From contig JBNJHN010000003.1 of assembly GCA_051748565.1 (NCBI GenBank), positions 9,596-73,595 on the forward strand: DNA of 64,000 bases. The letters run 5' to 3'. A program made the translations under genes and the position numbers. Below are positions 1-64,000 of the stretch, one piece after another. The stretch's first letter is position 1, and every line of letters begins with the position of its first letter. Source of the DNA: Bacillota bacterium (GTDB lineage: Bacteria; Bacillota; Dethiobacteria; DTU022). The notes below the pieces were generated by a model. The model searched no databases, had not been told where the DNA came from, and saw only the letters and a program-made list of their open reading frames with translations.

Positions 1-1809
1 GGTACAGTAATTTTCTTTTATGGTGGATGGGTTTTTATCCAGGGGGCCTGGGAAGAGCTTAAAGCCCTGCTCCCGGGGATGATGACCCTTATTTCGCTGG
101 CGATATCTGTTGCATTCCTTTTTTCTTGGGTTGTGCAGTTGGGGTTGCTTGAAGCAGAGGCACTCTGGTGGGAGCTGGCCACACTGGTCACAATTATGCT
201 TCTTGGCCACTGGATCGAGATGCGCTCAATCGAACAGGCACAGGGTGCATTACAGGAGCTGGCGAAACTGCTTCCCGATTTTGCCACCCGTATTATTAAC
301 GGGAGTGAAGAGAAGGTTGCCGTAAGTGAACTGAAAATTGGCGACATTGTTCTTGTTCGTCCGGGAGAAAGCGTTCCTGTAGATGGAGTGCTGCGGAAGG
401 GTAAAAGTGATATAAATGAGGCGATGGTGACCGGAGAATCAAAGCCGGTGAAAAAGAGAGAAGGGGATGAGGTAATAGCCGGTACTATTAATGGTGAAGG
501 TTCACTCCGTATCGAAGTAACAGGTACCGGTGAGGATACCAAGCTGTCCGGTATAATGCGACTTGTGGCTGATGCGCAGAAGTCAAAATCAAGAGCTCAG
601 AATCTGGCTGATCGTGCCGCTCAGCTGCTTACCGGTGTTGCGATAACTGCCGGCTTAATTACTCTCGTCGCCTGGCAGTTTCTTGGTGCACCTATTGATT
701 TTACGATTATCCGGACTGTAACCGTTCTGGTTATCGCCTGCCCTCATGCCTTGGGTCTGGCCGTACCCCTGGTTGTCGCTATTTCCACGACATTAGGGGC
801 TTTAAGTGGCCTTTTAGTGCGGGATCGACGTGGCCTTGAGGAAGCCCGAAACCTGGACATAGTGATTTTCGATAAAACCGGAACATTGACCCTGGGTGAA
901 TTTCGAGTTGTAGCAATAACTACCAATGGTGAAGTTTCGGAGGAAGAAGCGCTGCGGCTTGCTTCCGGAGTAGAGTCTGAATCCGAGCATCCCATTGCCC
1001 TTGGTATTGTGAATACGGCGAAGGATCGTGATATCAAGATTCCCCCTGCCGAAGAATTCCGTGCACTGACCGGCAAAGGAGTAGCCGCCACAGTAGGTGG
1101 GATTGAATACAAGGTAGGCGGACCTGCACTCCTCAAGGAAGAAGAAGTGGAATTGCCATCTTCACTTCTCAAGGCATCCGAGGCTGTTTCTGAGCGCGGG
1201 CAGGCAGCGATTTACCTGCTCGGTAAGGGTAAAGTGATAGCCTTGTTTGCAGTGGCCGATGCAATCCGTGAGGAGAGCAGTGAGGCCGTTCTTGAACTTC
1301 AGAAGATGGGGATAGAAGTGGTAATGCTTACAGGAGACACACAGGCTGTAGCTGACGCAGTTGCGGGGGAGATTGGAATCGACAAAGTCTTTGCCGAAGT
1401 GCTGCCAGAGGATAAGGCTTCTAAAGTGCAGGATCTTCAGAAACATGGTAAAAAGGTGGCCATGATTGGAGATGGGGTCAACGATGCTCCGGCCCTTGCT
1501 ACTGCTGATATCGGCATTGCCATAGGGGCGGGGACCGACGTAGCTGTGGAAGCCGGGCATATCGTCCTGGTCAGGTCCGATCCACGGGATATCCCCCGGA
1601 TTGTTACCCTATCCAGGGCTACCTATGCAAAGATGCTGCAGAATTTATGGTGGGCGGCAGGCTATAATATTGTTGCCATTCCACTGGCTGCAGGCGCCCT
1701 GGCTGCATGGGGAATTTTACTCACACCGGCATTTGGCGCATTGCTGATGTCGGCCAGCACTGTTATCGTCGCAATAAATGCGCAGCTTTTAAGGCGCCTC
1801 GAGCTATAA
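1..1809 (+). CDS. Heavy-metal translocating P1B-type ATPase, 5'-truncated by the window edge (reading frame is open from position 1)
   Basis: Translation shows the P-type ATPase motifs DKTGTLT (phosphorylation site) and GDGVNDAPAL, plus the transmembrane metal-binding motif CPH (IACPHALG). CPH rather than CPC is typical of CopB-like P1B-3 pumps. The frame continues upstream of base 1. Confidence 0.85.
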   Translation, partial: GTVIFFYGGWVFIQGAWEELKALLPGMMTLISLAISVAFLFSWVVQLGLLEAEALWWELATLVTIMLLGHWIEMRSIEQAQGALQELAKLLPDFATRIINGSEEKVAVSELKIGDIVLVRPGESVPVDGVLRKGKSDINEAMVTGESKPVKKREGDEVIAGTINGEGSLRIEVTGTGEDTKLSGIMRLVADAQKSKSRAQNLADRAAQLLTGVAITAGLITLVAWQFLGAPIDFTIIRTVTVLVIACPHALGLAVPLVVAISTTLGALSGLLVRDRRGLEEARNLDIVIFDKTGTLTLGEFRVVAITTNGEVSEEEALRLASGVESESEHPIALGIVNTAKDRDIKIPPAEEFRALTGKGVAATVGGIEYKVGGPALLKEEEVELPSSLLKASEAVSERGQAAIYLLGKGKVIALFAVADAIREESSEAVLELQKMGIEVVMLTGDTQAVADAVAGEIGIDKVFAEVLPEDKASKVQDLQKHGKKVAMIGDGVNDAPALATADIGIAIGAGTDVAVEAGHIVLVRSDPRDIPRIVTLSRATYAKMLQNLWWAAGYNIVAIPLAAGALAAWGILLTPAFGALLMSASTVIVAINAQLLRRLEL

Positions 1810-2106
1810 TAATCTTACAGGCTTTAAAGGTAACCTTTCATACAGGGTATAAGGTCATCGAAAGTGGGAGTTGGCGGAGGAGATATAAAAAAGCAAGAAA
1901 GGTTTCGGTAACTGCCGGCAGCAGGTTATTGGCGTTTTAGGTAGAAATTAATATTTTTGTAATGGCAATTAGGTAATAAAATGCCTCTTTCCGGTATGTC
2001 AAAATACGTTGCTTTTTTCACAACTTGATGATAGCATAACATTGAGAAATTTTTATCAATCACCCGAAATCCTGGATTGTATTATCTGCAATGAAGCCTG
2101 ATGTTT

Positions 2107-2139
2107 CCGAAACTTTTTTATTATATATGAAAAGTTCGG
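2107..2139. promoter_or_regulatory. Imperfect inverted repeat CCGAAACTTTT-N12-AAAAGTTCGG in the promoter region of the thiolase operon (candidate operator)
   Basis: Seen directly: ccgaaactttt ... aaaagttcgg, with one base of asymmetry. It lies 60-90 bp upstream of the 2198 start codon in an AT-rich leader. Confidence 0.25.
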
Positions 2140-2197
2140 TAAAATTTAAAATAATCTATGATAGGAGGGAATACCCCTATTTCAGGGGGGTAAGAAC

Positions 2198-3379
2198 ATG
2201 AGCAAACCAGTTGTAGTAAGTGCAGTTAGAACAATTGCAGGCAGTTATGGTGGAAGTTTAAGTAGCTTCAGTGCTCCCCAGTTGGGAGCGAAAGTAATCG
2301 AAGAGGTAGTTAAGAGAGCAGGTATTTCAGGTGAGGAAGTTGATGAATTGGTATTTGGCTGCGGTTGGCAAGCCGGAATAGGTCCCAATGTGGCTCGTTA
2401 TTCTTCAGTACTAGCCGGCTTGCCGGTGGAGGTGCCCGCTTATACGATTAACATACGTTGTGCTTCCAGTTTGCAGGCCACTATCCAGGGGGCTAAATCT
2501 ATCCTCCTCGGTGATGCGGATACGGTAGTGGTCGGTGGCACAGAATCTGCTTCCAATGTACCCTACATCCTTGATAAGGCTCGCTGGGGGGCACGGATGG
2601 GTGATATGATTGCTTACGACGGACTGCACAAGGATGGCTTCATGTGTCCTATGGCCGGAATGCTGATGGGTGGTACTGCGGAACTATTGGCCGAAAAATA
2701 CGATATAGATCGTGTAGAGCAGGACAGTTTTGCCCTGGAAAGTCACCAGAAAGCAGTTAAAGCATCGGAAGAAGGTAAATTCAAAGATGAAATTTTACCG
2801 GTGCAGGTGGTACAGAAAAAACAGACATTGACGGTTGATCAGGAAGAAATCCCGAGGGCCGATGCTTCCATAGAAAGAATGGCTAAACTGCCTCCGGTCT
2901 TTAAAAAGGAAGGAACTGTAACAGCCGGTAACAGCTGTGCTCTTTCCGATAATGCCTCAGCCCTGTTAATCATGTCTGAAGAAAAAGCAAAATCCCTGGG
3001 ACTTACACCTCTGGCTGCAATACGAGGTTATGCCGCAGGGGGAGTTGATCCTAAATACATGGGTATTGGACCCGTAAAAGCTATCCCCATGGCATTGGAA
3101 AAAGCCGGAGTGAACCTGGATGATATCGATTTAATAGAACTGAACGAAGCTTTTGCAGTTCAATACCTGGCTGTGGAAAGAGAAATGAAGTGGAACCGCG
3201 ATAAGGTTAATGTTTACGGTGGAGCTATCGCCCTCGGTCATCCCGTAGGCGCAACCGGTACCAAGCTTATAACCACCCTGCTTTATGCATTGAAAGCACA
3301 TGACAAGGATTTAGGTCTGGTCAGCGCGTGTGTTGGCGGAGGCCAGGGGGTAGCCTTAATCTTTGAAAGATTAAGTTAA
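2198..3379 (+). CDS. Acetyl-CoA C-acetyltransferase (thiolase II family)
   Basis: 393 aa. The Cys-containing N-terminal thiolase region and the C-terminal GHPVGATG / CVGGGQG signatures are present. An RBS-like GGGGGG stretch precedes the ATG. Confidence 0.9.
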   Translation: MSKPVVVSAVRTIAGSYGGSLSSFSAPQLGAKVIEEVVKRAGISGEEVDELVFGCGWQAGIGPNVARYSSVLAGLPVEVPAYTINIRCASSLQATIQGAKSILLGDADTVVVGGTESASNVPYILDKARWGARMGDMIAYDGLHKDGFMCPMAGMLMGGTAELLAEKYDIDRVEQDSFALESHQKAVKASEEGKFKDEILPVQVVQKKQTLTVDQEEIPRADASIERMAKLPPVFKKEGTVTAGNSCALSDNASALLIMSEEKAKSLGLTPLAAIRGYAAGGVDPKYMGIGPVKAIPMALEKAGVNLDDIDLIELNEAFAVQYLAVEREMKWNRDKVNVYGGAIALGHPVGATGTKLITTLLYALKAHDKDLGLVSACVGGGQGVALIFERLS

Positions 3380-3409
3380 AATTACTACTTAAAACGGGAG
3401 GCTTAATTA

Positions 3410-4297
3410 TTGATGGAAGTAAAGAAATGTTTTATTTTAGGCGCCGGGATTATGGGTACGGGAATAGCTCAACTAATGGCTCAAAAAGGTATTGAAGCTA
3501 TCCTGGTAGATTTAGATGAAGCAATTGCCAAGCGCAGCTTGGCTAATATTGAAAAAGGGCTCCAAAAAAGAGTTGAGAAGGGAAAGATGAGTGAAGAAGA
3601 GGTAAAAGATATTCTTGGGCTCATCAAAATTTCCACGAAAATGGAAGATGCTGCGGACGCTGATTTCATAATTGAAGCAATTGTCGAAAATGTTGAAGTC
3701 AAGCAGAAGGTTTTTGGAGAGCTCGAAAAAATAGCAAGGGAAGATGTAATCCTGGCAACAAATACCACTGCCTGTTCAATTTCTGAAATAGCATCAGCTG
3801 TTTCAAACCCAGGCAGGGTTGTGGGAATGCATTTCTTTAACCCGGCGGTGGTCATGAAACTGGTCGAAATAATGCCTGCTGTATCAACTGATGCTGAAGT
3901 GGTCAATAAAACAAGGGAATTAGCTGAATTTCTCGGCAAAGAACCTGTAGTTACCGCCAAAGAAGGCATCGCCGGAATAGCCAGCCGTGTTCTGGCGGCG
4001 TTGCTTAACGAAGCTGTCTGGGTTCTCGATGAAGGAATCGGGACTGTGAGCGATATTGATAAAGCCATGCAGATGGGAGCCAATCAGCCTATGGGGCCGC
4101 TGACATTAATTGATCTGATTGGCATTGATACTCACCTGGCGAAAACCAGAACTCTTTATGAAAAATTCGGTGATCCGCGTTATCGTCCCTGTTACCTGCT
4201 GGAGAAAATGGTCAATGCCGGATACCTGGGCCGTAAAACTAAAAAAGGATTTTACGATTACGAGCAGGATCCCCCTGTTCCGATGCAGCTAAAATAA
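3410..4297 (+). CDS. hbd: 3-hydroxybutyryl-CoA dehydrogenase
   Basis: Rossmann motif GAGIMGTGIAQ at the N-terminus and 3HCDH N- and C-domain architecture. Sits in an operon with thiolase, ACAD and crotonase. Confidence 0.9.
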   Translation: MMEVKKCFILGAGIMGTGIAQLMAQKGIEAILVDLDEAIAKRSLANIEKGLQKRVEKGKMSEEEVKDILGLIKISTKMEDAADADFIIEAIVENVEVKQKVFGELEKIAREDVILATNTTACSISEIASAVSNPGRVVGMHFFNPAVVMKLVEIMPAVSTDAEVVNKTRELAEFLGKEPVVTAKEGIAGIASRVLAALLNEAVWVLDEGIGTVSDIDKAMQMGANQPMGPLTLIDLIGIDTHLAKTRTLYEKFGDPRYRPCYLLEKMVNAGYLGRKTKKGFYDYEQDPPVPMQLK

Positions 4298-4331
4298 AAC
4301 AAGTAAGGCCAATAAAAAGGAGGTGTTGTTC

Positions 4332-5486
4332 TTGGATTTTGATCATACTCCAGAACAAGAAAGCGTTAGGAAAATGGTTTGTGAATTTGTTTCTAAAGAA
4401 ATTACCCCCTACGCCGGAGAATGGGACAAGGAAGAAAAGTTTCCCTGGGACGTTTGGAAGAAAATGGGCGAAACCGGTATTATCGGAACGGTTATACCCG
4501 AAGAATATGAAGGCAGCGGGATGGATAATATAACCCATGCAATTGTTGCCGAAGAACTGGGTTACGGCTGCACCTCTATGAGAGGAACTTATTCAGTCCA
4601 GATTTCTCTCGTAGCCAAAACCATCCTAACCTTTGGCACTGAAGAACAGAAACAAAAATACCTACCCGGTATGGCCATGGGTGAAATTATCGGCTGCTAT
4701 GGCCTTACTGAACCTGACTCAGGCAGCGATGCAGCCAGCCTTTCATCCACAGCGGAAGAAGACGGTGACTACTACATCCTCAACGGTAATAAGATGTGGA
4801 TTACCAACGCCGGAATTGCCGATGTAGCCATGGTTTTTGCCAAGACAGACAAAAGCGCCGGCGCCAGGGGAATAACTGCTTTTCTTGTAGAAAAAGACAC
4901 TCCCGGCTATTCAACTGAAAAAATTCATGACAAGTTGGGATTGCGGGCTTCCGATACATCGGAGATAATTCTCGACAATGTCAGAGTCCATAAAGATGCA
5001 ATCCTTGGCGAAAAAGGGAAAGGTTTTAAAGTGGCCCTTTCAGCCCTTGACAATGCCCGCTTTACAGTAGCGGCAGGTTGTGTGGGGGCTGCCCAGTCAG
5101 CGCTGGATACGGCAAAGCAGTATGCTAAAGACAGGGTTCAGTTTGGAAAGCCGATTGCCGGTCATCAGCTGGTTCAGCAATTAATCTCCAATATGGTTTT
5201 AGACATTGAATGCGGCCGGTTGTTAGTTTACCGGGCAGGACACCTGAAAAATAAAAAAGTTCCCAATACCCGAGAGACTTCGCTGGCCAAATACTTCTGC
5301 ACCGAAATGGTTAACCGGGTGGCCTATAATGCCATTCAGGTTTTAGGTGGTTACGGTTTTTCCGGGGAATATCCCCTGGAAAGGATTTACCGTGATGCGC
5401 GGGTTAATACCCTTTATGAGGGAACATCCCAAATTCAACAGCTTATCCTGGGCAATATCGAGCTGGGTATACCTGCTTTTACTTAG
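4332..5486 (+). CDS. Acyl-CoA dehydrogenase (short-chain/glutaryl-CoA dehydrogenase-like)
   Basis: ACAD family, about 385 aa, with a C-terminal YEGTSQIQ motif. AAGGAGG is followed by a TTG at 4332 that gives the typical M-D-F-x-x-T-x-E-Q N-terminus. The ORF track lists a GTG at 4323 that is too close to the RBS. Confidence 0.8.
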   Translation: MDFDHTPEQESVRKMVCEFVSKEITPYAGEWDKEEKFPWDVWKKMGETGIIGTVIPEEYEGSGMDNITHAIVAEELGYGCTSMRGTYSVQISLVAKTILTFGTEEQKQKYLPGMAMGEIIGCYGLTEPDSGSDAASLSSTAEEDGDYYILNGNKMWITNAGIADVAMVFAKTDKSAGARGITAFLVEKDTPGYSTEKIHDKLGLRASDTSEIILDNVRVHKDAILGEKGKGFKVALSALDNARFTVAAGCVGAAQSALDTAKQYAKDRVQFGKPIAGHQLVQQLISNMVLDIECGRLLVYRAGHLKNKKVPNTRETSLAKYFCTEMVNRVAYNAIQVLGGYGFSGEYPLERIYRDARVNTLYEGTSQIQQLILGNIELGIPAFT

Positions 5487-5559
5487 ATCTGCATTTTTTA
5501 ATAATTTAAGGGAAAGAAGTCAGTTTTCTTCTTTCTCTTATATATGGAGAGAGGTAAAC

Positions 5560-6339
5560 ATGTTTAATCTATTAAAATTCGTTAAAGAAACCCCGCTGGC
5601 TATTATTACCATAAATCGTCCGGAAGTCAGAAATGCACTATCAAATGCCCTGGTGGAAGAACTGGCGGAAGCTTTTTCCCAGGTTAAAAATGATCCGGAA
5701 ATAAGAACACTGATCATAACCGGAGAAGGGGATAAAGCTTTTATGGCCGGGGCGGATATCAAGGAACTTGAAGAAAGGGATTTTATTAAAGGCCGGGAGC
5801 AGACCAGGCGCCGCCAGGAAGTATTTAATATGCTCTGGGAGATGCCGATTCCTGTAATAGCGGCCATAAATGGTTATGCTTTGGGAGCAGGTTTAGAGTT
5901 GGCCATAGCCTGCACTTTACGTCTGGCTTCTTCGAACGCCCAGATGGGTTCACCGGAAATTAACCTGGGAATCATTCCAGGCGATGGCGGCACTCAGCGC
6001 CTGCCGCGTTTGGTTGGTTTCGGAAGAGCCATGGAAATGGCCTTAACAGGTGGCATGATTGATGCTGAAGAAGCATATCGTATCGGACTGGTTAATAAAC
6101 TGGTTGAACCGGAAAACCTGATGGAAGAAGCAAAGAAATACGCACATAAGCTTGCTGCGAAGTCACCGCTTGCTGTCCAGTACGCAAAAGAGGCAGTTAA
6201 TCGTTCCCTGGAGATGGGACTCTATGAAGGCCTTGCCCATGAATCCTATCTTCATGCACTGGCTTGTGCCACGGAGGATAAGAAAGAAGGCGTGAAGGCT
6301 TTTCTGGAAAAAAGAAAGCCCGAGTACCAGGGGAAATAA
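5560..6339 (+). CDS. Enoyl-CoA hydratase (crotonase family; 3-hydroxybutyryl-CoA dehydratase-like)
   Basis: 259 aa from the ATG at 5560, preceded by GGAGAGAGG. Crotonase fold with AAINGYALGAGLELA and FMAGADIKEL. The longer 5347 ORF overlaps the ACAD 3' end and is rejected. Confidence 0.85.
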   Translation: MFNLLKFVKETPLAIITINRPEVRNALSNALVEELAEAFSQVKNDPEIRTLIITGEGDKAFMAGADIKELEERDFIKGREQTRRRQEVFNMLWEMPIPVIAAINGYALGAGLELAIACTLRLASSNAQMGSPEINLGIIPGDGGTQRLPRLVGFGRAMEMALTGGMIDAEEAYRIGLVNKLVEPENLMEEAKKYAHKLAAKSPLAVQYAKEAVNRSLEMGLYEGLAHESYLHALACATEDKKEGVKAFLEKRKPEYQGK

Positions 6340-6362
6340 TAGCATCGGTTTGATAACTGCAA

Positions 6363-6410
6363 AAGGGTCCGGCCGATAGCGGAATTCCGCTTCGGTTTGG
6401 CCCTTTTTTA
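6363..6410 (+). terminator. Rho-independent terminator candidate after the beta-oxidation operon
   Basis: Extended imperfect GC-rich hairpin (gggtccggccgatagcggaa / ttccgcttcggtttggccc) followed by TTTTTT. Confidence 0.45.
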
Positions 6411-6476
6411 CTTTGATAAATTTCATTTTCATCTGCATAGCTAATCCATTACTTTCCCTTCCTATTATTACCATAA

Positions 6477-6590
6477 TTGAAGGTGGATTCATTCTAAAGG
6501 ACTAATCCATAATTTACTCTTTTTTCACCTTGCTTCCATGCTTTTTAGCGATTCTATTATTATAAATATCCTGTAAACTGGTAAAGTAGA
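6477..6590 (+). repeat. Divergent copy (C) of the conserved ~100-nt intergenic element, 64 bp upstream of bamB
   Basis: gaaggtgg ... tttactcttttttcaccttgcttccatgctttttagcgattctattatt ... gtaaagta aligns to the copies at 28917 and 45853. A ~26-nt insertion follows the first block. Confidence 0.4.
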
Positions 6591-6653
6591 AGTAGTTTAT
6601 AAGTCGCTGGGAATGATTTTACAAAGGAAAACATACCTAAGAGGTGTTGAAAA

Positions 6654-8633
6654 ATGAGATATGCTGAAACAGGGTATAATTTGGAAATTAACTTATCGAC
6701 TGGAAACATTGAGAAGGTGGAAACCGATCCGGAATTAACAAAAATGCATCTGGGCGGCCTGGGAACCAATGCCAGGTTGTTATGGGATCGGGTCCCCCCC
6801 GAAGCTGAACCTTTTTCTCCGGATAATCTTTTAATTTTTGGGACAGGCCTCTTGTGCGGCACCCCTGCTATAGGAGCCAACCGGACTATAATTAGCACTT
6901 ACTCTCCTCAGACTTTATTTATGGCTTTTTCCATGATGGGAGGATTCTTTGCCCCGGAATTAAAATATGCCGGCTATGATAAAGTAATCTTTAGCGGTAA
7001 GTCGCCGAATCTTGTTTACATATGGATTAATAATGACAAAGTAGAAATACGTGATGCTTCTCATTTGCAGGGCAAAGGGGCGGTTCAAACCGAAAAGCTT
7101 ATTCGAGAGGAGCTGCAGGAACCCAATGCCCAGGTAGCCGCTATCGGCCTGGCCGGTGAAAACAGGGTCTATATGGCCTCCATTGAGCACGGACGATCCA
7201 GCGCCAGCAGACTGGGTCTGGGTGCCGTGATGGGTGACAAGGGGATAAAAGCAATAGCTGTACGTGGAACTAACGATGTCAATGTAGCCCGACCGGTTGA
7301 TTTAATTAATTTTTGTACAGATATTCTGAATTATATTCCGGAAAGAGATGGCAATCCGATTCCCGGAGTGATGCCTATCTTAGCCGGGCTTGGTTCGCCG
7401 AAAGAGATGTTAATTCATGATGAAAAGTGGCATACTGAGAATTTCATGTGGGGTAATGCCAGAACACGGATAAAAGATTACTGGACCAAGGATATTGAAG
7501 ATAAGTGGAAAGAATCGCAGGAGAGTGCGCGAAAGCGTCTGATAAGCTGTTATAACTGCCCGATGGAATGCGGAGCCATAATTTCTATTCCCGGTATATC
7601 AACTTACATGATGAAATGTTTCTCGAAGCTCACCTACACCATGGCAGCATACTCAGACCTTGATTTCGGTTTTAGAATAGCGCAGCGTGCCACAGAATAC
7701 GGTGTCGATGGATTTTCTATGCCACAGGTTATGGCCTTTGCCCTCGAGCTTTATGAGGCCGGCATCCTTACAGATGATGACTTTCCGGGTATGCCTTCCG
7801 ATAATGAGGAAAGATTTTTCTGGTTGCTGGACAGGATTGTCCGGCGGGAAGGGATTGGTGATATTCTGGCCGATGGTGTTTACTGGGCAGCCCGCCGGAT
7901 TGGTAAGGGAGCGGAGGAATATGATCATAATACTATTAAAAAGCATGAGCAGTTACCGCTCAAGCTATCAATGCTGAATCCGATTTATTTCCTGATGTGG
8001 GCCACCGGCGAAAAGATTAATATTACCCAGATTGAAGGGAATTTCCCCCAGGCACCTTTTCCCACCCGTGAGGAGCGGGAAGAGTTTGTTAAGGATTGGG
8101 TTCATGTTCCTGATGAGAAGTTCAAGAAATACTTTTTAGATTGGGAACTGCGCGGGGAAAATTCATTTCCTTATTACCCTCCCGTTGATGCTACCTGTGA
8201 AATTGTTGATTGGCAGGAGACCATGCATTATATTGATGATTCCCTCGGATTATGTGCCGGTTTATCATCGTTTCCCCTAAAGCCTCCCTATCATATCCAT
8301 AACCTGCCGATCCTGATTTCGAAAGCAGCCGGAATTGATATGGATAAAGATAAACTGTGGGAAATTGCCAAGAGGAATCGGACTTTATTGAGAGCGATTA
8401 ATGTAAGAAGAGGTTTAAGAAGGGAAGATGACCGTCCTCCTGAGAATCATTGGAAGAAGAGATTCCCCGAACTCGAAGTTCAGCTCTTGGATCAATATTA
8501 CAAACTTAAAGGTTTCAATAACGATGGTGTTCCAACCAGGGAATCCTTACTTGAATTGGGTATGGATTACGTTGGCGAAGACCTGGAGAAGAGAGGGATT
8601 TATGACAATGGCGAAAGTAAAAAAGAAAGTTAA
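6654..8633 (+). CDS. bamB: Tungsten-containing aldehyde:ferredoxin oxidoreductase-family protein; BamB-like active-site subunit of class II benzoyl-CoA reductase
   Basis: 659 aa, AOR N-terminal and catalytic domains. It is the first gene of an AOR / ferredoxin / HdrD / HdrA / MvhD / NuoE / NuoF / NuoG-like cluster. Confidence 0.85.
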   Translation: MRYAETGYNLEINLSTGNIEKVETDPELTKMHLGGLGTNARLLWDRVPPEAEPFSPDNLLIFGTGLLCGTPAIGANRTIISTYSPQTLFMAFSMMGGFFAPELKYAGYDKVIFSGKSPNLVYIWINNDKVEIRDASHLQGKGAVQTEKLIREELQEPNAQVAAIGLAGENRVYMASIEHGRSSASRLGLGAVMGDKGIKAIAVRGTNDVNVARPVDLINFCTDILNYIPERDGNPIPGVMPILAGLGSPKEMLIHDEKWHTENFMWGNARTRIKDYWTKDIEDKWKESQESARKRLISCYNCPMECGAIISIPGISTYMMKCFSKLTYTMAAYSDLDFGFRIAQRATEYGVDGFSMPQVMAFALELYEAGILTDDDFPGMPSDNEERFFWLLDRIVRREGIGDILADGVYWAARRIGKGAEEYDHNTIKKHEQLPLKLSMLNPIYFLMWATGEKINITQIEGNFPQAPFPTREEREEFVKDWVHVPDEKFKKYFLDWELRGENSFPYYPPVDATCEIVDWQETMHYIDDSLGLCAGLSSFPLKPPYHIHNLPILISKAAGIDMDKDKLWEIAKRNRTLLRAINVRRGLRREDDRPPENHWKKRFPELEVQLLDQYYKLKGFNNDGVPTRESLLELGMDYVGEDLEKRGIYDNGESKKES

Positions 8634-9147
8634 GGTAATCAAAATCGACACTGATAAATGTAACGGCTGCAGGTCGTGCGAGGTAATTTGCTCGGCGTTT
8701 CACGCTACCGATAAATATAGTATTATCAATCCCTCCAGGGCCCGAATCCGTCTGATTCGCGATCCACTGCGTGATGTTTACCTTCCTGTATATGCAGGTG
8801 AATATACGCCGGCTGAATGTATGGGCAGAGACAAATATGTTGTCGATGGAAAAGAATATGAAGAATGTGCTTTCTGCAGGGCTTCCTGTCCCTCCAGGGA
8901 TGTTTTCAAAGAGCCTGACTCGGGTCTTCCGCTTAAATGCGACATGTGTGAAGACGATCCGGAACAGGAGGAGCCTCTCTGTGTTAAATGGTGTTTGTCT
9001 GATGCCCTGACATATGAGGAGAGAGAGGAAGAAGTTGAAGAAGAAGTGCTGCTGGACGAGATGGAAACAGGTTTAAAATCACTGGTGGATAAATACGGTT
9101 TAAATAATCTTATTGACAGCATTGCCCGAATGTCACAAAAAGACTAA
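8602..9147 (+). CDS. bamC: 4Fe-4S ferredoxin-domain protein, BamC-like
   Basis: Cys clusters CNGCRSCEVIC, CAFCRASCP and CDMC..C, with an acidic C-terminus. The ATG at 8602 overlaps the bamB stop and follows GAGAGGGA. The exact start is uncertain (8602 or 8608). Confidence 0.7.
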   Translation: MTMAKVKKKVKVIKIDTDKCNGCRSCEVICSAFHATDKYSIINPSRARIRLIRDPLRDVYLPVYAGEYTPAECMGRDKYVVDGKEYEECAFCRASCPSRDVFKEPDSGLPLKCDMCEDDPEQEEPLCVKWCLSDALTYEEREEEVEEEVLLDEMETGLKSLVDKYGLNNLIDSIARMSQKD

Positions 9148-9179
9148 AAGATTATGATAAAGGTGGGGATTATAAAATC

Positions 9180-10331
9180 GTGGATACTGAAGCCCCGATT
9201 AAAGAGGTTATAGAGGAGATAAAAGAATTTGGTGGCGACGCTGTAAAATTTTGTTATCAATGTGGAAAATGCGATACAGTATGTCCCTGGAATAAAGTTA
9301 CAAAATTTAGCATACGCAAGTTGATACGTGAGGCTACTTTTGGCATACCGGAAGTAGAGCTTGAAGAAGTCTGGCGCTGTACTACCTGTGGTAAATGCCC
9401 CCAGGAATGTCCCAGGGACGTAAAGCAAGTAGATGATGTTGTGGCCATGCGCAGGATAGCCGCGGAATATGGTGTATCTTCAACCCTGCTGAAACCTGTT
9501 CGTTCAGCAAGCGCAAGCCTTGCCGCTGAAGGTAATCCCGTTGTCCAGGATCGATCCAGGAGGACTGAATGGGCAGAAGGTCTGAATATAAAACCATTCA
9601 CAGAAGAAATGGAAATTCTTTATTTCTCCTGCTGCTATGTCTGTTATGATCAGAGATTGAAGGAAATTGGTCAGGCCACGGTCAGGCTTCTTAATAAAGC
9701 TGAAGTCGATTTCGGCACACTGGGCACCCTGGAGAACTGTTGTGGAGAAAGTATCCGTAAAACAGGCAATGAAGAAATTTTTAAAAGTCTGGCCAGAGAA
9801 AATATTAAAACCTTTATAGAACACGGGGTCAAGAAAATTCTCGTTTCTTCTCCACATTGCTACCATACTTTTAAGAACGAATATCCTGAATTCAAAGCGA
9901 ATTTTGAAGTGGTTCACATTACCCAGTATTTGCACGATCTAGTTAACGAGGGAAGACTTCAGATCAATAAGGAGTATGAAAAGAAAGTAACCTATCATGA
10001 TCCCTGTTATCTGGGCCGGCATAACGGTATTTATGACATTCCGCGGGAAATTTTAAAAAAGATACCCGGCCTGGAACTAAACGAGATGGCCGAATCGCGT
10101 GAAGACAGTTTATGCTGCGGGATGGGTGGAGGCAGGATTTGGATCGATACCAAGATGCCTGAGAGATTCTCCAATATCAGGATTCAAGATGCAATCAATC
10201 TTGGAGCCGAAGTCCTTGTCACCTCTTGCCCTTATTGTGTTGATGCTCTCGAGGAAAGCAGATCGGGGTTAAACCTGGAAAGTGCTATAGAGATAAAAGA
10301 TATCACGGAAATACTCCAGGAAGTGATCTGA
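9180..10331 (+). CDS. bamD: HdrD-like heterodisulfide-reductase-type protein with a ferredoxin domain and two CCG Cys-rich domains, BamD-like
   Basis: CYQCGKCDTVCP and CTTCGKCPQECP motifs are followed by CCG-type motifs (CCGESI, CCGMGGG). The GTG start lies 11 nt after AAAGGTGGGG. Confidence 0.75.
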   Translation: MDTEAPIKEVIEEIKEFGGDAVKFCYQCGKCDTVCPWNKVTKFSIRKLIREATFGIPEVELEEVWRCTTCGKCPQECPRDVKQVDDVVAMRRIAAEYGVSSTLLKPVRSASASLAAEGNPVVQDRSRRTEWAEGLNIKPFTEEMEILYFSCCYVCYDQRLKEIGQATVRLLNKAEVDFGTLGTLENCCGESIRKTGNEEIFKSLARENIKTFIEHGVKKILVSSPHCYHTFKNEYPEFKANFEVVHITQYLHDLVNEGRLQINKEYEKKVTYHDPCYLGRHNGIYDIPREILKKIPGLELNEMAESREDSLCCGMGGGRIWIDTKMPERFSNIRIQDAINLGAEVLVTSCPYCVDALEESRSGLNLESAIEIKDITEILQEVI

Positions 10332-10400
10332 GGTGCGAAAGATTAAATGTACTGCAATAGAATAGCGGGTTTGATATAAAACCTGATGAGGTGATAGAAA

Positions 10401-13400
10401 GTGGAAAATAAATTGGAAATAAATAGCGGGCAACTTGTCAGAAACCTTGCAGGCAGTAATTTTGGAGATGTAATGGTTGTAGGTGGAGGGGTCAGCGGCA
10501 TCCAGTCATCCTTAGATCTTGCTGCTGCCGGTTTTAAGGTTTATCTTGTTGACAGCGCCCCTGCTATTGGCGGCCATATGGCCCAGCTGGATAAGACCTT
10601 TCCGACCAATGATTGCTCTATGTGAATACTCTCACCCAAACTGGTCGAGGTCGACCGGAATACCAATATTGAGGTCCTTTCCTATACTGAAGTGGATAGT
10701 GTGGAAGGCGAAGCGGGGAACTTTAAAGTAACCCTGAGGAAAAAACCCAGGTATGTATTAGAAGACAAGTGCACCGGCTGCACTGTCTGCGTTGAGTATT
10801 GTCCTGTAAAGTACCCTGATAAATTTAATCAGGATATATCGAAGAATAAAGCGATTCATATATACTATTCTCAGGCAATCCCCCTGATCACCTATATAGA
10901 TGAAAGCTGCATTTACCTGAAAGAGAAAAAGTGTCGCATCTGTGAGGCAGTATGTAAAAACGAGGCAATAGATTTTAATCAGACCGAAGAGAAGGTGGAA
11001 ATAAAAGTCGGGGCTGTAGTTCTGGCTCCGGGTTATGAACCATTTGATCCGGGCATAAGAGAGGACTATGGCTACGGTAAGTTCGAGAATGTGATAACCA
11101 GCATGGATTATGAACGGTTGACGGATTCCACGGGTCCTTATGAAGGCCAGGTCCTGCGCCCTTCCGATATGAAGCATCCCCATAAAGTAGCCTGGATCCA
11201 GTGTGTCGGTTCCAGGCAGGTTAACCCACCGGGCGCGAAAAGCTATTGTTCCTCGGTCTGCTGCACCTATACGCAGAAACAGGTAATATTAACAAAAGAA
11301 CATGACCCTGAATCTGAATGTGTCGTATTCCATAATGACATTCGATCCTACGGCAAAGATTTCGAGCGATTTTATAAAAGGGCAGAGGATCTGCCCGGGG
11401 TTCAATTTATCAGAAGCTATCCGTCGGTGGTAAAGGAAGATCCGGAAACCAGGAGTGTTACGATAAAATATGCAACCAATGATGACGGTGTGAAGGAAGA
11501 AGAATTTGACATGGTTGTATTATCGGTCGGGTTAAATCCACCCGCTGATTTTGAGAAACTGGCTGATAAGTTTGGTATTGAATTAAATGATCATGGCTTC
11601 TGCAAAACTAATCCTGTAAATACAATGCAGACTTCCCGCCCGGGATTATTTATCAGCGGCGCTTTCCAGGGTCCGTTAGATATCCCCGAATCTGTTGTAA
11701 CTGCGAGCGGCGCAGGGTCTCAGTGTGGCGAGCTTCTTAATTACAGGAGAGGGGATCTCTCCAAAGAAAGGGTATATCCTCCGGAAAGGGATGTTTCTTC
11801 AGAAGAACCCAGAATCGGCGTTTTTGTATGTCACTGTGGAGCGAATATCGGCAGGGTGGTTGATGTTCCTTCCAATGTTGAATATTCCTTAACCCTGCCC
11901 AACGTTGTCTATGCCCAGGAACAGCTTTTTTCATGTGCAACTAATTGTGCCGAAGAAATTACTGAGAAGATAAAAGAGAAAGAGCTAAACCGCGTAATCG
12001 TTGCCGCCTGTTCTCCGAGGACACTTGAAATGTTATTCCGGGATACACTTCGGGAGGCGGGGCTGAATCAATACTACTATGAAATGGCCAATATCAGGGA
12101 ACATTGCTCCTGGGTTCACCCCAAAGAAAAAGATAAAGCTACTCAAAAATCCAAGGATATTATTCGAATGGCAGTAGCCCGTGCCCGCCACCTGGAGCCG
12201 TTAATGGAGATAGATCTGCCGGTTGATAAAAGGGCTCTGGTGGTTGGTGGAGGAATTGCCGGCATGACCTGTGCACTCTCTATTGCCGCTCAGGGGCATG
12301 AAGTGCACCTGGTGGAAAAGGATAAAAACCTGGGAGGAACAGCAAGGAAAATATATGATACCCTGGAAGGGCTTGATGTTCAGACCTATTTACGCGACAT
12401 GATCGGCAAAGTTTATCAAAACCCCCTGATCCATGTTTATACCGATGCTGCAATCAAACAGAACACAGGGTATATTGGAAATTTTATTACCAGGGTGGAG
12501 ATTGATGGAAGAATAGCAGAAATTAAGCATGGAGCAACTGTGATTGCCACGGGTGCTGATGTTTATACACCCAGCGAATACCTTTATGGTAAAGATGACA
12601 GGGTTCTGACCCATCTCGAGTTGGAAGAAAAGATTGTTGAAGAAGATGAAAAAGTTATTAATGCTGAAAACCTGGTTATGATTCAGTGCGTGGGTTGCAG
12701 AAATGAAGACAGGGATTATTGTAGTCGAATCTGCTGTAACGAATCCGTAAAAAACGCCCTGAAGCTAAAAGAGAAAAACCCGCAGATGGATATCTATATT
12801 CTCTTCAGGGACATGAGAACCTATGGTTATAATGAAGATTTTTACAGGGCTGCGGCGGATAAAGATATCAAATTTATTCGTTACGAACCTGAAGAAGAAC
12901 CACAGATTGAAGCTGCTGAGGGAGAAAACGGGCCTGTTTTAAGGGTTACCCTGCCCGATTATGTTTTAGAGAAAAAACTTGAAATAGATGCTGATATTAT
13001 TGCACTGGCTGCTGCTGTTATTCCTTCTGCAGGGGCTAAAGAAATAGAAAGCTTATTCAAGGTTGGCTTGAACCAGGATGGTTTCTTTAAAGAGGCCCAT
13101 GTTAAATTAAGGCCGGTTGAATTTGCTGCAGACGGTGTTTATCTTTGTGGCTTGGCACACTATCCAAAGCTGATTTCAGAGACGGTCAGCCAGGCTTATG
13201 GTGCCGCGGGCCGGGTTTTAACCCTTCTTTCAAAAGATATCGTGACCGCTTCCGGCTCTATATGTGAGGTTGAAGAAGAAAAGTGTGTTTCCTGTGGAGC
13301 ATGTATTGCAGCCTGTACCTACGGTGCCATAGAATTCCGGGAAACAGAAATGGGTATTAAAGCTTTTGTCAATCCTGTTCTTTGTAAAGGTGACGGAGTC

Positions 13401-13526
13401 TGCAATGCAGTTTGCCCGACAGGGGCCATACAACTTAAGCACTTTACCGACAAAGAACTCTTGAGTCAAATCGATGCTGCAATACCGGAAGAAGAAGTCA
13501 TAAAGAAAATTGAAGCGCTGGTTTAG
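10401..13526 (+). CDS. bamE: HdrA-like FAD/FeS flavoprotein, BamE-like, with in-frame UGA (selenocysteine) at 10623-10625
   Basis: The track ORFs 10401-10625 and 10692-13526 are in the same frame and separated only by TGA. The reading is ...[23 protein letters not shown]..., which puts the UGA at the conserved HdrA Cys. Also present are an N-terminal FAD motif [10 protein letters not shown], a second GGGIAG motif, and several CxxCxxCxxxCP ferredoxin motifs. Confidence 0.8.
10641..10658 (+). other. Candidate bacterial SECIS hairpin 15 nt downstream of the bamE UGA
   Basis: ctGGTCGaggtCGACCgg forms a 5-7 bp stem with a small G-containing loop at the spacing expected for SelB-dependent recoding. 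Confidence 0.4.
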
Positions 13527-13671
13527 AACTTTTGGCAATACAAAATGTTTAGTTACTCAATTTAATATAAATCAAAATAAAATTTCTATTTCACCATAGC
13601 AAGGGAAATGAGTCTTTGGAAGTTTTTAAAAAATATATTTAAACGTATTAGAAACACAGGAGGTGTGGCGA

Positions 13672-14439
13672 ATGAGTACAGAAATGACTTTTAAACCAAG
13701 CATTATTGGTTTTGTATGTCAGTGGTGAGGATATGGAGCTGCGGATCTGGCTGGAGTTTCCAGACTACAATATACAACTGAAATCAGGCTTATTCGCGTT
13801 ATGTGCACCGGTAGAATCGACCTCGCACATATAATTAGGGCTTTCTCAAATGGGATAGATGGTGTTTTTATTGGTGGTTGTCGTTTAAATGAATGTAATT
13901 ATATTACTCACGGAAATTTTCATGCACTAAATATTGTGCTTCTTTGTAAGAAAATGATGGAATACATCGGTCTGAATCCCGAACGTTTGAGGATTGAGTT
14001 TATGTCATCCGGGGAGGGGAATCTTTTTGCCGAAGTTGTCGATGATTTTGTAGAGACAGTCAGGGAGACAGGCCCTCTTGGAAAAAGTGAGGGAATTGAT
14101 GAAACTGGATTAAAAGTAAATCTTAAAGCTATAACCAGCTTAATCCCCTATATCAGGCTGGTGGAAAGTGAAAGGCTAAGAGGGCACTTTGGAACATTAG
14201 CAGAGTTCAGGGACTTTTATTCCAGCGAAGAATTTGAAAGGCTCTTCCAGGAGCTGATCGCAGATAAACTGGCAATCAGCCAAATTATGATGCTCCTGCG
14301 GGAAAAACCCCTGTCTACGGGAGAAATCTCTGAGATACTGGGTCTTTCCCCGTCTGAAATATCAAAACACCTGAATAGTTCAGCAAAGCTTGGCCTGGTC
14401 AGGTATGAGGAAAATGAGAAGCGCTTTGCTTCTGTCTGA
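13672..14439 (+). CDS. bamF: MvhD/FlpD-like (methyl-viologen-reducing hydrogenase delta subunit family) protein, BamF-like, with in-frame UGA (selenocysteine) at 13726-13728
   Basis: The ATG at 13672 follows AGGAGGTG. Translation [53 protein letters not shown] places the UGA at the second Cys of the conserved CxWC..GADLAG MvhD motif. It is in frame with the track ORF 13801-14439. Confidence 0.75.
13746..13764 (+). other. Candidate SECIS hairpin about 18 nt downstream of the bamF UGA
   Basis: tCTGGAgttTCCAGa forms a 5-bp stem with a 3-nt loop. An alternative pairing is tctgg/ccaga with a 9-nt loop. Confidence 0.35.
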
Positions 14440-14487
14440 TACTAATCAGCAATCAGCATGGTGAAGGGGGATCGCGGGGCAGAGGCC

Positions 14488-14940
14488 ATGGATAATACCA
14501 GAATTGATCAAATCGTTGAAAAATATGACTGTGAAGCCAGTTCGCTCATCCAGGTATTATTGGAAATTCAGAGTGAAAACCGCTGGCTTCCAAAGCAGGT
14601 ATTGGAGAGGATTAGCGAAAGGCTAGAGGTGCCTTTGGCCAGAATACAGCACATTGCTACTTTTTATAAGGCATTTAGTTTAGTTCCGAAGGGCCGTCAT
14701 GAAATACATATTTGCATGGGTACCGCCTGTCATGTCCGTGGTGCGCAACTTGTCCTCGACAAAGTTCAAGACCTGACCGGTATTAACCCTGGCGAAACAG
14801 ACCTGGATCTCAAATTCAGCCTGGAGACGGTTAACTGTCTTGGTTGTTGTGCTTTAGGCCCGGTGATGGAAATTAATGGGCAAATTCACGGGAAGATATC
14901 ACCGGCCGAGACAGCAGATGCCCTAAAAAAATACGACTGA
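14488..14940 (+). CDS. bamG: NuoE-like 2Fe-2S thioredoxin-fold ferredoxin, BamG-like
   Basis: Cys pattern CMGTACHVRG ... CLGCCALGP is typical of NuoE/HoxE. The ATG at 14488 follows GGGGCAGAGG. The upstream in-frame ATG at 14458 has no RBS. Confidence 0.75.
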   Translation: MDNTRIDQIVEKYDCEASSLIQVLLEIQSENRWLPKQVLERISERLEVPLARIQHIATFYKAFSLVPKGRHEIHICMGTACHVRGAQLVLDKVQDLTGINPGETDLDLKFSLETVNCLGCCALGPVMEINGQIHGKISPAETADALKKYD

Positions 14941-14962
14941 GGGAAGATTGTGAGGGAAGATT

Positions 14963-16885
14963 ATGCCACGGATAAACTCACCTGCTGAACTGGAAGCAAT
15001 CAGAAAGGAATTACTGTCTCAACGAGATCCCGACAAACGGACTATTACGCTTTGCTCCGGTTCTGCCTGCCACGCAACGGGCAGCAGGTTGGTAGCTGAG
15101 AGTATCGAAGAAGAGATAAAAAAACAGGGTTTAACTGATCAAGTCGATATAAGGAAGACTGGTTGCCATGGTTTTTGTGAGAGAGGTCCGATCATAGTTA
15201 TCCACCCCGATGAAATATGCTACTTACAGATTAAGCCCGATGATGTTCCTGAAATTATTTCTGAGACGATCAAAGAAAATAGGATCATAGAGCGTTTACT
15301 TTATAAAGATCCCGCTACAGAGGAAGAGATAATTCATGAACATGAAATTCCCTTCTACAAGAACCAGAAAAGGCTTCTTTTCGGGGCCAATATTACAATA
15401 GATCCCAAAAGTATTGAAGACTACCTGGCTATTGGCGGTTATTCTGCGCTGGTTAAAGTTCTTTTTGAAATGAATCCTGAACAGGTTTTGGAAGAAATTA
15501 AAAAATCTAACCTGAGGGGCAGAGGTGGCGGCGGCTTTCCGGCAGGGATAAAATGGGAAGGCTCCCGTAATGCACCGGATGATAAGAAATATGTAATAGT
15601 AAATGCGGACGAAGGTGACCCCGGAGCCTACATGGATAGAAGTTTACTCGAAGGCAATCCTCATTCAGTTCTTGAGGGGCTGGCGATTGGAGCTTATACC
15701 ATTGGCGCAGAGGAGGGTTATATTTACGTTCGGCAGGAATACCCGCTGGCAGTAGAAAATATTGGTATTGCGATCAGCCAGGCTGAGGAATATGGATTCC
15801 TGGGGGATAATATTCTCGGCTCAGGCTTTAATTTCAAAGTTATTGTGCACCAGGGGGCAGGCGCGTTTGTCTGCGGCGAGTCTAGCGCTTTAATGACGGC
15901 TTTGGAAGGCAGGGCAGGTGAACCAAGGCCGAAGTATATCCGTTCAAACATCAAGGGCCTATGGGAAAAACCTACTGTTTTGAATAATGTTGAAACCTGG
16001 GCCAATGTTCCATTAATTATCAATAACGGTGCCGATTGGTTTACACAATATGGAACGGAAAAAAGCAAGGGTACAAAGATTTTTTCATTGGTAGGCAAAA
16101 TAAACAATACCGGTCTTGTAGAAGTAGCGATGGGTATGACCCTGCGAGATATTATTTTCAAAATAGGTGGCGGAATCCCCGGAGACAAGAAGTTTAAAGC
16201 AGTACAGACTGGCGGGCCGTCCGGCGGCTGCCTGCCAGCAGATTTATTAGATTTGGAAGTAGGTTTTGATGAGCTTACCCAGGCCGGCTCGATGATGGGT
16301 TCCGGGGGTATGATTGTCATGGATGAAGATACCTGCATGGTTGATGTGGCCAGGTATTTCCTTGATTTTCTCGCTGATGAATCGTGCGGTAAATGTGTCC
16401 CCTGCCGCGAAGGTGTCAAACAGATGCTGAACATTTTGACTAATATTACCCGGGGTAAGGGTAAGGAGGGTGATATTGAGCTTTTGGAGGAGCTGGCGGA
16501 GGTGGCCAGAGAGGGAGCACTCTGTGCTTTGGGTCAGACTGCGCCAAATCCGTTTATAAGTACATTAAAGTATTTTAAAGATGAGTATGAAGCACATATC
16601 AATGAAAAGAAGTGCCCGGCACTATATTGCAAAGAGCTTATTGACTACTATATTGATCCGGAAAAATGCCGGGCCTGTATGATTTGTCTCAAACAGTGTC
16701 CCGCAGATGCAATTATAGGGGAAAAGAAAAAGATCCATATAATAGACCAGGAGAAATGCACGAAGTGCAATACTTGTTTTGAGGTTTGTCCACCCCGTTT
16801 TAATGCGGTGAAGAAAATATCCGGTGAACCTGTCCCGCCTCCAATTTCCGAAGAAGAAAGAGTTATCACCAGGGGGAATAATTAA
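14963..16885 (+). CDS. bamH: NuoF-like NAD(P)H-binding FMN/4Fe-4S flavoprotein with extra N-terminal thioredoxin-like and C-terminal 2x[4Fe-4S] domains, BamH-like
   Basis: 640 aa. Contains the GRGGGGFPAGIKW FMN/NADH motif, the SLBB domain, CGKCVPCREG, and the C-terminal CRACMICLKQCP and CTKCNTCFEVCP motifs. Confidence 0.85.
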   Translation: MPRINSPAELEAIRKELLSQRDPDKRTITLCSGSACHATGSRLVAESIEEEIKKQGLTDQVDIRKTGCHGFCERGPIIVIHPDEICYLQIKPDDVPEIISETIKENRIIERLLYKDPATEEEIIHEHEIPFYKNQKRLLFGANITIDPKSIEDYLAIGGYSALVKVLFEMNPEQVLEEIKKSNLRGRGGGGFPAGIKWEGSRNAPDDKKYVIVNADEGDPGAYMDRSLLEGNPHSVLEGLAIGAYTIGAEEGYIYVRQEYPLAVENIGIAISQAEEYGFLGDNILGSGFNFKVIVHQGAGAFVCGESSALMTALEGRAGEPRPKYIRSNIKGLWEKPTVLNNVETWANVPLIINNGADWFTQYGTEKSKGTKIFSLVGKINNTGLVEVAMGMTLRDIIFKIGGGIPGDKKFKAVQTGGPSGGCLPADLLDLEVGFDELTQAGSMMGSGGMIVMDEDTCMVDVARYFLDFLADESCGKCVPCREGVKQMLNILTNITRGKGKEGDIELLEELAEVAREGALCALGQTAPNPFISTLKYFKDEYEAHINEKKCPALYCKELIDYYIDPEKCRACMICLKQCPADAIIGEKKKIHIIDQEKCTKCNTCFEVCPPRFNAVKKISGEPVPPPISEEERVITRGNN

Positions 16886-16887
16886 CA

Positions 16888-17499
16888 ATGAGTAAAATTT
16901 TATTGACTATTGATGGCAAAGAGGTTGAAGCAAATGATGATATGACTATATTGGAAGCGGCACAAAGTATAGGTATAGTTATACCTACACTTTGTCACCA
17001 CGAGAAGTTAGAACCTTATGGGGGGTGTCGGGTTTGCACAGTTGAGGTAGAATCAAATGGCAGGACTAAGCTGGTTGCAGCCTGTGTTTATCCGGCAGAG
17101 CGTAATTTAACTGTTATAACCAGGTCCGAAAAGATAGACAGAATTCGCAAAATGATCTTACAGCTATTGCTTTCTCATGCCCCGGATTCCGAGCAGCTGC
17201 AGGATTTGGCCAAGGAGTATGGCGCAGATAGTAATCGCTTTGAAAAAGAGGCTTCATTTTGCATACATTGTGGTTTATGTGTAAGGTACTGCAACGAAAT
17301 AAAAAAGAAGGATGCTGTCGGATTTATCAACAGAGGTGCCAGAAGAGAGATAAACTTTATCCCGGAGGTTGCCTCCAAAGAATGCTGGCATTGCAAAGAA
17401 TGTTTCCCACTCTGTCCCACAGCGGCACTTCAGGCAGCTTATGTTTTCACTGAAGCCCTTGTGGCTTCTAAAGCTCCTTTTGAAACTGAATCTGATTGA
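16888..17499 (+). CDS. bamI: NuoG N-terminal-like 2Fe-2S/4Fe-4S ferredoxin, BamI-like
   Basis: 203 aa. A 2Fe-2S fold (CHHEKLEPYGGCRVCTVEV) is followed by CIHCGLCVRYCN and CWHCKECFPLCP. Confidence 0.7.
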   Translation: MSKILLTIDGKEVEANDDMTILEAAQSIGIVIPTLCHHEKLEPYGGCRVCTVEVESNGRTKLVAACVYPAERNLTVITRSEKIDRIRKMILQLLLSHAPDSEQLQDLAKEYGADSNRFEKEASFCIHCGLCVRYCNEIKKKDAVGFINRGARREINFIPEVASKECWHCKECFPLCPTAALQAAYVFTEALVASKAPFETESD

Positions 17500-17568
17500 T
17501 GAAGCTTCAAGCTGCCCCGACTAATCCTGCACGATCTTCAGAATGGTATTCCTGATTTTTTGCAGTTA

Positions 17569-19479
17569 TTATTCTTTGAAAGCAATTTCAATTATATAAA
17601 CCCCTGAGGAAAATTTCTTTTCCACCACCGAGCCGGTTTTCTCCAATAAATGCAAAACATGTTTATTGTCGGGCAGTATTTCAGCTTTAAAGCCGACCAG
17701 ACCTTGTTTTTTTGCAATATAAGCCAGGTAAGAAAGTAGTTTAGTGCCTAAACCTTTTTGATGGTAATCGTCTCTGACGACCAAGGCAACCTGGGCAGTG
17801 AGAGTGCCTTCAATTACTGCAAATTGACCAACCCCGATCACTACTTCAGAGTCACCGTCCTCAATAGTCGCCAGGATAACCATTTCCTTTGTATAATCAA
17901 TTACGACAAAAATGTCCTGCAGCATTTCATGGGGCATATCTTTCCTTCGTGAAAGAAAGCGGTTATATTTTGTTTCATCTGAAAGTTTATAAAAGAAGTC
18001 TTTTAAAAGGGGCTCATCACTTATCTTAACCGGTCGCAGGCGAAATTCCAGCCCTGATTTTGTTGCCTTGTGCGTCTCAAGTTCAGCAGGGTATTCTCCT
18101 TTTTCTCCGGGCATAAAAGCCTGGTCCTGATAAATAAGAGATGCCTTCTTTGCTTCTTCAATCAGCCATGGTTGGAAATCAGGATGGGCGATAGAAATCA
18201 AGGCCATTGCTCTTTCCCTGATATTTTTACCATGCAGATATGCTATCCCGAATTCTGTAACCACGTAATGAATATCACCGCGGGTTAGTGTTACACCGGC
18301 GCCTTCTTTAAGAAAAGGGACGATTCTGGATATTTTTCCGCCATCAGTAGTTGAAGGCAAGGTAAGAATGGTTTTGCCACCCGGTGCCAGAACCGCACCA
18401 CGCATGAAATCTGCCTGGCCGCCGATTCCGCTGAAAAAAAATCTGCCGAGAGATTCTGCCGTAGCCTGCCCGGTTAAATCTATTTCCAGTGCGGTATTAA
18501 TTGCCACCATGTTTTTATTCATAGAAATTGTGATGGGACTGTTTGTATAGTCAATCTGCTTAAATTCTATACTCGGATTATCATCAAGGAATCGATATGT
18601 CGCCTTACTCCCCATGCAAAAGGAGGCTACAGTTTTTCCCCGGTCGACAGTTTTTTTAGAGTTATTGACCACGCCTTTTTTCATAAGCTCCACGATTCCA
18701 TCACTGAGCAATTCCGTATGGACACCTAAATTATTTTTTGATTCAAGACTGTTAAGAATTGCATTCGGCAGGCTTCCGTAACCGACCTGAATAGTATTGC
18801 CATCTTCAATTATCCGTGAAGCAAACTGGCCAATTTTTTTAACAGCATCAGAAGGCGTATCGGGAGTTTTATATTCCAGTACGGGCTCGTCATAATGCAC
18901 CACGAAATCAACATCTTTGATTTTTAGGAATGTATCCCCATGAGTTCTCGGCATTTTAGAATTGAGCTGGGCAATTACCAGAGAGGCATTTTCAACTGCA
19001 GTCTTGGTAATATCAACACTGATCCCGAGGCTCAGGTATCCGTGCTTATCGGGAAGTGAGGTTTGGATAATGGCGACGTCGACAGGCACCAGCTTGCGCC
19101 GGAATAATTCCGGAATTCCGGAAGCGAATATGGGAGTATAATCAGCAACTCCTTTGTTCACTATCTCCCTGGTATTTTCTACAATGAAGAAAGAATTATG
19201 CCTGAAGTTTTTCCTGAATTTATGATCGGCATATGGTGCAACACCTAGAGTCCAGACATGTAAAATTTCAGTGTCAAAGAAAGCTTTCGGGTTAGATTCT
19301 ACGAACTTTATCAGAGCCTGAACCAGGTACTGGGGTTCGCCACAACCGGTACCGATGTAGATCCTGTCACCGGCGTGAATATGACTGAAAATAACTTCTT
19401 CCGTGTCAAATTTTTCAGGGTATTTTTCTTTTGATTTTTCCAAATGAGCTTTCCGTTGTTGAATGTTTTCCCGATTCAT
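17569..19479 (-). CDS. Acetyl-CoA hydrolase/transferase-family (4-hydroxybutyrate / succinyl-CoA:acid CoA-transferase type) protein fused to a C-terminal GNAT acyltransferase domain
   Basis: 636 aa. The N-terminal ~450 aa form a family-I CoA-transferase (AcetylCoA_hydro/transf). The C-terminal ~170 aa show the GNAT motif A region (VVRDDYHQKGLGTKLLSYL). Convergent with bamI. Confidence 0.75.
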   Translation of the reverse strand: MNRENIQQRKAHLEKSKEKYPEKFDTEEVIFSHIHAGDRIYIGTGCGEPQYLVQALIKFVESNPKAFFDTEILHVWTLGVAPYADHKFRKNFRHNSFFIVENTREIVNKGVADYTPIFASGIPELFRRKLVPVDVAIIQTSLPDKHGYLSLGISVDITKTAVENASLVIAQLNSKMPRTHGDTFLKIKDVDFVVHYDEPVLEYKTPDTPSDAVKKIGQFASRIIEDGNTIQVGYGSLPNAILNSLESKNNLGVHTELLSDGIVELMKKGVVNNSKKTVDRGKTVASFCMGSKATYRFLDDNPSIEFKQIDYTNSPITISMNKNMVAINTALEIDLTGQATAESLGRFFFSGIGGQADFMRGAVLAPGGKTILTLPSTTDGGKISRIVPFLKEGAGVTLTRGDIHYVVTEFGIAYLHGKNIRERAMALISIAHPDFQPWLIEEAKKASLIYQDQAFMPGEKGEYPAELETHKATKSGLEFRLRPVKISDEPLLKDFFYKLSDETKYNRFLSRRKDMPHEMLQDIFVVIDYTKEMVILATIEDGDSEVVIGVGQFAVIEGTLTAQVALVVRDDYHQKGLGTKLLSYLAYIAKKQGLVGFKAEILPDNKHVLHLLEKTGSVVEKKFSSGVYIIEIAFKE

Positions 19480-19669
19480 TATTTCTCATTCCCTTCATTG
19501 ATTGCATGAATAATTGTTAACCAGGCAACCACTTTTATTCTATCACAAGCTAACCTTAATCATAAAACACAATTACCGATTCCGATGGCAAGCCAATAGA
19601 GGGGTTTTCAAAAATGCTGATGATCAAGTATACTGTTCCCATAGTAGATTTAGGCAAGGAGGAAAGTTT

Positions 19670-20074
19670 ATGGATAATCGGGAGGCAGATTTCTCAGAGC
19701 AGCTTAAAAAGCGATACCGGCAGGATCTTTTTCCTCAGTTATTGGGGATCAAGCTCGAATCAGTGCGAGCCGGTTATGCAAGGGTAAGTATGGAGGTTAC
19801 TCCCGATATGCAAAATTTTAACAGCGTTACTCACGGAGGGGCTATGTTTACCCTGGCAGATACCGCTTTCGGTCTTGCTTCAAACACCCGCGGAACAGCA
19901 TTGGCCCTTCATATCAGTGTCAATTATGTGAAAGCGACCGTAAGCGGTGATTTCTTAACTGCGGTGGCAGAGGAGGAACATCTTACCCGTTCGACAGGAA
20001 TTTACTGTATGACCGTTTTCCGTGGCAAAGAAACAGTAGCTTTGCTGAGGGGAACCGTATTTCGTAAAAGCTGA
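19670..20074 (+). CDS. PaaI/hotdog-fold acyl-CoA thioesterase
   Basis: SVTHGGAMFTLADTAFGLA hotdog signature. The ATG at 19670 follows AGGAGGAAAG. The longer 19514 ORF has no RBS. Confidence 0.75.
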   Translation: MDNREADFSEQLKKRYRQDLFPQLLGIKLESVRAGYARVSMEVTPDMQNFNSVTHGGAMFTLADTAFGLASNTRGTALALHISVNYVKATVSGDFLTAVAEEEHLTRSTGIYCMTVFRGKETVALLRGTVFRKS

Positions 20075-20110
20075 TCAAATACATTTCATCATTGTTGAAA
20101 GGGGTGTGTT

Positions 20111-20656
20111 TTGCCAGTGATCATGGAATTGAATGGGAAAAAACCGCAGGTAGCGGCGGGTGCCTTTATCGCGCCGACTGCAGCGTTGATTGGTGATGTG
20201 GTGGTAGAGGAGGGAGCCAGTATCTGGTTTGGGGCAGTTCTGAGGGGGGATTTTGGGCGGATATTTGTAGGGAAAAATACCAGTATTCAGGACAATGTAG
20301 TTGTGCACACAATGGTTGATGGAGAGACGATAATCGGCGATGACGTCACTGTGGCTCACGGTTCAGTATTGCATAACTGCACGGTTCGCCATGGTGCAAT
20401 CATCGGGTTGAACGCAGTGCTGCTGGATTTTTGTGAAATCGGTGAGAAAGCAATGGTTGCAGCAGGCAGTGTGGTAACTGCCAATATGAAGATACCTGCA
20501 AAACATCTGGCCGCAGGTGCCCCGGCGATAATAAAAAAAAAGATTGCCGGCGCATCCTTAATTTGGGTAGACTCCAGCGCTGCTCATTACAGGGAGATGG
20601 CTAATAGTTACCTGGAGCAGGGGATTGGGCGGGCTGACAGTTTGCTTTCTGATTGA
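20111..20656 (+). CDS. Gamma-class carbonic anhydrase / PaaY-like hexapeptide-repeat protein
   Basis: Left-handed beta-helix hexapeptide repeats with the His ligands of gamma-CA-like proteins. 181 aa. Confidence 0.7.
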   Translation: MPVIMELNGKKPQVAAGAFIAPTAALIGDVVVEEGASIWFGAVLRGDFGRIFVGKNTSIQDNVVVHTMVDGETIIGDDVTVAHGSVLHNCTVRHGAIIGLNAVLLDFCEIGEKAMVAAGSVVTANMKIPAKHLAAGAPAIIKKKIAGASLIWVDSSAAHYREMANSYLEQGIGRADSLLSD

Positions 20657-20895
20657 TAATAAGCTTTTTTCGGATATTTATTATAATTTTATTATTTAAA
20701 GAGAATATAACTTTTTCAAAATGGTTCAACCTTATTACATATGATATTATAAAACGTAGGTTAAATAGATATCTAAAATGGATAACCGACCAGAATCAAT
20801 TGCATTTGGAGAGGTTTTTCAGCTGCTTTGACGAATTAACGATCGCAAAACGGCAAGTAAACCTTTTCAATATATATGAAAGGAAGTGTTTAAAT

Positions 20896-21318
20896 ATGGA
20901 CAAACTGATGCTTGCAACAGATGGTTCAAAGCACTCAATGAAAACGATTGATCAGTCAATTAAACTGGCTTCTAAACTGGGAGCCGAGGTAACAATCCTG
21001 TATATTATTGAAGGTAATCCCCAGATCGGTTATGATCTGTTCGCCGCCTATAAAAAAACCGAAGCCGAGTTAGAGAATACTGCGAAAAAAGTTTTGGAGA
21101 AATCGGCACAGCCCTTTATAGACAAAGGGATCTCGGTTAAAACAAGACTTGAAAAGGGACACCCGGCAGATATTATATGTGAAATCGCTGAGAAAGAAAA
21201 ATTTAATTACGTTATTCTTGGAAGCAGGGGCCTGGGCGGAATTAAAGAAATGCTGCTTGGGAGTGTCAGTAATGCCGTCGCCAATTGCATCAAAACAAAC
21301 ATAATAATTATTAAATAA
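20896..21318 (+). CDS. Universal stress protein (UspA family)
   Basis: MDKLMLATDGSKHS ... VILGSRGLGGIKEMLLGSVSN is the canonical Usp ATP-binding C-terminus. The ATG at 20896 is in frame with the track ORF and has an upstream AAGGAAG. Confidence 0.75.
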   Translation: MDKLMLATDGSKHSMKTIDQSIKLASKLGAEVTILYIIEGNPQIGYDLFAAYKKTEAELENTAKKVLEKSAQPFIDKGISVKTRLEKGHPADIICEIAEKEKFNYVILGSRGLGGIKEMLLGSVSNAVANCIKTNIIIIK

Positions 21319-21390
21319 TTCTTTAAAGCTTTATCCTGGCTCTCAAAATTTCGGCGCAAAAGTACCAGTTTAGCTCCGCTCACAAAAATT

Positions 21391-21439
21391 ATTACCAGGT
21401 CCAAATAATCTTCGATAGCTTCGATTCGGACCTGGTAAT
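21391..21439. terminator. Perfect 12-bp inverted repeat (ATTACCAGGTCC-N25-GGACCTGGTAAT) between convergent genes; bidirectional terminator candidate
   Basis: Seen directly. It is flanked by an A-run upstream and a T-run downstream. Confidence 0.45.
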
Positions 21440-21464
21440 TTTAATATAATTAAGAAGCTGCCTC

Positions 21465-22661
21465 TTAAACAGAAACTTTCACAATCAGGGCTGCTCCGGT
21501 ATCGCCGGCAGCACAACCGGAGAACATACCGTAACCCCCGCCTAAAAGAACAAGTTCTTCAATCATTTCAACAATACAGCGACCGACGGTCGGTCCTTGG
21601 GGATGGCCAAAGATTATCGGGCTTCCATAATTGTTGAAGCTCATCACGTCGATTCCCAATTCGTTGGCCATATAGATATCATTGGCGGCAAATGGATTAT
21701 GGGTTTTTATGGTTTTAATATCTTTTATATCTAAACCGGCTTTTTCCAAAGCCATCCTGGCTGCAGGAACAGGGGCCATGGACATGTGTGCTTTCGGGGC
21801 CCGGCTGTAACCGTAGGAAATTACCTGGATCTCAATATTTTTGTCTGCGCTGTATTCCGAGGCTTTCTCTTTGCTGGTAACTATGATGCCGCAGTTACCA
21901 TCTGCCGGGTGTGTTTGTGAGCCAAAAGTGTGCACTCCGTCGGGGATTACAGGTTTGAGCCTGGCCAACCCTTCTTTTGTGGTTGGAGTAATACCTTCAT
22001 CAGTTTCAAGAGTCCCCATTTCTTTTCTGCTTATCTTGAACTCAACTGGGAACATGTAGCTCTTTTGGAATTCGCGGTCGTTTTTAACCCCATCCATATA
22101 CTGCTCGTAACGTTTTAGGGCCACCTCGTCACACTGCTCACGGCTGATGTTGCCGGCCTTCTTTACCACATTCTCAGCCGTCTGAATCATTGCGACTCCT
22201 CCCCAGGGATCGCTGCCGAAATGATCCATAACCCAATCTTCAGAGATAACCTGTCCTCCGGGGCCGGCTGGATTGGGCCAAATCGTGTGTGGGCCGTTAG
22301 AGGTTCGGTCTGTCATCAGGCAAAAAGCATTTTCATAATTGCCGGCTTCAATACTTATGGCAGCCATATTAACGCAGGTGGTTGAAGTTGAGCATGCCTG
22401 AGATATATGAACTGCCGCTATCTTCTCAGCTCCCATCATGGCAGCTGCCCATGGTGATGCATAAAAGGTGCAGGGTTGCCCGATTGTCTTTCCAAACACC
22501 AGGTAATCAAAATCCCCTGGGTCGATTTTTTTCTCAGCAAGCCATCTTTTTGCCGTTGCTGCCCCCAATTCGATAGAATTTTCATTGGCCAGGCTGCCCT
22601 GCCATCTGGAAAAAGGTGAACTGAAATAACCACGGTACGGGATGAATGCTTTTGTGTACAT
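21465..22661 (-). CDS. Thiolase-family protein (acetyl-CoA acyltransferase-like, divergent)
   Basis: 398 aa. Thiolase N- and C-terminal domains with an active-site Cys region (SQACSTS) and a C-terminal GCAAGDTGAA-like motif. Confidence 0.7.
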   Translation of the reverse strand: MYTKAFIPYRGYFSSPFSRWQGSLANENSIELGAATAKRWLAEKKIDPGDFDYLVFGKTIGQPCTFYASPWAAAMMGAEKIAAVHISQACSTSTTCVNMAAISIEAGNYENAFCLMTDRTSNGPHTIWPNPAGPGGQVISEDWVMDHFGSDPWGGVAMIQTAENVVKKAGNISREQCDEVALKRYEQYMDGVKNDREFQKSYMFPVEFKISRKEMGTLETDEGITPTTKEGLARLKPVIPDGVHTFGSQTHPADGNCGIIVTSKEKASEYSADKNIEIQVISYGYSRAPKAHMSMAPVPAARMALEKAGLDIKDIKTIKTHNPFAANDIYMANELGIDVMSFNNYGSPIIFGHPQGPTVGRCIVEMIEELVLLGGGYGMFSGCAAGDTGAALIVKVSV

Positions 22662-23152
22662 CTTCTTGCCTCCTGTTATTATTTATAAGGGCTTGACAAT
22701 ATTTTTCGACATTACCCGAATTATTCCTGCCTGGCTTAAAAAGAACTGTTTTTGAATAGGCCGTTTTCATCAAGTAAGGGTATATATGCTTCATTTTAAT
22801 TTATTTTAAAAGAATTATATAAAGTTAATTTTAATTATGCATAATTACTTATTATATTTAAATTTATAGTAATATTGTGCAATAAATATGAACGTTCTAT
22901 CGAAATGATGAAAAAATACAAAAGTGGACTTGATTAGAAAAATAATTTGTGTTAAACTGAATTAATTTATTATTGCAATCTTTCCTGTTTTTCCAAAATA
23001 TATTTGATTTAAAAATGTTAGTTTGAAGGGTATTTACTCAATTACTTAGGAGAAAGAAGGTGTTATAAAAAAATATTGATGGAAGCAAGGATAGGAAATG
23101 CAAGCTGTCTCAGGTAGTACTAAACTTACATTTGTAGAAGGAGGGTCAAGTA

Positions 23153-24283
23153 ATGAAAACAAAGCTTTTATTGCTGTTGCTTATATTTGCGTTAGTTCTG
23201 GTGCCAGTAATTAGCGGTTGTGCACCGGCGGATGAGCCGGCACCGGATCCGGAACCGGATCCGAACGGAGAGCCGGATGAAGAGCCGGAAGAGGATGCCC
23301 AGAGTTTCACCCTGCAATTTGCCACTTTTTGGCCAGGTGTAGACTTTCAGGTAGAAGAAGGGCACAAGGGTTGGGCTAAAGAAATCTCAGACCGTGTAGC
23401 TGCTGAGACTCCGCACTCAGTTGAATTTGAATGGCATTACGCCGGTGCTCTCCTTGCGGCGACAGAAATTTATACCGGGGTGGCACAAGGGGCTGCAGAC
23501 CTGGGGTCAACCTGTCCAATTTATACTGCAGGTGTATTCCCGGTATCGCAGGCGTTCGAGCTGCCTGGCTTTAACAATGACAATGCCCTGGTTGCCTCGG
23601 TGACTATACATGAGGCCTGGAAACAGTCCGAATTATTGCAGGAAGAATTCAAAGATGTAAAGATCATGCACTTTTGGGCAACCGGTCCCGGTGATTTTAT
23701 GACCAACACCCGGATTGAAACTATGGAAGACCTCGCCGGGCTGGAACTAAGAGCTCTTGCCGGTTCAGGTTCTGCACTTGCTCTGATGGGTGGAGTACCT
23801 GTAGCTTTCCCCATGGGTCAATCTTATGAAAATATCGAAACCGGGGTTGTTGATGGTCTGATAGCCCCAACAGATACGTTACAAGGTTTCAGGCTTGCTG
23901 AGGTGACCCAGTATATTACGAAGACCCCATTCATCTACAATATCCTTTTTATGAAAGTGATGAATTGGGACACCTGGAATTCCTTACCACCTTCGGTACA
24001 GCAAATCTTTGACGAGGTAAATGAGAAGTACGTCATTGAGTATGGCAAATTAAGAACTGACTACACCCTGATCGGTGAGCAATTTGGGGTTGAGGAGTTC
24101 GGGATGGAAGTAATCGAGCTTGCCCCGGATGAGTATCAGCGCTGGGTTGAGACTTCCATGCCAGTTGTGGATCAGTGGATCGAAGCAACCGATGACTTGG
24201 GGTTGCCCGGCCAGGAAATTGTGGACATGGTCCGCGAATTTGACGCCCGATACTCGGCAGAGCACGGCAGCTACGGCAATTAA
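23153..24283 (+). CDS. TRAP transporter substrate-binding lipoprotein (DctP family)
   Basis: Lipobox LVPVISGC followed by a Pro/Glu/Asp-rich linker (PADEPAPDPEPDPNGEPDEEPEED), then the DctP fold. Confidence 0.8.
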   Translation: MKTKLLLLLLIFALVLVPVISGCAPADEPAPDPEPDPNGEPDEEPEEDAQSFTLQFATFWPGVDFQVEEGHKGWAKEISDRVAAETPHSVEFEWHYAGALLAATEIYTGVAQGAADLGSTCPIYTAGVFPVSQAFELPGFNNDNALVASVTIHEAWKQSELLQEEFKDVKIMHFWATGPGDFMTNTRIETMEDLAGLELRALAGSGSALALMGGVPVAFPMGQSYENIETGVVDGLIAPTDTLQGFRLAEVTQYITKTPFIYNILFMKVMNWDTWNSLPPSVQQIFDEVNEKYVIEYGKLRTDYTLIGEQFGVEEFGMEVIELAPDEYQRWVETSMPVVDQWIEATDDLGLPGQEIVDMVREFDARYSAEHGSYGN

Positions 24284-24396
24284 GTTCGCTGTTCAAAAAT
24301 CAAATCGTTTGATTTTGCTTAAGATATAAGTCAAATTGGTGGAGGGGGCTTCCACCATCCCGGAGTATTTTTCCGGCGAGGTGGGCGCCCTCTCTG

Positions 24397-24945
24397 ATGA
24401 AAACAGAAGACACGAATACGGCAATGACAGGGGGTCGGATTTACTTGGTAAAATTATTTGAACGATTTGTGCAGGGCCTGACCTGGCGTACAGCGCAGGT
24501 AGCCCAAATTGCCTTATTTATTTCAATGGCTATAATTATGACCAATATACTTATGCGGATTCCATGGCAGCCTTTACCCGGCACAGTGGAGATCGTGGAG
24601 ATGACTGGAGCCGTGCTTTTAGCATTAGGTGTGGCTTATACAGCAATTATGAAAGGCCATATCATGGTCGGGGTGCTGGTAGAGCGTTTTTCAGCACGCG
24701 TTCAGGCCGCCATAGAAATATTTGTAAGCATTTTATCACTTATTTTTACCTATCTTCTTGCCCGCGAGATCTTAATTTTTGCTATCAGCAGTATGCAGAG
24801 GGGCTACACGACCGGACATCTTTATGTGCCCATAGCACCTGCGATCTTTGTTGTTGCTTTTGGATTTATTATGCTGGCACTCGTGTTAATCCTGGATCTG
24901 CTAAAGGCAGTAATGCTCATTACGAAAAGGAGTGAAAGCGGATGA
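24397..24945 (+). CDS. TRAP transporter small permease (DctQ family)
   Basis: 182 aa with 4 predicted TM helices. Overlaps the dctM start by 4 nt. Confidence 0.7.
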   Translation: MKTEDTNTAMTGGRIYLVKLFERFVQGLTWRTAQVAQIALFISMAIIMTNILMRIPWQPLPGTVEIVEMTGAVLLALGVAYTAIMKGHIMVGVLVERFSARVQAAIEIFVSILSLIFTYLLAREILIFAISSMQRGYTTGHLYVPIAPAIFVVAFGFIMLALVLILDLLKAVMLITKRSESG

Positions 24946-26249
24946 CCCCAATTCAAATTGGCCTGCTATCTATTGTAATAATATTCATCCTTCTCTTTTT
25001 ACGAATGCCTGTGGCTTATGTAATGCTCGTTGTGGGGATGTCCGGTTTTGCAATTATTAGAACACCAGCGGCGATGTTCTCAATTTCTGCGCAGACTATA
25101 TATAATACTTTTGCCTCTTATTCCCTTATTGTTGTACCCTTGTTTGTCTGGATGGGTTTTATAGCTTTCTATTCCGGTATAAGTTCGCGGATTTATGATG
25201 CCGCCTATAAGGTTATGGGCAGTATGAAAGCGGGCCTTGCCCTGGCTACTATTGGTGCCTGTACTGCATTTGGCGCCATCTGCGGCTCAACCACAGCAAC
25301 CGCTGCAACAATGAGCGCTGTAGCCCTTCCGGAAATGAAAAAATATAATTACAACCGCTCACTATCAACAGCCACGGTTGCTTCGGCATCAATTCTGGGT
25401 GTTATGATCCCACCCAGCGTAATTTTTATTCTTTACGGAATTTCTGCCCAGCAATCGATCAGACAACTATTTTTGGCCGGAATTTTCCCCGGAATCTTAT
25501 TAATGCTTCTCTTCATGCTGGCTGCTTACCTCCAGGCTTTACATAATCCAAAACTGGCTCCTCCGGGACCGCAGGTGCCGTGGGCTGAGAAGATAAGGGC
25601 GATGATGAGTGGAGGAGTTGAGGTTCTTATTATCTTTATTGCAGTAATGGGGGGGCTTTTTGCCGGAATATTTACCCCTTCTGAGGCCGGGGCGGTAGGT
25701 GCCTTTGCCACACTTGTCGTTGCCCTGGTCAGGCGCCAGCTGAAATGGCAGGGTTTTCTTGATTCTCTGAGAGACTCGGTGCGTGTATCGGCGATGATCA
25801 TGTTTTTGGTTGCTGCAGCGGCAATCTATGGCCGTTTTTTGGCTGTGACAGGATTACCTGGAGGTCTTGCTCAATGGGCTGTAGCGCTACCTTTACCCCC
25901 TGTAGCCATTATGGCGATCATATTGTTCATTTATCTGATTCTCGGATTTTTTGTAGATGCCCTGGCGCTGATTTTACTGACGGTGCCAATTTTTTATCCG
26001 GTTGCAGTCGAGCTAGGTTTTGATCCGATCTGGTTTGGAGTTATAATTGTATTGGCTCTTGGGATGGGTTGTATAACACCACCGGTAGGGGCCAATGTTT
26101 ATGTTGTAGCCGGTGTGGATCGGGAAACCCCGGTGATGGAAATTTTCCGGGGCGTGGGATGGTATTTATTAGCTATTATTCTTTGCACCGTTATCCTGAT
26201 AATATTCCCGGAAATTGCAACTTTCTTACCCCGAATGGTATTTAATTGA
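24942..26249 (+). CDS. TRAP transporter large permease (DctM family)
   Basis: 435 aa polytopic membrane protein, typical DctM. Confidence 0.85.
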   Translation: MTPIQIGLLSIVIIFILLFLRMPVAYVMLVVGMSGFAIIRTPAAMFSISAQTIYNTFASYSLIVVPLFVWMGFIAFYSGISSRIYDAAYKVMGSMKAGLALATIGACTAFGAICGSTTATAATMSAVALPEMKKYNYNRSLSTATVASASILGVMIPPSVIFILYGISAQQSIRQLFLAGIFPGILLMLLFMLAAYLQALHNPKLAPPGPQVPWAEKIRAMMSGGVEVLIIFIAVMGGLFAGIFTPSEAGAVGAFATLVVALVRRQLKWQGFLDSLRDSVRVSAMIMFLVAAAAIYGRFLAVTGLPGGLAQWAVALPLPPVAIMAIILFIYLILGFFVDALALILLTVPIFYPVAVELGFDPIWFGVIIVLALGMGCITPPVGANVYVVAGVDRETPVMEIFRGVGWYLLAIILCTVILIIFPEIATFLPRMVFN

Positions 26250-26336
26250 GAATAGGAAATCTATAAAACAGAGTTGCTATAAGATTTATAATTAATAAAG
26301 CAAATTAAATTTAATTTATATGATTAAAAATATTCA

Positions 26337-26368
26337 CAAGCCGGTTTAAATCCCGGCTTGTTTTTTTC
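26337..26368 (+). terminator. Rho-independent terminator after the TRAP operon
   Basis: CAAGCCGG-tttaaatc-CCGGCTTG followed by TTTTTTT. Confidence 0.6.
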
Positions 26369-26382
26369 TATCCGCCAAAAAC

Positions 26383-27099
26383 CTAATGGCCAATTTTGTC
26401 GTTGTCGGCATTTTCAATTATAAATAAGCTATCTGCCCTGTTCCGGCTAAGTTTCATAGCCAGGGATATAGCCTGGGTTCTGTTTTTCACCTGTAGTTTC
26501 TGATAAATGTTGCGCAGGTGGGTCTTTACCGTGTCGACTGCCAGATTTGTGGCTGAGGAGATTTCTTTATTTGTTAAACCCTTAACCAGCTGCCTGAGGA
26601 TTTCCTGCTCTCTTGGTGTGAGTTCTACCCGCTTTTCTTCTTTTTCCAGAGGCTTTATTTCGGTAAGTTTTTTACTCAGGCGGGTATAATCGTTTACTAT
26701 CTGGCGAAAAACAGATTGATCGATAATGGTTTCTCCATTATGAACTCTTTTAATTGTATCGATCAGGTTTTGTCTGCTAACATGTTTGAGAATATAGCCG
26801 GATGCCCCGCTTTGAAGGGCCAGACGGATTGATTCCGTATCTTCAAAGATAGTTAAAAAAATTATTTTTATCTCCGGTTTTTGGGCCAGGATTTGCTTCG
26901 CTGTTTCTATACCGTTTACGCCTTCCATTTTAATATCCATGAGAATGACATCGGGTGCAACCTCATGCGCTTTAGCTATAGCTTCTTCACTGTTTCCGCA
27001 GCTGCCGGCGATGGAGATACCTTCACAGTTTTCAAGCATATTCGACAATCCTTCCCGGACCATGGGGTGATCATCAACAATGAGGATTTTAATAGTCAA
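26383..27099 (-). CDS. LuxR/NarL-family response regulator (REC + HTH)
   Basis: ILIVDDHPMVREGL ... the conserved D in DIKMEG ... and a C-terminal LTPREQEILRQLVKGLTNKEIS LuxR HTH. The TTG start at 27099 lies 8 nt after GGAAGGAG. The track ORF extends to 27195 with no RBS. Confidence 0.75.
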   Translation of the reverse strand: MTIKILIVDDHPMVREGLSNMLENCEGISIAGSCGNSEEAIAKAHEVAPDVILMDIKMEGVNGIETAKQILAQKPEIKIIFLTIFEDTESIRLALQSGASGYILKHVSRQNLIDTIKRVHNGETIIDQSVFRQIVNDYTRLSKKLTEIKPLEKEEKRVELTPREQEILRQLVKGLTNKEISSATNLAVDTVKTHLRNIYQKLQVKNRTQAISLAMKLSRNRADSLFIIENADNDKIGH

Positions 27100-27134
27100 T
27101 TCAAGAACTCCTTCCCGAGCTTCCCGAGTGAAAC

Positions 27135-28865
27135 TTAAATAGGAATACTTACATTTATCTTTGTTCCCTTGCCGGGGCCGCTGTGGATGTTGCAAACTCC
27201 TCCCAGCATGAGGGCTCTTTCCTGTATGCTGGCCAGACCCAGGCGATTCTGTAGTTGCGGTGTTTCGGCAAATACTGTATTGATTCCGGTACCATTGTCC
27301 TCAATTGACAGATTTACTTCTGCATCTTCTATATCCAGCCGGACCTTTACTTTTGTAGCATCGGCATGCTTGATTACATTGGTCAGCGCTTCCTGTAATA
27401 TCCTGAATAATGTAACTTCAATATTTGAAGCCAGCCGCTGTTTTTCACCTTTAACTTCCAGTTCTATAGGAAGATCGTTCTTTTCAGAAATATTATAAAC
27501 ATGGGCTTCAACAGCAGGAATTAAGCCATAATTATCAAGAATAATCGGGCGAAGATCGTAAAGTATTCTTCTCACTTCTTGGATCTGTTCACTGAGGACA
27601 TTTGTAACATCGGTGATCTCACTATGCCATTTCTGTGATTCCACCGCTTCAGTGGATGCGATTCTCTGCAGTCGGTACCAAATGGCTATAAGAGATTGTA
27701 TAATACCGTCATGCAGATCGGCAGCCAGACGCTTGCGTTCGTCTTCCTGAGCAGTTGTCAGCTTATTTACCAGCTGGTGTAAAAGCTGTTCTTTTTGACC
27801 CAGGGTTTCAATTAGCCCGGCATTTTCCATTGCTACCGCAGCAGCCCGGGCGATTGCGAATATGATTTCGATCTCATCACTTTCAAAACCACCCGATTCC
27901 AGCAGGCGATCTGTCTGCATAATACCAATAGTTTTCCCTTTGCTTAAAATCGGAACCAGCAGGACCCAGCTGTAAGCGAAATCATCGATAATTTCCCGGG
28001 GTAGCTGCCTGGTTATATTTTGTGGGGTAATGATCACCGGCTGTTCTGTTTTAATTGCCCGCTTAATGCCCGGGAACAGCTTTGCGCCTTTCAATGCTTT
28101 AAACTTTTTTTTCAAGTCAGGATCGTAGCTCCCCACTGCGACAGCAGGAATAAGGGTCTGGTCTTCTTCGTTTAGCAGGTATATGCAGCTCCTTGCCGAA
28201 AACAGGTCTGCTGTTAACTGGGTAACAATATGCAGCACCTGCCTTATATCCAGTGTGGAGCTGATCGTGTTTACCAGCTCCAGCCAGACGGCAAGCTTTC
28301 TCAGATGGCGATCTTTTTGTCTCCGGAAAAGTGATTCCTGGATTATATCGGCCATATGCCTGCCCAGGGAAACGGCTTTTGCCAGCATATATTGTCCGCT
28401 CTGGTAGTCAGTATTGAATATACCGATTTCCATTGTTCCAACAGGATCGCCGGCTTTTAAAAGAACCGGTAAGGTGGTTGATATCACCGGAGAAAGTGAC
28501 TCCAGCAATTTTTTATTTTGCCTGTTCTCTGCAATTGATAAGTAATCACTTAATTGGGAACAGCGATTTTCATAAGCTTCAACTTCAGAAGCTGTTCTCT
28601 CCCCATCCCTGGAAGCGTGCCAGCAGACCAGGTCTTTGCCGTCCCGAACCAGCATCAGGCTGGCCTGACAGAAATCAAAATAATCAACAGAGGTTTGCAG
28701 GATATTCTGAAGAGAAGTTCTTACTTCCTTTACAGCATTAAAGTTGGGGCTGACACGACAAATTAGGATTAACTCCGGTTTTAACTTCGGGGCAGATAAA
28801 TGGTCCGGCAATTGTTTACCACCTTTTCCAGCAGTTTGCAGTTCCTCGGGAATCTGTTTGTTCAA
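27135..28865 (-). CDS. Sensor histidine kinase with tandem GAF domains, HisKA_3 (H-box LHDGIIQSL) and HATPase_c; cytoplasmic
   Basis: 576 aa with no TM segments. Of the NarX/DegS-type kinase families that pair with LuxR regulators. Confidence 0.8.
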   Translation of the reverse strand: MNKQIPEELQTAGKGGKQLPDHLSAPKLKPELILICRVSPNFNAVKEVRTSLQNILQTSVDYFDFCQASLMLVRDGKDLVCWHASRDGERTASEVEAYENRCSQLSDYLSIAENRQNKKLLESLSPVISTTLPVLLKAGDPVGTMEIGIFNTDYQSGQYMLAKAVSLGRHMADIIQESLFRRQKDRHLRKLAVWLELVNTISSTLDIRQVLHIVTQLTADLFSARSCIYLLNEEDQTLIPAVAVGSYDPDLKKKFKALKGAKLFPGIKRAIKTEQPVIITPQNITRQLPREIIDDFAYSWVLLVPILSKGKTIGIMQTDRLLESGGFESDEIEIIFAIARAAAVAMENAGLIETLGQKEQLLHQLVNKLTTAQEDERKRLAADLHDGIIQSLIAIWYRLQRIASTEAVESQKWHSEITDVTNVLSEQIQEVRRILYDLRPIILDNYGLIPAVEAHVYNISEKNDLPIELEVKGEKQRLASNIEVTLFRILQEALTNVIKHADATKVKVRLDIEDAEVNLSIEDNGTGINTVFAETPQLQNRLGLASIQERALMLGGVCNIHSGPGKGTKINVSIPI

Positions 28866-28916
28866 TTTTATCTTTTACCTGTGATAACGTCAACACAGGC
28901 GTTTCAAAGTATTCAT

Positions 28917-29013
28917 CCGAAGGTGTTAGCTCTGATTTCACTCTTTTTAACCTTCATTCCATGCTTTTAAGGGATTTTTTTATTGACACTCTTTGATTAA
29001 GCTTAAAGTAAGG
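28917..29013 (+). repeat. Copy A of the conserved ~100-nt intergenic element (candidate shared promoter/operator), between the divergent TCS and methyltransferase operons
   Basis: ccgaaggtgttagctctgatttcactctttttaaccttcattccatgcttttaagggatttttttattgacactctttgattaagcttaaagtaagg is roughly 80-85 % identical to 45853-45950. Contains TTGACA. Confidence 0.5.
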
Positions 29014-29120
29014 ATCTATGTCTTTCAATTTTAAAACTGGCCAGGCGTAGCTTTCAGTCTGACCTCCTTTTACATTACCACAAATAACTTGGCTGTCGAA
29101 AGACGGGTGCGATGAACTAA

Positions 29121-29915
29121 ATGGCTTTTTTGAAAACAGATGAAATAATGAGTTACCACTCATTTGAATGGCATAACCATATTGATGACCTCATCTTTGG
29201 GCCTGGTAGAAGAGAATTAGACCTACTGAGAGGTTTTTTATCCCATTATCCTGTCAAGTCGGTGCTTGACGTTGCCTGTGGAGACGGTGATATTGCGATC
29301 ATGCTTGCCGGACTGGGGAAGAGGGTTACTGTTTTGGATCAAGATTATGCGCGGCTTAAAAGTATTCATTTAAAAAGTATTTTAGCAGGAGTTCAACTCG
29401 AAGCTATCTGTGGTGATATGCGCGATCTCTCCAGTGTTTATAAAAGCAGGTGTAATTTGATTACCAGCTTGCGGAATTCGCTGCCCAGGTTAATAAATGA
29501 TACTGATATATGGGGGACACTGGCCCAGATGTACCTGGCGCTTGAATCTGAAGGTTTAATAGCAATTCAAATGTTTGATTATGATCGCCTTTATAAGGAA
29601 AATATTTATGATTTGAACCAGATTGATAGTTATTACAGTGAAATTGGAGTAAAAGTTTATTTTGAACATGGACGGGGAAAATCAGACGCTAAATTCATAT
29701 TTGATATATCTGGTCAACATTTTCCGGAAAAGAAGATCGAGAAGATTATTTTTCCGGTAAGGCCGATTTTTCAAAATGAGCTGGATATGTGGCTTGCCGA
29801 ACTTGGTTTTAAAAAGATTGAAAATTTCGGTAAACTAACCGATAATTATCACAAAGGGGATGCCTGGCAGAATTTTACGATAGCATTCCGGCCGGGCTCT
29901 TCAGATGATCATTAA
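29121..29915 (+). CDS. Class I SAM-dependent methyltransferase
   Basis: VLDVACGDGDIAIMLA motif I. The start is uncertain (29121 or 29148). Confidence 0.65.
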   Translation: MAFLKTDEIMSYHSFEWHNHIDDLIFGPGRRELDLLRGFLSHYPVKSVLDVACGDGDIAIMLAGLGKRVTVLDQDYARLKSIHLKSILAGVQLEAICGDMRDLSSVYKSRCNLITSLRNSLPRLINDTDIWGTLAQMYLALESEGLIAIQMFDYDRLYKENIYDLNQIDSYYSEIGVKVYFEHGRGKSDAKFIFDISGQHFPEKKIEKIIFPVRPIFQNELDMWLAELGFKKIENFGKLTDNYHKGDAWQNFTIAFRPGSSDDH

Positions 29916-29928
29916 AGGAGGGGTTGGC

Positions 29929-30675
29929 ATGCGTTTGCAGGATAAGGTTGTCATTATTACCGGGGCCAGCAAAGGAATAGGTGAAGCGGTTTCGCTGGCA
30001 TTGGCCCGTGAAGGTGCAAATCTGGTTTTGGTCAGCCGAAGCATAAAAGAAGACGATCAGGTTGTCCGGGAAGCAAAAAAAGCAGGAAGTCAGGTTATGG
30101 TTAAACAGGTTGATGTCGGAGAATATAACCAGGTGACCGGGATGGTTGAAGAAGCGATAGAAAAATTTGGCAAAATTGATGCACTTTTTAATAATGCCGG
30201 AATCAGCAAGCCGGCTATGCTTTGGAAAATGACACCCGAACAGTGGGAAGAGGTGCTCAGGATAAACCTTTCCGGCACTTTTTTCTGTATTCAGGCGGTA
30301 TCGAAGCAGATGATTGAGCAGCAATCAGGTTCGATTATCAACGTAACATCCTCTGCAGGCCTGCTGGGAACGATAGGACAGATTAATTATACAGCGGCAA
30401 AGGGAGGGGTTTATGCGATGACCAAATCTGCTGCCAAGGAACTGGCCCGTTACCAAATCAGGGTCAACACGATCGCACCGATGGCAGAAACTGAAATGAC
30501 ACAGGTTATTGCCAGTGATCCCAAATTTAAAGCAAAATACCTGGAGCGAATACCACTGGGCCGCTTTGGTCTTCCTGAAGAAATAGCCCCGATTGTTGTT
30601 TTTTTAGTCTCAGATGAATCAAGTTATATTACTGGTCAGACAATTTGTATTGACGGTGGTTTGGTTATGCCTTAA
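29929..30675 (+). CDS. SDR-family oxidoreductase (3-oxoacyl-ACP reductase-like)
   Basis: TGASKGIGEA, NNAG, and the S...YxxxK triad. The ATG at 29929 lies 5 nt after AAAGGAGGGG. Confidence 0.85.
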   Translation: MRLQDKVVIITGASKGIGEAVSLALAREGANLVLVSRSIKEDDQVVREAKKAGSQVMVKQVDVGEYNQVTGMVEEAIEKFGKIDALFNNAGISKPAMLWKMTPEQWEEVLRINLSGTFFCIQAVSKQMIEQQSGSIINVTSSAGLLGTIGQINYTAAKGGVYAMTKSAAKELARYQIRVNTIAPMAETEMTQVIASDPKFKAKYLERIPLGRFGLPEEIAPIVVFLVSDESSYITGQTICIDGGLVMP

Positions 30676-30701
30676 GCTTATACCTAATTTTGTAAAGGAG
30701 G

Positions 30702-31862
30702 ATGATTATGCCTAAAGATGTCGCGATTATCGGGGTGGGGCAAAGTGCTTTTGTCAGAGGTTACGAAGGCTCGATCAGGGAGCTTTCTTTTGAAGCTTAC
30801 AGAGAAGCAATGCAGGATGCCGGAATTACTGCTGCAGAGGTGGATGCCTCTCTTGTTTGCTCTGCTCCGGAGTATGACAAGCAGCGCAGCCCTTCAGGTC
30901 TGATTGCAGAATACCTGGGGCTGAATCCGCAGCCCACTTTTGCCATTGAAAGTGTCTGCTCTTCCAGTACAACCGGAATCAGAACAGCATATGCTCTGAT
31001 TAAAAGTGGGCTGCACGATGTTGTCGTGGTGATCGGTTTTCAAAAAATGTCGGAGATTACATCCGCAGACTCACAGGAACGAATGGGTCGCGGTGCCGAT
31101 ATTATGTGGGAATCTCCTTTTGGCACGACCATGCCGGCTTATTATGCAATGCATGCGCGTGCGCATTTTGATACTTATGGCAGTACGGAGAAAGATCTTG
31201 CCCTGATCAGAGTAAAGGCAGCGAAGTATGGGCAGCTGAATGAAAAAGCGGTTTATCGAAAGGATCTTGAACTGGATCAGGTTTTAAATTCGGATTATGT
31301 GACAACTCCATTAAAAAGATTTGACTGCTGTGCTAATGCCGACGGATCTTCCTGTATTGTTTTAGCTTCCGCAGAAAAAGCAAAAGAGATTTCTACAAGA
31401 CCTGTATGGATTCTCGGACTTGGTTCGGCCACCGCTTCTTTAAGCATGACCGGCCGGGAAGCATATGACGGCCTGGAAAGCGTCCGTATGGCTGCCCGCC
31501 AGGCTTATGAAATGGCCTCACTTGAACCTTCTGATATAGATGTGGCCGAAGTACACGACTGCTTTACAATTGCTGAACTGATGGCTTATGAAAACCTCGG
31601 ATTTGCCGAACCCGGAAGGGGTGTAGAACTAATTCGAGATGGGGAGACATATCTTGAGGGTAAAATTCCTGTAAATGTAGACGGTGGGCTTTTATCAAAG
31701 GGACATCCGATTGGTGCTACCGGAGGATCTCAGGTTAGGACTATTGTGCAGCAGCTGCGTGGTGAAGCCGGAGAGATCCAGGTGCCAGGGGCAGAAACAG
31801 GGCTTGTTCATAATGTTGGTGGAGTAGGGATATATGGAAATGTAATCATTCTGGGAAGCTGA
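30702..31862 (+). CDS. SCP2/SCP-x-type thiolase-like protein
   Basis: 386 aa thiolase fold of the type that usually partners with a DUF35 OB-fold protein. Confidence 0.75.
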   Translation: MIMPKDVAIIGVGQSAFVRGYEGSIRELSFEAYREAMQDAGITAAEVDASLVCSAPEYDKQRSPSGLIAEYLGLNPQPTFAIESVCSSSTTGIRTAYALIKSGLHDVVVVIGFQKMSEITSADSQERMGRGADIMWESPFGTTMPAYYAMHARAHFDTYGSTEKDLALIRVKAAKYGQLNEKAVYRKDLELDQVLNSDYVTTPLKRFDCCANADGSSCIVLASAEKAKEISTRPVWILGLGSATASLSMTGREAYDGLESVRMAARQAYEMASLEPSDIDVAEVHDCFTIAELMAYENLGFAEPGRGVELIRDGETYLEGKIPVNVDGGLLSKGHPIGATGGSQVRTIVQQLRGEAGEIQVPGAETGLVHNVGGVGIYGNVIILGS

Positions 31863-31878
31863 AAGGAGTAATGTCCAG

Positions 31879-32724
31879 TTGCGGTCACCAGTGATTGATT
31901 TTCATATTCACCCTATCTTTTATGATCAATTTTATGTTGAAAGTGCTTTGAACTGGATAAAGGAAATGCACGCAGATAAAGATTGGGATCAATTTTACCG
32001 GGAATTTTCTGATCCGGATTACTTTCTGAGCTACCTGCAAGAAAACGGTGTAGATTGCGGAGTTATAATGGCTGACTTATGCCCGGCAGTAACCGGCATA
32101 TGTACAAATGAATATGTGCTTGAATTCTGTAAAGACAGGGAACCTCTGATCCCCTTTGCCAGCATCAACCCTTATCTGACCGTACATACTGGAAGAGAAT
32201 TGCAACGCCTGGCAGGAGAGGGTTTCCGTGGATTGAAACTCTATCCCACCTATCAGCATTATTTCCCCAATGAACGTTTTCTTTATCCCCTCTATGCAAA
32301 GGCAGAGGATCTACAAGTACCGCTGATGGTTCATACCGGTTCCTCTGTGTTTAAAGGAGCCAAACTAAAATATGGAGATCCGCTTTACCTGGATGAAGTG
32401 GCCGTTGATTTTCCAGATTTAAAAATTATCCTGGTCCATAGCGGCAGGGGATTCTGGTATGACAGCGCTTTTCTATTAACACGGTTACATGACAATATTT
32501 ACATGGAACTGGCCGGATTACCTCCGCATAAACTGCTGGATTACTTCCCTGAAATAGACAGGTTATCAGAAAAAATCTTGTTTGGCTCCGATTGGCCCGG
32601 TATAACTGATTTGAAAGGCAACATCGATGCGATCAGGCAGTTGCCTCTCGCTGAAGAAACAAAGAATAACATTTTAGGTGTCAATGCGGCCAAGCTTCTG
32701 AATCTAACGATAGAAAACCTGTAA
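31879..32724 (+). CDS. Amidohydrolase_2 (TIM-barrel metal-dependent hydrolase / ACMSD-like decarboxylase family)
   Basis: HxH at the N-terminus (DFHIHP), plus later His and Asp ligands. The TTG at 31879 lies 9 nt after AAAGGAG. Confidence 0.7.
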   Translation: MRSPVIDFHIHPIFYDQFYVESALNWIKEMHADKDWDQFYREFSDPDYFLSYLQENGVDCGVIMADLCPAVTGICTNEYVLEFCKDREPLIPFASINPYLTVHTGRELQRLAGEGFRGLKLYPTYQHYFPNERFLYPLYAKAEDLQVPLMVHTGSSVFKGAKLKYGDPLYLDEVAVDFPDLKIILVHSGRGFWYDSAFLLTRLHDNIYMELAGLPPHKLLDYFPEIDRLSEKILFGSDWPGITDLKGNIDAIRQLPLAEETKNNILGVNAAKLLNLTIENL

Positions 32725-33066
32725 AAAAGCAAGAGAACGGCAGTGTTTATAAAAGAAGGAATATTTTTTTCTTTGTGGAATTGGAAAAATTGAAACTTTT
32801 ACAGGGGAGGTGTTGGATCGGTAAATAATAAAGAATTTGTTTAGTATTTAAGCACTTTTATTTTACCGGTGAAATGGCAGGTTGGTAGAATGGTAGCATG
32901 GATGCCTCTAAGCTTTTTGTTGATCACCGCATGGTAATAAGGCAGCACGGTTGCTTATTGTTTAAACTGTGATTGGCCGGGCATGGCTGTTTGGTCGAAA
33001 TGCCTGCCTGAATAATTGTGAGCCCAGGCCCATGCAGTGTAAAAATAATGTGGAGGTGTCAACACA

Positions 33067-34092
33067 ATGGGTACTTTTAATCCCTTGAATATACTTGTTG
33101 CCTTGCAGCCCGGGCTGGGAAGCCCGGTTGAATACGAAGATTTAATCAAAGCACGATTTCCTGACAAAGTATCTAAAGGTGAGATCAGGGTTCGACTGAT
33201 CCAGGATGGTTCTGCCGCAGCTATCCCCGATGAATATCTCGATACGCATATTGTTGGTGCCGGGGTTGTTGTAGAGAGAGTCCCGGAGATGGATAACCTG
33301 CAATGGGTGATGACTTTCAGTGCAGGTATTGATCACTGGGAAAAATGGGGCAAACTTCCTTCTCATGTTCCTTTGACTCATCTTCCGGGTGGTTCAGGCA
33401 TTCCTATTTCAGAATTTGTGATCGGCTTGATGCTGAACCTTTCGAAAAAATTTAACCTGCTTTGGGATCAGCAAAAAGAAAGAAAATTTATTCGTGTCCG
33501 TGGGGAGGAGCTTTATGGAAAAACAATTGGCATAGTCGGTCTTGGCGGTATCGGTCGACAGATTGCCAAGCGGGCCAAAGCTTTTGATATGCGTGTAATT
33601 GGCTCTGATATCCAGGTTACGGAGATTCCCCATGTAGACGAGGTTTTCTTGAGTGATCAGGTGGATGAAGTAATCCGCCAGAGTGATTTTCTGGTACTTG
33701 CCTGCCCGGAGACCAGTGAAACCCGGGGAATGATGGATGAAAGAAGTTTCAAGTTAATGAAAAAAACAGCGTACCTGATAAACTGTGCCCGCGGTTCTCT
33801 GATCGTAAAAGAAGATTTCATCAAAGCGTTGAACGAAGGTTGGATTGCCGGGGCAGCTAATGACACCCATTGGATCAAAAAACCGCTTCCCTCATACCTT
33901 CCTGAAGATGATGAACTTTGGGCATGTAAGAACATACTGATCACACCTCATATTTCCAGCTGGTCTGATCTGTACGCCCCCAGGTTCGGCGGCCTTTTTG
34001 TAAATAATATCGAACGCTTTCTTGATGGAAAACCTCTGACCCATGTTGCGCCCGGATTTGAGGGTGATCCGCAGTGGTTGAAAAATATATAA
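33067..34092 (+). CDS. D-isomer-specific 2-hydroxyacid dehydrogenase (NAD-binding)
   Basis: GIVGLGGIGRQIAKRA Rossmann motif and the catalytic R/E/H arrangement of the D-2-HDH family. Confidence 0.8.
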   Translation: MGTFNPLNILVALQPGLGSPVEYEDLIKARFPDKVSKGEIRVRLIQDGSAAAIPDEYLDTHIVGAGVVVERVPEMDNLQWVMTFSAGIDHWEKWGKLPSHVPLTHLPGGSGIPISEFVIGLMLNLSKKFNLLWDQQKERKFIRVRGEELYGKTIGIVGLGGIGRQIAKRAKAFDMRVIGSDIQVTEIPHVDEVFLSDQVDEVIRQSDFLVLACPETSETRGMMDERSFKLMKKTAYLINCARGSLIVKEDFIKALNEGWIAGAANDTHWIKKPLPSYLPEDDELWACKNILITPHISSWSDLYAPRFGGLFVNNIERFLDGKPLTHVAPGFEGDPQWLKNI

Positions 34093-34110
34093 ATTAAAAG
34101 GAGATTTCTT

Positions 34111-35256
34111 TTGGATCTAACCAAACTAATAGAACCTTTCGAAAATGCGCTTATTGATCCGACAGAAGAGATCAGACAGTGGAAGAGAGAAAAAGGGAGT
34201 AAGGCAGTCGGTTTTTTAATGGCCGATGTTCCCGAGGAGTTAATTCATGCCGCAGGATTTCTACCTTATGGAATCACCGGCGGAAATGCCGAGATGGAGC
34301 TGGCTGAAACACACCTGCAGCCCTGGGTCTGCTCTTACGTTCGTAATTCTCTCTCTCTTGCCCTTAGCGGAAAACTTGATTTCTTAGATGGTTTGATTAT
34401 CCCGCATACCTGTGATACAACGCGTATGCTGCTTGATTTATGGAAGCATGTCCGGCCCTTTCCCTACATGGAAGATTATCGCCTGCCGCGGCAGGTTGAT
34501 CGCCCCAGCGCCGGAAATTATCTTATTAAAGAGTTGGAAAGAGTTAAATGTGGATTAGAGCAGTATGCAGGTGAATCAATCGGTCCGGACACCCTTAAAA
34601 AGAGTATAATTCTCTATAATCAAAACCGGGAACTTTTACGCAGGGTTTTCGATATCCATGCCCAGGATCCAGCTATAATCAGCAGCCGTGAAATATATAA
34701 ACTGATTAATGGTGCCATGGTTATGCCCAGGGAAAGGGTCAATAAGCTATTGAACCAGATAGTCGATATATTGGATGAATCAAACATTTGCGAAGCTAAC
34801 GGCAACTATTTGCGTCTATTATTATCAGGCACGTTGTTGGAACCCTTCGAAATACTGGATTTAATTGACAGTTGCGGGGGCGCTGTAATCGGAGACGATT
34901 TTCAAAATGGTTATCGATATATCGAAACTGATGTCCTGGTCAGGGATGATATAATGGGGGCCTTTGCCGAGCGGCAGCTGAATCGCATTCCGTCTGCAGC
35001 ATTTGATATAAAGGAGAGGCCTAGAAGGGAATTTTTGGCAGAGCTTGCTAAAGAGAAACATGCCAACGGTGTAATTTTTTTGCACCAGAGTTTTTGTGAG
35101 CCTGAAAACTTTGATTACTATGACAACTTACAGGCCATGAAAAACGCCGGTATCCCGGCCATACGGCTCGAAACTCAATTTGGTCGATCCTCCCTGGGAC
35201 AAATGCGCACCAGGATTCAGGCCTTCATGGAGATGCTCGGGGGTGCAAGCCAATGA
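34111..35256 (+). CDS. 2-hydroxyacyl-CoA dehydratase / benzoyl-CoA reductase BcrC-BadD-HgdB-family subunit
   Basis: 381 aa, HGD-D family, with conserved Cys residues. Translationally coupled to the next paralog. Confidence 0.75.
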   Translation: MDLTKLIEPFENALIDPTEEIRQWKREKGSKAVGFLMADVPEELIHAAGFLPYGITGGNAEMELAETHLQPWVCSYVRNSLSLALSGKLDFLDGLIIPHTCDTTRMLLDLWKHVRPFPYMEDYRLPRQVDRPSAGNYLIKELERVKCGLEQYAGESIGPDTLKKSIILYNQNRELLRRVFDIHAQDPAIISSREIYKLINGAMVMPRERVNKLLNQIVDILDESNICEANGNYLRLLLSGTLLEPFEILDLIDSCGGAVIGDDFQNGYRYIETDVLVRDDIMGAFAERQLNRIPSAAFDIKERPRREFLAELAKEKHANGVIFLHQSFCEPENFDYYDNLQAMKNAGIPAIRLETQFGRSSLGQMRTRIQAFMEMLGGASQ

Positions 35257-36449
35257 CCTCCGGAGTAGCTTTTAAAACTGCTGCACTGATGAAAGAAGTT
35301 ATGGCCCGCTATAACGAAGCCGGGAAAGATGCCAAGAACAGAGGCATTCCAGTGGCCTGGGTAACTGCAGTATTTCCAGTCGAGATTATCTATGCTGCCG
35401 GTCTATTTCCTTATTATCCGGAAAACTTTGGTGCTGTGGCCGCTGCCAGGAAAGTTGCCGATAAGTTATCTTCAGCCGCTGAAGCGAGGGGATATGCCCG
35501 GGACCTCTGCGGCTATGCCCGTTGCGGTATTGGTGATGCCTATGCTACTGAGCACCCGATCGGAGAAATATTAAAACCGGACCTAATATTCTGCTGTAAC
35601 ACCCAGTGCGGTAGCCTGCCGAAATGGTTCGAGGTGGCCGGACGATTTTATAATGTTCCTTATTTCTTACTGGATTCCCCGCGGGTGGGAATTGAAACAG
35701 ACCAACTCTGTAAGGGTTATTACGTGGAACAGCTTTATGAAATGATTGCTTTCATCGAGAAGTTTACCGGGAATCCTTTTGATTTTGACCGATTAACCGA
35801 GGTGCTCACGCTTTCCAACGAAGCCTGCCGCCTGTGGAATGAAATTTTAGGTACTGCTGCCCTGAAGCCTGCTCCCTTTGGATTTTTTGATGCCAGTTTT
35901 CATATGGCCCCTATTGTCACCATGCGCGGAACACAGGAAGCAGTTAATTATTACCGTGCTTTAAAAGAGGAAATTGATAAACGGATCGAAAAGGGTATAA
36001 CAGCCATTCCTGATGAACGTTACAAGATATATTTTGACCATATACCCTGCTGGCCTAAATTACGCTGGTTTTCAGAACTTTTTGCTTCACGTGGAGCCCT
36101 GGTCGCTGTTTCGCAATATACTCATTCCTGGGCATATTCATTTGACCTTGAATGTCCCATGGAAAGCCTGGCTGAAAGTTATACTCATGAATTTGTTAAC
36201 CGCTGTTTTGACTACCGGGTACAGAGAAAGATTGATTTTATGGAAAAATACGGGGTTGATGGGTTTGTATTATTTTCCAACCGAAGCTGTAAACCCAATG
36301 CTATCGGGCTTTATTCCAAAAGCAAATTGATCAGAGAAAAAACGGGGCTTCCCGGGGTGGTATTTGAAGCCGACATGTCAGACCTGCGTTTTTTTTCCGA
36401 AGCACAGGTGTTGGCTAAACTGGAATCATTTTTTGAGCAGTTAAAATAA
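35253..36449 (+). CDS. 2-hydroxyacyl-CoA dehydratase HgdA/BcrB-family subunit (paralogous partner)
   Basis: 398 aa, same family. Start overlaps the upstream stop (ATGA). Confidence 0.75.
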   Translation: MTSGVAFKTAALMKEVMARYNEAGKDAKNRGIPVAWVTAVFPVEIIYAAGLFPYYPENFGAVAAARKVADKLSSAAEARGYARDLCGYARCGIGDAYATEHPIGEILKPDLIFCCNTQCGSLPKWFEVAGRFYNVPYFLLDSPRVGIETDQLCKGYYVEQLYEMIAFIEKFTGNPFDFDRLTEVLTLSNEACRLWNEILGTAALKPAPFGFFDASFHMAPIVTMRGTQEAVNYYRALKEEIDKRIEKGITAIPDERYKIYFDHIPCWPKLRWFSELFASRGALVAVSQYTHSWAYSFDLECPMESLAESYTHEFVNRCFDYRVQRKIDFMEKYGVDGFVLFSNRSCKPNAIGLYSKSKLIREKTGLPGVVFEADMSDLRFFSEAQVLAKLESFFEQLK

Positions 36450-36475
36450 TATTGCATACACGAGGAGGATTAACT

Positions 36476-38224
36476 TTGAAAAAACTAATGACAGGAAACG
36501 AAGCTTTTGCCTATGGGGCATATATTAACGGGGTTCGGGTCGGAGCGGCTTATCCGGGCACTCCCAGTTCGGAAATCATGGATAACTTTTCTAAATATCC
36601 GGGAGTTTTCGCCGAATGGTCTCCCAATGAAAAGGTGTCCTTGGACGTGGCTATCGGGGCAGCATATTCAGGTACTAGGGCCATGTGTGCAATGAAACAT
36701 GTCGGTTTGAATGTTGCGGCCGACTCGTTTTTTTATGCCGTTTACACAGGAATAAAGGCCGGACTGGTAATTGTTTGTGCTGATGATCCCGATATGCACA
36801 GCTCACAGAACGAGCAGGATAACCGGAATTATGCAAAATTTGCTAAATGTGCTATGCTGGAGCCCTCTGACAGCGAGGAAGCAAAGGAATTTACAGGTAT
36901 TGCTTTGGATATGAGTGAACAATTTGAAGCACCGGTTTTAGTCCGCAGCGTAACCAGGCTTTCTCATTCTTCTTCACCGGTGGAGGTAACTGAAACAAGT
37001 CCTCCACCTCCTCCGGAGGAACCACCCTTCTATGAGCGTGATGCGCAGAGATATGTAATGGTTCCCTCAAACGCCCGCCGCCGTCACCCGGTGGTTGAGG
37101 AACGTTTGAAAAAAATGGCTGAATTTGCCGAAACTATGCCGATTAATTATATCGAACCGGGAGATAAGAGCCTTGGTATTGTCAGTGCCGGGGTAAATTA
37201 CCAGTACGCTAAAGAGGTCTTTCCAAATGCTACTTTTTTAAAGCTTGGCATGGTTTATCCTCTGCCGGAAAAACTAATCCGCGAGTTTGCTTCACAGGTG
37301 GAGACAGTTATAGTAGTGGAAGAACTTGATCCGTTCCTGGAAGAGCAGCTGAAGCTGATGAGTATCGAGGTCAGGGGCAAAGATATATTTCCCATGATTG
37401 GTGAGTTTAGCCCATCCCTGGTCAGGCGATGCGCTGTAGATGCCGGTCTGATCGAAAGTCCGGAAATACCAACGGAAATTAATACAAACCTGGAGCGGCC
37501 GATCCGGCCTCCAATGCTTTGCCCCGGTTGTGGTCACCGTTCCCTTTTCCACGTCCTAAGAGAAGCCGGAGTTTTGATCACAGGCGATATCGGCTGCTAT
37601 ACACTGGGTTGGGCCCCTCCGCTAAGTGGTATGCATACTACGGGGTGTATGGGTGCAAGTATCGGTGTTGCCCATGGTATCGATAAGGGCGGTGTGAAAG
37701 ATGATGTAGTTGCCGTCCTGGGGGATTCCACTTTTCTACACTCCGGTATCCACCCGCTTATTGATGTTTTATATAACCGGGGCAATACAACTACCATTAT
37801 TTCTGATAACAGTGCAACAGCTATGACCGGTTTTCAGGAACACCCGGGAACCGGTAAAACACTGCAAAATAAAACGACAAAGCATGTAGATGCTGAGAAA
37901 CTGGTCCGGGGTATCGGCTTTGAGAAAGTCGATATCTGTGATCCCTATGAAATTGACCGAATGGCAGAAATACTGCAGGATCATTTGAAGAGCGGAGAAC
38001 CTTCTGTAATAATCGCCCGTCACCCTTGTGTGCTGAATGCGAAAGAAAAAAAGGAACCGCCTGTAGTCGATCCGGAGATTTGTATTAACTGTGGAATCTG
38101 CCTGGATATCGGCTGCTCCCCTCTGGTTCAGGAAGCTGAACATATACGTATTGATACCATGTTATGCAATGGTTGCGGTCTTTGTGTTAAGGTTTGTCCC
38201 CAGGAGGCCATTATCGAGCAGTAA
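36476..38224 (+). CDS. iorA: Indolepyruvate:ferredoxin oxidoreductase alpha subunit (TPP-dependent, C-terminal 2x[4Fe-4S])
   Basis: N-terminus MKKLMTGNEAFAYGA, TPP-binding GDIGCY..GD motif, and C-terminal CINCGICLDIGCSP / CNGCGLCVKVCP. The TTG at 36476 lies 6 nt after GAGGAGGA. An ATG at 36488 is an alternative start. Confidence 0.8.
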   Translation: MKKLMTGNEAFAYGAYINGVRVGAAYPGTPSSEIMDNFSKYPGVFAEWSPNEKVSLDVAIGAAYSGTRAMCAMKHVGLNVAADSFFYAVYTGIKAGLVIVCADDPDMHSSQNEQDNRNYAKFAKCAMLEPSDSEEAKEFTGIALDMSEQFEAPVLVRSVTRLSHSSSPVEVTETSPPPPPEEPPFYERDAQRYVMVPSNARRRHPVVEERLKKMAEFAETMPINYIEPGDKSLGIVSAGVNYQYAKEVFPNATFLKLGMVYPLPEKLIREFASQVETVIVVEELDPFLEEQLKLMSIEVRGKDIFPMIGEFSPSLVRRCAVDAGLIESPEIPTEINTNLERPIRPPMLCPGCGHRSLFHVLREAGVLITGDIGCYTLGWAPPLSGMHTTGCMGASIGVAHGIDKGGVKDDVVAVLGDSTFLHSGIHPLIDVLYNRGNTTTIISDNSATAMTGFQEHPGTGKTLQNKTTKHVDAEKLVRGIGFEKVDICDPYEIDRMAEILQDHLKSGEPSVIIARHPCVLNAKEKKEPPVVDPEICINCGICLDIGCSPLVQEAEHIRIDTMLCNGCGLCVKVCPQEAIIEQ

Positions 38225-38268
38225 GCCAATGCAAACTTTAATTAAAAATCCGAGAAGGAGGCATCGAT

Positions 38269-38853
38269 ATGAATAATATTGACTTTTTAATGGCCGGGGT
38301 CGGAGGCCAGGGTACAATACTGGCCAGCAATATTCTGGCACAAGTAGGCCTGAATTTAGGCTATGATGTTAAGAAAGCTGAAGTGCATGGAATGGCACAG
38401 CGGGGGGGACAGGTCGACAGCCATGTGCGCTGGGGTGAAAAAGTGCATTCCCCGCTGGTGGAAGAAAACAACGTTGATTACATTATTGGTTTTGAAATGT
38501 TGGAGGCATCCCGCTTTCCGCACTTTTTAAAGCAGGGTGGTACGGCTCTAGTTAATGACTATCGCATCAACCCGCCTGTGGTAAATCTTGGTACTGCCAC
38601 ATATCCGTCAAAAGAGGAAATTGAAGCTCTCCTGCTCAGCAGGGCTGGAAAAGTATATTGGATAGAAGGCACGGACATCGCCAGGGATTTGGGAAATCCC
38701 GCCATGGTCGGCGTGGTGCTGCTTGGCGCTCTATCAAATCTCGTCGGAGGTGATCAGGAAATTTGGCTTAAAGTTATCGGGCAAATGGTTCCGCCCAGGT
38801 TTGTAGAACTTAATAAAGAAGCTTTTTTAGCGGGTCGAAAAGCTACCATTTAA
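38269..38853 (+). CDS. iorB: Indolepyruvate oxidoreductase beta subunit
   Basis: 194 aa, pyruvate/ketoisovalerate oxidoreductase gamma-like domain (GVGGQG). Confidence 0.8.
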   Translation: MNNIDFLMAGVGGQGTILASNILAQVGLNLGYDVKKAEVHGMAQRGGQVDSHVRWGEKVHSPLVEENNVDYIIGFEMLEASRFPHFLKQGGTALVNDYRINPPVVNLGTATYPSKEEIEALLLSRAGKVYWIEGTDIARDLGNPAMVGVVLLGALSNLVGGDQEIWLKVIGQMVPPRFVELNKEAFLAGRKATI

Positions 38854-38888
38854 AGAATATAAAGTCATTTTATTAAGGAGGGAAAACG

Positions 38889-40454
38889 ATGAATTTTGCT
38901 TCCTACGGCATTATTAATGCGAAAAAGTATCCGGATAAGGAATTTTTAGTTGAGTGCACTCCTTCAATCAAGAAAAGGAGGGTGCTTACATGGAAAAAGT
39001 TTAATGAAGAAACCAACCGCGTGGCTAATTATTTACAACAGCAGCTTGGAGTTAAAAAAGGTGATTTCGTAATGCATCTTCTGATGAACAGCCTTGAATG
39101 GATTGTTACCTACCATGCTATTCTTAGGGTTGGAGCGGTTGCGGTTCCCCTTAATTTCCGTTTTGCATCCACAGATATTAAGTATGCCGCTGATGCCAGC
39201 AGTCCGAAAGTTTTTATCCTGGGAGAAGGGTTTTTAGAGAAAGTCGAGCCGATCCGCAAGGAAATGGAAACCGTTACCTCCTACATCTGTATCGGCGACA
39301 ATGTTCCTGCGGAAATGATTCCATACTCGGAAGTTTTAAGCAATTCCAGTTTGGAAGATGTTCTCGTTGAGGTAGATGACGCTGATCCGGCGGAATTGAT
39401 GTTTACTTCTGGAACGACCGGTCCGCCCAAACCCGTTTGCCAGGCTCATCAAACCCTTTATCAGATCGGTATCGGTAATGCTCTGACTTATGCTGAAGGC
39501 CATGAGACAGTTTACCTGGCTGCACACCCCCTTTATCACAGCGGAAGCTTATTTTTATCTTTCCCCAGCTACCTGGCCGGGGGAAAAATCGTGCTGCTCC
39601 TGGAAATTGACGACCCCAAATATCTTCTCGAAACAATTGCAGATGAAAAAATTAACAACGGTTGGGTAACGGTTCCGACCATGTCCGATTCGATTAATGC
39701 AATCAAAAAAGGGATCATTGAAGTTGACCAGTATGATTTTTCTCACGTAACCGGGAATATCGTTATCGGTGCCCAACCGGTGCCTTCCACATTGTTCAAA
39801 GATATGAAGAAGCTGCTGCCTTTCAGGACCGGGAATATTTACGGGATCACAGAAGGCGGCGGCGGAGGGACGCTTAATCTTTATGATGATGAAGTATTAA
39901 ACCGGCCGGGTTCTATTGGTACTCCGACTTTTAACGTGGCAGCCCGGGTTGTAGATGATAATGGGAACGATGTTCCGGTTGGAGAGGTCGGCGAACTGCT
40001 GTTGAAAGGACCTCGCAACATGAAGGAATATTTTAAGAATCCCGAAATGACCGCCAGGGCGATCCGCGATGGTTGGCTTTATACAGGGGACCTGGTACGC
40101 CAGGATGAAGATGGCTTTATTTATATCGCCGATCGCAAAAAAGACCTGATTATCAGGGGAGGCGAAAACATTTTCCCGGTCGAAATTGAAGATGTTTTGC
40201 GCCGAAACCCGAAAATCGCCGATGTGGCGGTGATTGGTCACCCACACGAGCGTTATGTGGAGATCGCGATGGCTGTTGTACAGCTCTACCCGGAAGAAAC
40301 AATGAATGAACAGGAAGTGGTTGATTTCTGCAAAGAAGAAGGGTTGGCCAGGTATAAATGGCCGGAAAAAGTTGTTTTTGCTCCAGTCATGCGTAATGTA
40401 ACCGGTAAGATAGACAAACCCCGCCTAAGGATAGAGTATATAAGCGGCGAGTAA
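38889..40454 (+). CDS. AMP-dependent acyl-CoA synthetase/ligase
   Basis: Contains the TSGTTGPPK AMP-binding motif, with GDL/YTGD and K at the C-terminus. Confidence 0.8.
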   Translation: MNFASYGIINAKKYPDKEFLVECTPSIKKRRVLTWKKFNEETNRVANYLQQQLGVKKGDFVMHLLMNSLEWIVTYHAILRVGAVAVPLNFRFASTDIKYAADASSPKVFILGEGFLEKVEPIRKEMETVTSYICIGDNVPAEMIPYSEVLSNSSLEDVLVEVDDADPAELMFTSGTTGPPKPVCQAHQTLYQIGIGNALTYAEGHETVYLAAHPLYHSGSLFLSFPSYLAGGKIVLLLEIDDPKYLLETIADEKINNGWVTVPTMSDSINAIKKGIIEVDQYDFSHVTGNIVIGAQPVPSTLFKDMKKLLPFRTGNIYGITEGGGGGTLNLYDDEVLNRPGSIGTPTFNVAARVVDDNGNDVPVGEVGELLLKGPRNMKEYFKNPEMTARAIRDGWLYTGDLVRQDEDGFIYIADRKKDLIIRGGENIFPVEIEDVLRRNPKIADVAVIGHPHERYVEIAMAVVQLYPEETMNEQEVVDFCKEEGLARYKWPEKVVFAPVMRNVTGKIDKPRLRIEYISGE

Positions 40455-40467
40455 CCAAAAAAATCAT

Positions 40468-40502
40468 GTGGGGAGCTGGGCGCTTCCCACACAAATTTTT
40501 TA
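40468..40502 (+). terminator. Rho-independent terminator
   Basis: gtgtggggagc-tgggc-gcttcccacac followed by AAATTTTTT. Confidence 0.5.
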
Positions 40503-40567
40503 TATAACCTGTCTGCATTTCAAATTCAAAATACAATAAAAGTGAAAGATAAAGTTGAGGTGCCCTG

Positions 40568-41749
40568 ATGGCGCGGATCGCAGACGGATGGAAAGTGGCG
40601 CTTGCCGGAACAGGTGTTAATTTTTTTATGAGTATCCCTTATGCCTGGAGCATCATTGCCAGCGGTCTTAACCAGCAGCTGGGCTGGAGTCCGGTCCAGG
40701 CAGCTTTTCCATACACGGTTTTTCTGATCAGTTATTCTTTATTTATGGCCCCGGTTGGCAGGTGGCAGGACAGGGTAGGCCCACGCCGCGTTGTAACCAT
40801 TGGCGGTTTCGTTTTAGGTGGCTCATCGCTTTTAAGCGCACTTTTTCTTTGCCCGGTAGGATTGGCGATCCTGTGGGGTGGGGTTTACGGTTTTGGAGCA
40901 GCATGCTGTTATGCTTCTGCAACCCCGGCAGCTATGAAATGGTTTGCGCCGGAAAAAAAAGGACTTGTTGCAGGGGTGGTAGTAACCGGTTCAGGTATTT
41001 CCGCATTTCTAATGGCTCCACTGGTTTATTATCTGGCTGGTTTTGGTATGAGGATTACCTTCCTTATTCTCGGCCTTTTGCTGTTAGTTGGCATAACCTC
41101 TCTGTCTCGTTTTATCAATAACCCTCCCGATTATTTTGCCCGGTCAAAATATTTAACCTTATCAGGACCTTGGTACAGAATGTTTTTGGTTCCTCAGATT
41201 ATTATGCTCTGGCTTATGTTCTGGGTTACAACCGGGATAGGGGTTACCTTTGTTACCCATCTTGATACTATGGCCCGGGTTCAGGCATCCTTTGGACTGG
41301 GGTATGTCCTGGTGGCATTATTTGCTTTTTTTAATGCAGTTGGAAGAATAACCGCAGGGCTTGTAACTGATCGGATCGGGCCCAAAAGAGCAATGACGCT
41401 GGACTTCAGCATTACTCTGCTGGCTCTTATTATGCTTTTACAGGTTTCTTCTCCATTCTCACTGGGATTCATTGTTTCGATTCTGGGATTGGCATATGGT
41501 GGGCTATATACTCTTTTTCCGGCAGCCATTGCCGTATATTTCGGGGAAAAAGATCTGGGTTTGATTTACGGTTTAATTTTTACGGCACTGGGGGCAGGTG
41601 GCATGTTTCCCCTGATCACGGGTTACCTTTTTGACCGACAGGGTGACTTTTTTGGCGCTTATATCGTTTTGGTTATCGCCTCCGCGGCAGTATTGCTTTT
41701 ATCTTTCTTCCTGAAAAAACCGATTGAAGAAAAGGCAATCCTAAATTAA
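40568..41749 (+). CDS. MFS transporter (oxalate/formate antiporter-like family)
   Basis: 393 aa with about 12 TM helices. The N-terminal motif resembles OFA. Confidence 0.7.
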   Translation: MARIADGWKVALAGTGVNFFMSIPYAWSIIASGLNQQLGWSPVQAAFPYTVFLISYSLFMAPVGRWQDRVGPRRVVTIGGFVLGGSSLLSALFLCPVGLAILWGGVYGFGAACCYASATPAAMKWFAPEKKGLVAGVVVTGSGISAFLMAPLVYYLAGFGMRITFLILGLLLLVGITSLSRFINNPPDYFARSKYLTLSGPWYRMFLVPQIIMLWLMFWVTTGIGVTFVTHLDTMARVQASFGLGYVLVALFAFFNAVGRITAGLVTDRIGPKRAMTLDFSITLLALIMLLQVSSPFSLGFIVSILGLAYGGLYTLFPAAIAVYFGEKDLGLIYGLIFTALGAGGMFPLITGYLFDRQGDFFGAYIVLVIASAAVLLLSFFLKKPIEEKAILN

Positions 41750-41806
41750 ACCCCCTGGCTGCTGAAGCTGTAAGTCGAATTTAACATATATTAAATATTT
41801 GTAATT

Positions 41807-43378
41807 CTAAGACCCGTATTTATCCCGCAGGACACGATGCAGAATTTTACCAGTTGCAGTAAGCGGCATTTCTTCGTCCCCGATAAAATCTATAGATTTT
41901 GGCCGTTTGTAACCGGCAATTTTATCCTTACAGTATGTGATAATTTCGATGGCAAGCTCTTCAGATGGTATATATCCCTTGTATAAAACAATTATGGCTT
42001 TGACGGCTTCGCCCCATTTTTCATCGGGGACCCCTATTACCGCAACATTCTTTACAGAAGGATGAGTGGCTACAGCATTTTCAACTTCAGAAGGGTAAAC
42101 ATTTTCTCCGCCCGTGATAATCATGTTCTGCTTTCGATCGACCAGGTAATAGTAACCCTCTTCGTCTCTCATGGCCATATCCCCGGCAGAGCACCACCTG
42201 CCGTGAAAAGCTGCAGCAGTTTTCTCAGGGTCTTTCCAGTATTCTTTAAATACAATTGGAGAACAACTGTAAAGTTCTCCTACTGTACCTTCAGGTACCT
42301 CTTCTTTATTTTCATCCAGTAGTTTGATTCGGTTACTGCCGAAGATTTCCCGCCCAATAGATCCGAGCTTGGCAAACTGTTCTTCCGGGCGCAGGTAGGT
42401 AACCAGGCCGGCTTCTGTAGAACCGTAAGCTTCCCAGAGTTCCGCCGATTTAAAATAATCCATAATTGAAAGCTTCAATTCTTTTCTGGCCGGTGCGGAA
42501 GAAATTAACAACTGCCTGATACAGCTTACATCATATTTATGCTTTACTTCTTCCGGTAATCCGAGAATCATAATATAATGCGTCGGGACCAGCGAAGTGT
42601 ATGTGATTTTATATTCGGAAATTGTTTTCAACAAATCTTCGGGATCGAAGGTAACCATACTGTAGACCATAACCGGTGCCGCCAGAAGAGTATACGCAAA
42701 TGAGTAGTAGATCGAGTTTACATGACACATGGGCATTACCAGTAATATTTTATCATCAGGCCTGACTCCCATATTGATGTTGCTGAGCAGGTATTGGGCG
42801 CAATAACTTTCATGAGTCCTGACTGCACCTTTTGGTTTCCCGGTGGTTCCGGAAGTATACATAATCGTCCATGTATCCGCTGAGTCAACCATTACGTCGG
42901 GTTCCCCGGCCGGGCTGTTTTCAATAAATTTTTCATAATCGATAAACCCTTCCGGATCTTCGCCATTCCCGATGGAAATAAAATTAGCAGGAGAAATGGT
43001 CTTTAAATTATCTCGTATGCTGTTGACTCCTTCAATAAAAGGACTTTCCACTATGAAAGCCTTACACTCTGCATGATTGACTATGTATTCATATTCCAGC
43101 GGTGTCAGTCGGAACATTATTGGTACAACCACCTGGCCTCCCTTGGCACAGGCCGCGTAGATCTCCATCCATTCGACCCTGTTATAAGCAATGACAGCAA
43201 CCCGATCCCCGTATCCGACTCCCATATTTTCCAACCCGTTGGCAATCCGGCATGACCTGTCATTCCATTCTTTGAAAGAAAAACTTTTATTTTTATCCTG
43301 GCAGCCCAATCGTTCGGGATACTTTAAAGCATTAGTCCTAAGGGCGGTCCCCACGTGCATCCAATTACTTAAAGTCAT
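41807..43378 (-). CDS. AMP-dependent aromatic/alicyclic acid-CoA ligase-like synthetase
   Basis: 523 aa with YTSGTTGKPKG, and TGD and K motifs. Confidence 0.8.
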   Translation of the reverse strand: MTLSNWMHVGTALRTNALKYPERLGCQDKNKSFSFKEWNDRSCRIANGLENMGVGYGDRVAVIAYNRVEWMEIYAACAKGGQVVVPIMFRLTPLEYEYIVNHAECKAFIVESPFIEGVNSIRDNLKTISPANFISIGNGEDPEGFIDYEKFIENSPAGEPDVMVDSADTWTIMYTSGTTGKPKGAVRTHESYCAQYLLSNINMGVRPDDKILLVMPMCHVNSIYYSFAYTLLAAPVMVYSMVTFDPEDLLKTISEYKITYTSLVPTHYIMILGLPEEVKHKYDVSCIRQLLISSAPARKELKLSIMDYFKSAELWEAYGSTEAGLVTYLRPEEQFAKLGSIGREIFGSNRIKLLDENKEEVPEGTVGELYSCSPIVFKEYWKDPEKTAAAFHGRWCSAGDMAMRDEEGYYYLVDRKQNMIITGGENVYPSEVENAVATHPSVKNVAVIGVPDEKWGEAVKAIIVLYKGYIPSEELAIEIITYCKDKIAGYKRPKSIDFIGDEEMPLTATGKILHRVLRDKYGS

Positions 43379-43645
43379 ATTTGTTCCAACTCCCGAATTA
43401 GATTTTATCTTTAAACTTTTTAAATATCACTATCGCCATAATTTTTATTCTTCACTTTTAAATTATTCCCTTCCGAATAATCGTTTTAAAACAAGAGGTA
43501 ACCCGTTTATCACTCTTATGATGCAAAAATCCCTCTTTTAGGTGATAGCCAAATTTAATCATATTTTATAATATTAAGTCAATGGCGAACAATTTTTATC
43601 TTCTGTATGAAAAATTCTTAAAAAAATTAAGGAGGGAATATCCAG

Positions 43646-44497
43646 GTGGTTATTTCTAAAATTGGCATACTGGGCGCCGGTGCAATGGGTGGGGGTATAG
43701 CCCAGGTAGCGGCCCAGTCCGGGTTTGAAGTTGTTCTATGCGATGTAGAGATGTCTTTCGTTGATCGGGCTCTTACAAAAATGACGGCATTTTTGGATAA
43801 AAGCATTGAAAAAGGCCGATTAACCGAGGAACAGAAGGCTGAAAGTTTATCTCGGATAACTCGTACGATCTCTATTTCTGATTTTAATTCCGTCGATCTG
43901 GTGATTGAAGCAATTATTGAAGATCTCGAGCAAAAAAAGAAAGCGTTGAGTGAACTTGAGCAGGTATGTAAACCGGGAGCGCTCCTGGCTTCAAATACTT
44001 CTTCAATGTCGATTACTGTGCTGGCCGGCGCCACAAAGAGGCCGGAACTTTTTGCCGGTATGCATTTCTTTAACCCGCCGGCACTGATGAAGCTCGTTGA
44101 AATCATCAGGGGCTATTACACCAGTGATGAAACAATTGCCGCGCTTGAAACTGTAGCAAAGAAAATGGGTAAGATTACTGTGGAAGTGAAGAAGGATTCC
44201 CCGGGATTTATTGTAAACCGAATTTTGATTGCCCAGTTTGCTGAAGCGATCCGCCTCCTGGAGGAAGGTGTGGCTTCACCGGAAGATATCGATACGGCAA
44301 TAAAGACAGGGCTTAATTACCCCATGGGTCCATTTGAGCTTCAGGATTTTACCGGGGTTGATATTGCTTATTTCGTAATGAACTACTTTTATGATGAATT
44401 CAAGGAAACACGCTGGAATCCGCCGCAGGCAATCAAAGCATTGATCAGAGCGGGCAGGCTTGGTAAAAAAACCGGTGCCGGCTGGTATGATCATTAG
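43646..44497 (+). CDS. 3-hydroxyacyl-CoA dehydrogenase
   Basis: GAGAMGGGIAQ Rossmann motif and 3HCDH domains. The GTG start lies 9 nt after AAGGAGGG. Confidence 0.85.
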   Translation: MVISKIGILGAGAMGGGIAQVAAQSGFEVVLCDVEMSFVDRALTKMTAFLDKSIEKGRLTEEQKAESLSRITRTISISDFNSVDLVIEAIIEDLEQKKKALSELEQVCKPGALLASNTSSMSITVLAGATKRPELFAGMHFFNPPALMKLVEIIRGYYTSDETIAALETVAKKMGKITVEVKKDSPGFIVNRILIAQFAEAIRLLEEGVASPEDIDTAIKTGLNYPMGPFELQDFTGVDIAYFVMNYFYDEFKETRWNPPQAIKALIRAGRLGKKTGAGWYDH

Positions 44498-44547
44498 ATT
44501 CAGGTTTTATTACCCGCTATGAATATGTTTTGCCCTGAAGGAGGAAG

Positions 44548-45852
44548 ATGAATATAATGGCTTTTTTTGAGCAAAAATGGGAAACCATGCCTCAGGATGA
44601 ATTGCAGGAAATACAGTTGGATAAGTTTAAAAAGCAAGCCCGGCTTGTTTATGGAAACCAGTTTATTAAAGAACGCTTTGATCAAGCCGGGTTACATCCC
44701 GGCGAAGTCAAGGATTGGGAGGATATCAGGAAGGTGCCTTTTATGACCAAGGACGACCTGCGTGAGAATTATCCTACCGGTCTTGTTTCCGGGGACTGGA
44801 ACGATGTTTACCGTGTGCATATGACCTCTGGAACTACAGGGGTGCCAACCCCAATGGTTTATAGCAAGAATGATCTCCATGTCTGGGCCAGGTGCATGGC
44901 ACGAAACTTTGTTGGGGGTGGATTGCGCAAAGAAGATGTTGTCCAACAGGCACACGGGCTGGGGCTTTTCACCGGTGGATTTGGTTTTCATTACGGGCTT
45001 GAACTGGTCGGAGCTAAAGTTATCCCTACCGGAGCAGGTGGTACCGAGAGACAGCTGCGGTTAATGCAGGAATGGGGGACAACTGTATTTACCGGAACTC
45101 CTTCTTATGCAGCTTATATGGCCGAATTTGCCTTGGAACACGGGATCGATCCGGTGAAAGATTTGAAACTACGGCTCGGTTTTCATGGTGGAGAACCTTG
45201 TTCTGACGAGCTTATGGATAGAATTAATTCTCGTCTCGGCTACAAAGCTCATGGTGGAGGAATGAGGCGCTGCTATGGATTGACCGAAATGGGTGGGCCG
45301 ATTGCCATGGATTGTGAAAACGGAAGCGGAATACATATCTGGGCCGATCATTACCTGGCGGAAGTGCTTGATCCGGAAACACATGAAAATGTGGAAAAGG
45401 GGCGGCCGGGAGAACTGGTTATCAGCAATCTTAGTTTCGAGGTGATGCCCTTACTGCGTTACCGTACCGGCGATAATGTCGTGATCAGCACCGATACCTG
45501 TGAATGCGGCCGAACCCATCCGCGAATTGTTCAATTTGTCGGGCGGTTGGATGACATGATTTTAGTCAGCGGAACAAATGTATATCCAAGTCAGGTTGAA
45601 CATATTTTATTGAATCATAGCGAACTTAGTGAAAACTGGCAGCTTGTAGTGGGCGATAAAAAGGGGTTACACACACTGAAAATTGAAATTGAACCTGTAG
45701 CCGGAGTTCATATCGATGAGCAATTCTTAGCATCAGTGGAAAAAGAGCTTCACCAGTGCCTTGCCATAAAGTGCCCGATTGTGATTCAACCCCTGGGCAG
45801 CCTGCCCAGGTTTGAAGGAAAAGCAGTTCGGGTTATAGATCAGCGTACTTAA
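44548..45852 (+). CDS. Phenylacetate-CoA ligase (PaaK)/F390-synthetase-family adenylate-forming enzyme
   Basis: 434 aa. The N-terminus KWETMPQDELQEIQLDKF, the TSGTTG motif and the PaaK C-terminal domain are present. Confidence 0.8.
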   Translation: MNIMAFFEQKWETMPQDELQEIQLDKFKKQARLVYGNQFIKERFDQAGLHPGEVKDWEDIRKVPFMTKDDLRENYPTGLVSGDWNDVYRVHMTSGTTGVPTPMVYSKNDLHVWARCMARNFVGGGLRKEDVVQQAHGLGLFTGGFGFHYGLELVGAKVIPTGAGGTERQLRLMQEWGTTVFTGTPSYAAYMAEFALEHGIDPVKDLKLRLGFHGGEPCSDELMDRINSRLGYKAHGGGMRRCYGLTEMGGPIAMDCENGSGIHIWADHYLAEVLDPETHENVEKGRPGELVISNLSFEVMPLLRYRTGDNVVISTDTCECGRTHPRIVQFVGRLDDMILVSGTNVYPSQVEHILLNHSELSENWQLVVGDKKGLHTLKIEIEPVAGVHIDEQFLASVEKELHQCLAIKCPIVIQPLGSLPRFEGKAVRVIDQRT

Positions 45853-45950
45853 CCGAAGGTGTTAGCCCTGTTTTCACTCTTTTTTAATCTCGAATCCATG
45901 CTTTTAAGGGATATTTTTATTGGTTTGCATTGGGTAAGCTTAAAGTAAAT
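45853..45950 (+). repeat. Copy B of the conserved ~100-nt intergenic element, starting at the paaK-like stop codon and 145 bp upstream of the DUF35-oah operon
   Basis: ccgaaggtgttagccctgttttcactcttttttaatctcgaatccatgcttttaagggatatttttattggtttgcattgggtaagcttaaagtaaatg aligns base by base with 28917-29013. Confidence 0.5.
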
Positions 45951-46094
45951 GTCGATAGAGCCCGAAAAATTCTATAATACCCGCAGTTTTATTGAAAAAG
46001 GTTTTTTTCTTTGTATGAAGAAATATTTAAGCACTTTGTTTGCAATCAATCCATGATATTTTCAAAAATGATCTGTTCCGGGGAGGGTGATAGA

Positions 46095-46508
46095 ATGGGT
46101 TTTGAAAAGTTTGGAAGGGTTAGCTTTACTTCGCAGACTAAGGCGGGGCCTTTTGTTGATTACCTGGAAAAAGAGGGACTTTACGCCACTAAATGCCGTG
46201 TTTGTGAGCGCACTTTTTTTCCTCCCAGGGCAGATTGTGCCTCCTGCATGAGTAGTGATATGGCCTGGCTTAAAGTTCAAGGTAACGGTAAACTGCTCAG
46301 CTTTACCAGGGCCTGTTTTGGCCCGACCGGATTCGAAGAAGATGTTCCTTATGTGCTCGCGGTAGCCGATTTCAATAAGTTAAAAGTATTTGGAAGGTTC
46401 AACGAAGATTTCCCTGAAGATCAACTGAGTATTGGTATGGAGGTTAAAGTACAAACCATTTCCCTGCCAGATGGCCAGATAAGTTATGAATTTAAACCGG
46501 CGCAATAA
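46095..46508 (+). CDS. DUF35 Zn-ribbon/OB-fold protein (thiolase-associated family)
   Basis: A CxxC...CxxC rubredoxin-like knuckle (CRVCERTFFPPRADCASC) followed by an OB-fold. The ATG lies 5 nt after GGGAGGGTGA. Confidence 0.7.
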   Translation: MGFEKFGRVSFTSQTKAGPFVDYLEKEGLYATKCRVCERTFFPPRADCASCMSSDMAWLKVQGNGKLLSFTRACFGPTGFEEDVPYVLAVADFNKLKVFGRFNEDFPEDQLSIGMEVKVQTISLPDGQISYEFKPAQ

Positions 46509-46678
46509 TTTTAGTTGATTTCCGACCTAACTTAAATGTAAAGGTAAGCGCCGGAACCAAGGGGGGTGTGGAACAACGAGCGAGTTGTAACCGGGATATA
46601 AGCCCGGGAAATGCAGGTTCAGTTTATAAAAGATTATAAAATTTAAGTCTATTTTTCTATTCTGGAAGGAGGATTAGT

Positions 46679-47809
46679 ATGGATTTAAATAAGTGGCCCC
46701 GACAGGAAGGCCCGGTTGACCACATGCTTTATGGTGAAGAACATTTTGGTACAGAGCCTCCCTGTGTATTGTACGAAAAAAAGCCTGTGCTGGATCCTGA
46801 AGGTAAAGAAGTGGAAGGGCTTAACTCAGCCTGGGTAATTTTAAATAACCCCAGTCAGTATAATTCTTATACCACAGAAATGGTTAAAGGAGTTATCGCC
46901 GGGATGCACAAGGCAGCCATGGATCGTTCCGTGGTTGCAGTAGTATTTACTGCTGTTGGTGACAAAGCTTTTTGTACCGGCGGGAATACCAAGGAATACG
47001 CTGAATACTACAGTGGAAACCCCACCGAATACGGTTATTACATGGATCTTTTTAACGGGATGGTCGATTCAATCCTGATGTGTAAAAAACCGGTAATCTG
47101 CCGTGTAAACGGAATGAGGGTTGCAGGCGGACAGGAGATCGGTATGGCCTGCGACCTTACCATTGCATCAGACCTGGCAATTTTCGGCCAGGCCGGGCCC
47201 AAGCATGGTTCTGCACCTGTTGGCGGCTCCACCGATTTTCTTCCCCTTTACCTGTCTATGGAGCAGGCCATGTGGAGCTGTATCTCCTGCGAAATGTGGA
47301 GTGCCTATAAGATGCAACGCGAAGGCCTTATTTCAAAGGCAGTACCTGTTCTCAAGGTTGATGGGAAGATTGTCCGCAACCCTCTGATTATTACCGATAA
47401 GTATGTTGATAACGGAGAAATAGTTTATGGCGAATCGGTCAGAGGTGAAGCGGCTGCCAAGGCTAAAGAATTGCTAAAGTCCTCTGAAACTGACTTCTCT
47501 TTGCTCGACAACGAAATTGACAAGGTCCTCTGGACCCTGACCAACCTGTTCCCCAACTGCCTGATGATGTCTATCGACGGGATTCGTCAGAAGAAGAAGT
47601 TTTTCTGGGATCAGGCTAAGCTGCCCAGCCGTCACTGGCTCTCTGCCAACATGCAGACGGAAGCCTACCTGGGCTTTAACGCTTTTAATACCAAGAGACT
47701 TAGAGGAAAAGATACTATTGACTTTATCAAGTACCGCCAACTTCTTGCCGAAGCCAGTCCTTTCGACCAGGAACTGATCGATGCTGTTATGGGTGAGCGG
47801 CTTGAATAA
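46679..47809 (+). CDS. bamA: 6-oxocyclohex-1-ene-1-carbonyl-CoA hydrolase (ring-cleaving, crotonase superfamily)
   Basis: 376 aa. Contains SQYNSYTT and GGQEIGMACDL, the peptide motifs targeted by the widely used bamA/oah marker-gene primers, plus the extended C-terminus typical of Oah. Confidence 0.85.
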   Translation: MDLNKWPRQEGPVDHMLYGEEHFGTEPPCVLYEKKPVLDPEGKEVEGLNSAWVILNNPSQYNSYTTEMVKGVIAGMHKAAMDRSVVAVVFTAVGDKAFCTGGNTKEYAEYYSGNPTEYGYYMDLFNGMVDSILMCKKPVICRVNGMRVAGGQEIGMACDLTIASDLAIFGQAGPKHGSAPVGGSTDFLPLYLSMEQAMWSCISCEMWSAYKMQREGLISKAVPVLKVDGKIVRNPLIITDKYVDNGEIVYGESVRGEAAAKAKELLKSSETDFSLLDNEIDKVLWTLTNLFPNCLMMSIDGIRQKKKFFWDQAKLPSRHWLSANMQTEAYLGFNAFNTKRLRGKDTIDFIKYRQLLAEASPFDQELIDAVMGERLE

Positions 47810-48000
47810 ACAGTGATTTCAGGATCAGGGTAACTATGAAAATATATGGTCGGTGTTCTCTGCCTTGCATTTAATACGGTATTATGCATCAGACAGATGA
47901 CGAAACAATGAGGACATGACGCAGGTTTTCAATTAAAGAACAATTGGGAATGCCGACCATGTTTTCCTCCCAGCAGGTCAAAAAAATGGGGTGATTTGTT

Positions 48001-48765
48001 TTGGCTTATGAATTTTTAAAAACTAAAAGCGAAGCCGGGGTAGTAACTATTATCCTGGACCGGCCTCCCCTGAATGTATTAAATATAGAGATGATGGAAG
48101 AGTTAATAGTCGCTTTGAAATGGGCCGATGAGCAGCCCGAATCCCTGCTGGCAATAACAGGTGAAGGTAAAGCCTTTTCTGCCGGTGTTGATATCGCCGA
48201 CCATACCCCGGATAAAGTTGACATGATGATCGATGTATTCGACCGTCTTTTCCTAACCATGTCCGAAATCAAGAAACCGATTGTTGCCATTGTTAACGGA
48301 GCTGCTCTCGGGGGCGGCTATGAGATTGTTTTATTCTGTGACCTGGTAGTGACTTCCGATAAGGCTAAGCTGGGCCAGCCGGAAACAAAAGTGGGAGTTT
48401 TCCCGCCGATTGCCTGTTACATTTTGCCCAATCTTGTCTCCTGGCCTTTGGCCATGGAAATAATCTTAAGTGGTGACATATTTGATGCGGCTCGGGCTGA
48501 GGAGATCGGCCTTGTAAACAAAGTAATCCCCGCAGAAGACTTTGACCAAGGAGTAGAAGAATTTCTGAAACGGTTTTCCGAAATGAGCCCTGCTGTTCTG
48601 GCATTGGCTAAAAAAGCGGCAAAAGCAGGTGTCGGTAAAGATTTTTCGGAAGGTATCGAAGCAATTGACTGGATCTACCTTAATGAGCTTATGAAGACCG
48701 ATGATGCTGTCGAGGGCCTGCAGGCATTTATGGAAAAGAGAAAACCGGTTTGGCGGGGAAAATAA
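48001..48765 (+). CDS. dch: Enoyl-CoA hydratase; cyclohexa-1,5-diene-1-carbonyl-CoA hydratase (Dch)-like by context
   Basis: Crotonase fold (FSAGVDI, NGAALGGGYE), 254 aa with a TTG start. The function is assigned from its position between oah and had. Confidence 0.6.
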   Translation: MAYEFLKTKSEAGVVTIILDRPPLNVLNIEMMEELIVALKWADEQPESLLAITGEGKAFSAGVDIADHTPDKVDMMIDVFDRLFLTMSEIKKPIVAIVNGAALGGGYEIVLFCDLVVTSDKAKLGQPETKVGVFPPIACYILPNLVSWPLAMEIILSGDIFDAARAEEIGLVNKVIPAEDFDQGVEEFLKRFSEMSPAVLALAKKAAKAGVGKDFSEGIEAIDWIYLNELMKTDDAVEGLQAFMEKRKPVWRGK

Positions 48766-48789
48766 TATTCTCAAAGGAGGTTTTACCTC

Positions 48790-49857
48790 ATGAGTGTACC
48801 GTCAAAAATTGAAACATGGCAGATGGCGGAACCTAAAAAACTTGTTCGGACCAGTATCGATGTGCCGGAACTGAAACCCGGAGAAGTCCTGGTTGAGGTT
48901 GCCGGCTGTGGAGTTTGTCATACCGATGTCGGCTATTTTTATGATGGGGTACCAACCGTCAGCGATCCACCGCTGACATTGGGACACGAAATAAGCGGGC
49001 GCGTTGTGGCCGGTGATGAGGAATTGATCGGCAAGGAGGTTATTATACCCGCGGTTATGCCCTGCAATAGTTGCGATATTTGTGCAGAAGGCCGTGGAAA
49101 CCGCTGCCTTAAACAAAAAATGCCTGGTAACAGCATGGGCACATACGGTGGTTTTGCCAGCCACATACCGGTGCCTGCTGATGATCTATGCGTGATTGAA
49201 GATCGTAAAGGCATGGATTTGGAATATTTTTCGGTAGTGGCTGATGCGATTACCTCTCCCTATCAGGCCGCTAAAAGGGCTGATATTAAACCCGGTGACA
49301 GAGTTGTGGTTGTTGGCGCAACAGGTGGTATTGGCGTCTATATGACCCAGATTGCCGCCGCCCTTGGAGCTGAAGCCGTTATAGCTATTGCAAGAAATAA
49401 AGAAAAACTTGATAGATCATTAGAATTTGGTGCTACTCATGCTATCAGCACGCTTGACCAGAGCGTAAAAGATGTCCGCGATGCCTATAGGGCTTATTGC
49501 AAAGAAAATCGCCTGCCCGGTCACGGTTGGAAGATTTTTGAGTGCACCGGTAGTAAGATGGGCCAGGAAATCGGGCTTGAACTGCTTTCTTTCACCGGAA
49601 AACTTCTGGTGGTTGGTTTCGGAATGCAGAAGGTGGAGTACATGCTTTCCCGCTTGATGGCTTTTGATGCAGAAATTATCGGGACCTGGGGCTGCTTGCC
49701 AAAATATTACAAGGAAGTATTACAAATGGTTCTTGACGATAAATTACAGATCAAACCCTTCGTAGAACTGCGGCCCATGAGTCGGATCGAAGAATCATTT
49801 GAACAATCACATGCCGGAAAACTGATGCAAAGAGTGGTGCTTACTCCTGATTTTTAG
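48790..49857 (+). CDS. had: Zn-dependent alcohol dehydrogenase-family protein; 6-hydroxycyclohex-1-ene-1-carbonyl-CoA dehydrogenase (Had)-like by context
   Basis: GHEISGRV, a structural Zn Cys cluster (CNSCDICAEGRGNRC) and GATGGIG NAD-binding motif. Adjacent to oah and dch. Confidence 0.7.
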   Translation: MSVPSKIETWQMAEPKKLVRTSIDVPELKPGEVLVEVAGCGVCHTDVGYFYDGVPTVSDPPLTLGHEISGRVVAGDEELIGKEVIIPAVMPCNSCDICAEGRGNRCLKQKMPGNSMGTYGGFASHIPVPADDLCVIEDRKGMDLEYFSVVADAITSPYQAAKRADIKPGDRVVVVGATGGIGVYMTQIAAALGAEAVIAIARNKEKLDRSLEFGATHAISTLDQSVKDVRDAYRAYCKENRLPGHGWKIFECTGSKMGQEIGLELLSFTGKLLVVGFGMQKVEYMLSRLMAFDAEIIGTWGCLPKYYKEVLQMVLDDKLQIKPFVELRPMSRIEESFEQSHAGKLMQRVVLTPDF

Positions 49858-49956
49858 AAAAAAAAATGCTAATATCCGGGACTCTAGGTCGAGGTTTTCC
49901 TGAAAATGTATATTACCCGGATTGCAAGTTATTCCCTCTGAGAAGATTATCCCCCT

Positions 49957-49995
49957 CCCCGCCTGAAGGTGAGGTCCGGGGCGGGGGTTTCTTCT
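49957..49995 (+). terminator. Rho-independent terminator candidate after had
   Basis: ccccgcc-N16-ggcgggg followed by a T-rich tract. Confidence 0.4.
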
Positions 49996-50176
49996 TCTCT
50001 CTTTTTCCGAAGGGTCAGTTTGGGTGCGGATGAAGAAAGTTTTGGGGGAGGCTGATACAGTGGAATATTTAATTATAGAAAACAACGCTTGATTTTAAAC
50101 CGAACCATAAATATTTAGTATAACCGTAAAAATATTTTTTTATTTGATATGCTGATATCCTATATTGAGCCTGTCA

Positions 50177-51439
50177 ATGAGGAGAATAGAAACATTGATA
50201 AAACGGTTTTTATCAAATGAGGGTAAATCAGGCATTCATTACGGTTATGTGATCATAAGCATGGGAACCATGGTCGTGGCGGGTTCCCTTGGTTTTGCCC
50301 GCTTTGGTTATACCATGATCCTGCCGGTCATGCAGCGCAGCCTGGGTTTGAGTTTAACTGAGATGGGTCTGTTGGCTACCGGAAACATGATCGGATATCT
50401 GTTTTTTTCATTAATCGGAGGGATGCTGGCCAGTAAATACGGTCCAAAACTTGTCATTACGCTATCTTTGTTTGTGGTAGGATTGGCCATGATCGGCACC
50501 GGTTTAGCCCAGGGTTTTGCCCTGGCGCTCTTCATGCGCATAATCACCGGTTTGGGAAGTGGTGGCAGTAATGTCCCGGTTATGGGTATTGCCTCTTCAT
50601 GGTTTGCACCGCGGAAAAGAGGTATGGCTACCGGTATTATGGTAGGGGGAAGCGGGATTGGCCTTGTATTGGTTGGATTAGTGCTTCCGAGAATTTTTGC
50701 TTATTACGGAGAAATGGGCTGGCGCGTTGGCTGGTACCTGCTCGGCGGTTTGGTTATTATCATTGGTTTTATGGCCTTAAAATTTCTTGTCAATCGGCCT
50801 GCTGACCTGGGTTTGTGCCCAGTTGGCGGTGAGGAAGCGATTAAGGGGCAGAACGGTGTATCATCTTTGCAGTGGTCACTGGTTTACCGCTCAAAAACTA
50901 TCTGGCACCTGGCTTCCATCTACTTCCTTTTTGGCTTCTCATACATAATTTATGCTACTTTTTTTGCCTCTTTTCTGGTCGATGAACGTGGTTTACTGGA
51001 GACCACAGCCGGTAGTTTGTGGGCTTTGATCGGAGTGCTCAGTATTTTCAGCGGTCTGCCCTGGGGACTTATCTCAGATCGCTTTGGTCGAAGAACCGGC
51101 CTGGTTGCTATTTTTTTATTACAATTTGCTTCTTTTTTAATCTTCTCACTTACTGCTAATTTCAGTGGTTACTTAATCTCAGCAGTTCTTTTCGGCTTAA
51201 CAGCATGGAGTATCCCCGGTGTTATGGCTGCCAGTGTAGGAGATCATTTGGGGAGCAGGCTGGCTCCGGCTGCCCTGGGAATTATAACCCTTGTTTTCGG
51301 GGCGGGGCAGGCTTTGGGCCCTGCTATTTCCGGTTATCTTGCAGACCTTACTTCTTCTTTTTCTCTTGCTTTTCTTCTAGCCGCCTGCGCTGCACTGCTC
51401 GGAGCGATTTCTTCATTATTTTTAAAATTACACTCATAA
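50177..51439 (+). CDS. MFS transporter
   Basis: About 12 TM helices. The start codon is uncertain (TTG at 50165 or ATG at 50177). Confidence 0.65.
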   Translation: MRRIETLIKRFLSNEGKSGIHYGYVIISMGTMVVAGSLGFARFGYTMILPVMQRSLGLSLTEMGLLATGNMIGYLFFSLIGGMLASKYGPKLVITLSLFVVGLAMIGTGLAQGFALALFMRIITGLGSGGSNVPVMGIASSWFAPRKRGMATGIMVGGSGIGLVLVGLVLPRIFAYYGEMGWRVGWYLLGGLVIIIGFMALKFLVNRPADLGLCPVGGEEAIKGQNGVSSLQWSLVYRSKTIWHLASIYFLFGFSYIIYATFFASFLVDERGLLETTAGSLWALIGVLSIFSGLPWGLISDRFGRRTGLVAIFLLQFASFLIFSLTANFSGYLISAVLFGLTAWSIPGVMAASVGDHLGSRLAPAALGIITLVFGAGQALGPAISGYLADLTSSFSLAFLLAACAALLGAISSLFLKLHS

Positions 51440-51564
51440 ACCCGGATGAAGGTAATCGGCAGCCGGTGTGGAAATAATTTATCAGTATTTAGATAGTACT
51501 TATAGCCATGTGGTTTTTTATCGCAGTAGTATATGCTTGAATGGTTGCGAAGGAGGGATGAACT

Positions 51565-52533
51565 GTGACAGATAAAAATAAGAATCAGGAGCATGCCTGT
51601 ATCACAGAGGAAGCAATATTGGCGGCCTATCGAAAGAAACTTCCTCTGGTATTAGAAAAAATTATCGAGAGTTGCAACGTACAAAATTGCAGCAGTCACA
51701 TCGATTATGAGCCGATACCATCTAAAGAATCTGTTGTTAAAATAATCGATAAATTATTGGAAATAATTTTCCCGGGCTTTTTTAACCCCGAGAAACTGGA
51801 TCCCATAAATCTGAATTTCCACATCGGTCAGAGTGTAACCCAGCTTTACAGCATGATGGCCGAACAGGTTGTTAGCAGTATCCGGCATGACTGTATGCGC
51901 TATAATCTGACCTGCAGGGAGTGTATTGAAAATGGATATGATATTACACTAAAAGTATTGGAAAAGATTCCTGAAATTCGCCATACACTGACAACTGATG
52001 TTCAAGCTGCATATGACGGAGATCCTGCTGCCAGGAGCTATGATGAAATAATTTTCAGCTATCCGGGAATATATGCCATTACAATATACAGGGTGGCGCA
52101 TTTGCTCTATCGGTTTGATGTGCCTCTTTTACCGAGAATTATGACTGAATACGCTCACAGCCAGGCGGGTATTGATATCCATCCGGGTGCAGTGATTGGT
52201 GAACGTTTTGTGATAGACCATGGAACAGGAGTTGTAATTGGCGAAACGGCTACCATTGGTAAGGATGTCCGCATTTATCAGGGGGTTACTTTAGGCGCTC
52301 TTTCGCTGCCCCGAGGTGCCGGTGGAAAGCTTCGCGGCCAAAAGCGGCACCCTGATATTGAAGATAATGTGATTATTTATTCAGGGGCAACAATACTTGG
52401 AGGAAATACAACCATTGGAGCGAGATCTGTAATTGGTGGTAATGTTTGGATCACCGAATCAGTTCCACCTGATACACAGGTGATAATGGAAGAGCCGCAG
52501 CTGGTATACAAAAAAGGCCGGGGAAAATATTGA
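51565..52533 (+). CDS. cysE: Serine O-acetyltransferase
   Basis: SATase N-terminal domain plus hexapeptide repeats (DIHPGAVIGERFVIDHGTGVVIGETA). The GTG start lies 7 nt after AAGGAGGG. Confidence 0.8.
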   Translation: MTDKNKNQEHACITEEAILAAYRKKLPLVLEKIIESCNVQNCSSHIDYEPIPSKESVVKIIDKLLEIIFPGFFNPEKLDPINLNFHIGQSVTQLYSMMAEQVVSSIRHDCMRYNLTCRECIENGYDITLKVLEKIPEIRHTLTTDVQAAYDGDPAARSYDEIIFSYPGIYAITIYRVAHLLYRFDVPLLPRIMTEYAHSQAGIDIHPGAVIGERFVIDHGTGVVIGETATIGKDVRIYQGVTLGALSLPRGAGGKLRGQKRHPDIEDNVIIYSGATILGGNTTIGARSVIGGNVWITESVPPDTQVIMEEPQLVYKKGRGKY

Positions 52534-52591
52534 TGGTATTTTCATCAGCATTGTTCAAACTTTATATTAATGAAAGGAGGATTGATTTTTG

Positions 52592-52783
52592 ATGTGTATG
52601 GTTACAGTTTATAAAAATTGCTTGAACGAGGAAAATAAAGTAGCTGAAAAAGTGACAAGGTACGCCTTGGATCTGCTATCAAAGAAGCTTACAGTTTATC
52701 CCATGCTGGAAGAACCGAGAGAGTTTGATATTACCAGGGGAGTTAGCTGGGACGAAAGTAACGATTCGATGATTATTGAATAA
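52592..52783 (+). CDS. Small hypothetical protein (63 aa)
   Basis: An ATG 8 nt after AAAGGAGG. No recognisable domain. Confidence 0.25.
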   Translation: MCMVTVYKNCLNEENKVAEKVTRYALDLLSKKLTVYPMLEEPREFDITRGVSWDESNDSMIIE

Positions 52784-52851
52784 CCAGACTATATTTACGA
52801 TTTATTAAATTTTTGCTGGAGTTATAAGTGAGATTTAAGAGAGCAATCTAA

Positions 52852-53553
52852 TCACAAATACACCATACGATTATTTCTATCCAGGAACATTTTAGTGGTC
52901 CTTGCATTCAGGATACGTTCAATGTCAGCAGCCATTTCATCGCGGGCAGTTATTACTCTTTCAAGATTGTAGTTTGTAAAACCGTCAATAGGAAAGAAGA
53001 TATTTGTGCTTTTTGCAGTCACCCTGCCCCGATCGCTCTGCCGCCAGATCCACTTTCTGGTCTTAATATTGTGGCCGGAAGCATAAACCAGTTCTTCCAC
53101 ATCTATCATTTCCGGATCAGTTTGACCAAAAGGAATAAAAACATCGCCTTTTCTGCTAAATCGAACCACTATATTGCCTTCATCTGTATCAAGATCATGG
53201 GCACCCATGGGCAGGGAATATTTTAATGAATATGTGTTAACCAGGTTCACAGCGGGGTTGATGTCAGGGAGGTTGTTCCCTTTGACAATGCGGGAGGTTA
53301 GAGCTTCAACCGAACAGGGAAACTTGTTTGGATTGATATTCATTTTTTTAAATGAATCCCGATATGGTTGTAAGTCCCGATGTTCCTTTGGTTTAATCGA
53401 ACGGAATTTTTTACGAGCTTCATCAATTGACTGTTCAAGTAATCCCCATATCTCATTATTGTTCCCGCTATTATCAAGGTCCCTGGCGACAACTACTCCG
53501 AAGCATACTTCCGGCAGGATCAAAAATACCTTTTCGTCAACAATAAACTGCAT
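52852..53553 (-). CDS. B3/B4 tRNA-binding-domain protein
   Basis: 233 aa, B3/4-domain-like by composition and length. Moderate confidence. Confidence 0.55.
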   Translation of the reverse strand: MQFIVDEKVFLILPEVCFGVVVARDLDNSGNNNEIWGLLEQSIDEARKKFRSIKPKEHRDLQPYRDSFKKMNINPNKFPCSVEALTSRIVKGNNLPDINPAVNLVNTYSLKYSLPMGAHDLDTDEGNIVVRFSRKGDVFIPFGQTDPEMIDVEELVYASGHNIKTRKWIWRQSDRGRVTAKSTNIFFPIDGFTNYNLERVITARDEMAADIERILNARTTKMFLDRNNRMVYL

Positions 53554-53675
53554 CTGTCAATCACCCCATCTTCATTTAATAATATTATAGAGGAAGTTGT
53601 CGCCGTCTGTCGAATCAATTTTCATAATTCCAAGTTAACCATGCTTCGATAATTAAGGAGGAGTTTTTAAGAAAC

Positions 53676-54110
53676 ATGAAAATTATCGTTGATGCCGATG
53701 CCTGCCCCAAAGCGGTTCTGCAAAACTGCATTGATATGGGGCTGAAATACAATATCGAGGTGTGGACAGTAGCCAGTTTTAACCATAATATAAAATCCGA
53801 TCATCATATCATGGTCGGCAGTGACTCACAGGAGGCTGATATTAAAATAACAAATCTTGCTGAAAAGGGAGACATTGTTGTTACCCAGGACTGGGGCCTT
53901 GCAGCGATGCTTGTTGGTAAACAGGCCAGGTGTATAAACCCGGACGGTAAAGAATACCGGCCTGAATATATAGGCTTTTTGTTGGAAGAGAGGGAGCTAA
54001 AAGCTAAATATCGTCGCAGTGGAGGCAGGACCAAAGGGCCTAAAAAGCGGACCGATAAAAATGATATCTATTTTTTTATCGAACTGGAGAAAATGATAAA
54101 ACAGGGATAA
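53676..54110 (+). CDS. YaiI/UPF0178 (DUF188) family protein
   Basis: [12 protein letters not shown]-terminus, characteristic of YaiI. Confidence 0.7.
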
Positions 54111-54505
54111 TTTCTTTACCCCTGAATATTTTTGTTGCGCTTTCACAACCAACAATTTACAGCTTAAGACCAGTCAGGCAGGGATAACTATCACAAATGC
54201 TATATAACCTCTACGGCGAGGGTTATCAAACCTGGTATTATTTTTCTCCCCAATCATTTTTACCTCCCCTCATATCAGATCAATTGTTTCCTCAGCCGAC
54301 CTATTTAGATATTAAACTGTGAATTTGGCAATATCCTTTAGGATAATGTTGTTGAATATGCCTGGTCCGGCGCTGTCATCATTATATTTATCCCTATCCC
54401 CAATGGCAGCAATAAGTATGATATTATGAAAGAAATAAATATATATGAATCTAACCTGATCATTAGTTAAGTCAATTTAAACAGTAATAAGAAGGGAGTG
54501 AGATA

Positions 54506-55276
54506 ATGTCTGAAATTTTATTTCAAGCTGCAATTGTGATCTTCATTTACTTTTTTGCGTTTTTCCTGGTAGCCCAGTATATCCGTAATAATTCTATAGT
54601 GGATATGGGCTGGGGCGCGGGGTTTGTACTTGTGGCCTTTGTTATACTTGTAAGCCAGGGTGCTTACGTGGAGAGGAACCTGTTGATTACCCTGCTGGTT
54701 ACTATCTGGGGTGGCAGGTTAACTTATTATATCGTGAGGCGTAACTGGGGCAAGCCTGAAGATTTCCGCTATGCCAAGTGGCGGAAGGAATGGGGCAAAT
54801 GGCTGGAGCCCAGGGCATTTTTGCAGATTTTTATGCTGCAGGGTGTTTTGATGCTGATCATTGGTTACCCGATTATCGTAGTTAACGCTAACCCGCAGCC
54901 CGGATTAAATTTTATTGATTATCTGGGGCTATTAATCTGGATTACCGGTTTTATTTTTGAATCTGTTGGAGATAAACAACTTGCAGAGTTTAAGAAGGAT
55001 CCTGCCAACAAGGGGCACGTTATTCAAAGCGGCCTCTGGAAATATACTCGCCACCCCAATTACTTTGGAGAAGCGACCATGTGGTGGGGCATTTTCCTGT
55101 TGACTATTTCTGTGCCTCTCGGTTGGAGCGCGGTTATCAGTCCGTTGACGATAACCCTGATGTTGCTGTATGTTTCGGGAGTGCCCATGCTGGAGAAAAA
55201 ATATAAAGATAATCCTGAATTCCAGGAATATGCCCGGCGTACAAACAAGTTTTTTCCCTGGTTTCCAAAAAAATAA
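54506..55276 (+). CDS. DUF1295 / steroid-5-alpha-reductase-like membrane protein
   Basis: Polytopic membrane protein with a C-terminal HPNYFGE motif. Confidence 0.6.
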
Positions 55277-55300
55277 CATCCGGTTTGGAGGTTTTATATT

Positions 55301-55702
55301 ATGCTTCAATTTATTCTGCTGTACCTGGTAGTTTTAGGGGCATTCCTTGTAATTGACATGATCTGGCTGGGTCTGGTTGCCAGGACTTTTTACCGTGATC
55401 AACTTGGCTATATAATGAGTTTAAAAGTTAACTGGCCTGCCGCAATTATATTTTACCTGCTTTTCATTGTGGGGCTGATATTCTTTGTTGTATATCCTTC
55501 GATTGGCCGTGACAGCTGGGTTTATGCCTTTTTCAGCGGTGCTTTTTTCGGTCTTATTTGTTATGCCACTTACGATTTGACTAACCTGGCCACATTGAAA
55601 GATTGGCCTCTCAAGGTTACCCTGGTTGATCTGGCCTGGGGCTCGTTTTTATCGGCAGTTCTTTCATTAATTGGCTTCTTATATGGCAGGACATTATTTT
55701 AA
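55301..55702 (+). CDS. Small integral membrane protein (DUF2177-like)
   Basis: 133 aa with 4 TM helices. Confidence 0.5.
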   Translation: MLQFILLYLVVLGAFLVIDMIWLGLVARTFYRDQLGYIMSLKVNWPAAIIFYLLFIVGLIFFVVYPSIGRDSWVYAFFSGAFFGLICYATYDLTNLATLKDWPLKVTLVDLAWGSFLSAVLSLIGFLYGRTLF

Positions 55703-55760
55703 TCAGGTACCACTGGATGGGCGAAGACAAGTAGTATTTCTTCCCAATATCTATGGATGA

Positions 55761-57239
55761 CTATTTGCCAGTCATGTTTGTGAGCATGGGGACAGTCTGG
55801 GCGGCATCTCCCCAGAGAGTGATGACATGTGATTGTCTGTAAAGCAGGTTATCGACGCCTGAATATCCGGGTTTCTCGTCCAGATTGCAGATAATTATAT
55901 TTTTTGCTTTTTCAGCATCCAGTATTGGCATTCCGGAAATTGGTGTTCCCTCTGCAGCATTGGCTGCAGGATTAATTACATCACAGGCTCCGACTACGAT
56001 TACCAGGTCGGCATGAGGGAACTGGGGATTGATGGCATCGATATCCATTAGTTTTTCGTAATCGATTCCTGCTTCGGCTAAAAGCACATTCATGTGTCCG
56101 GGCATTCGTCCTGCAACAGGGTGGATGGCAAACTTGACTTCTTTACCCATTCCTTCCAGGGCGTCTGTTAATTCACGGACTGCCATCTGGGCCTGGGCTA
56201 CGGCCATACCATAACCGGGCACAATAATAACTCTGCCGGCATTTTGAAGTATTTCAGAGAGCTTTTCCTCCGGGACTGCTTCACCGTTATCTTCCAGGAT
56301 CTTTTCTTCCTCAGCCGTTACACTGCCTTCGGCTGCGAGCTCTTCATCGCTTTTTTCAGATGAAATATCTGTTACTGCATCGGAAGACAGGCTTTCTGCC
56401 TGAGCCGGAGAGGTTTTAACCTGTGTGCCGGGGGTAAAACCGGCCAGCACTGCTAAAAGGCTTCGGTTCATGGCCCGACACATTATCCGGGTTAGAATGA
56501 GGCCGGCAACGCCAACAAGAGCTCCTGTTCCAGACAGGATTAGATTTCCGACAGCCAGTCCGGCTACTGCGGCAGCGATACCAGAAAAAGAATTTAAAAG
56601 GGAGATAACAATAGGCATGTCGGCTCCGCCTATACGCAGGGTCATAAAAAACCCGGCCACAAGTCCAAACAGGGCTACAAAGGGCATAACCTGCCCGAAG
56701 TAAAGACCCATAAAGCTCATATTAATGATTATCAAAAGGGCGGCTACCATAATTGTTGCCCGCAGAATGTGCCCGTGCCCTTTAAGCTGGATCGCTTTGC
56801 GAAAAGCGAGGCCTTGAAGTTTTAAGACGGCAATAATGCTGCCGCTGAATGTTAAAGAGCCTACGCTCATAGCCAGGCCGGATGTGCCCCAGAAAAGCAT
56901 TATTGCTCCTTCGCCTCCATAACCGAGAATGGCAGACCAGACAACTAATGCCGAAGCTGCTCCACCAAGTCCGTTTAACAGGGCAACTGTTTGGGGCATA
57001 TGGATCATTCTGACTGACTGGCCAAGGATTACCCCGAGGATTGCACCGATAAGCACATAGATAACAGCTGAAGAAATAGAGCCCTGACTTGTAGCGATAA
57101 AGGTCCAGGTAATGGCCAATAACATCGCTAAAGCGCCCAGCCGATTACCCCAGAGAGCGGTTTTTGGAGACTGCATTAGTCTTATACCTGCTAAAAATCC
57201 TATTATAATCAATGCCGCAAATGTTATTGTTATTGCCAC
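55761..57239 (-). CDS. pntB: NAD(P) transhydrogenase subunit beta
   Basis: 492 aa, N-terminal TM domain plus a C-terminal NADP(H)-binding dIII domain (GYGMAVAQAQ). Confidence 0.85.
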   Translation of the reverse strand: MAITITFAALIIIGFLAGIRLMQSPKTALWGNRLGALAMLLAITWTFIATSQGSISSAVIYVLIGAILGVILGQSVRMIHMPQTVALLNGLGGAASALVVWSAILGYGGEGAIMLFWGTSGLAMSVGSLTFSGSIIAVLKLQGLAFRKAIQLKGHGHILRATIMVAALLIIINMSFMGLYFGQVMPFVALFGLVAGFFMTLRIGGADMPIVISLLNSFSGIAAAVAGLAVGNLILSGTGALVGVAGLILTRIMCRAMNRSLLAVLAGFTPGTQVKTSPAQAESLSSDAVTDISSEKSDEELAAEGSVTAEEEKILEDNGEAVPEEKLSEILQNAGRVIIVPGYGMAVAQAQMAVRELTDALEGMGKEVKFAIHPVAGRMPGHMNVLLAEAGIDYEKLMDIDAINPQFPHADLVIVVGACDVINPAANAAEGTPISGMPILDAEKAKNIIICNLDEKPGYSGVDNLLYRQSHVITLWGDAAQTVPMLTNMTGK

Positions 57240-57535
57240 GGGATTTCCTGCACCTCACTCTCGCGTTTCTTACCCTTGAACATACGCAGCATCCGCTCGG
57301 TAACCCAAAATCCGCCCGCTACGTTAATCATAGCCAGGATCAGGGCCGCAGCAGCCCAGGCGCCGGCTTCTGCAGGAGCGGTGTTATATACTGCCAGGGC
57401 ACCAATTACTGTAATGCCCGAAAGAGCATTCATGCCGGACATTAGAGGGGTGTGCAGCAGGGGAGGTACCGCGGATATAACCCGGTAGCCCAGAAGCGCT
57501 GCAGCGATTAAAACAATGAGCAGTGCATAAATCAT
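57230..57535 (-). CDS. pntAB: NAD(P) transhydrogenase alpha subunit part 2 (membrane)
   Basis: 101 aa with 3 TM helices. Lies between pntAA and pntB. Confidence 0.75.
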   Translation of the reverse strand: MIYALLIVLIAAALLGYRVISAVPPLLHTPLMSGMNALSGITVIGALAVYNTAPAEAGAWAAAALILAMINVAGGFWVTERMLRMFKGKKRESEVQEIPWQ

Positions 57536-57552
57536 AAGTCAGATCAGCTCCT

Positions 57553-58737
57553 CTACTCCAGACCCATGGCCATCAGGGTGCCATGATGTACAATACGGCC
57601 GCCGTGGGTAACAAGGGTCGACTGGATAATTTCATCGCTTGTATCAGTTTTGACTTTTCCTTCCTGCAAAAGATAGGACAGAAAATTGAAAGTGCTTTGA
57701 GCAAACATGTTGGTGGCATCAATTGGCAGGGTTGCGGGAATATTCATAATTCCGCTAATTGTAACTCCATCAAAATTGAATTCCTCACCGCAGCGGGTAA
57801 TTGCACAGTTGCCCCCCTGGTCTACAGCGATATCAACTATTACAGATCCTTTTTTCATTTTTTTGATCATGGGCTCATCAATAATAACTGGAGCTACTTC
57901 TCCCGGGATAAGGGCACTGAGGATAACAGCATCGCTTTCTGCAACATGCGGGGCTAAAGTTTCACGTTCTCGTTCATACCATTCACCGGGCAGCCGTCGG
58001 GCGTAGCCGCCTTCACCTACCGCAAGTTCCCGGGGGATGTTGAATTCTATATTTTCAGCTCCCAGGCTGCGAGCCTGTTCATTGGCTTCGGGCCGTATAT
58101 CAAGGGTTTTGACTTTAGCCCCCAGCCTTTTTGCGGTGGCGATAGATTGCAATCCTGCGACTCCGGTTCCAATTACCAGAAATTGAGCGGGGTGAATAAT
58201 ACCAAAAGATGTCGGTATCATTGGAATGAAACGTCCCAGGTTATTGGCGGCAAAAATGACTGCTTTGTATCCGGCTACTGTACTCATGGATGTTAAAGAA
58301 TCCATCTGCTGTGCTCTCGAAATCCGTGGGATGCCATCCAGGGTATATCCGGTAATCCCTCTTTCAGCAAGGATTTTTATCCCTTCGTGGTTAACAGAGT
58401 GAGCCGGGTGCAGAAAACTAATTATCACGCCATTCTCAGGAAACAGTTCGGCCTCATGTTTGCCCAATTCTTCATGGTAACGGGGTTCCTTGACCTTTAA
58501 TATGATCCCGGCCTGCCTGTATATTTCACGGACATCCGAAATTATTTCCGCCCCTTTTTCCCTGAAGCTCTCATCGTCGATGTAAGCTCCTGCGCCTGCA
58601 CCGGTTTCTATCATAACACGTGCACCTGCGGAAACCATCTTACCGACAGTATCAGGAATAGCTGCTACCCTTTTTTCCCCGGGCATTATCTCGCGGGGAA
58701 CTCCAATAATAATTTTGTCAATCTGCACAGCAAACAC
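57553..58737 (-). CDS. pntAA: NAD(P) transhydrogenase alpha subunit part 1 (dI, alanine-dehydrogenase/PNT domain)
   Basis: 394 aa with IGVPREI and the GTGVAGLQ NAD-binding motif. Confidence 0.85.
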   Translation of the reverse strand: MFAVQIDKIIIGVPREIMPGEKRVAAIPDTVGKMVSAGARVMIETGAGAGAYIDDESFREKGAEIISDVREIYRQAGIILKVKEPRYHEELGKHEAELFPENGVIISFLHPAHSVNHEGIKILAERGITGYTLDGIPRISRAQQMDSLTSMSTVAGYKAVIFAANNLGRFIPMIPTSFGIIHPAQFLVIGTGVAGLQSIATAKRLGAKVKTLDIRPEANEQARSLGAENIEFNIPRELAVGEGGYARRLPGEWYERERETLAPHVAESDAVILSALIPGEVAPVIIDEPMIKKMKKGSVIVDIAVDQGGNCAITRCGEEFNFDGVTISGIMNIPATLPIDATNMFAQSTFNFLSYLLQEGKVKTDTSDEIIQSTLVTHGGRIVHHGTLMAMGLE

Positions 58738-59016
58738 CCCCGGTTTTGTACGGAAAAAAAGCTTCCGTTTACTTGTCTGGAAACCCCTGATGCTTATTAT
58801 AAGACTTAATTGCGATTGTTACTATGCTTCTCCGACTGCTGTAACAATAATCAGATCTAGAATTAACATATCCTAGTATATTATATCAGAGGATCCGTTG
58901 GGTTAAAACCGTATTTAAGCCAAATACTTAAATAAATGCTTTTCTATTGAGCTTTATAGCTGGTTATAGTAAGCTTAAAATGCATTTGCCATATTTATAA
59001 GCGGAGGTTTTAATAA

Positions 59017-59871
59017 ATGGTTCTGTTAACAGGAGCGGCAGGTAAAACCGGTCGGGCGATAATGAAAGCGCTTGCCGCCTGTAATATTGAAACACGTGCC
59101 CTCGTCCGCCGTAATAATCAGGTCTCAGAGCTGAAAAAAACCGGCGCAACTGATGTTTTTATTGGCGATATGGTGGATGCTGATACTTATCAAAGGGTAA
59201 TGCGCGGAGTTAGAGCTGTCTATCACATCTGCCCGAACATGCACCCTTCCGAAATAGAAATCGGGCGGCTTGCTATTAATGCAGCTGCTGATTATGAAGT
59301 GGATCATTTTGTTTATCATTCTGTTTTGCACCCACAAACCGAGAAAATGCCTCATCACTGGCAAAAATTGCGTGTTGAGGAAATGCTGTTTGAATCCGGC
59401 CTTGATTTTACCATTTTGCAGCCAGCGCCTTACATGCAAAATATTCTGGCGAGCATGAAGATAATTTTAAAACATGGTCTTTACAGGGTTCCATATCATC
59501 TTGAAACCCGGCTTAGCATGCTTGACCTGTGGGACCTTGGTGAAGTCGCAGCGACAATACTGACTGAACCCGAACACAGGGGCGCTGTTTACGAAATTGC
59601 CGGTACTGCCGGATTAACCCAGGCAGATGTTGTTGCCCTAATTGGTGATATTCTGGGGAAAAAAGTTGTAGTTGAAGAAATCACTATTGAAAATTGGCGT
59701 CAGGAAGCGCAGGGATTGGGTATGGGTCCATACCAGTTGGAAACACTGGCAAAAATGTTTGATTATTACGCTAACTATGGTTTATGCGGCAGCAGCAATG
59801 TTTTGAGCTGGCTTCTCGGGCGCAAACCGACAAGTTTGAGCAGTTTCATAAAACGAGAGTTTGTCAAATAA
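59017..59871 (+). CDS. NmrA-like NAD(P)H-binding protein
   Basis: LLTGAAGKTGRAI Rossmann N-terminus. Confidence 0.7.
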   Translation: MVLLTGAAGKTGRAIMKALAACNIETRALVRRNNQVSELKKTGATDVFIGDMVDADTYQRVMRGVRAVYHICPNMHPSEIEIGRLAINAAADYEVDHFVYHSVLHPQTEKMPHHWQKLRVEEMLFESGLDFTILQPAPYMQNILASMKIILKHGLYRVPYHLETRLSMLDLWDLGEVAATILTEPEHRGAVYEIAGTAGLTQADVVALIGDILGKKVVVEEITIENWRQEAQGLGMGPYQLETLAKMFDYYANYGLCGSSNVLSWLLGRKPTSLSSFIKREFVK

Positions 59872-59893
59872 CCTGGATGTGGAGGTATAGGAG

Positions 59894-60247
59894 ATGTATG
59901 TAACCGATCTGGATAGAACCAAAGAAATTGATATTACCCCCGAAAGCCTTGAAGGGAAAGGAAAAGCTACAGTCCGCTGGCTGCTTGGTGAACCTGAGGG
60001 TGCCCCGAATTTTGAAATGCGTTACTTTTCGCTTACCGGTGATATTTCCACTGAATGGCATAATCATGATTGGGAGCACCAGGTGTTTGTGATAAAGGGA
60101 AATGGCAAAATCCGCTCAACCGAGCAGGAAGTTAACCTCGGGCCAGGCAGTGCCGTGCTGGTAGCGCCGAATGAACAGCATCATTTCATTTGCACCGGCA
60201 AAAGGTTCGATTTTATTTGTGTTGTGCCAAAAGGGACCCGCAGCTGA
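59894..60247 (+). CDS. Cupin-domain protein
   Basis: 117 aa with the cupin His motif (HNHDWEHQVFV). Confidence 0.6.
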   Translation: MYVTDLDRTKEIDITPESLEGKGKATVRWLLGEPEGAPNFEMRYFSLTGDISTEWHNHDWEHQVFVIKGNGKIRSTEQEVNLGPGSAVLVAPNEQHHFICTGKRFDFICVVPKGTRS

Positions 60248-60387
60248 AAAATCAGCAGGGGAAAATAATAAATAGAATTGTGTGGGGACCAAATCGAAAG
60301 TTTCTAGAATTATTTCAATTAATTTTCCGGTTAAGAAGGATTTTTGCAGGTTTTGGCGAAGGAAAGTAAACATATATTGCGTATGAA

Positions 60388-60615
60388 CCCTGTGGGAGAG
60401 TTCCGTTCAGCGGACACCGAAGGAGCAACCTTCCGACCTGGCGGGCGGTGGGGAAACTCTCAGGTTTCAGTACCATCGGGGGATGCACCTCTGGAGAGCG
60501 CCCGTTAATACGGGGCACCGACGGGGAAAGCCTCTTAATTTATATAAGGGAGCAATCTCTCAGGTATCAGGGACAGAGTAAAAAGCCGCAGGGCTTTCTC
60601 TGTCCTTTTTGTTTT
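60388..60615 (+). promoter_or_regulatory. Tandem glycine riboswitch (two aptamers plus terminator expression platform) in the gcvT leader
   Basis: Aptamer 1 is GGGAGAG...CACCGAAGGAGCAA...CTCTCAGG. Aptamer 2 is CTGGAGAG...CACCGACGGGGAAA...CTCTCAGG...GGACAGAG. The terminator stem GGACAGAG/CTCTGTCC is followed by TTTTTGTTTT. Confidence 0.8.
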
Positions 60616-60663
60616 CTTGTTTCCAGCAGTGAAATTTATAAAGAAAGGAGGATGGTAGTACTG

Positions 60664-61767
60664 ATGAGTGAAGGAAATAAAACACCATTCTACGAAAAAC
60701 ACCTCGCACTGGAAGGGAAAATAGTCGACTACAGTGGTTGGCTTCTGCCGGTTCAATATCCGAAAGGATTGGTTGAAGAAGTTCACGACACCCGCCAGAG
60801 AGCAACTATTTTCGATGTTTCACACATGGGCGAAGTCAGTGTCAAAGGTAAAGATGCCGAAGTATATTTACAGAAGATCTTGGTTAATGATATTTCAACT
60901 CTTAAAAACAATGCTATTATGTACAGCCCGGTTTGTTATCCTGACGGTGGAGTTGTCGATGATATCCTGGTCTACCGCATTGAAGAAGAAGATTTTTTCC
61001 TGGTAGTAAATGCTGCAAATACAGACAAAGACTATGCCTGGTTCAAAGAAAATATGTCTGGCGATGTCGAACTAAATAACCTTTCTTCAGATTATGCCCA
61101 GATTGCCCTGCAGGGGCCCAACAGCGAGGCAATCTTGCAGCAGCTAACTGATGCATCTTTAGCTGAAATGAAGAATTATCATTTCCTGCCGGATTTACAA
61201 GTAGCCGGAGTAAACTGCATTGTATCCAGAACCGGCTATACCGGGGAAGATGGTTTCGAAGTTTACTGTAAAAATGATGGAGCTGATGTCCTTTGGGATG
61301 CCATTTGGACGGCTGGTGTGAAGCATGAGCTTAACCCTGCAGGGCTTGGAGCCAGGGATGTCCTGCGTCTGGAGGCAGCGATGCCTCTCTACGGCCATGA
61401 ATTGAGCAAAGAACTTACCCCCCTGCAGGCCGGCCTGGATCGTTTTGTAGCCCTCGAAAAGAAAATTGCTTTTAACGGACAGGAAGCTTTAAAAAAGCAG
61501 CAGTCGGAAGGAATGAGCAGAAAACTTTTCGGCCTGGAAATGCTGGAGCGGGGTGTGCCTCGTGAAGGTTATCCGGTTAAAGCCGGAGATCAGGAAATTG
61601 GCTGGGTCAGCAGTGGATCTTATTCCCCAACGCTGGACAAGTTTATCGCCATGGCTTTTTTAGATCCGGAAGTTGTTAAGCAAACCAGTGAAGTTGATTT
61701 AATGATCCGCAATCGCTCTTACCGGGCGCGGATTACCAAAATGCCATTTTACAGGAGGAAAAAATAA
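60664..61767 (+). CDS. gcvT: Glycine cleavage system aminomethyltransferase (T protein)
   Basis: The ATG at 60664 follows AAAGGAGGA. GcvT domains are present, and the gene lies downstream of the glycine riboswitch. The track ORF start at 60448 is rejected. Confidence 0.9.
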   Translation: MSEGNKTPFYEKHLALEGKIVDYSGWLLPVQYPKGLVEEVHDTRQRATIFDVSHMGEVSVKGKDAEVYLQKILVNDISTLKNNAIMYSPVCYPDGGVVDDILVYRIEEEDFFLVVNAANTDKDYAWFKENMSGDVELNNLSSDYAQIALQGPNSEAILQQLTDASLAEMKNYHFLPDLQVAGVNCIVSRTGYTGEDGFEVYCKNDGADVLWDAIWTAGVKHELNPAGLGARDVLRLEAAMPLYGHELSKELTPLQAGLDRFVALEKKIAFNGQEALKKQQSEGMSRKLFGLEMLERGVPREGYPVKAGDQEIGWVSSGSYSPTLDKFIAMAFLDPEVVKQTSEVDLMIRNRSYRARITKMPFYRRKK

Positions 61768-62165
61768 TGAAATATAATATTATTGATGGTGTAAGATACA
61801 CCAGGAAGCATGAATGGGCCCGTCAAGAAGACAATACTGTCGTCGTCGGTCTTTCAGACTTTGCTCAGGACAAGCTTGGTGAAATAGTTTTTGTCGAGCT
61901 GCCGGATATTGGCACAGAAGTCGAAGCGGGTAAAGGGTCTGCAGTAATCGAGTCGGTTAAAGCCGTAGCTGACCTATATGCCCCTGTAGACGGAACCGTG
62001 GTTGAGATTAATGAAGATCTGCTTGATCAACCTGAAGCAATCAACTCAGACCCTTACGGAGCCGGTTGGGTATATAAAGTTGAAATCAAGGATGAAGCCC
62101 AATTTGATGCATTGATGGATAAGCCGACTTATGAAAAATTTGTTATAGAGGAGGATGAGAAATAG
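61767..62165 (+). CDS. gcvH: Glycine cleavage system H protein
   Basis: Lipoyl-lysine motif ESVKAVADLYAP. Confidence 0.9.
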   Translation: MKYNIIDGVRYTRKHEWARQEDNTVVVGLSDFAQDKLGEIVFVELPDIGTEVEAGKGSAVIESVKAVADLYAPVDGTVVEINEDLLDQPEAINSDPYGAGWVYKVEIKDEAQFDALMDKPTYEKFVIEEDEK

Positions 62166-62168
62166 CAT

Positions 62169-63518
62169 ATGGGTGGTAAACATTACCTTCCCCTGACTGA
62201 TGAAGATCGGCGTGAAATGCTTGCTGTAATCGGTGTTAATGCCGTTGAAGATCTTTTTAATGATATCCCGGCAGAAGTACGCCTGAAACGGGAACTGGAT
62301 CTGCCGCCGGCACTGGCGGAATCGGAGGTGATAAGCTATCTGAATTCGCTGGCATCAAAAAACAGGCATTTCCATAATTCTGTTTCATTCCTGGGTGCAG
62401 GGGTTTATGATCATTTTATTCCTTCCATTATTAAACATGTCACCGGTCGCAGTGAGTTCTATACATCTTATACTCCCTATCAGCCTGAAATAAGCCAGGG
62501 AGTCCTGCAGGCAATTTTTGAGTTCCAGACGATGATCTGCCAGCTAACCGGAATGGAAGTATCGAACGCTTCTATGTACGATGGCGGCACTGCTGTTGCC
62601 GAAGGAGCAATTATGGGCTGTGGGGCAACAAGAAGATCCAAAACTCTTGTTTCTCGTTCGGTCAGTCCTTTTTATCGCGAGGTGCTCAGTAATTATTATA
62701 ACAGCCGTGGCCTTGACCTGGAAGAGATCCCTCTAAAAGACGGCCGCACCGACTTGTCCGAGCTGGACAAGATGCTTGGTGACGATATTGCTTCGGTAGT
62801 CCTGCAGCAGCCCAACTTCTTCGGTATGATTGAAGAAATGGATGGCCTGGCTGAAATGGTTCACAATCATAAAGCAGTTTTTGTTGTCTCCGCCGATCCC
62901 TTATCGCTGCCCCTGCTGCAGAGTCCGGCCGAGTACGGTGCTGATATCGTAGTTGGTGAAGGGCAGGGCCTGGGTGTCCCTGCATCATTTGGCGGACCAT
63001 TGCTGGGCATTATGGCAGCGCGCGGTAAATTTGTTCGCCAGATGCCCGGTCGTATTGCCGGAGAAACTGTTGACAGCGAAGGGAATCGCGGTTATGTTTT
63101 GACCCTTCAAACCAGGGAACAGCATATCAGACGTGAAAAAGCGGCTTCCAATATCTGCTCCAATGAAGCCCTTGTGGCACTTGGGGCAGCTGTTTATCTT
63201 GCTGCGCTTGGCCCGCAGGGAATGCGTGAAGTTGCCCGGCAGTGCCTTCAGAAAGCTGCCTATGCCCGTGAAAAGATAACGGCTCTCAAAGGTTTTGAGA
63301 ATTTATTCGAAGGGCATTATTTTAAAGAGTTTGCAATAAAAGTGCCCGGCGATCCCGCAGAACTCAATAAAAGGCTGTTGGATAAAAATATTCTCGGTGG
63401 CGTCGATCTGGCTCCCTTTTATCCAGAGCTAAAAAATACCATGTTATTTGCTGTCACAGAAAAGAGGACCCGCCAGGAGATCGATGCCCTGATCCGGGAA
63501 TTGGAGGGATGGAAATGA
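62169..63518 (+). CDS. gcvPA: Glycine dehydrogenase (decarboxylating) subunit 1
   Basis: 449 aa, GcvP N-terminal half. Confidence 0.9.
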
Positions 63519-64000
63519 GAAAATCTAAAGCCCTATTATTCGAAATGAGCCGCCCGGAGCGACAGGGTTATTCTCTGCCGTCCTGTGATGTTCCAGAAAA
63601 ACCGGTGGATGAGCTTCTTCCTAAGAAGATGCAGAGAAGTGAACCGCTTGATCTGCCCGAACTATCGGAAAATGAAATAATCCGACATTATACGGAACTT
63701 TCGACCCGTAATTTTGGTGTCGACACCGGTTTCTATCCACTTGGTTCATGTACAATGAAATATAACCCGAAAGTTAACGAAGACGTTGCCACTCTGCCCG
63801 GTTTTGCTTTGATGCATCCCTGTCAGCCGATGGAAACAACCCAGGGGGCCCTGGAGCTACTTTATAATATGGAGCAGGGTCTTAAAGAACTTACTGCCAT
63901 GGACCGTTTTACCCTGCAACCTGCTGCAGGTGCACATGGTGAGCTGACCGGCTTAATGGTGATCCAGGCTTATCACCGTCACCGGGAAGATTACAAACGT
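63515..64000 (+). CDS. gcvPB: Glycine dehydrogenase (decarboxylating) subunit 2, 3'-truncated by the window edge
   Basis: The ATG overlaps the gcvPA stop (ATGA). The N-terminus [16 protein letters not shown] ... [13 protein letters not shown] is typical of GcvPB. Confidence 0.85.

Follow-up and report, generated by a model that had tools for sequence, protein, structure and literature searches.

A conserved ~105-bp candidate promoter cassette upstream of three anaerobic aromatic-degradation operons

Results

A cassette of ~105 bp lies upstream of three anaerobic aromatic-degradation operons in the 64-kb stretch of DNA analyzed here (the window), with all three copies on the same strand. This DNA belongs to the MAG of an uncultured, Syntrophomonadaceae/Dethiobacter-like member of the Bacillota and not to a deltaproteobacterium. 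We consider it likely that each copy is an activator-dependent promoter/operator of the sigma-A type belonging to an aromatic-CoA regulon, which would place the three operons under one control. Its conservation, synteny, -10 signature and periodicity, as well as the absence of RNA structure, were computed directly. The cassette is real and conserved, but it is an ordinary kind of regulatory element, i.e., a conventional transcriptional element.

Three copies of the cassette in the window

Copy A (28904-29009, + strand; nhmmer E=4e-18) separates the divergent kinase/regulator operon from the MTase-SDR-thiolase operon. Copy B (45840-45946, + strand) precedes DUF35-oah-dch-had and overlaps the end of the PaaK-like ligase gene, starting in its last codons, and copy C (~6484-6587, + strand) lies upstream of bamB. 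The original prediction had described three copies in one orientation, A and B being roughly 80-85% identical and C more divergent. All three were found at the predicted places on the same strand; copies A and B share 81% identity over 68 nt and then 84% over a further 45 nt, their similarity reaching ~13 nt into the ligase gene at its 3' end, while copy C gave 63% in a gapless comparison. The gene contexts that had been assigned also held, namely bamB (AFOR), MTase/SDR/thiolase/amidohydrolase, the PaaK-like ligase with DUF35, and the GAF-HisKA_3 kinase with its RR-GerE partner; in addition, the oah and had genes score over their NCBIfam cut-offs. The distances were equally correct, with downstream ATGs at 64, 108 and 145 nt (claimed as 64-145 bp) and 51 nt from copy A to the kinase ORF.

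We searched the window with the core of the cassette, TCCATGCTTTTAAGGGAT, allowing up to 3 mismatches, and obtained exactly 3 matches, compared with 0.15 expected by chance; none of 100 shuffles gave 3 core matches. An nhmmer profile built from 39 related copies returned A, B and C as the only matches in the window. The thiolase-HCDH-ACAD-ECH operon upstream of copy C ends in a strong intrinsic terminator (6361-6409, + strand; -29.6 kcal/mol, z=-4.85, followed by a U-run), and its position just before copy C indicates that copy C opens a new transcription unit. As a separate observation, an exact-protein look-up returned no entry for the BamB of the window, although a protein 100% identical to it is present in an NCBI MAG.

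Distribution among relatives

Related MAGs and metagenome contigs contain the cassette at ~46 places, almost always in one of the three syntenic contexts of the window: upstream of bamB, between the divergent GAF-HisKA_3 kinase/NarL-type regulator pair and the (MTase)-SDR-thiolase operon, and between the PaaK-like ligase and DUF35-oah-dch-had. At loci L040 and L055, and possibly at L052, it precedes BcrA/D-type ATPase genes instead. All 15 true matches among 185,579 species genomes fall in Syntrophomonadaceae/Dethiobacter-type DNA, as do 31 of the 35 metagenome matches. In the sets derived by pattern, invariance of the core is forced by the search pattern, and the unbiased test of the core is provided by the protein-anchored loci only, several of which are close relatives. 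These bamB loci were retrieved solely through the similarity of their proteins (BamB 85-97% identical), and each of them has the cassette with an exact core; their flanks are unalignable and the distance from the cassette to the bamB ATG ranges from 64 to ~400 nt. The cassette is absent from the two outgroup bam loci tested, which are of the non-Firmicute type.

Copy number is low throughout. The window and a 98-kb metagenome contig each carry three copies, the maximum seen is three per ~100-kb contig, and there are 1-2 exact-pattern matches per representative genome, the per-genome figure being based on exact-pattern matches together with ~0.5 Mb of fetched loci. The paralogous copy types keep their own diagnostic substitutions across species, e.g., AAGGGAT versus TAGCGAT, while the flanks are saturated, which argues that the copies are old and under purifying selection.

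Core, palindrome and tandem units

The cassette has an invariant 18-nt core, TCCATGCTTTTWAGSGAT, at predicted positions -52 to -35. It is found on the + strand at 28958-28975 in copy A, at 45895-45912 in copy B and at 6535-6552 in copy C (TCCATGCTTTTTAGCGAT). Upstream of it lies a palindrome, box1, with the family consensus AAGGGTTAACCCTT centered on TTAA. Box1 reads AAGGTGTTAGCTCT in copy A (28920-28933; center ~-82.5 from the predicted + strand promoter and ~-70 from the predicted divergent one), AAGGTGTTAGCCCT in copy B (45856-45869) and AAGGACTAATCCAT in copy C (6497-6510), where the palindrome is imperfect. It is perfectly palindromic in L004, L034 and L054, the first of which is orthologous to copy C and has AAGGATTAATCCTT; in L023, L028 and L030 box1 is tandemly duplicated.

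The upstream part of the cassette is built from two and a half tandem ~21-bp units, the two full ones being TTAACCCTnATTTCACTCTT and TTAACCTTGcTTCCATGCTT. In copy A these units span 28926-28966 (+ strand), with u1 (TTAGCTCTGATTTCACTCTT) at 28926-28945 and u2 (TTAACCTTCATTCCATGCTT) at 28947-28966. Identity between u1 and u2 averages 11.9/20 and rises to 16/20, versus 5.3 +/- 2.0 for control 20-mers, 0.03% of which reach 12/20. Self-similarity is highest at a lag of 21 (z=3.1), and the unit periodicity is 20-22 bp. If transcription starts 7 nt after the -10 hexamer (hexamer at -12 to -7), the predicted site centers fall at -82.5/-83.5, -61.5 and -41.5, centered on TTAA, with the third unit partial. 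We propose these units, which would be phased on one helix face, as candidate regulator sites. Half of box1 falls within u1 and half of the core within u2, and this repeat argues for one protein family along the array. An alternative register, a TTCAYNCT motif repeated three times at 21 nt, has a first interval of 25 nt, and the u1/u2 unit is preferred. Likenesses of the core to the MotA-box, IHF, CcpA-cre and LysR T-N11-A motifs were also considered, and none of them fits in sequence or position.

A conserved -10 hexamer and no -35

Every true unique copy carries a TAnnnT hexamer 21-22 nt downstream of the core, including 16/16 copies from a scan run without downstream constraint. The first T, the A and the last T are invariant and positions 3-5 vary (TAAAGT, TAAGCT, TAAACT, TAAGAT, TAAAAT, TAGAGT, TATGGT). 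This matches the way in which a genuine -10 element of the housekeeping-sigma type is conserved. The predicted -10 is TAAGCT in copy A (28998-29003, + strand; 22 nt after the core) and in copy B (45935-45940, + strand), and TAAACT in copy C (6574-6579, + strand; 21 nt after the core). Each is followed by a second hexamer, TAAAGT, at 29004-29009, 45941-45946 and 6582-6587, respectively; with two adjacent candidate hexamers in all three copies, the exact start point is ambiguous. It was this second hexamer, 6-8 nt beyond TAnnnT, that the original prediction had aligned, giving a fixed spacing of 47-48 nt from the ccatgctttt block to TAAAGTA. We count 45-46 nt from start to start, and the spacing is not fixed in relatives, where the TAAAGTA block lies 21-22, 28-29 or 31-33 nt from the end of the core. 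We therefore rejected TAAAGTA as a fixed element, its range across relatives being 21-33 nt from the core; the fixed one is TAnnnT.

The spacer upstream of the hexamer is 16-17 nt long, variable and unconserved. No -35 hexamer resembling TTGACA is present in the cassette 16-18 nt upstream of the -10, where a T-run (TTTTTT-like) is found, and a consensus scan for a canonical sigma-70 promoter inside the cassette found none on the + strand. The TTGACA that does occur in copy A was rejected as a -35, as it is separated from TAAAGT by 15 nt and from TAAGCT by 9 nt, which is the wrong spacing, and is not conserved. A sigma-54 promoter was likewise discarded, since inspection revealed no GG-N10-GC on either strand of any copy; the nearest resemblance, TGGAAG-N5-TTAAA on the - strand, is without the GC. 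The combination of a conserved -10 with no -35 fits an activator-dependent promoter and not a self-sufficient one. The -10-like hexamer, together with the synteny, the low copy number and the absence from outgroups, supports the earlier proposal that the copies represent one promoter-plus-operator module shared within a benzoyl-CoA regulon.

The adjacent two-component system as candidate regulator

The candidate cognate regulators are encoded on the - strand at 26383-28865, where Pfam domains identify a GAF-HisKA_3-HATPase kinase (27135-28865) and a REC-GerE response regulator of the NarL/LuxR type (26383-27099). The best solved relatives of the regulator are VraR, NarL and DevR. Wherever that flank is visible in a relative, the kinase and regulator genes run divergently to the A-type copy. 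The operon has a predicted sigma-70-like promoter of its own (28865-28893, - strand; TTGACG, 17 nt, TAAAAT), the -35 of which (CGTCAA on the + strand) flanks the palindrome and is conserved in the A-type copies of relatives. The palindrome of copy A lies between the predicted divergent promoters, beside the two-component system, and the cassette is probably driven by this adjacent system.

In the mechanism that we propose, an aromatic-CoA-related signal would activate the GAF-HisKA_3 kinase, which would phosphorylate the NarL/LuxR-type regulator. The regulator would bind the palindrome and then spread cooperatively to the phased proximal sites, and from the -41.5 site it would recruit RNA polymerase to a promoter without its own -35. 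The operons under common control would be bamB-I, (MTase)-SDR-thiolase-amidohydrolase with the genes that follow, and DUF35-oah-dch-had. In copy A, the palindrome stands ~70 bp upstream of the predicted divergent kinase/regulator promoter, an arrangement that would give autoregulation. Three elements of this scheme are inferred: where transcription starts, that control is by activation and not by repression, and which protein binds.

Alternative readings of the conserved blocks

Unit u2 and the core are more conserved than the box1 palindrome and the core shows no evident dyad, which could mean that the core is read by a second protein or by RNA polymerase itself. The cassette would then be the same promoter, with the core and proximal units read by a factor other than the adjacent NarL-type regulator, such as a second transcription factor, a repressor or an alternative sigma factor using the core as its -35, and with box1 alone serving the two-component regulator. 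We regard this as rather unlikely. Besides the conservation of a core and u2 that are not dyad-symmetric, it would account for a cassette without an acceptable -35, and a candidate factor is at hand in an FlpD-HTH_5 fusion that occurs in all cassette-bearing bam loci examined; the two outgroup loci without the cassette have FlpD-Fer4 in its place. However, just two outgroups underlie this correlation, sites of the ArsR type usually form inverted repeats whereas the core does not, u1 and u2 are clearly one repeated unit, and the TAnnnT -10 is of the type used by a housekeeping sigma factor.

A more specific version, which we hold to be quite doubtful, is that the near-invariant ~45-bp proximal block (u2, u3 and the core) is the docking site of a dedicated lineage-specific factor and not a simple secondary NarL-type site. 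The most interesting candidate for docking there may be a product of the bam operon (13801-14439, with a possible upstream Sec-containing extension) in which a BamF-like MvhD/FlpD iron-sulfur domain is fused with an ArsR-type HTH. If so, FlpD-HTH could directly couple the redox or assembly state of class II benzoyl-CoA reductase to transcription of the whole pathway, and the cassette would integrate a substrate signal (the two-component system, through box1) with a redox signal (through the core).

The original prediction had left a leader RNA open, and ~45 nt of contiguous conservation in a block upstream of operons might indeed suggest a cis-acting RNA on the + strand (leader or riboswitch-like) or a small RNA on the - strand; copy B, moreover, directly follows a gene with no terminator between them and is thus probably transcribed by read-through. 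We disfavor such an RNA and consider it very unlikely. The conserved -10 is located downstream of these blocks, the start codon is reached after anything from 57 to ~400 nt of unconserved sequence, and box1 has a palindromic center (TTAA), which suits binding by a protein dimer and not a hairpin loop. For 21 diverse copies, RNAalifold predicted no pairs at all on the + strand and one 3-bp hairpin of -0.45 kcal/mol on the - strand, neither strand showed covariation, and six single-sequence folds were no better than shuffles (z +0.06 to +1.38). No Rfam family reaches its gathering score in the cassette copies on either strand, and in a permissive scan the best sub-threshold match of each copy was a different, unrelated family; the only Rfam matches at gathering threshold in the window are glycine riboswitches at 60383-60578. 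The box1 palindrome followed by the T-run was also considered as an intrinsic terminator, and was rejected because its stem lacks conservation in the A and B types and is too weak.

Three copies within 64 kb, and an A-B similarity that runs a few bases into a coding region, could also be expected of a generic dispersed repeat (REP, MITE or the remnant of a recent duplication) without regulatory role. The distribution has already refuted this: there are 3 copies per 64-98 kb, 1-2 exact matches per representative genome and none in the outgroups, orientation and context are constant, and the type-diagnostic substitutions are kept. The copies have no terminal inverted repeats, target duplications or transposase, and with their small number and constant contexts this agrees with the original view that they are not a mobile element. 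Finally, the conserved ATG in the core opens ORFs of 11-16 codons in all copies (MLLRDFF..., MLFSD...), but that it starts a tiny conserved peptide is scarcely credible, as it lies upstream of the predicted -10 behind a pyrimidine run with no Shine-Dalgarno, length and sequence diverge right after the invariant DNA core, and small ORFs on either strand have variable stops and no SD.

Discussion

We know of no work on the regulation of class II (Bam) benzoyl-CoA reductase in Gram-positive or uncultured syntrophic anaerobes, and our literature search found no description of the cassette motif. The activator-dependent promoter/operator that we favor would provide a regulon marker that takes in the bam genes, the oah/dch/had ring-hydrolysis genes and the SDR-thiolase-dehydratase-oxidoreductase operon, and in some relatives BcrA/D-type ATPases. 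The kinase/regulator pair is a candidate aromatic-CoA-responsive switch. Being compact, the promoter could also be used to report or mark aromatic degradation in soda-lake and digester metagenomes.

Systems that regulate the same benzoyl-CoA route include BamVW-PbamY of Geobacter metallireducens, BzdR, BadR/BadM and BgeR. BamW is a sigma-54-dependent activator, and the cassette differs from PbamY in having no sigma-54 element; BzdR, BadR/BadM and BgeR are repressors of other families.

Activation of an aromatic operon by a NarL/FixJ-type two-component system through multiple upstream sites, as proposed here, is the arrangement of StyS/StyR-PstyA and TodS/TodT-PtodX in Pseudomonas. PtodX has several TodT boxes and no -35. 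The boxes of the StyR and TodT systems are of the ATAAACC type and are unrelated to those of the cassette. These systems are also aerobic, proteobacterial and dependent on IHF bending, with PAS-type sensors, and unlike them the present one reuses a single cassette at three operons. At the styrene catabolic promoter, the high-affinity site for StyR-P is located ~40 bp upstream of the start, and there is an upstream element as well (PMC2442086).

The staphylococcal NreBC system differs in its PAS/Fe-S kinase and nitrate-respiration targets, and no invariant proximal core is known in it. Its NreC motif, TAGGG-N4-CCCTA, is near box1, (A)AGGG-TTAA-CCCT(T). NreBC is also a Firmicute example of a NarL-type regulator whose target operons are preceded by a GC-rich palindrome to which it binds (PMC8139620).

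The DevR/DosR promoters of Mycobacterium tuberculosis are served by a GAF and HisKA_3 kinase (DevS/DosT) and a REC-GerE regulator, the same domain composition as here. The Dev box is of the GGGACTTTAGTCCC type. It has 18-20 bp and another half-site spacing, whereas the box described here is GGG-N4-CCC centered on TTAA. The proximal units of the cassette are more conserved than its palindrome, in contrast to the degenerate secondary boxes of DevR, and the setting is aromatic catabolism in Bacillota versus hypoxic dormancy in Actinomycetota. DevR promoters combine a conserved primary palindrome with adjacent phased secondary boxes at -63.5 and -42.5, and roughly 80-bp footprints cover divergent intergenic regions (PMC3177182). 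The DosR cryo-EM complex is reported to show that both sigma region 4 and the alpha subunit are contacted (PMC13486717). The core promoter of DevR is weak and requires the activator, a property in which the cassette is likened to it here on sequence grounds. A palindromic primary box is shared between the two. On the predicted start, and if the units are binding sites, the likeness would extend to a center-to-center distance of ~21 bp in helical phase, a proximal box near -42 and an array of ~80 bp common to divergent promoters.

Three Copies of One Cassette in the Window

Reading and alignment of the three intergenic regions confirmed the original prediction of a single element present in three same-strand copies, here called the cassette (about 105 bp; copy A, 28904-29009; copy B, 45840-45946; copy C, about 6484-6587; all +). 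With a gapless repeat finder, copies A and B shared 81% identity across 68 nt and 84% across another 45 nt (families D1 and D6), and copy C was 63% identical to A. The 18-nt core, TCCATGCTTTTAAGGGAT, occurred exactly three times in the window with up to 3 mismatches allowed (0.15 expected; 0 of 100 shuffles reached three), and a profile built from 39 related copies matched these three copies only. The predicted gene contexts also agreed with Pfam and NCBIfam assignments. Copy C precedes the gene for BamB (AFOR; start 6654), while copy A is flanked by divergent genes for a GAF-HisKA_3 kinase and a REC-GerE regulator and, downstream, by MTase, SDR, thiolase, amidohydrolase, 2-hydroxyacid dehydrogenase, two HGD-D, 2-oxoacid:ferredoxin oxidoreductase, ligase and MFS transporter genes. 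Copy B has a PaaK-like ligase upstream; downstream of it lie DUF35, oah, a dch-like gene and had, with oah and had scoring above the cut-offs of TIGR03200 and TIGR03201, respectively.

The continuation of the A operon at 33067-40454 (+), with its D-2-hydroxyacid dehydrogenase, two HGD-D (2-hydroxyacyl-CoA dehydratase) subunits, 2-oxoacid:ferredoxin oxidoreductase subunits and acyl-CoA ligase, appears to form a branch of arylpyruvate/aryllactate type under shared control with ring reduction. Just upstream of copy C, the preceding thiolase-HCDH-ACAD-ECH operon ends in a strong intrinsic terminator at 6361-6409 (+; -29.6 kcal/mol, z=-4.85) with a U-run after it; the stem is long and composite, and for that reason a simple terminator scan did not detect it.

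Conservation in Related Genomes

The top match to the window's BamB was 100% identical and came from an NCBI MAG labelled Bacillota bacterium. Related loci contain spore-germination genes, and cassette-bearing relatives are recorded as MAGs of Syntrophomonadaceae, Dethiobacter or Bacillota, many of them sampled from soda-lake sediments. The host thus belongs with the Firmicutes and not with the deltaproteobacteria. In all bamB loci chosen by protein similarity alone (BamB 85-97% identical), a set free of pattern bias, a cassette with the exact core was found upstream of bamB, at 64 nt to about 400 nt from the ATG and within otherwise unalignable intergenic DNA. These loci are the only unbiased test of core invariance, which in the pattern-derived sets is imposed by the search pattern. 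The cassette was absent from two outgroup bam loci with BamB identities of 79-81%, one of them in a genome of 6.2 Mb; a profile search there with speed filters switched off (nhmmer --max) gave no hit better than E=0.4.

Across 185,579 species, each represented by a single genome, the exact pattern was matched at 29 loci, 15 of which had all other cassette blocks; all 15 came from the Firmicute clade, including one (L034) labelled Desulfovibrionaceae, which may be a binning or labelling error. The remaining 14 were chance matches in unrelated phyla, lacking every other block. When the sequence downstream of the core was left unconstrained in a metagenome scan, 31 of 35 loci were true. BLAST of neighbouring ORFs against the window's proteins placed nearly all true copies within the same three contexts, namely bamB, kinase/regulator beside (MTase)-SDR-thiolase, and ligase beside DUF35-oah-dch-had. 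In two exceptions the cassette stands ahead of BadF/BadG/BcrA/BcrD-family ATPase genes (L040, 1131-1907 and 227-1102, both -; L055, 123-896, -), which could encode class I aryl-CoA reductase subunits or dehydratase activators and would widen the putative regulon past the three contexts; in a third (L052) the downstream DNA is truncated.

Representative genomes had one or two exact-pattern matches each, and one 98-kb metagenome contig carried three copies, as in the window. Because each paralogous type retains its diagnostic substitutions across species (AAGGGAT in A and B types, TAGCGAT in the bamB type), the copies are ancient and individually maintained. This distribution, drawn from pattern scans and fetched loci, is that of a small regulon, not of a repeat, and rules out a mobile element, as had been proposed from the sequence.

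A Conserved -10-Like Element without a -35

Position counts in a 21-sequence alignment revealed a hexamer with invariant T1, A2 and T6 and variable positions 3-5 (TAAAGT, TAAGCT, TAAACT, TAAGAT, TAAAAT, TAGAGT, TATGGT), a pattern of conservation that matches -10 elements of the sigma-70 family. It lies 21-22 nt past the core in every true unique copy, including all 16 unique ones recovered by the metagenome scan in which this region was unconstrained, and the 16-17 nt preceding it are unconserved, as expected for a spacer. The predicted -10 is TAAGCT in copies A (28998-29003, +) and B (45935-45940, +) and TAAACT in copy C (6574-6579, +). The original prediction had placed a TAAAGTA block at fixed spacing, a claim that did not hold across relatives, where its distance from the core varies: in A, B and C it is a second, adjoining hexamer, and in most relatives it occupies the 21-22-nt position itself. 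At the -35 position only a T-run was seen, and a promoter scan found no canonical + strand promoter in the cassette. Membership in the sigma-70-type class is supported by the -10 test, and failure of the -35 test is expected for an activator-dependent promoter. A second conserved block, resembling AAGCGGCAGGTGATG, is found some 25-35 nt past the -10 in several copies (bamB-type L009, about 9850-9875, L018, L034 and L037; ligase-context L024) but not in window copy C.

A structured leader RNA, originally left open, is disfavoured. For the 21 aligned copies RNAalifold left the + strand entirely unpaired and proposed only a trivial hairpin of 3 bp for the - strand. Copies A, B and C, folded individually on either strand, did not outperform shuffled sequence (z +0.06 to +1.38), and a permissive Rfam scan hit a different unrelated sub-threshold family for each copy. 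Moreover, the conserved blocks lie upstream of the -10, and the downstream leaders vary in length and sequence. At gathering thresholds, the window's only Rfam match was a tandem glycine riboswitch elsewhere (60383-60578, +; aptamers 66.4 and 42.2 bits, gathering score 32), upstream of a gene run at 60448-63518 that is presumably for glycine cleavage; as the listed GTG at 60448 falls inside the riboswitch, the true start must lie further downstream. A short conserved peptide opening at the core's ATG is likewise disfavoured, as the ORFs lack an SD and diverge directly past the core. A known RNA family, a sigma-54 promoter and a mobile repeat were each rejected as the class of the cassette.

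Upstream Palindrome, Tandem Units and Predicted Divergent Promoter

Upstream of the core lies a palindrome, box1 (consensus AAGGGTTAACCCTT), with perfect symmetry at several loci. Some A- and B-type copies carry it in tandem duplicate about 14-15 nt apart, e.g., TTAGGGGTTAGCCCTTAGGGGTTAGCCCC (L023, 1121-1190; L028, 6088-6157; L030, 1180-1249); this spacing is not a helical repeat. Between the box1 centre and the core run two tandem units about 21 bp apart, u1 (TTAaCCCTnATTTcActCTT) and u2 (TTaACCTtGcTTCCATGCTT), with a mean identity of 11.9/20 and up to 16/20 (control 20-mers, 5.3 ± 2.0, only 0.03% reaching 12), and a third, partial unit (TTaAGnGATTTT) follows u2. The strongest self-similarity lag was 21 (z=3.1). 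With the hexamer set at -12 to -7 and the start assumed 7 nt past it, TTAA centres fall at -82.5/-83.5, -61.5 and -41.5.

A CGTCAA located some 20 nt upstream of the cassette is conserved among A-type copies. Its reverse complement, TTGACG, serves as the -35 of a good predicted divergent promoter (TTGACG, 17-nt spacer, TAAAAT), which puts box1 near -70 relative to the kinase/regulator promoter. The TTG assigned mechanically as start of the kinase ORF (28865) overlaps the predicted -10 of its own promoter (TAAAAT, 28870-28865), and the kinase is 576 aa in the window against 557-571 aa in orthologues (a few mechanical ORF calls reach 634 aa); the true start codon may therefore lie a few codons downstream of 28865.

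Bam Operon Proteins

A BamF-like MvhD/FlpD protein encoded within the bam operon (13801-14439, +) also contains a winged HTH of ArsR/SmtB type (HTH_5, E=1.6e-10). This fusion was present in every cassette-bearing bam locus examined (also L001-L010, from relatives), and in the two outgroups without the cassette (L075, L076) FlpD is fused to ferredoxin domains instead. The fusion protein is a possible redox-sensing DNA-binding subunit and offers a lead for a factor that would read the core. The HdrA-like BamE gene is apparently split into ORFs of about 74 and 940 aa, and the FlpD gene is apparently truncated N-terminally (regions concerned: window, about 10331-10692 and 13526-13801, +; L001, 13748-13972 / 14354-16870). 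In-frame UGA selenocysteine codons would fit this pattern; Geobacter Bam subunits are selenoproteins.

Proposed Mechanism and Comparison with Known Systems

Judged from sequence, the best-supported reading of the cassette is an activator-dependent sigma-A promoter with an upstream array of helically phased putative sites. The three-context synteny in relatives, the -10 pattern and the regulon-like distribution favour the shared promoter of a regulon, as first suggested. Box1 would be the primary regulator site, and the candidates that most obviously suggest themselves for control are the linked NarL/LuxR-type regulator and GAF-HisKA_3 kinase; we infer the start site, activation rather than repression, and the identity of the binder. 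Our search of the searchable literature found no description of the motif. For Gram-positive anaerobes, which are largely uncultured, the cassette provides the first cis-regulatory handle on Bam-type benzoyl-CoA metabolism, useful but unsurprising in kind.

VraR, NarL and DevR are the solved proteins to which the regulator is best related, and by analogy the cassette may work as promoters under NarL-family two-component control do, in the manner of DevR or StyR. DevR promoters combine a conserved primary palindrome with adjacent in-phase boxes at -63.5 and -42.5 that are occupied cooperatively, in footprints of about 80 bp common to divergent promoters (PMC3177182), an architecture paralleled by the palindrome and putatively phased proximal units described here. 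DosR makes contact with sigma region 4 and alpha (PMC13486717). A second parallel is PstyA, where a StyR site lies about 40 bp ahead of the start (PMC2442086). In contrast to DevR promoters, the proximal units of the cassette are more conserved than its palindrome, which counts against a simple DevR analogy and suggests that a second factor may read the core.
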